Part shown: in pieces, positions 1-64,000 of the stretch
How the letters are laid out: each line of letters begins with the position of its first letter
Numbering within the stretch: position 1 is the stretch's first letter
Source: Eledone cirrhosa
Taxonomy: Eukaryota
Direction of reading: 5' to 3'
NCBI GenBank assembly: GCA_964016885.1
Contig: OZ024741.1
Span: forward strand, 196,354,001 to 196,418,000
DNA: 64,000 nt
Translations under genes and position numbers: made by a program
The notes under the pieces: model-generated
Told to the model about the DNA's origin: nothing
Seen by the model: the letters and a program-made list of their open reading frames with translations, nothing else
Database searches by the model: none

Positions 1-338
1 ACCACCACCCCCACCCCATCCACACCACCCCGTCCTATGTAAAGTTATGTTGGTGCCGCGCCATCCAGGCCGAAACAAATGAGATCGTGTAGGTGTCACG
101 ACAAAAAAACACACAGTCCACGCTGTAATGTGGCCGTGTAGGCAACACGGTAAAAACCTCCCAGACCCACACTGTAAATGTGGTTGGTGTTAGGAAGGGC
201 ATCCAACTGTAGAAAACCTGCCAGACAGTCCTATGCGAGCAAGACAATCACTCTTGCCTCAAGTGGGAAAACCCCCGTCCAAACCCATGCAAGCGTGGAA
301 CACGGACGTTAAACGTTGATGATGATGATGATGATGAT
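1..338 (+). mobile_element. 3' UTR and (GAT)n tail of a young RTE LINE
   Basis: Near-identical to the reverse complement of 6181-6510 and to 38406-38674; ends ggacgttaaacgtt(gat)n. Confidence 0.85.
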
Positions 339-824
339 ATGGGATGGGGGTAAAAGCTTTTTATCTTCAACTTAGTATGTTCTTCAAAATACATAACACT
401 CTTAGTTAAATAATATGCAATACAGCTCTTTCTCTTTCATATTTTCTTATTCGTTCCATTCATTTATAAATGAGCTTTGGGCATATTTTTAGCAGCTCCT
501 ATATGATCAGTGTCTGTGACTCCTCTCTCATTTTCAATTCCACTCACCCCCACTCATCACCATAGCTTGCTAGACCAATCAAAACACAGCAATGCAAATA
601 TGTCTTAACTCTTAATTCATAGTCTATTTGCAATAAATACTACTACTAATATTGTTATGAATTTGGTTGTTTGTATAACAGATGGACTACAATGTTGGAG
701 TAATTCTTAATATGAATATGAACCCATCATTCATTTCCAGGCGAACATGCAAACGCTCTTCTTTATCTCAGACACTCCCACTCCTCTCACTAAGTATTCA
801 TTTTCCTATCCCTCTTATGGTGAA

Positions 825-3300
825 CTCCAAAACTTCAGAGCTGCCACCATCAATGTAAGCATGATGAAAAGAAGATCAGGAGAGATTGTAGATATACTGG
901 AGCAAAAGAAAGTTGATGTGTTGTGTACAAGAGACTAGATGGAGAGGAATATCAACTAGACTCCTTGTGGGCAAAAAAAAAAAAAAATGATACTACAAAT
1001 GTTTCTGGCTAAGTAAAGACAATGGGCCAGGTGGAGTAGATATGTTAGAAGAATGGGTAAATAAGGTAATTGCAATAAATAGAGCGAATGCCAGAATCAT
1101 TAACTTAGACTACTCCTAAATAGAACAGCTGTGACATATCTGCATATGGACATTAATCTGAACTGTCAGGCGAACTAAATAACAGGTTTTACCAATCCCT
1201 AATGCACACTACTTCCCTAACAAGTGACGGTGACTTCATCACCATTGCAGGGGGTCTAATATGCATGTTGGGCTATGATGGCTTCTGTGGAGTCCACAAA
1301 GGTTTTGAGTTTGGTGCAAGAAATGAGGAAGGTTCAAGGCTCATAGAATTTTGCAACAATAATGATCTATCATTCTATAACACAAACTTTAAAGAAGCAA
1401 ACAACACTTGATCACCTATAGATCAGGGCAGCACACCAGTCAAATAGATTTTATCCTCACAAGGTGAGAAAGAGTCATGATTGCAAACACAAAGTCCCTC
1501 TCTGGTGAGGAATACAGCTCCCAACATAACCTAGTAATTAGTGACTTTATAGTTAGGGCTAGATGAACTTGGAGACAAAAGGCAACCTATAGGAGAAGGA
1601 AATTGAAGTCCTACAGTAAGGAAGAACAAAGTGAGACATACAATATAGAGGAATATTAGGTATTCCTGAGAGATAATCTGCTGAAGGCAACAAACAAGAT
1701 CTGTGGCTGAAGCAGAACTCTTGGTGGTGGAACAGTAGGGTGGATGAGACAATTAAGGTCAAGAGACAGGCATGGAAACAATGGCAGAATGGGGGAAGCA
1801 GAGAACACTACTACCAACCTAGGAGAGAAGCTAGTCAACAAATATACTTTGCAAAGAGAGAAGCAGAAAATAAAAAAAATTGCAACCTGAGGACTAAAGA
1901 TGTGAGGAAGTCAGGATTATAAAGCAGTGTCATCATCATCATCGTTTAACGTCTATCTTCCACGCTAGCATGGGTTTAGACGGGAATTGTCTCACTTGAG
2001 GCAAGATTGGTTGTCTCGCTCGCATAGGACTGTCTGGCAAGTTTTCTACGGCTGGATGCCCTTCCTAACACCAACCACGTTTTCAGTGTGGACGGGGAGG
2101 TTTTTATCGTGTTATCTACAAGGCCACATTACAGCGTGGACTGTGTGTGTTTTTTTGTCGTGTCACCTACACAACCTCATTTGTTTCGGACTGGATGTTG
2201 TGGTACCAACATAACTTCACATTTAAGGGGCGGGTGTGGATGGGGTGGGGGTAGTGGGATGGGGGTGTATTTTGTAAGAGGTGCCTACTGACTGTAGGTT
2301 TCGCTTTGTACTTAGGCAAGGCGGGTCTTCTGTATTACTGTGTAGTGCCAAAGATCTCAGTCCAGTGACATTGTCTTGGAGCGGTGTAAGTGTGTAAGGT
2401 CGGAATTTATCAAGTCGTCCCTGATTTTTCTGCGTCAACCTACTCCATAGCTACCGTCTATTTTGATCACCCTGCACTTTTTTATACAGCTGTTGTCTTT
2501 GATGCGCATCACGTGATCATACCAACGTAGTCCCCTCTCAAGCAAACAGCATCTGATTCCTCTTATTCCTAATTTCTCCCTTAGTTCGTTTATGCTTTGC
2601 CGTTTATGTATATTACTATTACACATCCAACAGTGCGTCAAATAAAATTGTGATGTTAGGGAGAAGTGTGCCCGAGGTGATAAAAGAAAGTAGCATGGAA
2701 GTGCTGTTATGAAAGACTACTAAATGAGGAGAGTGCATGGGAGAAAGATAGTCTGCCCCATGAAGGACCAGCCGCACATGTCAGCAACAACGTAATAAGT
2801 AAGGCAATTAAGGATATGACGACAGGCAAAGCAACTGGACCATCAGAAATAGTTGCTGAGATGCTGAAAGCACCTGGAATGATGGGTCACACCATAACCA
2901 CCCGTATCATAAAACCAAGTAATTCAGAATGGTGTTAAACCCAATGACTGGCATAGCAGCAGCATTGTTATCTGCTAGAAGGGCAAAGGAGATGCACTAG
3001 ACAGAGAAACTATAAAAGCATAAAGTTGATGGGCGAGGTCATTAAGGGTACAGAAAGTTACCGCACAGCTGATTAGGGACTGAGTTTGGATTTGTGTCCA
3101 CGTAAAAGTACCACTAATCTACTTTTCCGTGTGAGGCACCAGCAGAAGTACCTAGCTAAAAGTAAGGCTCTCTACTTGACATTTGTTGACCTGGAGAAAG
3201 CATTTGACAGAGTCCCTCGTTACATTATCTGGTGGGCTTGTTACATTATCTTGCTTATGAGGGCAGTACAAGCCATATACAGAGCAGCAGTTATCGCGTG
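825..3300 (+). mobile_element. Degenerate RTE LINE (AP endonuclease to RT), split by a younger RTE at ~1930-2630
   Basis: ATINVSMMKRRSGEIVDILEQKKVDVLC, GFEFGARNEEGSRLIEFC and LYLTFVDLEKAFDRVPR fragments with many stops and frameshifts. Confidence 0.85.
1930..2630 (-). mobile_element. 5'-truncated RTE LINE inserted in an older RTE
   Basis: (CAT)n tail at 1930-1943; WMCNSNI...RWYDHVMRIKDNSCIKKC C-terminal ORF; host resumes at a duplicated cagtg (1925, 2631). Confidence 0.85.
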
Positions 3301-3375
3301 GGTGAAAAACATGTGAAGGCAGGATTCCAATAGCCTCTTATATTGGTTTATTTTATTTTATTTTATATATATAAT

Positions 3376-3765
3376 GGAGGCACATGGCTTAGTGGTTAGA
3401 GCATTGGCCTCGCAATCGAAAGGTTGTGAGTTCAATTCTCAGACTGGGTGATGTGTTGTTTCCTTGAGCAAGACACTTTATTTCATATTGCTCCAGTTTA
3501 CTCAGCTGTAGAAATGAGATGATAGGACTGGGGTCCCTATCATTCCACTGCATGTAAACTGGTCGTGGAGGTGCCATGGCAAAAAAGCACCCAGCCCACA
3601 CTGTCAAGTGGATAGTGTAGGTGCCACGGAAAAAAAACATCCAGCACTCACTGTAAATGAGGTTGGTGTTAGGAAGGACATCCAGCTGTAGAAATCAAGC
3701 CAGAATCAGTTCCCGTCCTACCCTTGCAAGCAGGGAAAAGGGGACATAAAATGAAGATGATGAAG
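3376..3765 (+). mobile_element. tRNA-derived SINE with RTE-type 3' tail
   Basis: A box tggcttagtgg, B box gttcaattc, ccttgagcaagacact core, aggaagggcatccagctg-like block, (gat)n-like tail; second copy at 51730-52062. Confidence 0.8.
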
Positions 3766-4245
3766 CCAAGAAAAATGAGACAAAAAAAAAAAAAAAAAAA
3801 AAAAAAAATGAATATTAAAATGGGAGCAGGGCAGATATTTGAGGTCAATATTTTACTGATATTTAGCAGATATTTGAGGTCAACATCATAAAAATGGGCC
3901 AACATCTGGTGCAATACATAGGGATACTTCTGGTAATTTCTGTGATTGATGATAAAAGTTTTAAAAATATTGATATTTTCATACTCATAATGCACACACT
4001 CGGGAAATAAATCTGCACTTTTATGGAAATATGCAATTTTATGGAAATTGCAAAGAAATGAAATTAAAGTGATGGCAATACACTGCAGTTATGCGCATGC
4101 AGGCACGCACTTGCATGCACACACACAGTGTCCATTTAAACATAAATACTGAAACATTGACACATGATATAATTACACATAGACAGTAACATACACACAC
4201 AACTGGGTAATTGCTCGCCTTGTGCCTAAAGTAGAAACAATTATT

Positions 4246-4735
4246 TCTACATCCAGTTTTCCATGCTTACATGGATTGGACAGGTCCTTTTCAGCACAGA
4301 ATCTCTCCATTTGTCACATTCCTTTGTCCTCTCCTTTGTGAGTCTCAGTGACTTGAGATCAGCTCTCACTACCTCTGCCCCGGTCTTCCTTGGTTTACCT
4401 CTATTACAGCTTTCTACCACTAGGATTTCTTGGCACTTCTTCACCTAATGATCATCATCCATGTACATCACATGTCCATACCAAAGCAGTCTTCTCTCTT
4501 GCACACCACCTTGCATTCCTCTTAATCCCAGTTTCCCACTCAATTCATCCAAGCTCTGCCTTTCTCTCACATTTATATTACACATCCTACAAAACATGGT
4601 TGCTTCATTTCTCTCCTGTCTACATATGTCCTCTGCAGTCACAGCCCATGTTTCATTACCATACAGCACCGCACTTCGCACACAGGTGACATACAGCCAT
4701 CCTTTTGTACGAAGGGAGAAATGTTAACTTGTTAC
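4246..4735 (-). mobile_element. RTE LINE C-terminal fragment
   Basis: RSAVLYGNETWA...QERRLLWYGHV and RGKPRKT motifs. Confidence 0.8.
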
Positions 4736-5282
4736 ATTTGGAAAATAGTGCTATTGTTCTCTGCAATTAGGCAGGAAACAAAAATTAAAGAAACTCGTAA
4801 CTTTATAAAACGAATGAAATAGTAAAAACTCATTAGGTCATGGAGTTGTGAAACAAAAACTATATGCTAAACCCCATCTAAAAACATTTTAAATATCAAA
4901 ACATTAAAACTTCATAAAAATATTCTCCACTTGTGGGAATTTACAAAACCAAGCCATCTAAACAGGTTTATTAGCTGCCTCAGCTTATACATGGGATCTG
5001 GGTGTTTGCTCATCTCTCAGACACAAATACAAATAAGGGAGGGTTGGTTTATATTTGAATTGGTTTATACATGAGCATATACAGTAATTTATGAGAGTGA
5101 AATTGATACTTTTGTTAGCATCTACTTGAAGTCCCATCAATGTCCTGATATAAGATACACCAGCATATAGAATATTGCAAAATAAAAAAAAAAGGTGTAA
5201 CAAAAGAAAAGAAAGTCAAAGTAAAATTTTCAAAATTACCAAATAGTATCAATTTGTAAAGAATTTATAAAGAAACTATATT

Positions 5283-5545
5283 GATTTCTAATTTAGGTGC
5301 AAGGCTAGTAAATTTGGAGGTAGGACAAAGTTGATTAAATCAACTCCAATACTTGACTGGTACAAAGTTGATTTATTCTAAAGGAGAGAGAATGAGAACA
5401 TGGAAGTGAAAAAGAGATACAGAGGAAGGGTCAACATCAGTACAGGACTGGCACTTTTTTTTATCGACCTCAAAAGGATGAAAGGCAAAATTGAGCTTAG
5501 CGGGATTTTAACTCAGAGCGCAGAAAGCCAGAACAAATACCACAA
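5283..5545 (-). mobile_element. Degenerate Meta-domain SINE
   Basis: ttatcgacctcaaaaggatgaaaggcaaa is the reverse of the Meta-like core shared with 25394-25612. Confidence 0.65.
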
Positions 5546-6035
5546 AGCAATAACTGCCTGAAAATGTAAAATATATCTTCACATGCAGCATGATGTTCTT
5601 GTAAAACAATCCAGAAGCAAGATAATATGTATATTTACACATTTCAACAGAAAAAAAACAATGATTGGAAAGTTCCATGAAAGCTCTACTAAATGCAAAC
5701 AATAGCTCTTCCATAGTCTCATTTAATGTCTATTTTCCCTGTTACAAGGGTAAGGGCAGGTTTCACAGACTGTATCAGTACTCAAGCAGAACTATATTAG
5801 TATCTGACTATATTGTAATTGCTGTCTAAATCCTATGGCAAGTTTTTAATTCTTATTTGCAATCTAGTAACTTCATAAAATAGATTTAAATTACTAAAAA
5901 GGACCCCCCCCCCCCTCCAAAAAAAAATGTACTTGTGTGCATATTTGTGCCTAATGAACCATATGTGAACCCAAGTGAACCATATTTGCATTGAGTAAAC
6001 TAAAAATTAAAAAAAAAAAAAACCTTTTGATACCA

Positions 6036-7324
6036 GGTAAAAGCCCCCTTCGGTCACAAATGACCATGGGATTTGCACCTAGAAAGTTCCCCTACGAGGC
6101 ACAAGTTTGAGTAAGGTTGTTTGTGGAAGACCAGCAGTCGCCCATACATAACAATCTCCCCTCTCCACACCACCGATGTTCATCATCATCATCAACGTTT
6201 AACGTCCGTGTTCCACGCTTGCATGGGTTTGGACGGGGGTTTTCCCCACTTGAGGCAAGAGTGATTGTCTTGCTCGCATAGGACTGTCTGGCAGGTTTTC
6301 TACAGTTGGATGCCCTTCCTAACACCAACCACATTTACAGTGTGGGTCTGGGAGGTTTTTACCGTGTTGCCTACACGGCCACATTACAGCGTGGACTGTG
6401 TGTTTTTTTGTCGTGACACCTACACGATCTCATTTGTTTCGGCCTGGATGGTGTGGCACCAACATAACTTTACATAGAAGGGGGCGGTGTGGATGGGGTG
6501 GGGGTGGGACGGGGGTGTATTTTGTTAGAGATGCCTACTGACTGTAGTAGGTTTTACTTTGTATTTAGGTAAGGCGGGTCTTCTCTATTACTGAGTACCG
6601 CCAAAGGTCTCGGTCCAGTGACATTGTCTTGGTGAGGTGTAAGTGTGTGAGGTCGGAGTTTATCAGCTCGTCCCAGGTTTTTCTGGGTCTGCCTATTCCG
6701 TGGCTACCGTCTATCTTTATTGCCCTGCACTTTGTTATACAGCTATCGTCCTTCATGCGCATCACGTGACCATACCAACGTAGCCTTCTCTCTAGTAAAC
6801 AACATCTGATCCCTCTTATTTCTAATTTTTTCCTTAGTTCGTTTATGCTTTGTCGTTCACGTATATTACTATTACACATCCAGCGGAGCATGCAAGCTTC
6901 GTTCCTCTCTAGTCTGCGTATATCCTCTGCACACAATGCCCAGGTCTCACTGCCATGCAACATTGCTGTTCGTATGCAGGCATCGTACAGCCTGCCTTTC
7001 ATTTTTAGGGAGAACCCTTTAGCGGCCAATAGTGGTATAAGCTCTCTGAACTTTTTCCACCCAGTTCTGACTCTAGCTACTGTACTTTCAGAGCACCCTC
7101 CCCCACTGCTGATTTTGTCCCCCAGATGTTGTCCAAGGGAAAGGCAAAGGCCGATACAGCTTGGCACCAGTGATGTCACAACTCATTTCTAAAGCTGAGA
7201 GAACTGGAGCAATGTGAAACAAAGTGTCTTGCTCAAAAACACAACACAAAGCCTAGTCTGAGAATCAAACTCACAACCTCTCAATTGTAAGCCCAATGCT
7301 CTAACCACTAAACCATGGGCCTTC
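6036..7324 (-). mobile_element. tRNA-derived SINE (6036-6180 plus 7125-7324) split by an RTE
   Basis: tRNA-like head at ~7260-7324; 14-bp target duplication accttttgatacca at 6022-6035 and 7325-7338. Confidence 0.8.
6181..7124 (-). mobile_element. Young 5'-truncated RTE LINE with open C-terminal ORF
   Basis: Uninterrupted frame GDKISSGGGCSES...RPRKTWDE...IEKTRLT (stop 6565); (CAT)n tail; gatgtt duplication at 6175-6180 and 7125-7130. Confidence 0.9.
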
Positions 7325-7441
7325 ACCTTTTGATACCACTCTGCCCAAAATAGCCCTAGTTTTATGATACACAACTGTTTATTTTTAAATATTCATATCT
7401 ATATCCAAATCTTTCATCATAGTTTTAAGAAAGTTTGTTAA

Positions 7442-7649
7442 CCCTTTAGCATTTACATTACTCTATATTTATTATTATATTTTCATGGTAACGGCTCTAC
7501 CTCACATAATTATCTCACATAAAATTGAATCTATGAGATTTTGATATTTATTTCGAGAACCTTACCTTAATATCAGTATGAGCAGCCAGTTTGAAGAAAA
7601 AGAGGTGAGAGAACTCTGGCCAAATACGGCCAGTTTAAATGCTAAAGGG
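7442..7649. mobile_element. piggyBac-like MITE
   Basis: TTAA|ccctttagcattta ... taaatgctaaaggg|TTAA terminal inverted repeats with TTAA flanks. Confidence 0.75.
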
Positions 7650-7813
7650 TTAACGTTTCAAACAGCTTAATAATGAAAAGGTAAGTTATTTTATTAAATT
7701 GCTCCAAATTTTCAAAATTAATTTATACATATAAAGTGTATTTCATCAAGATTACGGTAACAAAAGGGTTAAAAATTATTCAGTTATAAAAATAAGAAAT
7801 TGTAAAACCTTAC

Positions 7814-7866
7814 TTCCATTTCAATTTCATGTTGTTGTGCCAAAGTTTCTTCATCATAGTTTTTAT
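7814..7866 (-). CDS. OTUB1: Otubain (OTUB1-like deubiquitinase) coding exon 2
   Basis: Polypyrimidine tract + ag acceptor at 7867-7868 and gtaagg donor at 7813; phase-1 join with exon 1 gives DKNYDEETLAQQHEIEME, resembling otubain YDEAIMAQQDRIQQE (recalled, not searched). Confidence 0.75.
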
Positions 7867-8169
7867 CTAGAAAAAAGAAAATCATGTATCTTTTTATATA
7901 AAAGAAATTTATTAGAATTGTGTATACTAATTTTAGATAGAGAAGCCATATTTCTCACTAACTCTTTATTTACTCCATTTCAGCTGTTCTTAATAAAAGT
8001 GTAATTAGCTTACTCGGGGGAACATCTACAATGTGCTAATTATATAGAATCATCAAACATTAGCTTGAAATGCTTTAACTAGCTTTTTAACAATTATAGT
8101 CATCAAATTACACAACTTAATTAGTAATCCTAGTAAATGAAGAAAAAGATTTCTATTTAAGTTATTTAA

Positions 8170-8521
8170 TACAATTGTTCCCAGTATTCGCGGGGGGGGG
8201 GGGGGGGTATGTTCCTAGAGAACCTGTGAAGAGTGAAAAACCGTGAATATTGGACGTGGTTCATAACAATGCCTATAAACGCCAAAATATAACGTAAAAT
8301 ATAATAAAATAAAAAAAGAGGGAGTGTCTTATGCAAAGAAGCGTTCAATAGGCCGGCAAATACAATACATTGTTGTCGATAATTTAGCATCAAAAAAATG
8401 ATATTTACGATTCTGTGAATATGCAGTGGTTTCCATGAACAATTATTAGTTAGATTCACAGGAAAATTCTGCGAATAACCAGGACCGCGAATGCCGGGGG
8501 GGGGGGGGGGGGTACACTGTA
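8170..8521. mobile_element. Tc1/pogo-like MITE
   Basis: TA-flanked imperfect TIRs tacaattgttcccagtattcgcgg / ccgcgaatgccggg...tacactgta with internal cgcgaa-type repeats. Confidence 0.6.
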
Positions 8522-9030
8522 TTATCTAGTAGTTCTTCTGAAAACGTTACTGGACAACTTTAAATTTTGATCCTATACCAAGAAAAATCAGGGAATACAA
8601 ATGTGTCCTAATATACAGAACAATATTGATCAAATACAGAATCATTATGAATGTTTTAACATCTAATTTCCCACATTAGTAGGAGTAGGATGGGTCTGTT
8701 ATGAAGCAAATCACCATTTATCTTAATTCTGTGTTATCTCATTTATGAGGGTCGTCATCCTAGGATCTGAACTTGCTACTTCTTTCTATGACTTCTACTG
8801 TTATTAGCCAACAGTTCACTCAATCCACTTGTGCTTACTTGCAAGCTACTGTTACATGTTAACAGTTCATAATTTATTTTTCTTCAGCCTTCATTGAAAT
8901 TCCACTGCACCTTTTGTACATCCATTGATTACACTGAGAACACAGTATAACATTACTACTTATTTTCTTCCTTCAAGTTAAGCAAGTTCACTTCTAAGCT
9001 AACAATGGAGTATTGTACTACTCTCTTTAA

Positions 9031-9239
9031 CCCTTTTGTGACCTGTATTTCTAATTAAGTGCACTGTGTTATTTAATTAATGAAACATTTTTAGGGATTT
9101 ACTAAAATTATTATTTCATTATAAAGACAGTAATTAAATATATGATTCTTATATAAAATTTTATTGGAAATTTTTATTTTAAATAGGAATCCTTTAAAAT
9201 GGGTTGCTAAGAGCCAGGGGCAGTTTGGTATCAAAAGGA
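9031..9239. mobile_element. piggyBac-like MITE (family also at ~7325-7772, ~10290/13730-13800, ~14530-14678, ~37350-37590)
   Basis: TTAA|cccttttgtgacc ... ggtatcaaaagga|TTAA; shared internal gatttactaaaattattatttcatt block. Confidence 0.6.
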
Positions 9240-10342
9240 TTAATTAGTACTTTGGATTTTGCAATGGTGGGCTTTAGATCAAACTTCCAAATTTAGGACT
9301 TTTCTGCAACACAAATGGATTCTACAGTGTAGAATTCCTTAAAGCCCTAAATTCAAGTGATTAGCTTCATGAGCTATAATAGAAGGGGACTGAGAACAGA
9401 ACACTGATGAACATCTACCAATATTATAAATTTCTCACTGAACAAAATGTCATATCTCCCCATCTACTTTGCCATCAACTTCCACAGGCTTCTCAATCTT
9501 ACCTCCTCCATTCTCTCACACAACTCAATATCACTCCAATCCTTTATGTGCCTTGATTCACAATCTCTTTCACTTACAATTTACTTTAACCAGTTTTATC
9601 TACCTATTCAATCCTCTATTTTTTCAATAATTTTTCTCTTTACTTTTTAAATATCTATTAACTGCCTTATATTAATTTATTATCTACAATATTCTACCCT
9701 TCCTTTTTCTTACTCTCCCCTCTCATTGTGTATTATTTTTGTCTAGTCTTCTACTTTCTTAGTCTTTCCATTCAAGGACTTAATCTAGCCTGCAAACCAG
9801 CAATTACCAATGTGTGAACCATCTCCAGAAATATGTAGCTTCTACTGTCACAATGAAAGCAATCCATCTAGTAGCCCTAGTCACTCTGAATCACCAGAGA
9901 GTTACAGGTCCATACATATACATACATAAATCTACTCATTCAGGGATGACTTGAGATCTAAAGAACAATGCTATTTAGCATCAAGTTAGAGGGAACTAAA
10001 AATCAGATTTCCATGCTAGCATCTTCCTTTATCTGGCGTTACTGCTTGTCATGGGTATGGTGAAGTGGGAGGAAGGACATGGTTTCCTGGTAGGCGCTCG
10101 TCACCAAACAGACAGAGGCAAAGCACCCCCCACCACCATCTTCAAGATTAATACTTTAGGAATTTGTCCATGGTATATACTAGTATATCTTCTCTTCTAA
10201 TTTGTGATAGTGTTCCAGCAAGCACAGATTTTCCAGAAGTCTACCGGCAGCCAGAAACTTAGGGATCAATGTAGTGGTTAGTAACAATCCATTTGAATAA
10301 AGAATTGAGGGATTTACTAAAATCATTATTTCATTATTGAAT

Positions 10343-13300
10343 CATCATCATCATCACCATCATCATTTTACGTCCGCTCTTCCCTGCTTGCAAGGGTGGG
10401 ACGGGTCTTATTCAGCACAGCATCTCTCCACTTGTCACGGTCCTTCGTCATCTCCACCGTGAGCTTCAGCGATCTGAGGTCTGTTCTCACCACCTCTGCC
10501 CATGTTTTTTCGTGGTCTACCTCTACCACGTCTTCCTTCAACTGGCATTTCCTGGCACTTCTTTACCCATCGGTCATCCTCCATGCGCATCACATGTCCA
10601 TACTACCTCAGTCTCCTCTCCCGTACACTACATTCTATCCGTCTCAGACACAGTTTCTCTCTCAACACATTCATGCTGGGTCGTTCACACACATTCAACG
10701 GAGCATGCTTGCCACATTTCTCTTCAGATGTCGCATATCCTCTGCAGCTGCTGCCCATGTCTCACTACCATGCAACATCGCGCTCCTCACACAGGCATCA
10801 TATAACCGGCCTTTCGTACACAAGGAGAAACCCTTCTTCGTCAGTAGAGGAAGCAGCTCACTAAACTTCTTCCAACCCGTCATTCTAGATACTATGGTCT
10901 CGGAACACTCCCCCTCCCATACTAATCTGATCTCCTAGGTACCGGAAGCTATCCACCACTTCTATAGCACCCACCTGCATTTGAAAAATGTGTCTCTCAA
11001 TGCGACTTCTACTGTCTAATTTCCCTGTACATCTACTGCATACATATTTCTCCCTACCTGTTAGTTTGCCTGCTATCCTGCTACATCTCTTGTGTACCCA
11101 GGATCTGCATTGTGTGCATTTTATAGAATTTATGCCAGTTCCTTTTCTGCATATCGAACATGGCCATTTCCCTAACTGAATCAGTTTTGTCCTCTTTTCT
11201 ACTCATCAACACTTTTGTCTTAGCTAGGTTCACTCTCAGTCCTCTTGCTTCCAACTGCTGTTTCCATAGCCAGAATTTATTCTCTAGCTCTTCTACTGAT
11301 TCTGCTATAAGAACCAGATCGTCAGCATAGAGAAGTTCCCATGGACAGCCAGTCTTAAACTCAACTGTTGTGGCTTGGAGGACTATAATGAACAAGAGCG
11401 GGCTGAGGACCGAACATTGATGTACTCCTACTTGTATCTGGAATTCCTCACTAAACTCCATTCCTACCCTGACTTTACTGACAGTACCTCTGTACAAAGT
11501 TTGCACTGTCCTCACAAGCCATTCCTCAACACCTAGTTTCCTTAGGGACCACCAGATGACAGATCGGGGTACCCTATCAAAGGCCTTCTCTAGGTCAACA
11601 AAGGCTAAATATAGTGGCTTATCTTTCTCTAAGAACCTCTCTTGCAATTGTCTCACCAAGAAGAGGGCATCTGTTGTACTCTTGTCAGGTACAAAACCAA
11701 ACTGCATCTCATCTAGTTTAACCCTTTCTCTAATTAGTTGTGCTAATATCCTTTCTGCCACTTTCATAACCTGATCCATCAGTTTTATACCCCTATAATT
11801 GCTCCTCTCCAGAGCATCCCCTTTACCTTTGTAACAATTTATGAGAATACTGCTGCACCAGTCTTTGGGTATGACACCACCATATATAGCCTGATTGATG
11901 ATGCGTGCAACCAGTTTAGTGCCTACGTCCCCTGATGCCTTCAGCATCTCAGCAACTATTCCCGATGGTCCAGCAGCCTTACCATTTTTCATTTCCTTAA
12001 TCACCTCTTGGACCCTATATTCGTCAATCTCAATAGCTGGTCCCTCTGTCGGATCTACTAAGGGTAATTTCTCTCTCTCCCATTCGTTCTCCACATTCAT
12101 CAGTCTCTCATAATGACATTTCCAGGCCTCCTTTTTCTGATCATTCGTGACACTAAGTACACCGGCATCATTCCAGACACATTTATCTCCAACAACATCC
12201 TGATTTGCATTGACACACTGCCTTGCAATGTGGAACACCACATGCCTCTAGATCTTCCCGTCGCAGAACATTGGCAAACCTCCTACTCTCAGCCTCCCTG
12301 CGTGCTAAGTACACCTGACGTCTAGCTTCTCTCTTAGCGGCTGTATATTCTTCCCTACTCCCCTCCTTTTTCCAAGCCTTCCATGCTAGTCTTTTGTCTT
12401 TAATGGCCTTATCTACTGTGCTGTTCCACCACCAGGTCACTCTCTGTCTGGTTGGAGCTCTGCTCCAGCCACAAGTTTCATCAGTAGCCTGCAGCAAGTT
12501 GTCACGTATACATCTTGAAGGGCTTTCCTAAATTTGTATGTTAGTGAAAGGTCTTTTAGCTTCCAGACCTTTCTTCTCCACACCTTCCTGTATGTCTCAT
12601 TCCATCTCTTGCTTACTGAGATATCACTAACGACTAACCTATGCTGTGGGGTACATTCTTCCCCAGGGTATGCCTTGATATTAGACACTATCTGCCTGTA
12701 CCACTGCCTAACTAGTAAGAAGTCAATCTGGCTTATGTGCTCGCCAGATTTGTAGGTTATTAGGTGATTGGCAGGTTTCTGGAAGTTTGTGTTGCAAATA
12801 GTCAGTGTACTTGCATCACAAAATTCAAGAAGTCTCACTCCTTTATTTCTTGAGCCGTAACCGTACCCACCATGTACCCCAGTGTAACCATCCTGGAGCT
12901 GTCCAACATGACCATTGAAGTCCCCTGCTAGCATAACGAGGTCTCCGTCCTTTGTCATTGCGGTTGTTTGTAAAAGTTGCTCGTAAAAGCAGTCTTTCTC
13001 ATCTTTACCTAGGCCTGCTTGGGGAGCATAGGCAGAGATGATTGTCAGTAGTCTCCTGCCTACAACTAATCTAAGCTTAATTATTCGATTATTAACTCGA
13101 ACTACTTCTATTGTCTTATTGATCCATCTCTCAGCCAGGAAAATACCTACTCCCCCTAACCCATCATCCTTACCTACCCAGAAAAGCTTATAGTTAAGAT
13201 GTTTGCCTGCGACTAGTCACGCAGAGGCACCTCTCCATCTCACCTCTTGCATGCAGCACACATCCACATGCCTTCTCTCCAGCATCTCCGCTATTTCAGT

Positions 13301-13550
13301 AGATCTATCTGTGAGAGTGCCAACATTAAGTGTTGCAACTCTGAGATACGACATCTTCATATTTTGTTGTTGTTCCTATTTGTTGCTGTGCTGATAAGCG
13401 TTTTGGCATTGATACACTGGTTGGATGCCCTTCCTAACACCAGCGCCACTTTACAGCATGGACTGGGTGCTTTTATTTGTGCCACCAGCACTAGAGAGGA
13501 TGTCTTACTAGACTCAAGGGCCCTCTCTACCCCTCCATTTTACAGCATGG
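10343..13550 (-). mobile_element. Near full-length RTE LINE (APE + RT) with a few frameshifts and stops
   Basis: ATG ~13360 MKMSYLRVATLNVGTL; AGDFNGHVG; QIDFLLV; PQHRLVV; RT FVDLEKAFDRV...LLYADDLVL; ORF runs into the (CAT)n tail at 10343-10366. Confidence 0.95.
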
Positions 13551-13929
13551 TCATAAAAAAAAGACAAAAAAAAAAACTATTTGTAAAATAACAAACGGTT
13601 CTTATCATCATCATCATCACCCTTTAACGTTCATTTTTCCATGCCACGCTGGCATGGCCTAAACGAGTTATCCTGTTGTGAGCAATGCTAGGTCAGGTGA
13701 CCATGTCAATCAAATTATATTCGATGACTTGAATTTAAATAGCTAGTTTTGTTTCACAGAACTGGAGGCAGTTTTGGGTGGGTTAGTATCAAAAGGATTA
13801 CATCATTAAAATTTAACACCATGTCCTTCAAAACAATTTTTTAAATCAACATCTGAATACACTGTATTTGAATTAACTAGTGAAAAATTTGAAGGAATTT
13901 ACTAAAATTATTAATTATTTCATTAAGAC

Positions 13930-14520
13930 AGTATATGACATCAGCTCTCATCTTGAACTGTGTACCAATTACCAAAAGACAAAAGCTTTATACATAGATA
14001 CAAATCAACCCAAACCCATCAATCTTCATGGGCATAATATTGAATTCATCAACTATTTTACATACTTAGTAGAAAAGCAGAAATTGATGTGAAAACTAGA
14101 CCGAATCAGGTGACTAGTCTTTCGACTACTGAAACCAATACAGCCATGCTCTTTCATTCACCATCGGGTTAATTATTTAATCTATTATCATTTCTATGGC
14201 TTTGTATATGAAACTTGAAAGACGAAAAACAGGATTTGCAATATGGTGAATGTTTTTCATTGGTAGTGCCTTAGAAATATTCTAATGATCACATCACAAA
14301 CAATGAAATCATGAGAAGAGCTGCCCTATGTACACTACACGATATCACGGCTAGACAAAAGAAGCTGTTTGGTTGTGTTGAGCCTACCATTGGAGAGATC
14401 AGCAAGGATGGCCAGAGAGTGGATAGTTGAAGAAGAGAGGCAGGCCTATGAAGACATGACAAAGAACTATACAGGAAGACTTAACTGAGATGGGTGTCAC
14501 CTGCGAAAAAAGATGTTCTT
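13930..14520 (+). mobile_element. Highly decayed LINE C-terminal fragment (RTE-like)
   Basis: KTKALYI...INLHGHNIEFINYFTYL motif and RGRP-like remnant. Confidence 0.5.
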
Positions 14521-15199
14521 TGACCAAATGGAGATAACATTAAAATAGTATAACATAAAAGGTTCTCATATCCAATTATATTGAAAAGTCTTCATTTAAA
14601 TAGGAGCTCTTTAAAATGGAAGGTTTTGTTTCATAGAACCAGAGGCAGTTTCGGGTGGGTTGGTATCAAAAGTGTTAAATCATCAAAAGATATCAGCATG
14701 TCCTTCAAAGCTTGAAAATAATTTTTTTTAATCAAGATGCATAGGTGTAGGCAGGGCTTATTTAAGAAGTTAGTTTCTCAATCACATGGTTCCAGGTTGA
14801 ATCTAACAGTGTGGCACTTTGGAAAAGTGTCTAGGTTAAGCAATAGCTTAGGATTTGATTGATAGAAACTATGCAATGGCTCTCATGTGTGTCTGTTTGG
14901 TACAGGATTGCAAGTTAAAACCAATGTTATGTGAAATAAGTACTGGGGTCAATCATCATTTAACATCCATTTTCCATTCTTGCCTGAGTTAGACGGGCTG
15001 TCACATTATGAAACAAGTCAAGTCTTGAGACCTGTATTTTGGCTTGGTTTCTACAGCTGGATACCATTCCTAACACAAGCCACATTACAGTTGTGTTACC
15101 AGCATAACCCCCTTACAGGGTGGACTGTTGTGGCACAGGATCAGTATACAGGGCGGACTTAGTGCTTTTTGTTGTAAGAGCATTGTGGGAGATTAGATG

Positions 15200-17476
15200 T
15201 AAAACATACCCAGCTTTAATGCTGAGCCACACGAAACTGCAACCTCTCTCAAGCTAAACTCGCCACCCTCTGCTTACTCCAAAGTCACGACGACATCATC
15301 ATCAAACCTGCACAAGGGGGATGCCATGGTTGTGTGGTGTGCCGACCTCTACACAATGGAAGTTCTATGACAGCTTCATAACCCTCCCCCTCTTCTGCCA
15401 TCTCCCCTCTAATCTCACACCTCAATACCAGCAACAAATATCCTCCACAGTACAACTTGTCACCTCTTCTCCCCTACCCTCCCAACTGCCACCAACCTCA
15501 TTATACACACACCACCACCATCTATTTCTTCTCTAAAATCCACAAACCCGATACCCCTGACCACCTGCAAATCCCCCACCAAACTCATCTCCACCCTCCC
15601 CTCCCACATATCTGACACCATCCACGCCCTCTGCCTTTTTAATTCCATCTTTCCACCTAGCCCAACCCCTCCTCTTCACCCTCAACATTAAATCCCTCTC
15701 CATGGTCATTCCCTACGCCAAAAAACCTATGTGCCCTCCAACATTTCCTCGACCTTCAACCACCTTGCCAAGCTGATCCTCACCCTCAACTGCTTTTCCT
15801 TCTCAAGTGAGTTCTACCAACAGGTAACTGGGGTGGCCAAGGGCCCCAACTATGCCAACCTAACTGCCGTCTACGTTGAGGCCCAAACCTTTTCCCAATG
15901 CACTGGCTCCATCCCCAAGTTATACAGCCATTATATCGACAACTGTATCAACACCACCTCACTCATCCGAGAACAGGTCGACTCCGTTCTCTCTTCCCTC
16001 TGCTCCTTCCACCCTCTCCATTCACTTCCTGGACATCTGTCTCCATCGACCCCGCCAACTGTTCCCTCATCACCCCCACCTTCTTTAAAACTACTGACTT
16101 CCACTCCCACCTCAATTTCACCTTATCCCACCCCACTCACTCCATCCCCTACTCCCAATTCCTCTACCCCTAAATCCATGACTGAGACTCAGGCCCATAA
16201 CATGGCTGGACACTTCACTCAGCAAGGTTACTCCCACTCCATGATCCACGCCGCTCTTACCCATGCCCGTAAAGTTGACTGCACCACCACCTTCATCCTC
16301 CCATTACCCCTTACCTACCACCCCTCCAACTCTTCTGCCGCCTCCAGTCAGACTCCTCTACTTCCATCTTTCCCCACTTCTTTAAAGCAGGCACACAACC
16401 TCCAAAACCTCCTCGTTTGCAACTCCCTTCCGTTCAACACATGCAATTACATCAACACCATCAATCTCTATGGGTCCAATGGCAACTCCTTCCAGGTCTG
16501 GGACTCCTTCCACTGCACCTCCTCCAGCAATGTCTATGGGCTCCGTTGCACACTATGCAGAGCTGTCTACATTGGACAGACTGGGTGTTGACTGGCAGAC
16601 CAGTTCTCTGAACATTTCTGAGACATCCAGCACAGCAACCGGTCCCCAGTTGTCAGACTTTTCTGCTCCACCCACAACCACACTGTTTGTTGCCTTATCT
16701 CGAGCTCTGGGGGCCCCTGACACATGCCTGAGACATGAGCAGTGTACTTTTTTTTTCCAGACCTGGACTGGAAATGGTTTAAATTCCCCACTCCTCTTCC
16801 TTTAGCCTTGCTCATCCCTCCCCACTACACCATCACATACTGCACCTCTTCTCTAACATATGCATGCACAAAAACCAACAAAACCAATTTATCCCATACA
16901 CTTCTAACCCCACCCTTGGCACTAATTAACTATTGGACTACACCACCCACCACTAATACTAAGTTCCAGCTACCTCTACACCCCTGCCGCTCTACCATAG
17001 ACACATTCAAACCACCTCACCAGTTAATACTAACAATCTATCTTTGCTCCCCACTCAGCACTGATGGACCATACCACCCATCACTACCTTCGGTCTACCT
17101 CCAAACCCGGCCGCTCTACTACTTCACAGCTAATACTGCTAACAATCTACCTTCAGTCACTACTACTCTACCACCAATACACACCTACCTACCCACAATT
17201 AATTACTAACCTCGTCTACTACTATATTCACCCCTGTACCACCAATACACACACACATGCTGCCACCACAGCTTAAAACACTTCTGTTCTGCATGCGCCA
17301 CCACCTAACCACTTTACTAACACTAACTCACTAAACGTATCTCTCTCTCTCTTGGACACCGGAATATACATGAATATTCAGATACACACACACACACAGA
17401 CATACCCATACATAAACACACATGTACACAAAATAATTCAACTACAGACAAAACAGAAAGTCACAAACACAGATAC

Positions 17477-17511
<35 letters not shown>

Positions 17512-17850
17512 CATTCACGTGCACATACATGCACAAAAAACAGAACTCACAGACATATACACATACCAACAACATAAGACTCACACACACAAACTGAAAC
17601 AATAAAGAACACCTAATTTCACCCCATCAGCACACACACAATCACACCTGGACCATCAACTTTGGCCCCCACCCTCTAGACTACTTGCCTACCACCCCTA
17701 GCCTAACCTTTTCCAAACTTTCATGTAGCTACCTGCACTCTCTATTTCCTGATGAAGGATTTCCATCCGAAATGGTGAACCCTCCTCCTAAGCGTGATCC
17801 CAGTGAGACTTTGTATTATTACATCCCTGTGTTTGTTTTGTTTGTTAACC
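15200..17850 (+). mobile_element. Decayed Penelope-like element (RT + GIY-YIG) with C/A-rich 3' region and pLTR remnant
   Basis: IIIKPA(D)KG; LTLNCFSFSSEFYQQVTGVA; GPNYANL; HYIDNC; GIY-YIG FHCTSSSNVYGLRCTLCRAVYIGQTG. Confidence 0.85.
17742..17785 (+). ncRNA. Decayed minimal hammerhead ribozyme of the PLE pLTR
   Basis: CTGATGA-a-GGAT-ttcc-ATCC-GAAA at 17749-17772; stem III and cleavage site not intact. Confidence 0.55.
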
Positions 17851-19199
17851 ACACACACACGTACTACCAAGTCAAACTAACTGAAAAATATACCTACATA
17901 TCGAAATCACATGCACCTGTATTATACATTATATATGTTAGCTGCTGGCCTCTTTTTTACATCTCTAAGCTTTTATAGCAAACATCCGTTGATAGAGTTA
18001 CTGCATTTAGCAGTGTTCAAACACTATAAAAAATTATTGAACTTGATGACAGCAGAGTTAATTCCACTTTGTTTTTCGTGAGCAGGGGGGAACTAACAGT
18101 TACAAAATTGTGAATTACAACATCAAAATACCAGACAATGTAGGAGGTCTTGCGCAAAAGAAAAAGACAAACTGATGAATTAAAGGCGAGGGGATGATAA
18201 ATTATCTGTATGCATAGAGATTTTAAAAAAATTAAGTAGCAACACTTAAGTCCATCATAAGCCCTCCAACACTTATTTAACATCCATTTTCCCCATTAGC
18301 AAGGGTTGGCTATGCCATCACAGACTGGTGAGTACACAAGTGGATCCTCCGACCTCCAAGCAAACCTGACATACAATTCTGCAATTAACCGAGTTCATTT
18401 TATCATGGCACCAACACTAGGAAAGTTGTCATATCATTAACACAGCAGAAAAGTCCTCCCAACCTGGCAGGTCTTCTACAGCTGGGTACCTTTCCTATCA
18501 CCAATAAGCTTACAGAGTGTACTGGGTATGTTTATGATGTAGATCACCAACACTACATGGCACTACAAAGTTGCTATGTCTATGACCTGACCTTGTTTTG
18601 CAAGCTATCAATGGCTGGATGCAGTTCCAACCACCAACTATTTCACAGAATGTGTTTCTATATGGAAAATATGAGAAAAGAAATTTCAGCAAGTTGCAAC
18701 TATGACAAAGAATGAGATTTTGAAAAGTGATTAGTAGTGAGTGGGTAGCAAATGAACCAATAAGTATGACAAGAGGTAAAGAGAAACTTATGCATCAATT
18801 GAGGTAGAGGAGAGATGGAGAAGCTATTATTATAGGTAAATAGATGAAAGAAACTGTATCAGTGAGCCAGGTGAATAACTACTTTTTGATATGGTCTATA
18901 TTTGTATAGCAGCAGTAACCCATGTAAGCAGTATTCCAAGATGAGTCATACTTGAGCTTTGTAGAGGGTCAGCAATTGATCACGAATGATGCCCTTTCAG
19001 TCCCAGAAGACGTCTTTTGAGTTCATTTTGGTAATGCTATATTTATCATGATCATCTAATGCCCATCCTTCCTGCTAGCAAGGGTCAGACAGGTCTTCAC
19101 AAACCAAGTCAGTAATTGGTACGTGGAGCAACAGACCTCTCAGATGAGCCGAGGAGCCTACATCTCACATGTGTTCATGTTCTATTGCAAGCATTTTAA

Positions 19200-20040
19200 T
19201 ATAAGGTTTGTCAGTTCCTGATACTAATGAGGATAGACTGAAGCAGAGAGTATGGAACAATCTGTATTCAAGTAGCACCTTCAACACTCTCTTTGATCAG
19301 TTTTCAAGGTGTCACCTACTTTCTGCAAGCACAAAATTATTTGGGGGATTGGATTGATGCCCTATCTGTATCCAACTTTGGTGGTGGTCTCAGTCTGGAC
19401 GAGCTCCACATTTCCATTATACTCAAAGTGGGAACCAATTTCAGTGGGGGTTTGAGATGTCGCTGTGGTAGGTCCCTCAACTCCACAGGCCTCCATTTGT
19501 CTTGCTGCCTGAATGCTGGTCGCTTTGCCTGCCACACTGAGCTAAACTTGATTATTAAGTGGGCCCTAGCTCAGATAAATATCCCCAGTTCTGGAGCCAG
19601 TTGGACTATCCAGAATTAATGGGAAGAGACCAGATGTCTCATCTGGGATGCCTCAGTCAGTGATTCTTTTACTCCATCCCACATCCTGGAAGCTGCTGTA
19701 AATGCTTCTGTACCCTAAAATTCTAAAATACCGGGAATTATCAAATAAGTATTTTTCCAGTCTGTGGCATTCAAGACGTTTGGTGGAGCTGGGCCACTGA
19801 CAGCAAAGTTCTTATCATTAGCAGCTTGCCATACCAAGGTGTCAGGTGATGTACGAGAGGGTGCTTAGTTGTTTTGGCATCTTAGCCTCGCCATCAACCA
19901 CGGTAATGCTGCAGGCATGTTTACTTGCCTCAAAAATTTCCATTGACCCTTGTGGTGTGTGACCAACTGACACAATGTTGAATTGATGGGTTTTTTCTCT
20001 CGCTTTGATTATATATTTTTGTGCATTATATTTATAAGTG
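19200..20040 (+). mobile_element. Decayed CRE-like non-LTR retrotransposon 3' part (zinc finger + REL endonuclease)
   Basis: GDWIDAL...CRCG...HLSC...GRFACHTELNLIIKWAL...GKRPD; homologous to 55905-56560. Confidence 0.75.
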
Positions 20041-21840
20041 TGTGGGAAACAAAAGAAAGGCTCCAGATCCACAAGAGAGAGCCTGTTGCAATGTTTAATT
20101 CTTAATATCCTGTAATAATTTGGCAGAAAATGTCTAAAAACAGATTTATTAATTAAAATGTTTATAGTAGGCAGATGCTTGTCAAAATTTTTAGTGGATA
20201 GATCATTGATAAAATTCGTAGTAATAGAGACTTTAATTTCTAATGTGATTTACACTTTTCAAGAATGATTTGCTATTGAGGTTTCATGTGGTACAGGGCA
20301 TTAACAGTTAATAGATCTCTCTCTACTAAAGACATACCAGTGATTCTTGAGAAGGAAAGTAACAAAGTCATGAAGGTTTGTGGTTGTTTATGTTTGATAT
20401 TTTGGAAGTGAAAGAAGTTGACAGTGCTAGAGAGGTTACCCAATAGAACATTGCATTACCATAAATTGAGATAGCTCACTGGAGAAAGGTTTAAACCCTT
20501 AGTGGGCATATTTAGTAACACTGGGACACACTGAATCTAATCGAAGAAATATATTCAGGATCAGTTTCCTTGTTGGGTTGGAGAAATGACAGTACATACA
20601 TGGTAGTGAGATGGATGGAGTTCAATTATGTATGTGTATGCGCGCAATTGGAAACAAAACATACGACAAATTCTGTAAATTTATCAACATCTTGCAAAGT
20701 CATCCTGGTTGAGTGGGGTGACTAAGAACGATTCTACTTCTACGCTCTTCACAAGGTCTAGCTGTAATTTGGGGAACGAGAGAGCATACGACCATTATTA
20801 TTATTATTTCATGTCTAAATCGATACTTAACATTATTTCCCAAGACATCCAAAATAATAGAGGTTGTTTGTAAGACTAGAAAATAAAAAAAGAAGCACAA
20901 AGGTATCATTTCCTTCCCGGGTAGTCTTCTCCATGGGTTGTAAATCGGCATTCTTTACCCGCTGTAGTTGCAAATGAACTATTTCATGGTTTGTGGGATG
21001 TACCAAAGGAGAATAGCATTTCTTACCAGCTTATTTATGACTTTTCAAAAGAAAAAAAAATCGAAAGTTTGCAAGCCCATGTTTTAGAATAGATTCTGAA
21101 ATTTTAATTAAAATACAAATAAGAATGTGTAAAGTTTAAAACACCTTTTTTTTTCTTTCTTTTTTTAACTGCTCAAAGAAAAAAAATTCATTAATTGCCA
21201 CACTCACTTTCAATCAAAAATCACACAGCAGACGAGAAAGTAGTCAGTCGAGGCAGACTTTTGTAGTGTTTTGTTGCCTTCATCGTTTCGAAAAAGACCG
21301 AATACTATACAATTGCAAAATTTATTTCGATACAGCAAGGTATCACTTACAGCATGGGCACTATTACATACATTTATTCAACACTGGAATATACTGACAA
21401 ATATCACAGGTTATTCTATAAATGTAATTGCACAACGGTAAAATCCACTTCACGCCAATTCTATTTTAAAGTATTTATAAATATAATTTTTAAAAATAAT
21501 TGTCTTCTTTTCTGTTTGCAATTCCCCCTAAACGCACGCACTTTCTACAATTACAGGAACTAAGTTGGATAAAGAGAATTTTAAAAGTAAACAACTGAAA
21601 TGTTATAAATGAAGATATTATCCGAAATTAACAACTTTAATTTACATTTACTTAGAGTGACAATTTGGATCCACGAATACCACTGTAGTTCTCTTTTTAA
21701 GGCTCCATCGATTACTGAATTCCCAGAAATAGCAATTACGATATTCTAAAATAAAAAGCATTTCAACATACTCAAAAAATTATTAAAATTAAAGAATAAA
21801 TTAAGAAAACTGAAGCAGAGAAAATACATAGGTATGATAC

Positions 21841-21874
21841 CTGGATCGTACTGAAAAGCCGTGTTGTCCGCCAT
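21841..21874 (-). CDS. OTUB1: Otubain (OTUB1-like) coding exon 1
   Basis: ATG GCG GAC AAC ACG GCT TTT CAG TAC GAT CCA G|gtatca = MADNTAFQYDP + phase 1, in frame with exon 7814-7866. Confidence 0.7.
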
Positions 21875-21985
21875 TTCCGGTCGGAGGTTCAGAACAGGAG
21901 GCGCCACTGTAGTAACCCCACTTCCTGAGTATCTATTATAGAAGACTAGCATTTCGTTTCGTCCCATTCCGTTCCGACTGAATTT
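21866..21985 (-). promoter_or_regulatory. CpG-enriched housekeeping-type promoter/5' UTR
   Basis: Local CpG cluster in AT-rich DNA; ETS-like ccggaa and caggaagt motifs; YY1-like AAATGGCGG overlapping the start codon. Confidence 0.5.
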
Positions 21986-23948
21986 TATTTTTTACATGCA
22001 AATTTCCTGTTTTCTATTCCAGAATAGAAATACTACAATGCTTCTTATTTATCTTTTCATTTCAACTTTAACTCTTTTACTCATGAATCATTATGTCCTA
22101 ATCGGTGATGATTTCTCACAAAAGAATATATAAATAAAACTGAATCTTACCGTCTTGATATTTTGTGATTTTGAAAGTATACAAATATTCATTTCTAAAT
22201 TAACGAAATAAAGCAGCATCAATATGATCATAACCTAACAAAATACGTTATAGTGTATATATGTGTGTGTGCGTACGTTTATATACAGGCATGGGAAATA
22301 GCTATTTTTAACACCCCTGAGCACCCCAGCCCCATCCATGCTTACTCCACTATCACTCCATAGTACTTATTCTCACCATCATTACACCCTCCCCCTTTAA
22401 AATACTGACACTCAAATCATAATCCCTTTGTTGCTGTCATTGCAGTACTCCACATACACACTATTGGAAGAAACCCCTCTCTTCAAGTCATTACCCTGTC
22501 AAATCCCACCACACTTGTCATACATACTTGCTTCTCCACCTCCCCCACCATACGATAAAGAAGACTTTTCAGCTGAGTCAAAGACCAACAACCCCTTAAG
22601 TGGTGTTGCTATGAAAAATGAACCCAATACGCCCTGTAAAGTGATTGGTAATAAGGAGGGCATCCTATTCTAGAAACCATGCCATGAGGACTTCATTTGT
22701 GCCATAGTCATGGCAACACTGTAAAGTGGTTGGTGATAGGAAGAGCATCCAGCCATAGAAAGTTTGCCAAACAAAGGTACAGTGGGACTCATTAGTTGTG
22801 TCAAAGGCATGACCTCCCTAATGCTGATACCATAATAAAATGCACTTGGTAGAGTGCAGAAGTGTATGTTAGGGAATCTAGGCACCTAACCCATCTGAGA
22901 CATCAGTAGTCTTGCTTGATTACAGATTTGTTAGCAGGGAAGATGGATGCTAAATGATCATGATGACAACGTTGATAATGAATATACATATATCACATTT
23001 TATATATATGTCATCATCATCATCATCGTTTAACATCCACTTCCCCTGTTAACAAGGGTTTCATGGGTCTACACAGATCAAGTCAGTACTAAAGTGAGGC
23101 TACTGACCTTCCAGACAGCCCGGTAGGGGACCTTCATCTCACTTATGTATGGTCTTATGTTCTATCGAGTACACAGGAGAGGTTGTCATGTCATATATAT
23201 TCATATACTTTTATATATATGAATAAACATTGTTATCTCGGATTGAGATGAAGCGAAATTATATTTGAATTCATAGAAAAATGAGAAAAGTTAACACTAG
23301 AATAACTGTTAAAACAGCTAAATGCTGTCAATGACAACGATGGGCAAAAATGACTCAGAGGACAGAGACCAGTGGCCAGTGGTCGGCAGAGAGACAATCC
23401 ACGAGATGGGTGACAGGCAGATGAAATATAGAAAAGATTGATGCATCTTATATATATACTATAAGCAAACCCACCATTGCTTGGGAAATAAAGCACTCAA
23501 TACCTAATTTTTTTATGAGAATCATAATTATTCTGTATAAATTTATTATTTCAAACATAATATTAATAGTGTTTGTAAAAGACGTATACTGTTCTTTTCT
23601 CCTTAAAAATTTACTTGCATTTCAATGACCCACTAAAAGGGACAGTCTAGCCAATGCATGATATATATCATGTTTATGTCACAAAAAAGCTCCTAGTCCA
23701 TGCTGTGAAGTGGTCATTTTGATGCCACAATAAAAAGGATCTAGTCCACGGTGTAAATGTGGTTGGCATTAGAAATGGCACCCAGCTGTAGAAACCAAAC
23801 CAGAAAAAGTTCTGTATGAGCAAGACAGTCATCTGATCTGACTTGTCTCACAACGAGATAACTCATCTAACCCATGGTAGCATGGAGAATGGACGTTAAA
23901 CAGTGATGATGGTGTTGAGGAGGAGGATGATAAATATGTATATATATA

Positions 23949-24329
23949 TACAATATTAAATAAATGGAAACTATATTTATAAAACCATATTTATTTCATT
24001 ATATATATTTCAGGGATATCATATTAACAATATGCTATGCCTTCCTCAGACAAAATACAATATAAACAGTTTTATAGATAAATAGATTTGACATACCATA
24101 ACAACATCGACATAAAACTGTTTATATTGTATTTTGTCTGAGGAAGGCATAGCATATTGTTAATATGATATCCCTGAAATATATATAATGAAATAAATAT
24201 GGTTTTATAAATATAGTTTCCATTTATTTATTTAATATTGTAAATATACTCCAAATACTTGTCGAGTGCTTTTATATCAGTTATAAATATTTACTAGTTG
24301 TAACCCAACAATTTAAATATAACTTTCCA
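23949..24329 (+). mobile_element. Fold-back insertion in (TA)n (PLE-type inverted pLTR) carrying hammerhead ribozymes
   Basis: Arms 23949-24075 and 24112-24242 (one 4-nt indel), 36-nt spacer, unique extension to 24329. Confidence 0.75.
24130..24195 (+). ncRNA. Minimal type I hammerhead ribozyme (mirror copy on minus strand ~23992-24057)
   Basis: Stem I tattttgt/atgaaata; CTGAGGA 24138-24144; stem II agg..catatt-gtt-aatatg..cct; GAAA 24176-24179; palindromic stem III; AUA cleavage after 24187. Confidence 0.7.
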
Positions 24330-24344
24330 TATATATATATATAT

Positions 24345-24741
24345 ATATATTGGTAAAAGGAAAAGAAAATGCTGACAAATTGTTCCCAGTGAAAAATAGT
24401 TTAATTAGGAATAAGTAAAAATTAGTAATAGTATTGGTTAGTATTCAGTTTTGTTTTAAGTTTTACCGGTTGCGCATTTCTAATGCTTTTCAAAAATAAT
24501 TTTGAGATAGAGCGCAGATTAGAGCAAACATCACGGGCGCTCTATCTCAAAATTATTTTTGAAAAGCATTAGAAATGCGCAACCGGTAAAACTTAAAACA
24601 AAACTGAATACTAACCAATACTATTACTAATTTTTACTTATTCCTAATTAAACTATTTTTCACTGGGAACAATTTGTCAGCATTTTCTTTTCCTTTTACC
24701 AATATATCATAACTCGTGTGTTACACCTCTATTCTTTTAAA
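24345..24741 (+). repeat. Second fold-back insertion in (TA)n
   Basis: ~171-bp arms 24345-24515 and 24537-24707, 21-nt spacer, unique extension 24708-24741. Confidence 0.85.
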
Positions 24742-25393
24742 TATATATATATATATATCCTAAATAAATTTAATTAAATTAAATTAAGGGAGTCATGTCC
24801 GAGACATGCGCCATATCCACCGTAGAATAAGCTCAAAGATTCCAATGAATAGATCCGAGCATTTTTATATCAACTAAAAATTGATTGACATATATATATT
24901 TTTTTTAAATAAACACATGAAACAATCACAGGTGATAATTTGTAAAGTGTGTAATCACACATAGCTAGGTAGGTAACTAATTAAAGTTTAACTAGAGCTT
25001 CAAATATTACCTTTTAAAAAATGATTAATCCTCCTTGTATATATTTCATTAAAGAAATATATTTCACCAATAATCCGTAAAGTCAATCAATATAAGATGG
25101 GTGTATTATTTCCTTTTTAGTGGGTCATTGAAATGCAACATCTACATTCCTTTAAGAATGAAAAATGAAAAAATTCTACTCGTTAGCTAAATTAATCTGA
25201 TGTTTAAAAAGTGATAATATATGATAATCTGTTAAGTAGGATATTGTTAATTCTGCAAAACCTTATGGAGACAATAGAACTAAATGTAATTTTTGTAACA
25301 TTTTCCTTGTTTATTGAATACTAGAGTAACTGAATCCTCAACAAATAAGACATTATTGTATGGAATATTTATTTGCAGATTATTATTATTATT

Positions 25394-25612
25394 TAGGGTG
25401 GTAGATTGACAGTATCGGTAGAGGGTCAGACGCCATGCTTTGACGCATAGAGTTACGGCCCTTGCCATTCAGAGTTCAAATCCCGCTGAGGTCAACTTTG
25501 CCTTTCACCCTTACGGGGTCGATAAAATAAACTACCAGTAATGCACTGGGTAATTACTGGCCTTGTGCCAAAAGTAGAAACAATTATTATTATTATTATT
25601 ATTATTATTATT
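25394..25612 (+). mobile_element. Meta-domain tRNA-derived SINE with (ATT)n tail
   Basis: gagttcaaatcc B box; caactttgcctttcacccttacggggtcgataaaat Meta-like core; ggccttgtgcc hairpin; (att)n tail. Confidence 0.8.
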
Positions 25613-25615
25613 GTT

Positions 25616-28512
25616 GTGGAAGTATACACGTCGTAGGAAATTTTGTTCCCGTAAGTTTGTGGTTTTGAACAGTTTTTATTGCAAACTTATTGTAAAAATT
25701 TATATTGTTTTGTGTTTAAACACACCTCACTTCTCTTCAGGTGGTCGAAATTAATCGGTATTTAGCCCTTCGGGGCTAAATTCCGATTTGAACTTTGCAT
25801 TTAGCAAATATGGCCACAAAAAAAAAAGAAAAGTGGCATCATTCAAAAAATCTGTTTCTCTACCATGTCTCCACACAAAAATTACTACTTCAGCAAGCTA
25901 TCCTTCTCTTCCTTGTCTTCCCTCACAACAATTTCCTTCTTCACCAAGCTATCAGCGTGGAGTCTCGCTTTCCTTTTCGTCTTCTTCATCGTCACATAGT
26001 GAAAGTCAGGTAAAGGCCATTTCATTCTCTTCTTCATCAAGCGGTGGTCGAGAAGCGGCTGCTGCTGATGCATTTGACAACAAAGGAGGTAGCATTAGCA
26101 GCGGCAGTATTAACAATAACACCAGTGGTAGTAGCAGCAGCAGCAGCAGCAATGCCAACAACACCGTTTGTAGCAGTAACAACAACATCAGCACCAACAA
26201 CAACAAGATCAGTAGCAGCAGTAGCGGCGACAACAATGATGCCACTGAAAAAGGGACCATCTCTTTTGCAAAGGTGGCTCGCAACGTAGTAACAGTCCTG
26301 ATCACAGAGGAAGAGATGGCGGTCGCAAGACACATGGTAACCAGAACTGAATTTTCAGTGTCCTTGAAACCACCAACCAACTTCCTGGAGGAGCAAGAGC
26401 GACGCACAGTGTCACACCGCACAATTGCCATGAAATCGCGTCGTGTGGAGAGAGCCTCAGAGGCCCAAATCCAGGAGGCCTTGAGAACTGTGTGAGCACG
26501 GAAAACCCACATCACCCGTGGCAAGAAATATGTAACTGTGGGCGTCCTTTTTGCTACCACCCAGGAAGCAAAATTGCATTCATTGAAAACCCTGTGGAGT
26601 GATGAAATAACGTTAGTCCCATTTTACTGCGGGAAAAAAATTGTTACGGTCAGGGTAACCCAGGTCTATGTACCCATGCCTTGGCTGGTCATGTCTGTTC
26701 TTGCGAGCATCGAGGATAGAACAACCATTCTGAAGTTGGGGAGAGAGGACTGATCCGGTCGTGGAATGGAGATGCTCATCCAAACCGACCAGGACTGCAT
26801 TAGCGCTATTCCCAACATAATAGACCTCGGGAATGGCTCCAACTTTCCATATCTGTGGAAGGAAGGCGCCCAAAGTGCTTCAACTGTGGATCGAAGTCTC
26901 ACCTCAGGGCCTTCTGCCCACAGAAAATAACAAAGGTCAAAGTCCCCCTCCTTCCAACACCGGAACCGTTGCCATCAGAAACAGAACAGTCAGCAAAAAA
27001 GTCAGGTGTTTCTACAGAGAGTAGGAGGACAACATCCGTGGCACCCACACCAAAGCCACGGACAACAAAAACAGCGGTGGCAACTGCAATAACAGAAACA
27101 GCTGCACTAGCTTCACCTGTGCCAAGAATGGCAGACCAGGCTCCACCACCACCAACAACAACAACAAAGACAAATGGGAGGGTAGAACTCATACCCCTCG
27201 CCGACCTCTCACAGTCGGACATGGAGTATGAGGCAGCTGAGGAGTGGAAAACGGTTGTCAACAAGAAGAACTAACACAAAAACACCACAGCTTCTCCCTC
27301 CAAAAGCGAAGGCAAAGAAAGAGGGGTAAAGGTTGCAAGGAGACTTGTAGCAACACCACCACCATCACCATCTCTACCACAAGCATCACCACCAACAATA
27401 ACCACACCACCCAACAGCAACAAAATCAACATCCCCCCAAAAAAGTACACAGCCATAAATATCGCACACAAAGGATTAATGGAACATATAAAACAACACC
27501 CCACCAACACCAAGAACATTACCCAAAAACATTACAATTGTCGAAATTAAACTGGAAGACTATAAACAATTAAAGCAAAAATTCCCTAACGCAGTTGGGG
27601 ATTTCAGGAGGTCACTCTCCAAAAGAATATATACAGATATCATCTTGGAGACACCCATGACCAGCCGAAGGGATAGTTCTACTGTCCCTTCCCCACATGA
27701 TCAAGGTAAGTGATCCTTTCTCCCTTACCCCGTTTCCTCATCCAGCATGGCCATACTTAGAATAGGCAGTATAAATGTACGTGGCCTGGGGTCATCTGGG
27801 ACAGCCGAGCCTGTCCGAGATGCATGCAGGGCGACGAATCCGTCCTGCATGCACTCGTTCGGTGCCCAAGGATTGCTGACTTATGGAGCTATGTCGAACA
27901 GCTGCTGTCACATGTAAGATCCAGTTATCGACTGAGTCCATTGTGCAGATAGCCCCGCCATCCTCCTTTAAAGAGGAGGAAGGGCAGGTAGTTGTCATCT
28001 GCCTTGTGGCCATGGCTTCAACCCTTTCAGCCTTGTCCACCACACAATCTCTTAAGATTTTGTGGTGGATAAGGCTGAAAGGGTTGAAGACAGACTTTCC
28101 TCTCCAGCCAATCCCTGATTAACTTTTTCAAGTTTCACTTGAAGAGGAAAATCAGGGTAGAGAGGCAAGTGCTGTCGTCTAGTAAGTTTGTTGAAAGGTG
28201 CGTGAAAGTGGCAAGTCTAGTTCGAGTGAACAGGCCCACTCTGAGTATGTGCCTGTAGAGTGAGGAGTGGGAAAACTGCGCTTGCCCTGGTGGCTGTGGT
28301 CTTTTGTGTGGGTTTCACCACGAGTGACCCTCGGAGGTTTCCCCCTTTTTGGGGAATTTTTGTTGTTTGAATTTTTTATTTCTATCTTGTTATAACCTTT
28401 TTTACACAGCCAAAACCCACTTTGTATCGTCCTGTATCGTTCTGTATCATCCGTAATGTTTTTCTTCATGTTAGCCCTTGTGGCCAATAAAGAAACCATT
28501 ATTATTATTATT
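25616..28512 (+). mobile_element. Tx1/L1-clade LINE copy A: disrupted ORF1, ORF2 almost wholly deleted
   Basis: ORF1 with CCHC knuckle KCFNCGSKSHLRAFC; ORF2 start MAILRIGSINVRGLGS (27748) joined at ~27798 to C-terminal CPRC...ESVLHALVRC zinc finger; aataaa + (att)n end. Confidence 0.85.
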
Positions 28513-31500
28513 GGCGACCTACGTAGGAAATCGTATTATCGTGAGCTCCACAAAGGTTTGTTGTTTTCAATTGTTTCAAATTGCCAGTTATGGAAAATTT
28601 TTGTTGTTAAGTGTTTATAAGTTCACATATATTGCTTTTTGAAAAGGACACTCAATAATATTGGGGCCTTGAGCCCAAAATTTAAACTTTATATTTATCA
28701 AACAAAAAATTTCTTTGAATAAAAAACATGGACGGCATTCAGCTACCAAAATCTGCTGACAGCTTTTTTAACAGATTAACATCTCCCACCATCACCATTG
28801 TAAACCTTGCTACGGTTGCCAACACTGAAAATATAAGTAATAGCAGTGGCAATTATTTAGATTTGTCACATACAGTCATGGATTTCCCACCATTACCAAT
28901 GTCTACAGGTGTTAAAACTGCGATCCCCATCACCACAATGTCAAAAAGACCAACCAACACCACTGATACCACCACCACCACCACCACCACAGCAACAACT
29001 GAAACAAAAAATAAATTATTATCTCGTGATATCGAAATGGATTCTCCGAAAATCGACTCTTCCAAGCCAAACGCCACTGACGCCACCACCACCACCACCA
29101 CCACAACTGAAACTAAAAATAATAATAACAAAAATAACAATAACAACAACAGCAACAATAAGAATAACAACAACATCAACACCAGCACAAAACCAAATGA
29201 GTCGTTTGCTAAAGCGGGAAACAAAAATGAAATGGCTGAGGTAAGCCAGGAAGAATTGAATGAAGCCAAGCAAATGGTAAAAAAATATGGTTACAGGATC
29301 AGCCTCACCCCCCACCCCCCATCTAATACCATGGAGCATCGGCGCCTATGCACCGTGTCATATCGCACGATAAACATTAGAACACGCCGAGTGGAACGGG
29401 CATCCGAGTCCCAGATACAAAAAGCTTTGGGACATGTGTGGGCGAAAAAAACCCACATCAGACGTGGGAAAAAATATGGAACCGTGAATATGTTCTTTTG
29501 AACCCCACAGGAAGCCAGAGAGCACTCCATGGCCCCATTAAAAAATAACGAGTTCACACTCGTCCCAAGCTATTGTGGTCAGAGGCTGGTAAGGATCAGG
29601 GTGATCCAGGTTCCGCCAGCCATTGAAATTCCCTGCCTAATGGCTGCCATCCTCGCCAACATCAAGGTCGACATAAAAGTAATTGAGGTGATAAAAATAA
29701 AGCAGGAGAACTGGTCCGGATCTGGGATGGAGCTCCTGATTTAAGCGGACCAAAAAAACATACAGGAAATTCCAGAGGTGATAGACCTCAATGACGGCAG
29801 CCATCTCCCCGTAATCGTTGAGGGTAGAAGGCCTAGGTGTGTCGTTTGTGGTGAAGGAACCCACATAAAGGCTTTCTGCCCTCAGGCTAAAAAGTTGAGG
29901 CCACCTCTCCTGCCCACCCCAGTGACTCAACTATCAAAACCAGCAGCAGAAATGGCAGCAACAACTGTAGCAGCAACAACAGAAGCAACTGTAGCAGCAA
30001 CAACCCCAGCAACTGTAGCAGCAACAGTAGCAAAACCAACACCACCACCACCCACCATGCCAGCATTAGCACCAGTGCCTCCACCATCCACCACGCCACA
30101 ACCAAAACCAACACCTGTGGAGGATTTTCCACTCTCTGACCTCTCGCAACTGGAGACAGATTGTGATGATGAGGAGGAGTGGGAAACTGTATCTGGAAAA
30201 AAGAAAGAAAAAAAGAAACTAAAAAGAAAAAATCCTCTTCCTTCGCCCTCCAAAAACAAAAGGTAGAAACAAACAAACTTACAAAAAAGTTAAGACAGCT
30301 ATGCCACCACCCACACCAGCATCACCAGCCCCATCACCACAAACTCCAACACCATCACCAGCATTAACCCCAACACCACCATCACCAACATCACAAAAAT
30401 CACCAACAAGTGTAACAGAAACAAACCCACAACAAATGCAAATAAAACAAAACAACCAAAACGACACACACTACACAGCATTAAATTTGAACAACAACCA
30501 ATTATTACACTGCATCCAACACAACACCGGCATCACAGAAAAATACTATACAACACCCCAATATTCACACTACTCCCACACATACAAATCACTCGCATCA
30601 CACAGAAAACATACACGACACTAAAATTAAAATTCCCCAAGGACATCGGAGACTTCCGACAAACAATGAGAAGGATGAAAAAAACCATCCTTCCCCCACA
30701 AGAAGTGAGGTAAGTGGTCTTTCCCATCTTTTTCCACTCCTTTTCATCATGACCTTACTTAGAATAGGCAGCATAAATGCGCGTGGCCTGGGGTCGTCAT
30801 GGAAGCAGGGCCACCTGCTGAACGACCTCAGGTAACTAAACATAGATGTGGTGGCCATCAGTGAGACCAGAATCTCCGAAGCACGAGCCTTCGCACCGAT
30901 CTTCGGCAGCTACGATGTATACGCATCTCCCAGCCATCCAGGATCAGGGTGGGGGCGAGTTGCTGTGCTTTTTTAGAGAGGCTTGGATCTCACCATACAG
31001 GCCATCTTCCTGGAACTAGAAGGTAAGTTGGTGGTGCTGGACGTGACCAATGGAGACAGGCAAGCTTTCAGGCTAGTGGCCATCTATGTCCCAACAGGAG
31101 CAGGGCAGCCTGATTTCTTCCGGCGTCTGGAGACCTTTCTTGGAATGTCCCGCTCTTTAATGTTAGTGGGTGACTGGAATGGGATCTTAGATGCACGCTA
31201 GGACTGTGTGGGATTAGCGAATAGGGGAGGAGGGTGTAAAAACCTTGCAAACCTGCTCAGACGGTTTCAACTGTCTGACAGGTACCGTCTGGATTTCCCG
31301 AATGTGCCAATATGGACATGGACAAACCGCATCGGGTCATCCAGATCATATCTAGATGTGGTGTTTTGTAGGGAAATAGATAGGACTAACATAGGCTGTC
31401 AACAATTCAAGATAGTCCACTACACGGACCACAAATTCGTGATCTGTGAGGTTGATTTAGATAGGCTTCATAGACAGGGACCCGGCTACTGGAAGCTAAA

Positions 31501-32663
31501 CGCGCCGTTAATAGCGCGCAAAGCCTACAGAGACCGGATTAGCGAACTAGTTAAGTGGGTGTTGACAGGGGCCATCGTCAACAACAAGTGGTGGTTTGCT
31601 CTGAAAAGAGCGATTAGAATAGAGTCCATTAGGTTTAGTAAGGCTTTAGCAATAGAGAAAAATAGAGCAGAGGGAGAACTAGTTAGAAAATTAGACGAGG
31701 CGCTTAGTAAAGGCATCGCAACCGACGTGCTTGCGGCGAAATTGGCCCTCGACCAATTCTTCAATGCAAAGCACGAAGGCTGCATTGTCAGAGCTAGGGT
31801 GTGTGCTCTCAGACATGAGGGGATGAAAGGCGTTCAATGGGCCCAAGTGGCGGAGGTGCGTCGTGGAAACAAAGCTCCGATCCAGTCTTTGGTAGACCAC
31901 GACGGGCGCATGCTACTCAATCTCAGGCAAATGTGTGAAGCTTTTCAGGGACATTTCGCTCTGTTGTTCCGGGGCAGCGGTGCGCTGGATCATGGGATGG
32001 ACTTTAGTGCCTACCTCGACGGACTGCCGTGGCTCTCGGCCACTGAGACGGAGTGTTGCGAAAAGCCGATAACAGCCGCTGAAGTACGGGAGGCAATGGC
32101 TGGCTGCACAAGGGGTAAATCACCTGCTTTGGATGGTCTGCCCTACGAACTTTAGGTACACATGCCAGACTTGTTCGGAGACCTCTTGGCGGATGTCTAC
32201 TGCAACTGGCAACAGAACAGGAGAATTCCCAGCTGAGGAGCGGTGGCACTGCTGAGAAAGAATCCAAACAAGGGGGATAACAGATAATTTCAGGCCCATA
32301 ACTCTGCTAAACACAGAGTTCAAGATTTTGACCAAGATTTTGTCGAAAGATGGGTGTGAGAGGCAAGCATGGCCCGAATGAATGGGCCTGTAAATTGAAG
32401 GTGGAAAACTGGGAGAGGGCACTTGCCCTGGTGGTCAGGGTCACCGTGGCTTTTTTAATGGGCTTTCTCCACGAATGTCCCTCGGAAGTCTCCCCCATTG
32501 AGGAATTTTTCATTGTTTCTTTTATTGTTACAACCTCTGTTTTTGTTTTTGTTACACGCAGAAATGCCCATTTGTACCATCCTGTACTGTCCTTAATGTT
32601 TTACTTTGTATCAACCCTTGTGGTTAATAAAGAAAGCATTATTATTATTATTATTATTATTAT
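28513..32663 (+). mobile_element. Tx1/L1-clade LINE copy B: disrupted ORF1, APE and linker, RT core deleted
   Basis: ORF1 28728-~30713 with CVVCGEGTHIKAFC; ORF2 MTLLRIGSINARGL, VGDWN, WTW..SRSYLD, YTDH, GPGYWKLN, KSPALDGLP, NFRPITLLNTEFKILTKIL then jump to the C-terminus at ~32342; (att)n tail. Confidence 0.9.
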
Positions 32664-32710
32664 TGGTGTTTTTGTTGTTGCTGTTGTTGTTGTTGTTGTT
32701 ATTATTATTA

Positions 32711-32943
32711 TGGGCAGTGGATTGGCAGTATCAGTAGAGGGTCAGACGCGATGCTTTGCAAGCATAGAGTTACGGTCCTTTACAGTCTGAGTTCAAATCT
32801 TGCCGAGGTTAACTTTGCCTTTCATCTTTACGGGGTTGAGAAAATAAAGTACCAGTAATGCACTGTGGTTGATTTAATTGACTTTCCCTTCCCCTTCAAA
32901 TTGCTGGCCTTGTGCCTAAAGTAGAAACAATTATTACTATTAT
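32711..32943 (+). mobile_element. Meta-domain SINE
   Basis: Same family as 25394-25612. Confidence 0.8.
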
Positions 32944-33029
32944 TGATATTATTTTCACTAGTTTTTACTATATTCTTATGTTTTTATTTTACACCTTTTA
33001 AGTTTACTATATATATTAACATTAAGTGA

Positions 33030-34340
33030 GGCTTAGAAATACTTTTATGGCTAATGATATTATTAGCTACCTTTTTAGTAGAGTTGAAGTATATTTCCTC
33101 ATTATATCCAGATCTAGTAAGAGCATTATTATAATATTGAGCATTTTGTTCGAAGATATTCTATCAGATACATTATTAATAATAGATTTAGGGTGGTTTG
33201 AATTTTTATGTATGTAATCTAAAAAATCACAAGGTTTATGATAGGGTCTAGAAAGTTCAGTATTCAATTCTAGTGTGACATTCAGGAAATGAACTACCTT
33301 TGTATTAGTCTCAACAGTTATAGTTTAGTTATAGTGTTTAAAGAATTTGTGCAAGTGTTTCCTAACCCTCTCAAATGCAGAATTAAAATTTCTAAAGGTA
33401 AACAGAGACCATCTCTATAAGGCCCCACCACCCACCCACCCAATTGAAGGAAATCACTTATTAAGTTATTAAGGAGAAATAAGCAAACAAGGTCAGTGAC
33501 CTGGGCTGAGTCACTCAACACCATAATAATGTCAAAATTATTTGGACGATTTTTCCTCATCCAAAGGCTACCATCAAATTCAATGATAGTGGCTAAGACA
33601 ATATCAATTTCCTGTCTTGTAATATTAATAAGGTCTAAAGCAATATATAGTGCTTCATTGAGAAGGATAGGAGAAATAGATGCATAATAATTGTTAACAT
33701 CAAATTGTAAAAATTTCACATCTTTCTTATCTAATTAAAAAAAAAACACTCTATAACAACATTTGTATTTCCCCCATAAGTCAAGTGTAGTTTTCTGCCT
33801 AATGGCAGGTATAATTCTATCAAGGATATTTTTACTAATTTTTCCTATATCAGAGCTCAGAGGACATATTAATCTAATAGATTAATATGCTAATATGCTA
33901 ATAAAATCTTTCTTATTTATCCTTAAGGTTAAACCTGGAGGGGGGGGGGGGGATATATGGTTCAGTGTATTTTTCAAAATTCAGTTGTTTTATAATATTT
34001 TTATCCATTGAGTTAACTTTGTTAGTTTTTTTAATACCGTATTTCCTGGTGCCGAAGATGCTTCATCCTTGAGGACACACCCTAATTTTGACAACCAAAA
34101 ATTTGATAAAAAATAATAAACAACCTTCAGCCGCCAGGATGTATGGTAGATTTTTGAAATGCTGGGATAATACGGTAGTTTTTTTAAGTTCTTTATAGAG
34201 GAAATAATTATAGAAATCATAGTCCATACTGCATGTGTTTTTAGTCTTTGCAAGTACCTGTTTTTTTGTTTTTTATTGTTTTTTTCCTGTTTTCTAGAAT
34301 TGTTAAAAGTAGAGTTAAGTTGTTTCAAGAATGATTTATA
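33030..34340 (-). mobile_element. Decayed Penelope-like RT of a second (invertebrate Naiad/Hydra-like; clade uncertain) type
   Basis: RLICPLSSDIGKISKNILDRI; FLQFDVNNYYASIS; WMRK..NFDIIM..DSAQVTDLV; YRDG; VHFLNVTL; RPYHKP..YIHKNSNHP. Confidence 0.75.
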
Positions 34341-34349
34341 ATACTGTCG

Positions 34350-34759
34350 CTCTTCACTCCCTATATGACAACACTGCAGAGAGAGAAACAATGTATATGA
34401 TCAAATGGAGCGTTCCGTATATTCCCCCTCTCTATAATTTAACTGCTTTACTCTCTCTGTCACTCTTCACTCCCTATATGACAACACTGCAGAGAGAGAA
34501 ACAATGTATATGATCAAATGGAGCGTTCCGTATATTCCCCCTCTCTATAATTTAACTGCTTTACTCTCTCTGTCACTCTTCACTCCCTATATGACAACAC
34601 TGCAGAGAGAGAAACAATGTATATGATAAAATGGAGAGTTCCGTATATTCCCCCTCTCTATAATTTAACTGCTTTACTCTCTCTGTCACTCTTCACTCCC
34701 TATATGACAACACTGCAGAGAGAGAAACAATGTATATGATCAAATGGAGCGTTCCGTAT
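34350..34759. repeat. Tandem minisatellite, ~114-bp unit x ~3.6
   Basis: ctcttcactccctatatgacaacactgcagagagag... repeats starting ~34350, 34464, 34576, 34689; near-identical units. Confidence 0.9.
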
Positions 34760-35380
34760 TGGCATATGGCTTATCTGGGGCATTTTCAATTGGCTTATTG
34801 CAAATAACAACCCGCAAAATAACACTTCATATAACAGATTAATGCTATAGACATATAAATCGGAATGTAACCCATGAACTTTTTGCTGGGCAAAATTATT
34901 CGAACAGACATGACCTCATTGCCAGAGTGTTCAGACTGAAACTGGCTAATCTCCCATAGCCAACTTTATGTTGCCTGTTCCCACGTAGGGAGCAGGAATG
35001 GACTTTTTGCTTATACTCCTCAAGGGATGACATGCAATATAGTCTACAAAGAGGTGCTATAGATGTTGGTGCAGGTGTTGGAGGTGTTGGAGCTATGCCA
35101 TCTGGAAAACTGGTAGGGTCACCCATAGCGGACAGATCTGACACCCAGCGGCATCAGGGCCACCATCTTGCAACTTTGGTCTACTAAATTCGCTATTGGA
35201 AGATTATTAACCCATCATTGATTGTCCAAAATGCTAATTGGTTCGTAACTATTAATAACCGGTTCAACTGCTTTATGCACTTAATTGATAAGCTTATGGG
35301 CTTTCAAGCTACTTTTACCTGTATGTAACTTTTCATAGCAAATGAACAAACCCGAGCAACGCCGGGCTCAACTGCTAGTG
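34760..35380 (-). mobile_element. Non-autonomous Helentron/HINE-like element
   Basis: Minus-strand terminus actagcagttgagcccggcgttgctcggg (CTAG start plus subterminal hairpin). Confidence 0.5.
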
Positions 35381-35422
35381 TAAGATAAAGCCTTTACTTT
35401 GAAAATACAATAGTAAATATAG

Positions 35423-35617
35423 AATAATTGTTTCTACGTTTGGCACAAGGCCAGCAATTACCCAGTGCATTACTGGTACTTTATTTAATCGACCCCGTAA
35501 GGATGAAAGGCAAAGTTAACCTGGGCGGGATTTGAACTCAGAATGGCAAGGACCGTAACTCTATACGTCCAAAGCATGGCATCTGACCCTCTACCAATAC
35601 TGCCAATCCACCGCCCT
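35423..35617 (-). mobile_element. Meta-domain SINE
   Basis: Reverse complement of the 25394 family. Confidence 0.8.
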
Positions 35618-37929
35618 AATAATGTAAATGCTAAAGGGTTAACTACTGTTTATGCCTGATCTGGTGTCTTCACATCCTCATTACTGAGTGTCAGTGACCA
35701 TAGATAATTGCACCAATGCTCATCTACATTATGCTATATGTCCATGATTCTCATTGGGAAAAAGTGACACCGGTAGGTCCTGAATCCTCATCTGACCATT
35801 ATTTGGAAGCTGGCTACTGAGTCACAGCTTATCTGCCTTCATCCCAAGGATGAAGCTGTTGGCCACTTGAAATGTTGTCACCAAGGTGACTAAGGAGTAC
35901 CATTTACCCCAGTTTTGAAATCAGAGTGACCTTTCTGCTAGACAGACTACCAACCTAGCCTAATAAGTTCTATCTACTTGTTATTTTATTACACAGTACA
36001 GGATGTCCATTGACTTTCCTGAGTTTATCTGCCCTGACAGGTTTTATTTTTTATTCTGTAGAGTGTCCAAAAATCACCCTTCTTACCAAACAAGTCTGGG
36101 AAGGCTAATAGTTTAGTCGCTGATGACCTGACCATATGATAGGTGGTATGTTACCTGTAGCAATTGAGAGCAACCTGATATAGCAGCTAATGCTACCACC
36201 CTCCAAATTTGTTTCCTCGTAACTTTGTTAATAATACATATTTTTCATAGATTTTACAGAGATACATTTTCTAAGTTGTAGATCATCATTGTACTGATGA
36301 AACTGAAATTATTTTTTAGAATTGCTGTGTACAGGAAGGGGATTAATGGAAGTTACAGAGAGTATGAGAAACACTATCTTCTGTCCTTTAGTTCATCATC
36401 ACCAACATACAGATGATATACAGATGGTATAGACTGTTCTGGATTGTGAAAGATTCAGTTTTAGCATTGGTAGGAGATGAGCATGTTAGCAACAGGGAGC
36501 TATGAAGAATTGATGTTGTTGAGCAAGATTACTTTGAAGAGAGGTGAAGAGAGGTATATGTCCTCATATAAGGTTAAAGAGTTGGTGATGATTTTGAAGA
36601 GTAAAAGAGCAAACGCACTTGGAGGTATAAGAGGGAAATTTTAGCTGAGCCAGAGCAGCTGAAATCTTTGTTGCTGATATCCAGGTGAGGGAGATAAGTA
36701 GTGGAAAGAGTGGAGAAGTCTACATATGTTTAGGCACAATCTTTCAGAATGAAATTGGAGTAAAGAGTGTAAACTGACTAGCAGAGATTGATCCAAGATA
36801 GAGTTGCAAAATTTGTGGGATTTGCATATGAATAAGAAGGGATGTATAGGGTCTAAGCTGGAACAAATTTCACAGATATTAGAGAAGAGGAAGGAGAATA
36901 GTTCACTGGAGTCAATTCTGACTTTTAGCATCTTGGGTGGAGGAATAATAGATGAAGAAATGTCAAAATATTATGAAAATCCCCAACCAAGAACCTGGTC
37001 CAAATACTTGCAACTGAACAAAACGGAGCAGTTGGTGGTGTTAAATCAAGCAGTATGCTGTGCCTACCACCCCCACCCCCCAAATGGAGCAGGATAACTA
37101 CACCATAAATAACAACTATTTTAGAAGAATGTGGACCAAGAGGCAAGCAACAAGTATATAGAGTTCCATTTGTGTTTTACAAGTAACAACATAACAGTTT
37201 CCTCATTAGAGAGGCAGGGGCAGAGAATGGTCAGAGAGTAGGAGAGGTTGGTTGGGGAAGGAAGAAAGGAGAGTTGGGGGAAGAAAGTGGGAGAGAGAGA
37301 TTTCTTGTTTGAATTCACTTGCTATGTAACTGTCGCTGGTTCTTCCATTCATTGCCTCTTTTGTTACCATATTTCTCATGAGAAATACTCTTTCAATTAA
37401 TTAATGCGAAAAAGTTTGAATGATTTACTAAAATTATTAATTATTTCATTACTAATATAATAACTTAGTATATAGTTTTTATATAAAATTATGTTGGGAA
37501 ATTTATTTAAATAAGAACCCTTTAAAGTATATGGTTCTGTTTCATAGAACCAGAGTCAGTTTCAGATGGTTTTGGTAATGAAAGGGTTAAATAAAACCTC
37601 TAATCTACGAAACCAGTTTGTTTTGATTATGGGTAGATTAGATCACGAAATGTCTTCCATATATAATCTCAGGGTGTAGCTATTCATCTAATTTGGGTCA
37701 TTAAAAAAATACCACTTATAAGTATTGTTGTAGCTTATGTTTGACAATTAAAACAAAATAAGAATTGAAGTATCATTTTTCTTATTTCGAACCATAAAGC
37801 CAAGGTTACCCTAATTCTTGTTTTATTTTAAATGTCATACTTTTAAGTCATAAGAAAACTTACAAGGTGTTTTTTTTTTAACAATCTAAATTGGTTATAT
37901 ATATATAAGTTAATGCTCGTTTCCCCCTC

Positions 37930-38079
<150 letters not shown>

Positions 38080-38237
38080 CAACTAATACCTTAACACTTC
38101 ACACAAAGTAAAACATTTCGTTTTAATCATTTTCTAACCCAGAAAAAAGAGAGAGAGAAACAAAAAAGGAAAAAAATATATTTTTCTTCCTCATAATCGT
38201 CTCTTTCTCCCTGTTTTCATATATATATATATATATA

Positions 38238-38396
38238 TGTAGGAGGTGAATTTTATTGTAGTACAATAAAGCAATGCAGATATCGGATAAGAAGCACTCT
38301 ACAGTTTGTAGGACTGGAGTATACATAATATATAAGAACAAAAGATGGTTAAAATACATGGAACTCTTTTAACCATCTTTTGTTCTTATATATTAT
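38238..38396 (-). repeat. Small fold-back insertion in (TA)n
   Basis: 30-bp arms 38325-38354 and 38367-38396, 12-nt spacer, unique extension 38238-38324. Confidence 0.7.
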
Positions 38397-38405
38397 ATAT
38401 ATATA

Positions 38406-38674
38406 CGAAACAAATGAGATCGTGTAGGTGTCACGACAAAAAAACACACAGTCCACGCTGTAATGTGGCCGTGTAGGCAACACGGTAAAAACCTCCCAGA
38501 CCCACACTGTAAATGTGGTTGGTGTTAGGAAGGGCATCCAACTGTAGAAGTCTGCCAGACAGTCCTATGCGAGCAAGACAATCACTCTTGCCTCAAGTGG
38601 GAAAACCCCCGTCCAAACCCATACAAGCGTGGAACACGGACGTTAAACGATGATGATGATGATGATGATGATGA
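38406..38674 (+). mobile_element. Short 3' fragment of young RTE LINE
   Basis: Near-identical to 71-338; (gat)n tail. Confidence 0.85.
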
Positions 38675-38685
38675 TATATACATGT

Positions 38686-38864
38686 ATAGGAACCAATAAG
38701 ACCCCGACGGCTGAGCTCAAGCCGTTTCGACAGAATTAGCCGTCGAAACAGCTTGAGCTCAGCCGTCGGGGTCTTATTGGTTCCTATTACCCACTCTACT
38801 ACCCTAAGTATTGAGTACTTTGGTGTGTTACGGTCCACCTCGTTCCTTACCACATTTCCTTCGT
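38686..38864 (+). mobile_element. Fold-back insertion with hammerhead 3' half
   Basis: 46-bp arms 38686-38731 and 38742-38787; TSD tatatacatgtata at 38675-38688 and 38865-38878; GAAAC..palindrome..GTC. Confidence 0.7.
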
Positions 38865-38998
38865 TATATACATGTATATATATATAAACAAAGAAAGAGA
38901 TTGAATCAAATTCTAAACTAGTTTAATGCTTTACAATATATATATACACACACATACACACATACATATATACATATATACCTATAAGTGTGTGTGTG

Positions 38999-39033
<35 letters not shown>

Positions 39034-39369
39034 TGGCTGGAATTATAGGAAGGTAGTCACCAATTAGAGTTTGTCTTAGTACCTATTATAGCGAGTCTGG
39101 TACTAGGATGGATGGTGGCGTTGTGATGTTGATTTGCTTAGTCACTGTTGTTACACCAGAGATTGTGGGTGCGCAAGTAAGTGAGTAACAGTTTCAGTAT
39201 GATGATGATGATGTGAACATTCCTAGGAAATGAAATATATAAACAACAATAACACAAAGCCTCTATGTTACAAATTTATCAAATATAACTTTCGCCAAAG
39301 TTATACAACAATACATGAAGAACAAATAACCACAGTTGAATTGTGTCATGTTTTGTGTCTGGTTGATGT

Positions 39370-41530
39370 GTATGCATGTTTGCTTGCAATGGTATTATTA
39401 AAAATGTATTTACTAAACTTCTGTGATGTTGTTGGGGTAAGTGTATCCGTGATGATGATGGTGTACTTTCCCTCGCTGATGCTGAAAAGAAGGTAGCATG
39501 GAAGTGCCACTATGAAAGACTATTAAATGAAGAGAATGAATGGGATGAAGATAGTTTGCCCCAAGTTGACCCAACAGAGGGCTGGCTGTACAAGTTAGTA
39601 GTAGTATAGTAAGCAAGGCAATCAAGGATATGAAGACAGGCAAGGCAGCTGGACCTTTGGGGATAGTTGGTGAGATGCTGAAAGCATCTTGGATAGTGGG
39701 ACTCACCATAGTCACCCATATAGTAAACCAAGTAATACAAAATGGGGTCATACCCAATAACTGGCGTAGCAGCACCACCGTCAACTGCTACAAGGGCAAA
39801 GTACATGCTCTAGACAGAGAAAACTATAGAGGCACTAAGTTGGTTGACCAGATCATGAAGGTCACTGAATAAGTTATCGCACAGCTGATTAGTGACCGAA
39901 TTAACCTTGATGAAATGCAGTTTGGATTTGTGCCAGGTAAAAGTACCACAGATGCTCTCTTTCTCATGAAGCAACTGCAGAAGTACCTTGCTAAAAGTAA
40001 AACCCTCTACTTAGCTTTGGTTGACTTGGACAAAGCCTTTGACAGAGACCCCTGTTCCATTATCTGGAGGGCCCTTAGAAAACTAGGAGTAGATGAGTGG
40101 CTCATGAAAGTTATACACACCATGTATAGAGGAACAGTCAGCAATGTTAGAATTAACAATGACTATAGTGAAGAATTTAGTGTTCAGGTAGGTGTTCATT
40201 AGGGCTCCACGATTAGCCCTCTCCTGTTTTTTATTGCCTGTTATAACAGAGGAGTTTAAGACTGGCTGCCCATGGGAACTTCTATGTTCAGATAATCTAA
40301 CCCTCATAGCAGAACCTATGGCAGAACTAGAGAAGAAATTTCAAACCTGGATGTATGACCTAGAATCAATAGGTTTTAAAGTTAACTTGTTAAAGATTAA
40401 TGTTCTAGTATGTAGAAAGGAAAACAGGGCCTATATTCCCTTTGGGAAATGGCCTTGCTCAGTGTGCAGGAAAGCAAATGCAAGCTATGGGTACTTAAAA
40501 GATGTAGTGGTATCACAGGCAGGCTATCAAAGAATGCAGGGTTTATATGCAGCCAATGCTCAAGTGCAGTAAGTAGCAAGTGCCCACAGGATACTAGCTC
40601 TTTCAAATGCCCAGATGGTTCTATAGAAATAGTCGATACTTCCCAATACCTGGGTGATGAAATCAGCAGTGGAGTACAGTGGCTAGAGTAAGAACAGGAT
40701 GGAGACAGTTCAGAGAGTTACTACTGCTACTAGCTACAAAAGATTTTTCCTTCAAAATGAAGAGCAGATTGTATGATGCAGGTATACAGACAACGATGTT
40801 ACATGGTAGTGGGACCTTTGTCTGTGTGCAGAGGACCTGTGAAGACTGGAAACAAATGAAGCATGCACGCTCTATTGGATGTGTAATAGTAATATATATG
40901 AACAGCAAAGTGTAAATGAACTGAGAGAGAAATTAGGAATAAGAGGGATTAGATGCAGTATGCTAAAGAAGAGATTGCAATGGTGTGGTTATGTGATGTA
41001 TGATATATGAGGGACGACAGCTGGATAAAAAGGTGCAGGACATCAAAATTGATGGAAGCTATGGAGTAGGAAGACCCAGGAAGACGTGAGACAAGGTGAT
41101 AAAAGCTTACCTTGTGCAATTGCACCTCTCAAAGACAATGATACAGGACCAAGATCTTTGGCATTATGCAGTAATACAGAAGACACACCTTCCTATGTGC
41201 AGACTCAACATACATCTAGTAGGCACCTCTTAACCACTACAACCCCACCCTTCCAATTTTGTCCACACCACCTTCACACTGTAAACAAAATGTATCCAGC
41301 CTACACTGTAAAGTGGTTGTATAGGTGTCATCACAAAAAGCACCTAGCCCACACTGTAAATGTGGTTGATGTTAGGAAGGGCATCCAGCTGTAGAAACTT
41401 AACCAGAAACAGTTCTAAATGAGCAAGAGACAGTCACTTGACCCGACTTGCCTCTAATGGGACAACCTGTCTAACTCATGCTAGCATGGAAAATGGATGT
41501 TAAACAATGATGATAATGATGACAATGATA
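39370..41530 (+). mobile_element. Degenerate 5'-truncated RTE LINE
   Basis: MKTGKAAGP, MQFGFVPGKSTTDA, KTGCPWELL fragments; 3' UTR and (gat)n-like tail at 41508-41529. Confidence 0.9.
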
Positions 41531-41822
41531 TATATATGTAATCATCATCATTCAATGCCAGTTTTCCTTGCTCACAAAGGTTGGAGGGGTTCTTACAGAC
41601 CAAGTCAGTACTTAATCAGAGCTAATGACCTCTCAAACGGGCTGGAGGCAACATCTCACTTATATATATTCCTGCACTTTACAAAGTATACTGGATGCAT
41701 TTTATCATGGCACCAGCACTAGGGAGGTTGTCATTATTTTTATCATAACTGACGAGTCTCCTTGTTCCTTTGCTTGGCAAGTTTTCAACAGCTGGATGCC
41801 TTTCCTATCAGCAACCACAGTG

Positions 41823-43530
41823 TCATCATCATCATCACCGTTTTACATCCGTTCTCCATGCTAGCATTGGTGAGACGGGTTATCCTGTTGTGGGCAGTGT
41901 CTGGTTGGCTGACCATGCCTTGCTCATACAGGAACTGATTTTGGCTTGATTTCTACAGCTGGATGCCCTTCCTAACACCAGCCTCATTTACAGTGAGTGG
42001 TGGGTGCTTTTTTCCGTGGCGCCTACACATCCACTTTACAGTGTGGGCTGAGTGCTTTTTTGCCGTGGCACCTCCACGACCACTTTGCAGTGGAAGGGTG
42101 TGGGGGCATATTGTCTATATGCTTCATGGGAGGTCGGGTACTCTGTATTACTGCGTGATGCCAGAGGTCACGGTCGTGTGTCATCACCTTTGAGAGGTGT
42201 AATTGGGTAAGGTCGGCTTTTATCACCTCATTCCAGGTCTTCTTGGCTCTCCCCACTCCGCGGTTTCCATTGACTTCTAGTGCTCTGCACCTTTTTATGC
42301 AGCTGTCATCCTTCATACGCATCACATGTCCATACCAACGCAACCGCCTCTCCTGCACACAGCATTTGATTCCTCTTATGCTCAGTCTCTCTCTCAATTC
42401 ATTTATGCTTTGCTGTTCGCGTATATTACTATTACACATCCATCGGAGCATGCAGGCTTCGTTTCTTTCTAATCTACATAAGTCTTCCACTTTCAGCACC
42501 CAGGTCTCACTACCATGTAACATTGCTGTTCGGATACACGCATCATACAGTCTGCCTTTCATTTTGAGGGAGAAGCCTTTTTCAGCTAGCTGAACTTCTT
42601 CCATCCCGTTCTTACCCTAGTTATTGTACTTTCTGAACACCCACCTCCACTGCTAATTCAGTCACCTAGGTAGCAGAAGCTGTCTACTGTTTCTACAGAG
42701 CCCTCCCAGAGATTGGTGGTACTTGTTTCCTGTGGCTGTTTGTTGCTTGCTGTCCCAGCACAGCTGCTACATATTAAGCCTACATTCTTAATTAAGCTTC
42801 CTGAGATCCCGTTACATCTCTTGTGTACCCCATTGTTTGCATTTGGGGCAGAGAATGGAGTTCCTACCTACACCTTTCCTACATACTGAGCAAGGCCATT
42901 TCCCTGAGGGGATCTGTGTTCTGTTTTCTCGTCTACTTACAAGGACCTTAGTCTTTGTCAGGTTGACTTTGAGACCCTTTCTTTCTAGTCCCTGCTTCCA
43001 AGTTTGGAATTTCTTCTCTAGTTCTACCATAGATTCAGCTATACGTGCGAGGTCATCTGCATACAGGAGTTCCCCTGGGCATCCAGTCTTAAACTCCTCC
43101 GTTATTGCCTGCAGGACTATGATGAACAGGAGAGGGCTAAGAACAGAGTCCTGGTGGACACCAACCTGTACACTAAATTCCTTGCTATACTCATTGCTAA
43201 TCCTAACTTTGCTGACTGCTCCCCTATACATGACTTGTACAGCTTTCACAAGCCATTCATCTACTCCTAGTTTTCTAAGAGCCCACCAGATTATAGCACG
43301 TGGAACTCTGTCAAAGGCTTTCTTGAGATCGACGAATGCCAGGTAGAGTGGCTTACTTTTAGCTAGGTACTTTTCCTGTAACTGCCTCACAAGGAAGAAG
43401 GCATCAGTGGTGCCTCTTCCTGGTACAAACCCAAATTGCATCTCATCTAGTTTCACCTGGTCCCTAATCAACTGTGCTATAACTCTTTCTGTTACTTTCA
43501 TGACCTGGTCCATCAGCTTTATACCTCTGT
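41823..43530 (-). mobile_element. 5'-truncated RTE LINE (RT + C-terminus)
   Basis: ORFs 42812-43513 (FVDLKKAFDRV, LLYADDL) and 42023-42604; (CAT)n tail. Confidence 0.92.
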
Positions 43531-44029
43531 GTATAGTGGCTATATTTTATTGTAGCACTGAAACAGGGAAGGGTGTTGTACACTTGACACAACTGAAGGG
43601 TCCTTTCAACCTTTTGTTTGATAAGTTTTCAATGACTTGATGCCCTAAATGTCAATTACTCAACAAAATATAAAGGGTGCATTTTTGGTGGTACCAACAC
43701 TAGAGATGTTGTCATGTCCATGATTTGACTGAAAACTCCTCTCAACAATGAGTCATGTCAAATTCTTTCAGCACTAAAACAACACAGGCACTACTCATAT
43801 CCAAAATCATCATTGCATCTTACCCTCCTTAAGCATGAGCAACATATATCTATCCCTTGTGATCACTTTATTCAAAGGAAACATTGTTGCTCCTCACTCC
43901 CTTTAAGAATGAGTACACAACTAGAACCCTAATGATCATTCCAAATACTAGACCTCACAATCACCAAGCATCTCTCATGGAAAACACATGTTCCCAGTAT
44001 AGCTAGGGGTGCATTCCAATGGAAAGCCC

Positions 44030-45338
44030 TTTTTTTCAAGGTTAGAAAATACTACAGCACCTAACAACTAATGATACCCTTCAAGGCTCAGGTGAAACCT
44101 ACAATAGAATATTACTCTCACATCTGGTGCTATTGTTATTTACACTGGCACCCCTGACTCCATTCAAAGAGGTGCTGTTGTTATTTACACAGGGGTTCCA
44201 TTATTGATTTTTATTAAAATCCAATTAGCCAGTCCTGTTTCTAAATGTGTGTAAAGTTTCATCAGGATCGGATCACTGGTGTAAGCACCAACTGGTTATA
44301 CACAGATACACAGACAGACAGAAATTGCCATTTATATAGTAGACTAGCAGAAAACCACCCGGTAGGCGGTTTTCTGCTAGCAAATCTAGTGTATATACTG
44401 ATATTGTTGAGATTTGGATGAGAAATGTTTTCGGCACCACATGTTCACCGTCTCTCGGTGTGTCTTTTATGCATGTATAAATATATATGTTATCTATACG
44501 GTGAAATCTTTGAAATAAATATATGTTAAAACGAAAAAGGAGAAAATAAATAACTGGCGGTTAGAAAAAAATATTCCTATGAAATTTTAATCATACCATT
44601 AGGTGTGAATAAGGAAATATTTTTTATTGTCAAAACAAATGTTCAAAAGTTAAACTTCAATTTTTTGAATTATTTCCAATTTTTTCATGAAATTGAACAC
44701 TGGACATTGGCTGCTGGAAATGGAAATTAAATCGTATTTAATTGTATTTAAATTTCTAACCTTATTTTATTATTTATAATTTTTCAATAAGAAATAAAAA
44801 AAAACAACAAAAAAACTTGAAGAAAAAAATTGAACAAATCAAACGTAGGTTATGGAACTACGCAATCTGATTAATAAATTACCTCATCAGCAGCAACCTT
44901 CTTCAAATGGTCCTTATTATCAGCAGCAACAACCATAAATTCAATGGCAACCTTCTTCAAACCACAAATTCAATGGCAACCTTCTTCGCATGGTGTCAAG
45001 TCAGAACCGCCTCGAACTGGTTACTTCTGGCTTGTGCAAGGTGTCTCTATAGCAACCAGCGATTCCCTCGGCCTCAGTGACCAAAGTCAGTGGAGAGGGG
45101 AAGGTAATGTTTCTATAGCGACAGTGTTTCTCTTGGAGAAAGGAAGGGGAAGGTAATATTTCTGTAGCACGTGTTTTAGCGTCTATTCACTCTCTCTCTC
45201 TCCCTCTCTCCCTCCCGCTATCCCCCTCTCGTAGTTTGTCTCTTTCTTTCACTCTCACTCTCTCTCTACGCATGTGTTTCCACTGTCGGACAGACAGACA
45301 GACAGAGAAATTGCTGGTTATATATATATAAGTAGATG
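44030..45338 (+). mobile_element. Two tandem non-autonomous Helentron/HINE-like elements (junction ~44342)
   Basis: 3' ends aagtttcatcaggatcgg...acagacagacagaaattg..tatatagtaga at ~44342 and ~45338; 5' end actagcagaaaacc..ggttttctgctag hairpin at 44343-44380. Confidence 0.6.
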
Positions 45339-48300
45339 AGGTGATGAACAAAATAAAGTAATAATTACAGTTATAGAAATTGGAGTCTAGGGCATCTGAT
45401 TAAATGTCTTGGTGTCTGTTTCAGCACACCATGCTCTCAGTTTAAATCTCACTGAGTTCTACTTTGTTTTGCCTCTATTTGAAGCCAATAAATAAGGTAT
45501 CAGTCTAGGGACAGTGGATTGGCAGGACTGTTAAAGAATTAAGCAGGATTATTTGCATTATCTGATCTGGTTCTGTGTATTCTGAGTTCAAACCTCATCT
45601 CTTTCTATCAAGAGTTGTGATTGACAGATAGTATCAGCTAGCTATAGAAGTAAAGCAGCCATTAGAAAAAAAGCTATGATGAGGTCAAAGCTTCATCTTC
45701 CCAAGTGAAAGAGGAAATATGACTATGATAGCATCTAAACATCAACAAAATCACATTGATTTGGATCTTTCATATAAGCATTTTATAGTTGAAAGTTTCA
45801 TTTTGTTGGAATGTAAATATGTTAAACTTTCTATTTTTTCCATGTAGTTGGGTGTTTGATTAAAGAAGATTTGTAAATATTAGCTGTTGATGGTTACTCT
45901 TGATAAACCATAATTTAAAATAGTTGCAGTGGAATTGTGTCAATGATAAGATCATAGATGAACGGTGGAATTTTTACACTTTCATCATCACCATCATCAC
46001 CATCATCATCATTTAAAGTCTGTTTTTGATGAGGATGATGATAATGATAGAATATAATTTTAGTATATTACACTATTAGTACATAGTATATAACACTATC
46101 TTACTAATATTTGACATTTTGTCTTCATCCATCAGTCCACTTCCACTTCAAAGTAGTTAGCACAGGTATAGAGAATTCGTGTTCAACAAGTTCAATTTTA
46201 AAATGTTTCAGTGCAAATTTTTACTCAAATGTAAATAATAAATATAATAATAATGACATTAATTCAATTGTAAATAAAGGGGTATATAACGATTCGAATG
46301 TAGCAAAGTCTCTGGAGTTTGTTTATGTATTGTGACACTGACGTGAACACACGCATACACACACACTCAGAGAAACCTATATATACAGACACAAGTAATT
46401 GTCATCTGCTGTGATTTACTTAACAATACCATGTTTGTTTTGCAGGAATTTTTTATTTTTAAATTATATATTGCCAACCTCATCCTTATAAGACTTTGTA
46501 TTTTTGCATCCCTGTGTTTGTTTTTTGTTCCTATATATCATCATCATCATTTTACGTCCGCTTTTCCCTGCTTGCTTATATATTAGGTCGTGAGTTCAAT
46601 TCCCAGCGAACGTTTGCTAAGAGTGAACATATCTGTGGAAAATTTAGTCATTTGCACTTTAATTTCATGATCAGAGTATTCCGTTGTTTGAACAATTGGA
46701 CCACTCTATTCTGTCTCCTCCACAACTTTCTTATTTCACCTTACTCTTCTTCATCTTCTATACTTTTACTCAATGGAAGCAAACAACACAAATTAATTTA
46801 ACAATAGTGTCCCTTCAGAAAATTACGTTATCAATATTAATACAGCTCATAATAATAATAACCCTTTCATCATTAGTGACCAGAACTTAAATAATACAAC
46901 TAATAACTTAAACAACAATAATATTAATGTAATAAATAACGATATAAGAAAAATTTTAAATGCCTCAGCAAGAAAACGTCAAAAAAGAACTGAAATGAGC
47001 GAAGGAGAAAGAAAAATTGAGAGCAAGAAATCAAGAGTATCAAAGACAAAGATAGGAAAGACTCTCAATTAAAGAAGAAATGAAATAAGAGAGGAAAATA
47101 GATTGACACATCAACTCGGGATTCCAAAAACTTCTTAAAGAATATGAAAAAATATAACGAATTGTTTTCAATGACATCCTTTGGAGTCGGTGAGTCAATA
47201 TCTCTGCTAGTTTTCAAAATACAAGGTCAAATTTATCACAGAATATGTTTATTGTCTAATGAAGTTGATAATATTCCTAAATATGCTCAAATATACTTTA
47301 TTGATGATTTAAAGGATCAACTTAATATCAGAAATGGTAGATTTAATTGGCTTTTCATTGGATTTACCTTTGTACAACCCAAATACTAATCAAACAATCC
47401 CAAATAAGAAAGTCACATGTAGGCAGTATTTTGCATATCATTTACAACTAAGAAACACTTGGAATCAAATTCTAAGATGTAAACGATTGTTCCAAATGTA
47501 TTTAGTTGATATGAATGCCAAAATTGAATTTGAATGCCTATTGTATATTAAAAAACACCAAACCAAGCTCAGGGTCGAAGAATATTCACTTTTAAAAGAT
47601 GCTTTAAACAATGAAGGCTTACTCAATGCACAAGAATTAGGTTAGGCTATAATTTTACCTTCTACTTTTGTAGTTCAAGATATTGGAAGGAATGAACTCA
47701 AGATGCAATGTGTTATGTGAGAGAATATGGTAGGTCTGATTTATTCAAAACATTCACTTGCAGTCCTGAATGAGACAAAATCAAAGATAACATATACAAA
47801 AGTCAAAAACCCGAAGATAGGCATGATATAATTGCCAGAGTTTTCAAAGAAAAGTTGAATAAAATAATTAAAATATTGGTTGATAAGGGAGGTGGAATAT
47901 TTGGCAAAACAAAGGCCTACATAAATACAGTAGAATGTCAGAGGTTTACCACATGCTCATATATTACTTTGGTTAGAGCAAACAATTTATCCAAATCAGA
48001 TTCAGTAGTCACTGCAGGAATTCCCAATCCAATTAATGATGCTAATCTTTATGATATTGTCACTACACAAAAGGTACACGGTCCATGTGGTTTATTAAAT
48101 CCACAATGTCCATGTATAGATAATGGAAAATGTGGGAAGAATTACCTAAAATATTTAATTAATGAAACCAGGACAGATGTGAAAGGATATCCCTTATATA
48201 GACGGGGGAAAACAGAAGATGGAGGAAGAACAGCAACAATAACAAGAAACTCAAAAACATAATTGACAATACCTTACAATCCATTACTTTTGAAATTATT

Positions 48301-49480
48301 TAAAAGTCACGTCAATGTAGAACTTTGCTCCTCTGTTCAAGCTATAGTATATATAATTAAGTACTTTAATAAAGGTACCGATGCTGATGTTCAATATAAT
48401 GAAGTTAATAACTTTGTAACAGGATGTTATCTCAATAGTAATGAGGCTGCATGGAAAAATCTTTGAATTTCTGCGATACCCAGCTGTTCAGCAATCGGAT
48501 ACACATTTAGAAAATGGCCAAAGAATATACTTTACCAGTAATAATATTGAACAAAGAATTAGAAATCCCCAAAATACTATTTTAATTTCAATCTTCAAAT
48601 TGAACGAAAATGATGAACATGCAAGAAGTTTCTTATATAAGGAAATTCCATCTCATTATACCCTTACTTCCAATAAAACATGGAAAAGAAGACTGAATGG
48701 TAGATTTGTGCAAACATGTTCTAGAATTTACACTGTACCACCTAATCAAATAGAATGTTGTTGTCTCAGATTATTGCTGAACGTAGTTAGAGGTCCAAAA
48801 CCTTTCAGAGACGTAAAAACACATATAATACATTTAGAGAAGCATGTTTGGCAAAGGGATTATTAGAAGATGACAATAATCTAAAACTAGCATTTAGAGA
48901 AACTGTTTCTACCAAACTGCCATGTCAGATGAGATACTTATTTGCAATAATTCTAATTCATTGCAATCCTTCTAATGAAGAATTTAAACAACCAATGTCA
49001 GTTGATAATTAAATCGATTGACAAACAATCAACAAGAAAAAGTAAATGAAGAAATATTATACAGTGAACTTTTACACAAACTTAAAACTATTTTTTATGA
49101 AATATTTATGAAGAACTAGAAGTAAACAATATTGAAACAGTAAATGAACAATTAGAATGACCCAGGTGGAACTGGAAAAACATTTTGTATCAATCTTTTA
49201 CTGGGAAACAATAAAATGAATAGTTATATTAATATAGCTGTTGCTTCTTCAGGAATAACAGCAACTTTAATAGATAATGAAAAAACAGTACATTCAATGT
49301 TTAAATTAACATTTTCATCATCAATACTTGATGAATTCACAACATCAGTTAGAAAAAATAGTCGAATAATCATAGAAAATTGTAATTTATTAGTATGGGA
49401 TAAGGTTACAATGTTAGATGAAAAGATTTTAGAGGCTGTTGATAAAGCATTGTAAGGGATTAAAAAGAATAATTTACCCT

Positions 49481-50922
49481 GAGGAAAAGAATATGGAAGT
49501 TAAAGGACCCCACAGCCAGTAACAAAAATGAACAGCATATTACTTGATGCTTTTGACAGTAAGGAAGAGCAATTAGAGATGTACAATATAGAGAAACAGT
49601 GGGGATTCCTGAAAGTTAACCTGCTGAAGGCGTCAGATGAAATCTGTGGCTGGAGCAAACCTATAGACAGGAGGAGAGTAACTTGGTGGTGGAACAGTAA
49701 GGTGGAAGAGTCAATCAAAGCCAAAAAGCAGGCTTGGAAAGCATGGCGGGATGGGGGAAGTAGAGAACACTATCAAGTGGCCAGGAGAGAAGCTAGGAGA
49801 CAAGTGTACTTTGCAAGAAGGGAAGCAGAGGAAAGAAAGTTCAAGCATGTTCTACAACGCGAGGACCAAAAACGTGAGGTGTTCAGGATTGCAAGACAAT
49901 GTGTCAAGGAAAACAGTGATATTATCAGGGAGAAGTGTGTCCGTAATGATGATGGTGTACTTGCCATCACTGATACTGATAAGAAGGTAGCTTGGAAGTG
50001 TCACTACGAGTGACTACTAAATGAGAATAAATGGGAAAAAGATAGTCTGCTCCAAATCGATCCAATAGAAGGACCAGCGGTGCAAGTTAAAGGTAAGGCA
50101 ATCAAAGATATGAAGACAGGCAAGGCGGCTGGGCCTTCGGAGATAGTTGCTGAGATATTGAAAGCATCTGGAATGGTGGGACACACTATGGTCACCCGGA
50201 TAGTAAACTAAGTAATACAGAATGGGATCATACCAATGACTGGCGTAGCAGCATCATCATTAATTACTACAAGAGTAAAGGAGATGCTCTAGATAGGGGA
50301 AAGTACAGAGGCATTAAATTAGTTGACCAGGTCATGAAGGTCACAGAAAGAGTTATAGCGCAACTAATCAGAGAGCGTATTGATCTAGATGAAATGCAGT
50401 TTGGGTTTGTGTCAGGAAAAAGTACCACAGATGCTCTTTTCCTTGTACGACAACTACAGGAGAAGTACCTAACTAAAAGCAAACCCCTCTACTTAGCTTT
50501 TGTTGACTTGGAGAAAGCCTTTGACAGAGTCCCCCACTCCATTATTTGGTGGGCTCTTAGAAAACTAAGTGTTTATGAATGGCTTGTGAGAGCTATACAA
50601 GCCATGTATAAAGAAACAGTCAGCAAAGTTAGAATTAACAACGAATATAGTGAAGAATTTAGCGTAAAAGTTGGTGTTCATCAAGGCTCTGTCCTTAGCC
50701 CCCTCCTATTTATTATTGCCCTTCAGGCTATAACAGAGGAGTTCAAAACCGGCTGCCCATGGGAACTTCTATGCGCTGATGATCTAACTCTCATAGCTTA
50801 ATCGATGGCTGAACTAGAGAAGCATGGCCTAGAATCAAAAGGCCTTAAAGTTAACTTGTCTAAGACTAAAGTTCTAGTATGTAGAAAGGAAAATAGGGCA
50901 CAGATCCCCTCTGGGAAATGGT
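49481..50922 (+). mobile_element. Internal RTE LINE fragment inside the Helitron
   Basis: VTWWWNSKVEESIK and RT FVDLEKAFDRV...ELLCADDL. Confidence 0.9.
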
Positions 50923-50924
50923 GA

Positions 50925-51100
50925 TGACAATCACTAGAGGATTGGATGTCATTCTTTGCAGTATAGAGTCACGGCCCTTTGCAGTCTGAGTTCAAATCTT
51001 GCCAAGGTTAACTTTACCATTCAGCCTTATGAGATCGATAAAATAAAGCACCAGTAATGCACTGGTATAATTGCTGGCCTTGTGCCAAAAGTAGAAACAA
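50925..51100 (+). mobile_element. Meta-domain SINE (degenerate head)
   Basis: gagttcaaatc, gtcgataaaataa-like core, ggccttgtgccaaaagtagaaacaa end. Confidence 0.7.
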
Positions 51101-51729
51101 GTTTACCAGTGGGAAATAGAGCTGAGAATGAAATTGATTGAGAAACATTTATTTTTTAGGAGATTACAATTAATTACACTAATACAGAATGGATGTCAGG
51201 CAGAATAATTTCAGCTGCTAAAAATGAAAATGTTGATGCTATTAATATGTGGTTACTTAACAAAATAGAAGAAGATAGATTAAGAACCTACAATTCTATA
51301 GATCAAGTAGTGGATACAAATGAAGCAATAGATTTTCTGGTTGAATTCTTAAATTTATTAGAATTATCGGGATTTCCACCATATGAATTGAATTTGAAGA
51401 AAGGAGCTCCAATACTTTAGCTTCTACAACACACACACAGATTGAGTTGTATCTATTTATGTATCACTCTTTTTGTCTCTATGTATTCCTATCTATCTAT
51501 CGCCAAGTACAGAAAGTATTCTCCCAAGGAGAATCAATTGGATTTGTCTAGTTACAAAATAAAATTAATGTGAATATATTCATATAAGTGTATTAAATGG
51601 TTATAATGACTAACTCAAGTGTTGTATGGAATATAATTTTAAAATATATAAGAAACGCCCAAGATATTCTCACTAGATTAAATAACAAACTAATATATAT
51701 ATGTATATATATATATATATGTATATATA

Positions 51730-52062
51730 CATGGCTTAGTGGTTAGAGCATTGGCCTTGCAATCAAAAGGTTGTGAGTTCAATTCTCAGACCGGGTGATG
51801 TGTTGTTTCCTTGAGCAAGACACTTTATTTCACATTGCTCCAGTTTACTCAGCTGTAGAAATGAGATGATAGGGACTGGGGTCCATATCATTCCACTGCA
51901 AAAGTGGTCGTGGAGGTGCCACGGCAAAAAAGCACCCAGCACTCACTGTAAATGAGTTGGTGTTAGGAAGGGCATCCAGCTGTAGAAATCAAGCCAGAAT
52001 CAGTTCCCGTCCCACCCTTGCAAGCAGGGAAAAGTGGACGTAAAATGAAATGATGAAATGAT
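51730..52062 (+). mobile_element. tRNA-derived SINE with RTE-type tail
   Basis: Same family as 3376-3765; sits in (TA)n. Confidence 0.8.
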
Positions 52063-52063
52063 A

Positions 52064-52097
<34 letters not shown>

Positions 52098-52976
52098 TGC
52101 ATGTGTGTGTCTGCATGCAAGTATGTGTGTGTATGTGTTTCATAATGTATCTATCAATGGATAAAAAGGGAAAACTACATTTTTGACATGCAAATGATAA
52201 GGGCTCACATGGGCATATTTCATCTTGCAGTTTATTTCATTTAATACAATGTTTATTCTTTACAAAATGATGACATTCCCACCCCACCAAAGTTAATTAA
52301 GCAATCCTATTGATTTGCTGTTGTTGTTTCAGGTCGTTTGCCTGATCAGGGTTCAGTTTCTAGGGCCCACTATGAGGTCAACAAACTTGGTCTCAAGTGT
52401 CAGCCTATTCAATGTAGCCATGCACCACTACGACTATCAGAAGCTTGCTAGTGTTGCTCGCCAGAGCAGATGGCAGAACACATACTGAGTGAATGCTCGG
52501 ATCTCCACCGACCTGAGTGTGGACCTCATGCACTCTAATCTCACTACCATGAGCTGATTGCAGTGTCTGGAGGATATCACAAGATTGCTTCTTCATACAA
52601 AAGAAGAAGAATTAAGTAATAATGGTATGTGAATTAGTAAAATTATGAAATAGTACTAAACAGAGCATGATTGAAATACTCTTCAGTGAGATTAAAACTT
52701 GTACCCATTTTTGTATAAAACAGTTTAATTTATCAAATCTTGGATACACCATAGCCTCTCTTCTACAAGTTCACAATTTAATGAATTGATTGCAACTAAA
52801 AGGCAAAATTTCTTTTGTGTTTGGAGAATGATACAAACTTGCAACAACATTTGATTTTGTGGTTTATTTACTTTAATACAGAAGTACAATGCTTATATTT
52901 GCCAAAACCAGAAAGCTATGTGAATACATGTACAACACTTGCTAGCAGGGAAAACTGGTTTTAAATGATGATGATC

Positions 52977-53008
<32 letters not shown>

Positions 53009-54254
53009 TGCAGATGTATATGTTTGAGTGTCTGTGTGTTTGCTTGAGTGGTATGTGTGTGTGTTCGTGCATGCATGTGTATGTGTGTACATGGGTGTTA
53101 AAGAAACTGAGGTGGGTGAATTAAGACCACTCAGAATGGTGGTCCACGCTGAAATATCAATTCTTGCTCACTTTGGAAGTAAAATGTCAGCAGTCCAGTG
53201 TGTGGCAGATGACTGGAATATTGTTTCCTAGTTAGATATCCATCTGCGAATCAATCTGTCAGACATCGGACTGTTTGTCCTATTCAAATTAATCCACAGA
53301 ATGAACACCAAAGGACATAGATGACATTAGTAGAGGTACAAGTGAATGAGTGATGAATGTGGAAGGAATGATTGTTCAAGCAGATGGGGTAGTGGTACTG
53401 GTAAGGATTGGGAACAGGAGGGATTCAGGTGAGAAACTAGGTGAGTGAAGTGAAGAGCTATAAATGAGAAGGTCACAGAGATTCCAAGTATGCTTAAAGG
53501 TAAGGACTAGTGGGTTATAGAAGAAGCAAAATATAACAGGATCAGAAAGGAGGAGTCAGAAGCACTATAGGATACACTCTTGGGAAGGTAAAATAGAAGA
53601 GGGGACTTAAAGGGAGTTGGTTGGAGTACAGTTGTGAGGTAATATGGCTGTGGTTCATTTAACTTCACGGGCAAAGGTAAGGACAGCTTGGATAAAAAAC
53701 GAAGAGCACCAGCATCTAGTAGAGCATGAAACCATATGTTGAGAGAGGAAGAGAAACACAGATTGTTGAATATAATTTTTAATATAGAAAATTACAAATG
53801 AAGAGCAACTGCTTATAGTATTTTCTTTTTGACAAATGTTTTACACATTGAAAATGTGTATTTTATTTCTCAATTTCCATTTTTTCCTCTTTCTCAAATC
53901 ACAACTTTCCCTAACATATTTTCTGGTGACACGATAAAATGCACCCAGTACACCCTGTAAAGTGTTAGTGTTGGTACTATGATAAAATGAACCCTGTCTA
54001 CTCTGTAAAGTGGTAGAACTGGTGACACGAAAAACACACCCAGGTCACCTTGTAAGGTGGTTGGTGTAGAAACCATACCAAAAATGGAACATAACAAGCA
54101 AGATTAATCACTTCAACCCATCTGGGCTCGGACCATTACAATCTATCCAACCCACGCTGGCCAGGAAAGTGGACATAAAATGTTGGTTGAATTATGATGC
54201 TATCTATTTTTGTTTAATTATATATATTATTCATACATTTGTATTAATAGTTTG

Positions 54255-57072
54255 TGTTTGTGCCAGGTAAAAGTACCACGAACGCTCTTTTCCTTGTACG
54301 ACAACTACAGGAGAAGTACCTAGCTAAAAGTAAACCCCTCTACTTAGCTTTTGTTGACTTGGAGAAAGCCTTTGACAGAATCCCCCGCTCCATTATCTGG
54401 TGGGCCCTTAGAAAACTAGGAGTAGATGAATGGTTTGTGAGAGCTATACAAGCCATGTATAAAGAAACAGTCAGCAAGGTTAGAATTAACAATGAATATA
54501 GTGAAGAATTTAGCGTAAAAGTGGGTGTTCATCTTAGCCCCCTCCTGTTTATTATTGCCCTTCAGACTATAACAGAGGAGTTTAAGACCGGCTGCCCATG
54601 GGAACTTCTATATGCAGATGATCTAACTCTCATAGCTGAATCTACAGCTAAACTAGAGAATAAATTCCAAACATGAAAGCATGGCCTAGAATCAAAAGGC
54701 CTTAAAGTTCTAGTATGTAGAAAGGATAATAGGACACAGGTGCCCTCTAGGAAATGGCCATGCTTAGTGTGTAGGAAAGGAGTAGGTAGAAATTCAGTTC
54801 TATGCCCCAAATGCAAACTATGGGTACATAAAAGATGTAGTGGGATCACAGGCAAGCTATCTGAGAATGTAAATTTTATATGTGGCCGATGTTCAGGTGC
54901 AGTAAGTAGCAAGTACCCACAGGATACTGGCTCCTTTTACTGCCTAGATGGGTCTATAGAAATAGTGGACACTTTCCGTTACCTGGGTGACAAAATCAGC
55001 AGTGGTGGAGAGTGCTCTGAAAGTAAAGTAGCCAGAGTCAGAACGGGATGGAAAATGTTCAGAGAGCTAATACCGCTGTTGGCCACAAAAGGTTTCTCTC
55101 TAAAAATGAAAGGCAGATTGTATGATGCTTGTATATGAACAGCAATGTTACATGGCAGTGAGACATGGACATTGTGTGCAGAGAACCTGCGCAGATTGGA
55201 AAGAAGCATGCATGCTCCGTTGGATGTGTAATAGTAATATACACGAACTAAGTGAGAAATTAGGAATAAGAGGGATCAGATGCTGTTTACTTGAGAGAAG
55301 ATTACGTTGGTATGGCCATGTGATATGCATGAAAGACGACAGCTGTATAAAAAAAGGGTGATCAAAAGCTGTATAAAGTGCAGGGTGATCAAAATTGATG
55401 GAAGTTACGGAGTAGGTAGACCCAGAAAAACCTGGGACGATATGATAAAATCCAACCTTGCAGACTTACACCCCTCTGACAATGTCACTGGATCGAGATC
55501 TTTGACGCCTCACAGTAATACAGAAGACCTGCCTTCGCTATGTACAAAATTAACCTACAGTCAGTAGGCCCCTCCTAACTAAATATACACTCGAACCCAC
55601 TAACCCTACTCCATCCTCCCACCAACACCACCCTTTCTCTGTAAAGTTATGTTGGTACCACAACATCCAGTCCAACCTAAAGAGGTTGTGTAGGTGTCAC
55701 AACAAAAAAAAACACCCTGTCCATGCTGTAAAGTGGTCGTGTAGCAGACACGGTAAAAAGCTCCCAGTCCACACTGTAAATGTGGTTGGTGTTAGGAAGG
55801 GCAGCCATACGTAGAAAACCTGCCAGATACAGTCCTAAATGAGCGAGACATGGTCACCCGATCAATCTTGCCTCGAGTGGGACAATTCTTGTCTAACCCA
55901 TGCTCGGCGACTGGGTTGATGCCCTACCCGTGGCCAACGTTGGTGGCCTACTCAGCCTGGACGAACTTCGTGTCTCCATCGCCCTCAGAGTGGGAGCCGA
56001 CGTCTGCATGGGTTTGAGGTGCCGATGCGGCAAACTCCTTGACTCCACGATCTTTCTTGCCGCCTGAATGCCGGCCGCTTTGCACGTCACACGGAGCTAA
56101 ACCTCATTCTGAAGAGAGCTTTGGCCCGGGCGAATATCCCCTCAGTCTTGGAACCATCTGGGTTGTTCAGAAGTGACGTCAAAAGACCTGACGGTCTTAC
56201 CCTGTGCCCTTGGTCGAGAGGCAGGTGCTTTGTCTGGGACGTCACTGTTAGTGACTCCTTTGCTCTTTCCCACATCCTGGATGCTGCAGTTAGGACGAGC
56301 ACCACAGCTTCTGCAGCCGAGTGGAGTAAGAGCCTCAAATACTCTGATCTGTCGGCCAGCTACATTTTTCAGCCTGTGGTTTTCGAGACGTTTGGGGGAG
56401 TCGGGCCGCTGACTGCGAGGTTCCTCTCTTCACTGGCGGCTCGCCTAATAGAGATGACTGGCAAATCTCGCGAGGGCGCTTGGCTGTTTCAGCGCATCAG
56501 CCTCGCCATCACCCGAGGCAACGCTGTGAGTGTGCTGGCTTGCCTCAAAAATCATTAGAGAGGTTGCCCAGTACTTGCGACGTTGCTGTCTTTTGCTCTG
56601 GTGTTGGCTCCGTTGTTCACCCCTTTTTTTATATTTTCTTTAATATTGTAGCATTGAAGGAATATATCTTTCATTATATCATCCTCTGTAGTGTTACCAA
56701 GGCATTTGTAATGTTATTTATGTATATATTTAAAACATATTTGTTATGTTATTCTACTGTAAATTTATTTATATGCTCTGTTTATATTTTCATTCTGAAG
56801 GAACTTATCCACTTGTGTTGCTATAAGTGATTTTATGACTTTCCTGTAAGCATCGTGTCATTATATATGTTATTATAAACGTGAATAAATTATATTATTA
56901 ATAAAACCCATAAATTATATTATTAATAAAACCCTTACGGGGTCGATAAAATAAAGTACCAGTAATGCACTGGGTAATTTGCTGGCCTTGTGCCTAAAAT
57001 AGAAACAATTATTAATAAAACCCATGCTAGTGTGGAAGATGGACGTTAAACGATGATGATGATGATCATCAT
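54255..57072 (+). mobile_element. 5'-truncated RTE LINE with its 3' terminus split by a CRE-like insertion
   Basis: RT FVDLEKAFDRI...LLYADDL; C-terminus; 3' UTR to 55904, resuming at 57019 with the (gat)n tail. Confidence 0.9.
55905..56934 (+). mobile_element. 5'-truncated CRE-like LINE (REL endonuclease)
   Basis: IPSVLEPSGLFRSDVKRPDGLTLCPW..WDVT..E..K..KY..FQPVVFETFG..LFQRISLAITRGNA; TSD aacccatgct at 55895-55904 and 57019-57028. Confidence 0.85.
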
Positions 57073-57328
57073 GATATATCAAATTAATAACATTTATTTT
57101 CAACTTATGTTTTGTGAATTATAATACATTAAGCTTGGAGAGATACTGCGCTGAATAAGACCCGTCCCACGCTTGGAAGCAGGGAAGAGTGGACATGAAA
57201 TGATGATGATGATGATGATGATAAGCTTATCCATATCTTGATATGGATGACTTAAGTGGACACTTCCATTTATAATCCAATTCTTTATATTACATTTATG
57301 TTTATATTTTTTTATTTGAATTAATGAC

Positions 57329-57690
57329 TCTTCTTCTTCTTTGCCCACTTATTCCTGAGTGGGTCATAGGGACAGAGTCCTCAAACACTCCATCCAGTAG
57401 GTCCTGTCAGAAGCAACCGTTTCCAAGCGAGACCAGCCAAGCTCATCGATGTTATCCAGCGATTTTTTCCTGAGACATTCTAACCACATGTTCATTGTAC
57501 CAGAGCTGTGATCTCTCAATTCAGAGAAGTAGTGGCTCTACCTGGAACAACTCTCTGATTTCTGAGCTACGCACTGTATCCATCGACGAAGGAACCCCAT
57601 TTCGGCCACTTGTATTCGCAATAGTAATTTTTTGGTCATTACCCAAGATTCATGATCTTAGGTCACATGGAACTATATATCGTATTTGAT
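57329..57690 (-). mobile_element. RTE-type LINE 3' fragment with (GAA)n tail
   Basis: tcttcttcttct tail followed by decayed C-terminal coding sequence. Confidence 0.5.
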
Positions 57691-58393
57691 TAAGGGTTAG
57701 CAAGAATACCAAATTGAAGCAAGTTTGGTTTTTATACCTACCTCCCTTCTTCTGATTACTTCAAAATTATTGTTCATTTTATTATAAGCACCGTGAAATA
57801 TGAAAATATAAAAGAATTTATCCACTGATTTTAACATTCATTACCTGATGTTAGCCACAGTGGGAAAAATATTTTCCAAAAATTATTTTCATATGATGGT
57901 TATTCTAAAATTTCAAGTTTCATATAATTCTCTCCCTTGTTTGTAACTCTCCTACTATGTGTTATAAAAGTTTAAAGTTGGGGAAACTTTCACAAAACTA
58001 AGTCGATATGATTTCTTTTCTTGCAAAGTATAAACGAATACGCGATGCGTATTGTTGTTCGTTTGATTACCTTTGAAAGCACAATGGAAAATTAATTATT
58101 GTTAAACATGTAGATCGACCTATATCTATAATTAAAAAAAAATTATATTAGCATTTATTTTCTACAATACAGTAATGTCCTAGTTTATGTTCGTAAAATA
58201 CAAAGGCTCATGACTGAAATGATAAGTGTCTGCTGAAAGTTTCTAAACTACAACATTACCCAAGTATTTCTCTTTTTGTATATACAAACATTAACTATCT
58301 CCTTTCGCAAGTTTTCTTTTAATATTTGATATTGCTGGCATTTATTTAATGGATACATGACGCAATTTAAGATTTTAGATCTCAAATGTTTCG

Positions 58394-58650
58394 ATGTGTT
58401 ATAAACAACTATCCCATGCAAAAACAAATATGATCAAAGCCACTATTTTTGTATTGCTTGTGGCAATTATTTTTTATTATTCTTTGCGGAAAGTGATACA
58501 CGAAAACTTCCTTCAGGAAGAGAAATCCCCTGAAAATATTTACACACACGAAAAAAAAGTTTTACAAGAAACCAAACCAATTTTTGAAAAATCAACTATT
58601 GAAACTGTGTTTGATTCACAACCTGTTTTGGAAGGAGTGAAGAAAAACAA
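58394..58650 (+). CDS. Probable first coding exon of a type II membrane protein (signal anchor + stem; glycosyl-/sulfotransferase-like architecture)
   Basis: Short basic N-tail, hydrophobic ATIFVLLVAIIFYYSL, charged stem, ends at aa|gtgagc donor; non-repetitive context. Confidence 0.5.
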
Positions 58651-58814
58651 GTGAGCAATTAATATTTTCATATTTTAAATCATTTAATGGAAAATTAAGG
58701 TATTATTAATACACAACCCGTAGTTTTACGGTCGGAATAAGTAATATTTGGTTTCATTTCCAAACTAACAAATCTTTTTCTTTTATTATATATAATCTCA
58801 TCGCAATGCGTGCA

Positions 58815-59070
58815 CGCGCGCAGGTGTTGCGATGTGGTTAAGCAGTTCGCTGTTCAACCATGACTCGCTTCTTGGACAAGTGCCTTCTAATAGCCTCGAG
58901 CTGACCATTACCCTGCGAATGGAATTTGGTAGACGAAGCTGTATATACTGTATATATGTGTGTGAGTGTATGTTCCGAAACTTACTGGTTCTATAAAATC
59001 GCTATTATCGACTAACCGAGGTGGTGCCCCAGCATGGCCGCAATCTAATGCCTGAAACCAGTAAAAGAAT
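58815..59070 (+). mobile_element. Degenerate tRNA-derived SINE
   Basis: gcaggtgttgcgatgtggttaag head and ttggacaagtgccttcta core; related copy at ~14740-14900. Confidence 0.5.
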
Positions 59071-59388
59071 ATATATATACACTCACACATGTATGTGTTT
59101 GTGTGTCTGTTTACGCTTACACAGCACGCTTAACATCCTGTTTGTTTATATTCTGTAACAGGTTTCATCGACTGACATCAATCTTAGTTATGGAAGGATA
59201 TGAAAGATATAATCGAAAATGTAAATATGTATTTGTATAGATATACTTTTTTATTATCACAAAAAAATATCATCATTATTACTTTTCCATGAATACAATG
59301 TTTACAGAATGAAAATATAGACGCAAATAATATATCTATATATACAATACTTAATGAATAATTCTTACAAGATAGAAATATAAACACA

Positions 59389-59580
59389 TAATGTTTCTAC
59401 TTTTGGCACAAGGCCAGCAATTACCCGTGTGCATTACTGGTGCTTAATTTTATCGACCCCGTAAGGATGAAAGGCAAAGTTAACATTGGCGATTTTTTAA
59501 CTCAGAACGTAAATGGCCACAACTCTATGCTGCAAAGCATGGTGTCTGACGCCCTGTCGATACTGACAAACCACTGCCCT
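59389..59580 (-). mobile_element. Meta-domain SINE
   Basis: Reverse complement of the 25394 family. Confidence 0.8.
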
Positions 59581-60208
59581 TATAATCACATACAATAAAT
59601 ACAATTAATTCTGGATAATCCAGCCGACACCAGAACTGAAGACTCTGCTATATATTATGGCTTACTTCTGTTTTATAGAATATACTCCCATTGTGATTAC
59701 AATGAGTATCTCTGAAATAGCACACGACAATGTGTGCTAAAATATGTGAAGACTGGCCAAAGAAGTGACCAAAAAGTCAGTGTTTATATTTTGAAATTCA
59801 ATCTTTACATTCATACATATTGAAAGTATGGAAGTATTTTCTTTTTAAATTTATTCTTCACACTTCGATACTTAAAATATTTAACTTCGCAGGATTATCA
59901 TTGATAACCTTCCGTACTTAATTTTGATGACAATCAGTCAGTGGGACAAGAGTTATCCTATTGTGTTAGAATTAGACTTAAAATAACTACCGGGGTTGAT
60001 ATAACTGACTAAACCCTTCAAGTTTGTGCTCCAGCATGACCGCAGTCCACGATTGTGTTAAGTAAAAGAATACAAGAGAACATACATACATTCACTCACA
60101 CACATCCTTGGGATTTTACTAATTACTATATCAACTCTGTAACTAAACAATCATCGAGTACTACTCTGCTCTGTGGTCTTCTAATATATTGATTAGATCT
60201 TTATATAT

Positions 60209-61589
60209 ACTAGCAGAAAAACCACTCTCGGGTGGTTTTTCTGCTAGCATGTGTAGTGTGTATATTGATATTATACACAAATGTATATGCATGCAAATAA
60301 AATCGTAATTGACAATATACACAGAAATTGAACGAAGACTGTGTTACACTGTCTTCTGTAATCAGTAACGTAATCCATGATACATTTAAAAAAAGACGAT
60401 ATTATATATAAACTGCATTAGGAGAAAATTAATGACGGTAATATATGCGATTATAAGTGTTATAATATAACGGTCGCTAACCGGAAGTGTTGACATTTGA
60501 CAATTTTAAAGAAGTGAATCTTTAAATAAGCTATAAAATATATTTAATCAACATCCACGAAATTTAGTAGAAAAATTATGTAATATTCATTCATTATTTA
60601 TTCAAAGTTAAGGTTAACTTTGCTTTTCATCCTTACGGGGTCGATAAAATAAAGTACCAGTAATGCACTGGGTAATTGCTGGCCTTGTGCCTAACGTAGA
60701 AACAATTATTTATTCAAAGTAATCCAACTTATTTTACAAATGGGGTAAAAAATATATTCTGGATGCAGTCCTGCACTCCTTTCTTTATTATAGTTAAGAT
60801 ATAAAAATATTAATTGAAAAGTTTGAAGCGATGAGTGTATATGAATTTTCATAAAATTGTAGTATTCTCAGCACGAAGGGTAGCTGTAAACAGCAATTAT
60901 CCCAGTGTATTACTGGTACTTTATGTTATCGACCCCTTAAGGATGAAAGGCAAAGTTAACATCGGCGGGTTTTGAACTCAGTCCGTAAAGGGACGTAACT
61001 GTGCTGCAACGCATGGCGTCCGACCCTCTACTGATACTGCCAATCCACCGTCCTTATAAATAATTGTTTCTACTTTTGGCACAAGGCCAGCAATTATTCC
61101 AGCATTACTGGTACTTTATTTTATCGACCCCGTAAGGATGAAAGGCAAAGTTAACCTCGGCGGGATTTGAACTCAGATCATAAAGGGAGGTAACTCTATG
61201 CTTCAAAGCATGGCGTCTGACCCTTACCGATACTGCCAATCAAATAATGAATGAATATTATATAATTTATCTACTAAATTTCGTTATTCTTGATTAAATA
61301 TAAATAATTTTGTCGCTTATTTTAAGATTCACTTCTTTAAAATTTTCTAATGTCAACACTTCCGGTTAGCGATTGCTTAAATAAACAGTCATATATTTCC
61401 GTCAGTGGATTACGTTACTGATTACATAAGACAGTGTAACGCAGTCTTCGTTCAATTTCTGTGTATACTGTCAATTACGATTTTATTTGATGTATCATAT
61501 CTACATGTATATATAGTTGCGTTTCATATCAATATGTACACTACACATGCTAGCAGAAAACCACTGTTCAGGTGGTTTTTCTGCTAGTC
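60209..61589. mobile_element. Inverted pair of HINE-like elements (arms ~60209-60600 and ~61242-61589) with three Meta-SINE copies between them
   Basis: Both outer ends carry the ctagcagaaaacc..ggttttctgctag hairpin; arms align in inverted orientation with moderate divergence; SINEs at 60605-60710 (+), 60891-61053 (-), 61060-61241 (-). Confidence 0.7.
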
Positions 61590-63171
61590 TAAACTATAAT
61601 AATAAAAATAATAGAGAAAGTAAACTAACAAGAAAAATAGAACTTTAGTGTCAAATGAATCATCAACTTCCTTCTAGACCAACATGGTTTCTCACTGGAG
61701 AGGAAGGACTGTATGTAAGTCTAGCTCATGCAACATAACCTAAATTTCTGTTGTTCTGACACTGGAATAGGGGAACAAGAGATCAGTGGGACACAATTAT
61801 ACCCAGCTGTGGTCAACCTGAAAAGAGGTTGTCTGTTGTTCTGATGGGAACAGCAGCAGTAGGTGGCAAGAGAGTGGAAGTATCAGCAGTAGCAGTGGTA
61901 CTAACAAGGGAGAGGTGATAGCAGGAAAATGCATATACATACATCACTTCAAACCATTTCAATTCCCTCCCACTCACTCTTCAATATGTGCTTATATCTT
62001 AACCCAACTTTTTACTATACATATAGTATTCAGCTGTTAACAGCTACCCTTCACGCTGAGAATACTACAATTTTATGAATATATATATATAGAATGAGGA
62101 AAAGGCAAAGTTGTAGATGTGTCCTTTATTAATAAAGCTGTGATATATATTTCAATGACAATCATGGTCACTTGATTATGTAGCCATTCTCGTGATCTCA
62201 TCAGACAGCAACATTGAATAAAAGGTTACATTTCCGAGACATTCCAAGATGCAAGGGAACAGACAAAAAATTATGTTTTTGTTAGGGTTGCCCATTCCCT
62301 TGTGAGCTTCTGAACATCCCCACAGAATTCTGTGTTTGGGTGTGTGTGTCACTACCGCCTGTTTATGGTGGGACAATAGACTGACCATTAACTGCAAAGT
62401 GAGAATATAACTTAATGTTATGGTTAATATAATTTCACATTGGAAAATAAAATTAAGGATTAAAAATTAAAAGTTAGAAATTAAAAAAAAAACTTAAGAC
62501 TTCCTAATCATCAGTTGAATATAATACCAAACAGTTTGATGTGTATATTAATGATAGAAATTGGGTTCAAAATTGGATATTAAATGTTGATAGCTAGTGA
62601 TTAATAATTGACTGTTATATGAAATATCTATGGGAGAGATAGCCTATTAATTTACTCTGAAGCCAGACTACAAAAAACTGGCATCATAACGAAAAATGTC
62701 AGGTGAATTTATATATATATATAGAATGTAATGATTAAACAATAACATAGTTGATATCCCAGTCAATCCAGTAAAGACAAATAAGAATATTTATAGAAGG
62801 AAAATGTCAGAAAAGGTATAAAGAAGAAAAGAAAAAAAGGAAAAATATGGGGAAAATGTCAGTGGGCATAAGAAAGAGGTGACAGATTATAAAGTGCATT
62901 TATTTTTTTCTTTATAATTACTTTTTCCTTTTTTCTTTTACATTTGTATGTCTGTATAATGTAATAACACACACATATTTATATATGGAGAGGGAGGAAG
63001 AGGTAGACAGGCAGACATATGACCCTGTTGGCAGTGAAAGCCAACTTCTAACATGAATGAAAACAAAATTCTAGGACAATTTCTTTAGATTTTTTTATTT
63101 TTTTACTCCCATTATAATATAGAATATAATATATAACTATAGGAATGCAGTATTTAATTATTTCTCTTTAT

Positions 63172-63558
63172 ATTCTGAAGACAGAAGACCCGCCTTCCCT
63201 ATGTACAAAGTTAAACCTACAGTCAGTAGGCACCTCTTAATCAAATATACACTCCAACCCATTAATCCTACTCCATCGTCCCACTCCCACCAACACCACC
63301 CTTTCTCTGTAAAGTTATGTTGGTACCACAGAACATCCAGTCCACACTAAAGTAGTCGTGTAGGAGACACAGTAAAAAGGCTCCCAGTCCACACTGTAAA
63401 TATGGTTTGTGTTAGGAAGGGCATCCAGCTGTAGAAAACCTGCCAGATACAGTCCTATATGAGCGAGACAATCTTGCCTCAAGTGGGACAATTCCCATCT
63501 GACCTATGCTAGCGTGGAAGATAGACATTAAATGATGATGATGTTGATGATGTTGATG
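63172..63558 (+). mobile_element. RTE 3' end/UTR fragment
   Basis: Matches 55515-55900 and ends in (gat)n. Confidence 0.8.
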
Positions 63559-64000
63559 GTTCTGAGTTCCACTGAAGTCAATTTTGTTTTCCATCCTTCT
63601 GGAGGTCAGTAAAATTAATACCAGTTAAATATTGAAGCCAATATGATCAACTATATTTCCTTCCTAATCTGTCCCTTGTGCCTGTTACTAGAAATCAATA
63701 TATGACAGGTGGATGTTCTTTATTTTATAAAGAAACCATGCTTCAGTGAAATTTTGCTATTGTATGCAGCTATTGTATATTTTCATATTACATTTAATAT
63801 TTGTCCTTTCCAACTCAAATTTACCACAACCTCATTCTCAGCTATAAAGGGGCAAACAAATAGCAAACTACCCCTCTTAGTTCTCACCATACCATAAATG
63901 ATGGTCATCAAGTGACTGCTAGCTGTGACTAGCCATTTTTGGCCAATCAGAAACCTGTCATGGTTCTATTCCCTTACTCTCACGCATTCACTTCACATGT

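Follow-up and report, generated by a model that had tools for sequence, protein, structure and literature searches.

A 64,000-nt stretch of the Eledone cirrhosa genome (contig OZ024741.1; here called the window) contains a train of two LINE copies flanked by two SINE copies, all on one strand and joined by (ATT)n runs. This arrangement raises the question of which LINE copies the SINE and whether its protein does so by reading a hairpin at the RNA 3′ end. The initial annotation proposed that a Tx1 family recognizes a stem-loop with a CUUGU loop and thereby mobilizes the SINE. The first part of the answer is well supported: the insertion footprint, the nesting of the elements, and the failure of other LINE ends to match make it very likely that a Tx1-lineage LINE is the partner of the SINE. 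That the LINE protein reads the hairpin is something we infer, and we consider it probable.

The train (plus strand throughout) begins with a short-form SINE of 188 nt (25395 to 25582; B-box-like motif at 25474 to 25482), which ends in a hairpin (25558 to 25570) with a 4-bp stem and a 5-nt loop (25562 to 25566). An (ATT)10 run (25583 to 25612), at once the SINE end and the target of the next element, leads to L1/Tx1-group LINE copy A (25613 to 28497). Its ORF1 is broken but still shows a zinc knuckle, and its ORF2 lacks ∼2.9 kb internally (junction near 27800); the 3′ hairpin (28474 to 28484; loop, 28477 to 28481) has a 3-bp stem and is the predicted apex of a longer stem. An (ATT)5 run (28498 to 28512) separates it from LINE copy B (28513 to 32637), in which ORF1 is also broken. 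Over residues 1 to 535, the copy B ORF2 has 86% identity with the young intact family, and beyond residue 535 ∼1.75 kb is gone (junction near 32337); the 3′ hairpin (32613 to 32625; loop, 32617 to 32621) has a 4-bp stem. After (ATT)9 and a degenerate (GTT/ATT)n run (32638 to 32711), the train closes with a long-form SINE (32712 to 32929) that has ∼30 nt added before a hairpin with a 3-bp stem (loop, 32909 to 32913). Additional SINE copies lie at 50925 to 51100 (plus strand), 35423 to 35619 (minus strand), and 59388 to 59580 (minus strand, with a target duplication), together with a head-to-tail pair at 60891 to 61241 (minus strand). Two 5′-truncated copies (56931 to 57014 and 60611 to 60710, both plus strand) each have an 18-nt duplication that starts with ATT.

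The 3′ end shared by both LINE copies and the SINE, a pairing stem with a 5-nt loop and then a spacer of 16 nt, is real: at all four loops in the train, exactly 16 nt separate the loop from the next ATT. As a strict rule the constant distance did not stand, as it is 17 nt in sister families C and J and 15 nt in the SINE copy at 59412. Similarly, the differing stems reported for the three elements do all keep pairing, but copy A has only 3 bp before an A-C mismatch, and pairing is likewise limited to 3 bp in many SINE copies, that at 32909 among them. We scanned the window and a further 600 kb sampled at round coordinates for this type of loop with a stem of at least 3 pairs and an A-rich word behind it. 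There were 70 matches, 66 of which were, by reading, SINE (58) or Tx1 (8) ends. SINE ends resembled Tx1 ends above dinucleotide shuffles in 28 of 40 comparisons (P < 0.05), against 0 of 25 comparisons with CR1, R4, and RTE ends at the same threshold; the window SINE did not exceed shuffles when compared with copy B or the young family (P = 0.22 and 0.27). The likeness is confined to ∼30 nt (14 to 19 of 29 positions identical), with none further upstream, and as a sequence resemblance it is modest.

The LINE family has many intact young copies, ∼99% identical within the young family, and has two ORFs; older A/B-type copies are 80 to 93% identical to the window copies. The ORF2 of an intact young copy encodes endonuclease (APE) and RT domains and a C-terminal zinc finger (zf-RVT), and among solved structures it comes closest to human L1 ORF2p (E = 6e-50, compared with 8e-22 for R2). 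In an RT tree of 47 rows (1 of 48 was left out), a 99/99 branch parts the LINE from the R4, CR1, and RTE rows of the same genome. By its two ORFs, its domains, and an RT nearest to L1, the LINE is a member of the L1/Tx1 group. The narrower label Tx1 that it was first given is likely; no labeled family of the Tx1 clade proper, such as Tx1L, Keno, Kibi, or Koshi, was among the matches of the homolog searches. A CCHC zinc knuckle in ORF1 is a feature of the Tx1 clade, and a CX2CX4HX4C motif is visible in the ORF1 translations of the LINE, with no Pfam match for the motif and no match in an ORF1 homolog search. Tx1 families have been counted as target specific when >20% of flanks have one common sequence (excerpts of PMC4494074). 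Here, among 30 full-length young copies examined, all 29 with a detected 5′ end are preceded by at least two ATT units, and 28 by at least three. The closest relatives in other organisms are 38 to 44% identical. Metagenome searches gave 70 loci, mostly 22 to 33% identical, and a Tx1-type hairpin end was absent from the 24 that were inspected, several of which lack a 3′ end. The contigs of two other organisms yielded one full piece and no informative stem variant.

The SINE is short, dispersed, and present in many copies, with target duplications and 5′ truncation. It gave 104 matches in 600 kb (∼2.3% of the sampled DNA), which extrapolates to a few hundred thousand copies. Its median divergence of 6.1% (38 copies) roughly overlaps that of the older A/B-type LINE copies, and no copies below 2.8% divergence were seen, though the young LINE family is nearly uniform, which counts against the proposed copying. 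The head contains a B-box-like motif and did not match the A-box pattern, and neither ARAGORN nor Rfam called a tRNA gene or RNA family. The name Meta-domain SINE is not supported: by eye, the body is unlike BivaMeta-SINE1 or BivaMD-SINE1 of the MetaSINE supplement, and four words of the body, or of a variant of that body, are absent from the portion of that supplement consulted (PMC4824008). MetaSINEs carry a 66-bp Meta-domain directly behind a tRNA-derived head, an arrangement not seen here in a by-eye comparison with those two bodies; nor did the central segment match the CORE or V bodies given there. This segment does occur in another SINE family of the E. cirrhosa genome. The SINE may be identical with one of the octopus SINEs OK, OR1, and OR2, which are known here from citations.

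Target duplications were searched for with a free start position and compared with controls. They were found at 24 of 82 SINE copies (control mean, 0.8) and are 10 to 19 nt long; 20 of the 24 begin immediately behind the element, and ATTAT is the start of 18. For Tx1, 8 of 67 ends had duplications (control, 0.3), and in 5 of these the first ATT was the start and the length was 12 to 17 nt. Some of the 67 ends are alignment breaks rather than true 5′ ends, and 2 of the 8 duplications look spurious. Truncated Tx1 copies behave like SINE copies, with duplications that begin at the first ATT. Full-length young LINEs occupy long (ATT)n runs and SINEs use short ATTAT sites, a difference that counts against the proposed copying. 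No additional ATT unit is left in 66 of 75 SINE duplications. What had been described as an (ATT)n tail is therefore mostly the target, or a duplicate of it, rather than an added tail.

The elements also nest on the same strand. Of 111 ATT-type Tx1 loci, 25 have a SINE behind the tail in the same orientation and none has one in the opposite orientation; for the (CTAT)n family, same-strand SINEs were found behind 0 of 30 tails. Across the genome, four TAT units stand behind 14,939 SINE ends and three TATC units behind 25. The common hairpin-plus-spacer end and the same insertion footprint suggest that the SINE was likely copied by the ORF2p of (ATT)n-type Tx1-lineage families, which would also account for the trains of Tx1, SINE, CR1, and R4 insertions that collect in (ATT)n/(TAA)n runs of this genome.

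A better match to the SINE tail in another LINE clade was looked for, and the CR1, R4, and RTE ends do not provide one. CR1 likewise terminates in (ATT)n of the same strand, and Dong/R4 families, which are (TAA)n tailed, sit in the same microsatellite. CR1, however, adds several ATT units and lacks the 10- to 19-nt duplication (none of 26 at the junction and 1 of 26 at offset 34). In R4 the tail runs in the opposite polarity, R4 duplications number 0 of 15, and neither end resembles that of the SINE (0 of 20 comparisons at P < 0.05). Mobilization by CR1 or Dong/R4 is thus largely refuted and very improbable. RTE was set aside with them on its unlike end; its duplication count (0 of 31) is weak, as the 400-nt reference was unable to place 5′ ends. 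Only marginally more credible is a LINE from a different clade (L2 or I/Nimb) that is extinct or went unseen, with the Tx1 likeness arising by convergence. The L2-tailed bivalve BivaCORE-SINE2 is also (ATT)n ended, and its last bases are, by eye, faintly like one long-form SINE variant (excerpts of PMC4824008); moreover, RT types were scanned in only 1.9 Mb of 3 Gb, mostly around Tx1, SINE, and CR1 matches. Within that 1.9 Mb, however, 0 of 16 RT clusters were L2- or I-like by their motifs. The SINE footprint equals that of Tx1, and its 10- to 19-nt duplications fit the L1 range of 7 to 18 bp (cited in PMC6007223), unlike the 5-bp duplications of ZfL2-1 (PMC4245944). A LINE family closer to the SINE as donor may exist.

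Whether the hairpin itself is recognized depends on its conservation and folding. The hairpin is kept across ∼10 sister Tx1 families, some of which have (CTAT)n as both end and target. The suggested check for stem covariation showed it across families. It used 16 family-level rows that are related to one another, with rows and structure chosen by us. Three of four pairs change on both sides, and 87.5% of cells are paired, a level reached by 0 of 500 shuffles, but two of five measures were not above shuffles (191/500 and 69/500). When LINE ends were folded with 26 nt upstream, the three inner pairs had a P of at least 0.74 in 10 of 11, with the hairpin forming the apex of a longer predicted stem that spans the polyadenylation hexamer. 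In predicted folds of full-length SINE RNA, competing upstream pairings keep the hairpin at a median P of 0.025, and only 3 of 49 copies exceed 0.5. The SINE hairpin is possible but would not be the favored fold, which counts against stringent recognition, as does the modest sequence likeness.

These folds leave room for an explanation that we consider less probable: the same Tx1 lineage would move the SINE by AUU-target pairing alone, a relaxed mode like that of poly(A) for mammalian L1, with the hairpin being a relic of a captured LINE end or a LINE 3′-end processing signal. Besides the unfavored SINE fold, the LINE hairpin adjoins the hexamer and tops the stem over it, and the SINE has no hexamer; SINEU, furthermore, was assigned to Tx1-Mar without tail homology (excerpts of PMC4494074). 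Yet pairing in the SINE stem survives changes to both bases of pair 2 (an equivalent reading is that one complete pair was lost), and CR1 RNA is also AUU ended without producing Tx1-type duplications at the junction, an absence that cis preference could explain.

On balance, we favor copying of the SINE by the ORF2 protein of (ATT)n-type families, which probably binds the hairpin. The endonuclease would nick the strand opposite a site starting with ATTAT, at a pyrimidine-purine step as in L1, while ORF2p would hold the RNA via the hairpin. The first AUU units, 16 to 17 nt behind the loop, would then anneal to the DNA end released by the nick, priming reverse transcription, and a second nick 10 to 19 nt off would create the duplication. 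Because the first AUU units would pair with the target and prime, almost no tail would be added, and the (ATT)n run would be mainly target. Earlier insertions would become targets of later ones, giving the SINE-Tx1-Tx1-SINE train of the window.

A bolder version, which we put forward tentatively and consider unlikely, is that the 3′ end is a two-part module. The hairpin would grip ORF2p and, as a ruler, set the priming site 16 to 17 nt behind the loop, and a swappable repeat would help choose the target by pairing, such that sister families kept the hairpin and switched repeat and target from (ATT)n to (CTAT)n. If so, a changed RNA repeat would re-aim insertion, and the module would amount to stringent L1-group recognition without poly(A) in an animal, with a dominant SINE driven by the same system.

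These results name a likely partner for a very common Eledone SINE, and intact young LINE copies and sister families of differing targets make the partnership question testable. An animal L1/Tx1 lineage that lacks poly(A), conserves a 3′ hairpin, and shares its tail with a SINE also bears on whether stringent recognition was ancestral in the L1 group. We found no description of a Tx1-SINE pairing of this kind in the open-access papers searched.

A 2012 count listed only three SINEs with L1-type tails (PMC3472496), and plants and a green alga are the sources of the pairs that this paper and PMC3747384 name: maize/sorghum L1 (LINE1-1_ZM, monocot 1a) with ZmSINE2/3 and Chlamydomonas L1-1_CR with SINEX-3_CR. 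As in Eledone, an L1-group LINE and a SINE have a short 3′ hairpin in common, in which the loop is conserved and the stems vary with compensation, next to a flank that is conserved as well. Poly(A) ends, however, are described for the algal pair and for almost all flowering-plant L1s, and the common stretch is 50 to 80 nt, compared with ∼30 nt plus a microsatellite target in the animal, poly(A)-free Eledone pair. MetaSINEs (PMC4824008) are also short Pol III-type repeats with a central segment common to another SINE family, but the BivaMeta/BivaMD bodies have, by eye, no likeness to the Eledone SINE, and Meta SINEs have been reported to partner with Nimb and CR1-Zenon (PMC11481361). In eel UnaL2/UnaSINE and the RTE/Au-like SINE pairs (PMC3747384, PMC6007223), a stringent-type 3′ stem-loop is likewise followed by a short repeat that matches the first duplication bases; UnaL2 and RTE belong to other LINE clades, and recognition by UnaL2 is experimental, whereas ours is inferred. 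Microsatellite insertion is shared with Kibi, Koshi, and the crocodilian (TTCC)n/(TTTC)n-targeting Tx1 elements (PMC4494074), unlike which the Eledone families target (ATT)n and their sister families (CTAT)n. The one Tx1-SINE link found in the literature, crocodilian SINEU/Tx1-Mar, is similarly tied by target preference and tandem insertion, not by a common tail (PMC4494074). SINEU elements have snRNA heads and poly(A) tails, and no LINE resembling SINEU-1 in its 3′ half was found, whereas the Eledone SINE and its LINE have a common 3′ module.

Four elements lie head to tail on the + strand at window positions 25395-32929, in the order SINE-LINE-LINE-SINE. The first SINE (25395-25582) is followed by an (ATT)10 run, LINE copy A (25613-28497), an (ATT)5 run, LINE copy B (28513-32637), an ATT/GTT run, and the second SINE (32712-32929), all on the + strand. 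The initial annotation described a 5-nt hairpin loop 16 nt before the first ATT, and both loop positions (25562-25566, 28477-28481, 32617-32621, and 32909-32913) and spacing hold at all four element ends. The stem has 4 bp in copy B and the first SINE, 3 bp in the second SINE, and 3 bp in copy A, where an A-C mismatch follows. When 600 kb sampled at round coordinates was scanned together with the window, 66 of 70 matches to this hairpin type were, by our reading, SINE or Tx1 ends. The shared SINE/LINE 3′ end is a real feature.

The SINE yielded 104 matches in 600 kb (a few belonging to a sister family with a different 3′ end) and occupies 13.7 kb of that sample. The body had been assigned a Meta-domain; we reject this assignment, as a by-eye comparison with BivaMeta-SINE1 and BivaMD-SINE1 in the supplement of PMC4824008 revealed no likeness. 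A B-box-like motif, the sole hint of ancestry, suggests a possible tRNA origin. A second SINE family has the central segment in common but differs in its head and in its 3′ part (window 5280-5517, − strand; loci L159, L173, L179, and L195).

Copies A and B are both dead, with internal deletions. Searching the 3.0-Gb genome at the protein level gave 125 scored places, 106 of which, by our count, lie in open frames of at least 1,100 aa. In one open-frame copy, ORF1 is 698 aa long and includes a CCHC knuckle, and ORF2 is 1,138 aa long and carries endonuclease, RT, and zf-RVT domains; the best solved relative of this ORF2 is human L1 ORF2p, and the closest named match is an Argonauta hians protein (74% identity across the RT region). 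At locus L120 (− strand), ORF1 and much of ORF2 occupy a single 1609-aa open frame. In a 47-row RT tree, the LINE RT stands apart from the R4, CR1, and RTE rows of the Eledone genome. The label "Tx1" is provisional, being based on target specificity and the ORF1 knuckle. In an O. vulgaris annotation, the LINEs given as most prominent among those active recently are L1-Tx1, Dong-R4, CR1, and RTE (PMC13282606), and another study names L1-Tx1 as expanded in coleoids (PMC8967140).

About ten Tx1 families were found behind ORF2 C-termini, their ORF2 ends being 52 to 100% identical to that of the young family of near-identical, largely intact copies. The (ATT)n ending is found in families A, B/Y, C, and J, whereas (CTAT)n-type repeats close families D, E, F, G, H, and K. 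The spacer, presented earlier as a constant 16 nt, is 17 nt in families C and J, and the loop differs by one letter in five families. For covariation, we chose 16 rows (12 LINE and 4 SINE), each a natural copy that represents a single family or variant, and left out three further variants. The closing pair is C-G in all 16 rows; pair 2 is C-G in the LINEs and G-C in the SINE; pair 3 is G-C, A-U, or G-U; and pair 4 is U-A, A-U, or G-C and is unpaired in 7 rows. Across these related, hand-chosen rows, pairing plus covariation exceeded all 500 shuffles, whereas two pair-counting measures did not. RNAalifold predicted the three inner pairs. When 11 LINE ends were folded with 26 nt of upstream sequence, these pairs had a P of ≥0.74 in 10 of them (in 9 when 60 nt were included), and the predicted hairpin is often the apex of a longer stem there. 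Among 49 full-length SINE copies, only 3 gave the pairs a P of >0.5. In several short contigs, the sequence passes directly from the end of ORF2 to the hairpin (L102:7413-7416, run X1), as would be the case were the hairpin the only part of the 3′ UTR that sister families retain.

The initial annotation took (ATT)n to be the tail of the elements. Instead, (ATT)n is mainly target: ATT units directly precede 29 of 29 young LINE copies with a detected 5′ end (30 fetched), and 66 of 75 SINE duplications (one mismatch allowed) leave no extra unit. Many young copies have inserted into the tail of a copy that was there before them. Arrays of 5 or 6 copies are present, and repeated spacers in some suggest later duplication alongside re-insertion; at loci L121-L125 and L126-L130, each head-to-tail array holds 5 or 6 near-identical 6-kb copies. 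A Dong/R4 3′ end in the opposite orientation follows 11 of 30 young Tx1 copies (loci L101-L120 and L131-L140), the two elements having an (ATT)n/(TAA)n run in common. The (CTAT)n-type sister families, which have the same hairpin, also insert at (CTAT)n-type repeats (L081, L306-L335, L218, L185, and L177). In family D, at least 40 copies are identical across the last 256 nt; among 11 truncated copies, 7 match via simple repeats, and 3 have other duplications, which open with the family's own repeat.

Exact nonrepeat duplications of at least 10 nt flank 24 of 82 SINE copies, against a control mean of 0.8 (free start position); in 20 of the 24 the duplication begins directly after the element's last base, and 18 open with ATTAT. 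The three bases preceding the site are mostly A, pyrimidine, pyrimidine. Comparing duplications and targets, as had been proposed, we found that the duplications of the SINE and of truncated Tx1 copies both start at the first ATT, with lengths of 10 to 19 and 12 to 17 nt, respectively. Full-length young LINEs, by contrast, lie within long runs; short sites hold the SINEs and the truncated LINEs. Genome-wide, four TAT units come after 14,939 SINE ends and three TATC units after 25 (counts uncorrected for how abundant each repeat is). Of 111 loci with an ATT-type Tx1 tail, 25 have the SINE behind it on the same strand and none on the opposite strand; the figures are 0 of 30 and 1 for (CTAT)n-family tails and 3 of 29 and 1 for CR1 tails.

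Other LINEs were weighed as partners. CR1 ends in (ATT)n, and its copies are a real control, having the tail of the SINE and Tx1 without their duplication: only 1 of 26 carries one, at offset 34, with several ATT units added. R4 families, with (TAA)n or (ATAC)n at their ends, gave no duplications in 15 copies and 10 pure-repeat matches instead; RTE ends in (GAT)n. SINE ends scored above shuffles in 28 of 40 comparisons with Tx1 ends and in 0 of 25 with CR1, R4, and RTE ends, and we rejected these three on their ends, CR1 and R4 also on their footprints. The SINE-Tx1 likeness amounts to just 14 to 19 of 29 nt, with none beyond. No L2- or I-like RT was recognized among 16 RT clusters in a biased 1.9-Mb sample, as judged by motifs that we take to be typical of those clades. 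A young CR1 family has (ATT)n after another small hairpin, without a long target duplication (loci L276-L305).

The window also holds RTE-type fragments with (GAT)n ends (11081-13216 [− strand], 39600-41500, 42000-43546, 49504-50870, and 54249-55900); inverted repeats with 171-nt arms, 100% complementary and 21 nt apart (24345-24707), and 138-nt arms at 93% (23938-24249); a Helitron helicase fragment called by a Pfam match (47774-48866); fragments presumed from motifs to be Penelope-like (15692-16591) and restriction-like-endonuclease (56043-56558) retroelements; and a 113-bp tandem array (34344-34759).

With the duplication footprint and the shared 3′ end both observed, a Tx1-lineage LINE is very probably the SINE's partner. 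By analogy with established L1, L2, and RTE cases, we infer that ORF2p would nick opposite a site starting with ATTAT and grip the RNA via the hairpin, a recognition step that we modestly favor; reverse transcription would prime on the first AUU units, and a second nick 10 to 19 nt off would produce the duplication. SINE copies diverge from the commonest letters by a median of 6.1% (range, 2.8 to 11.5%; 38 copies), and 34 other young LINE copies are 96.9 to 99.4% identical to the reference. The SINE peak is older than the young family and in keeping with the older A/B-type copies.

SINE/LINE pairs with a common tail and stem-loop are a known kind; two accounts count only three tail-sharing SINEs for the L1 group and name maize and Chlamydomonas pairs (PMC3472496 and PMC3747384). 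Microsatellite-targeting Tx1 families have been described, and SINEU has been tied to Tx1-Mar by target alone (PMC4494074). The partners named for mollusc SINEs are CR1, CR1-Zenon, L2, and Nimb (PMC4824008, PMC4758252, and PMC11481361), and the excerpts searched of PMC5786205, PMC3531059, and PMC7245038 contain nothing on the present SINE-Tx1 pair. As the initial annotation supposed, the pairing is apparently undescribed in the literature searched, although Repbase, Dfam, SINEBase, the 1994 octopus SINE paper, and the PMC13282606 library may list the elements. The shared SINE-Tx1 end is a real feature, and the probable pair is an apparently new example within the known class of tail-sharing SINEs and LINEs.
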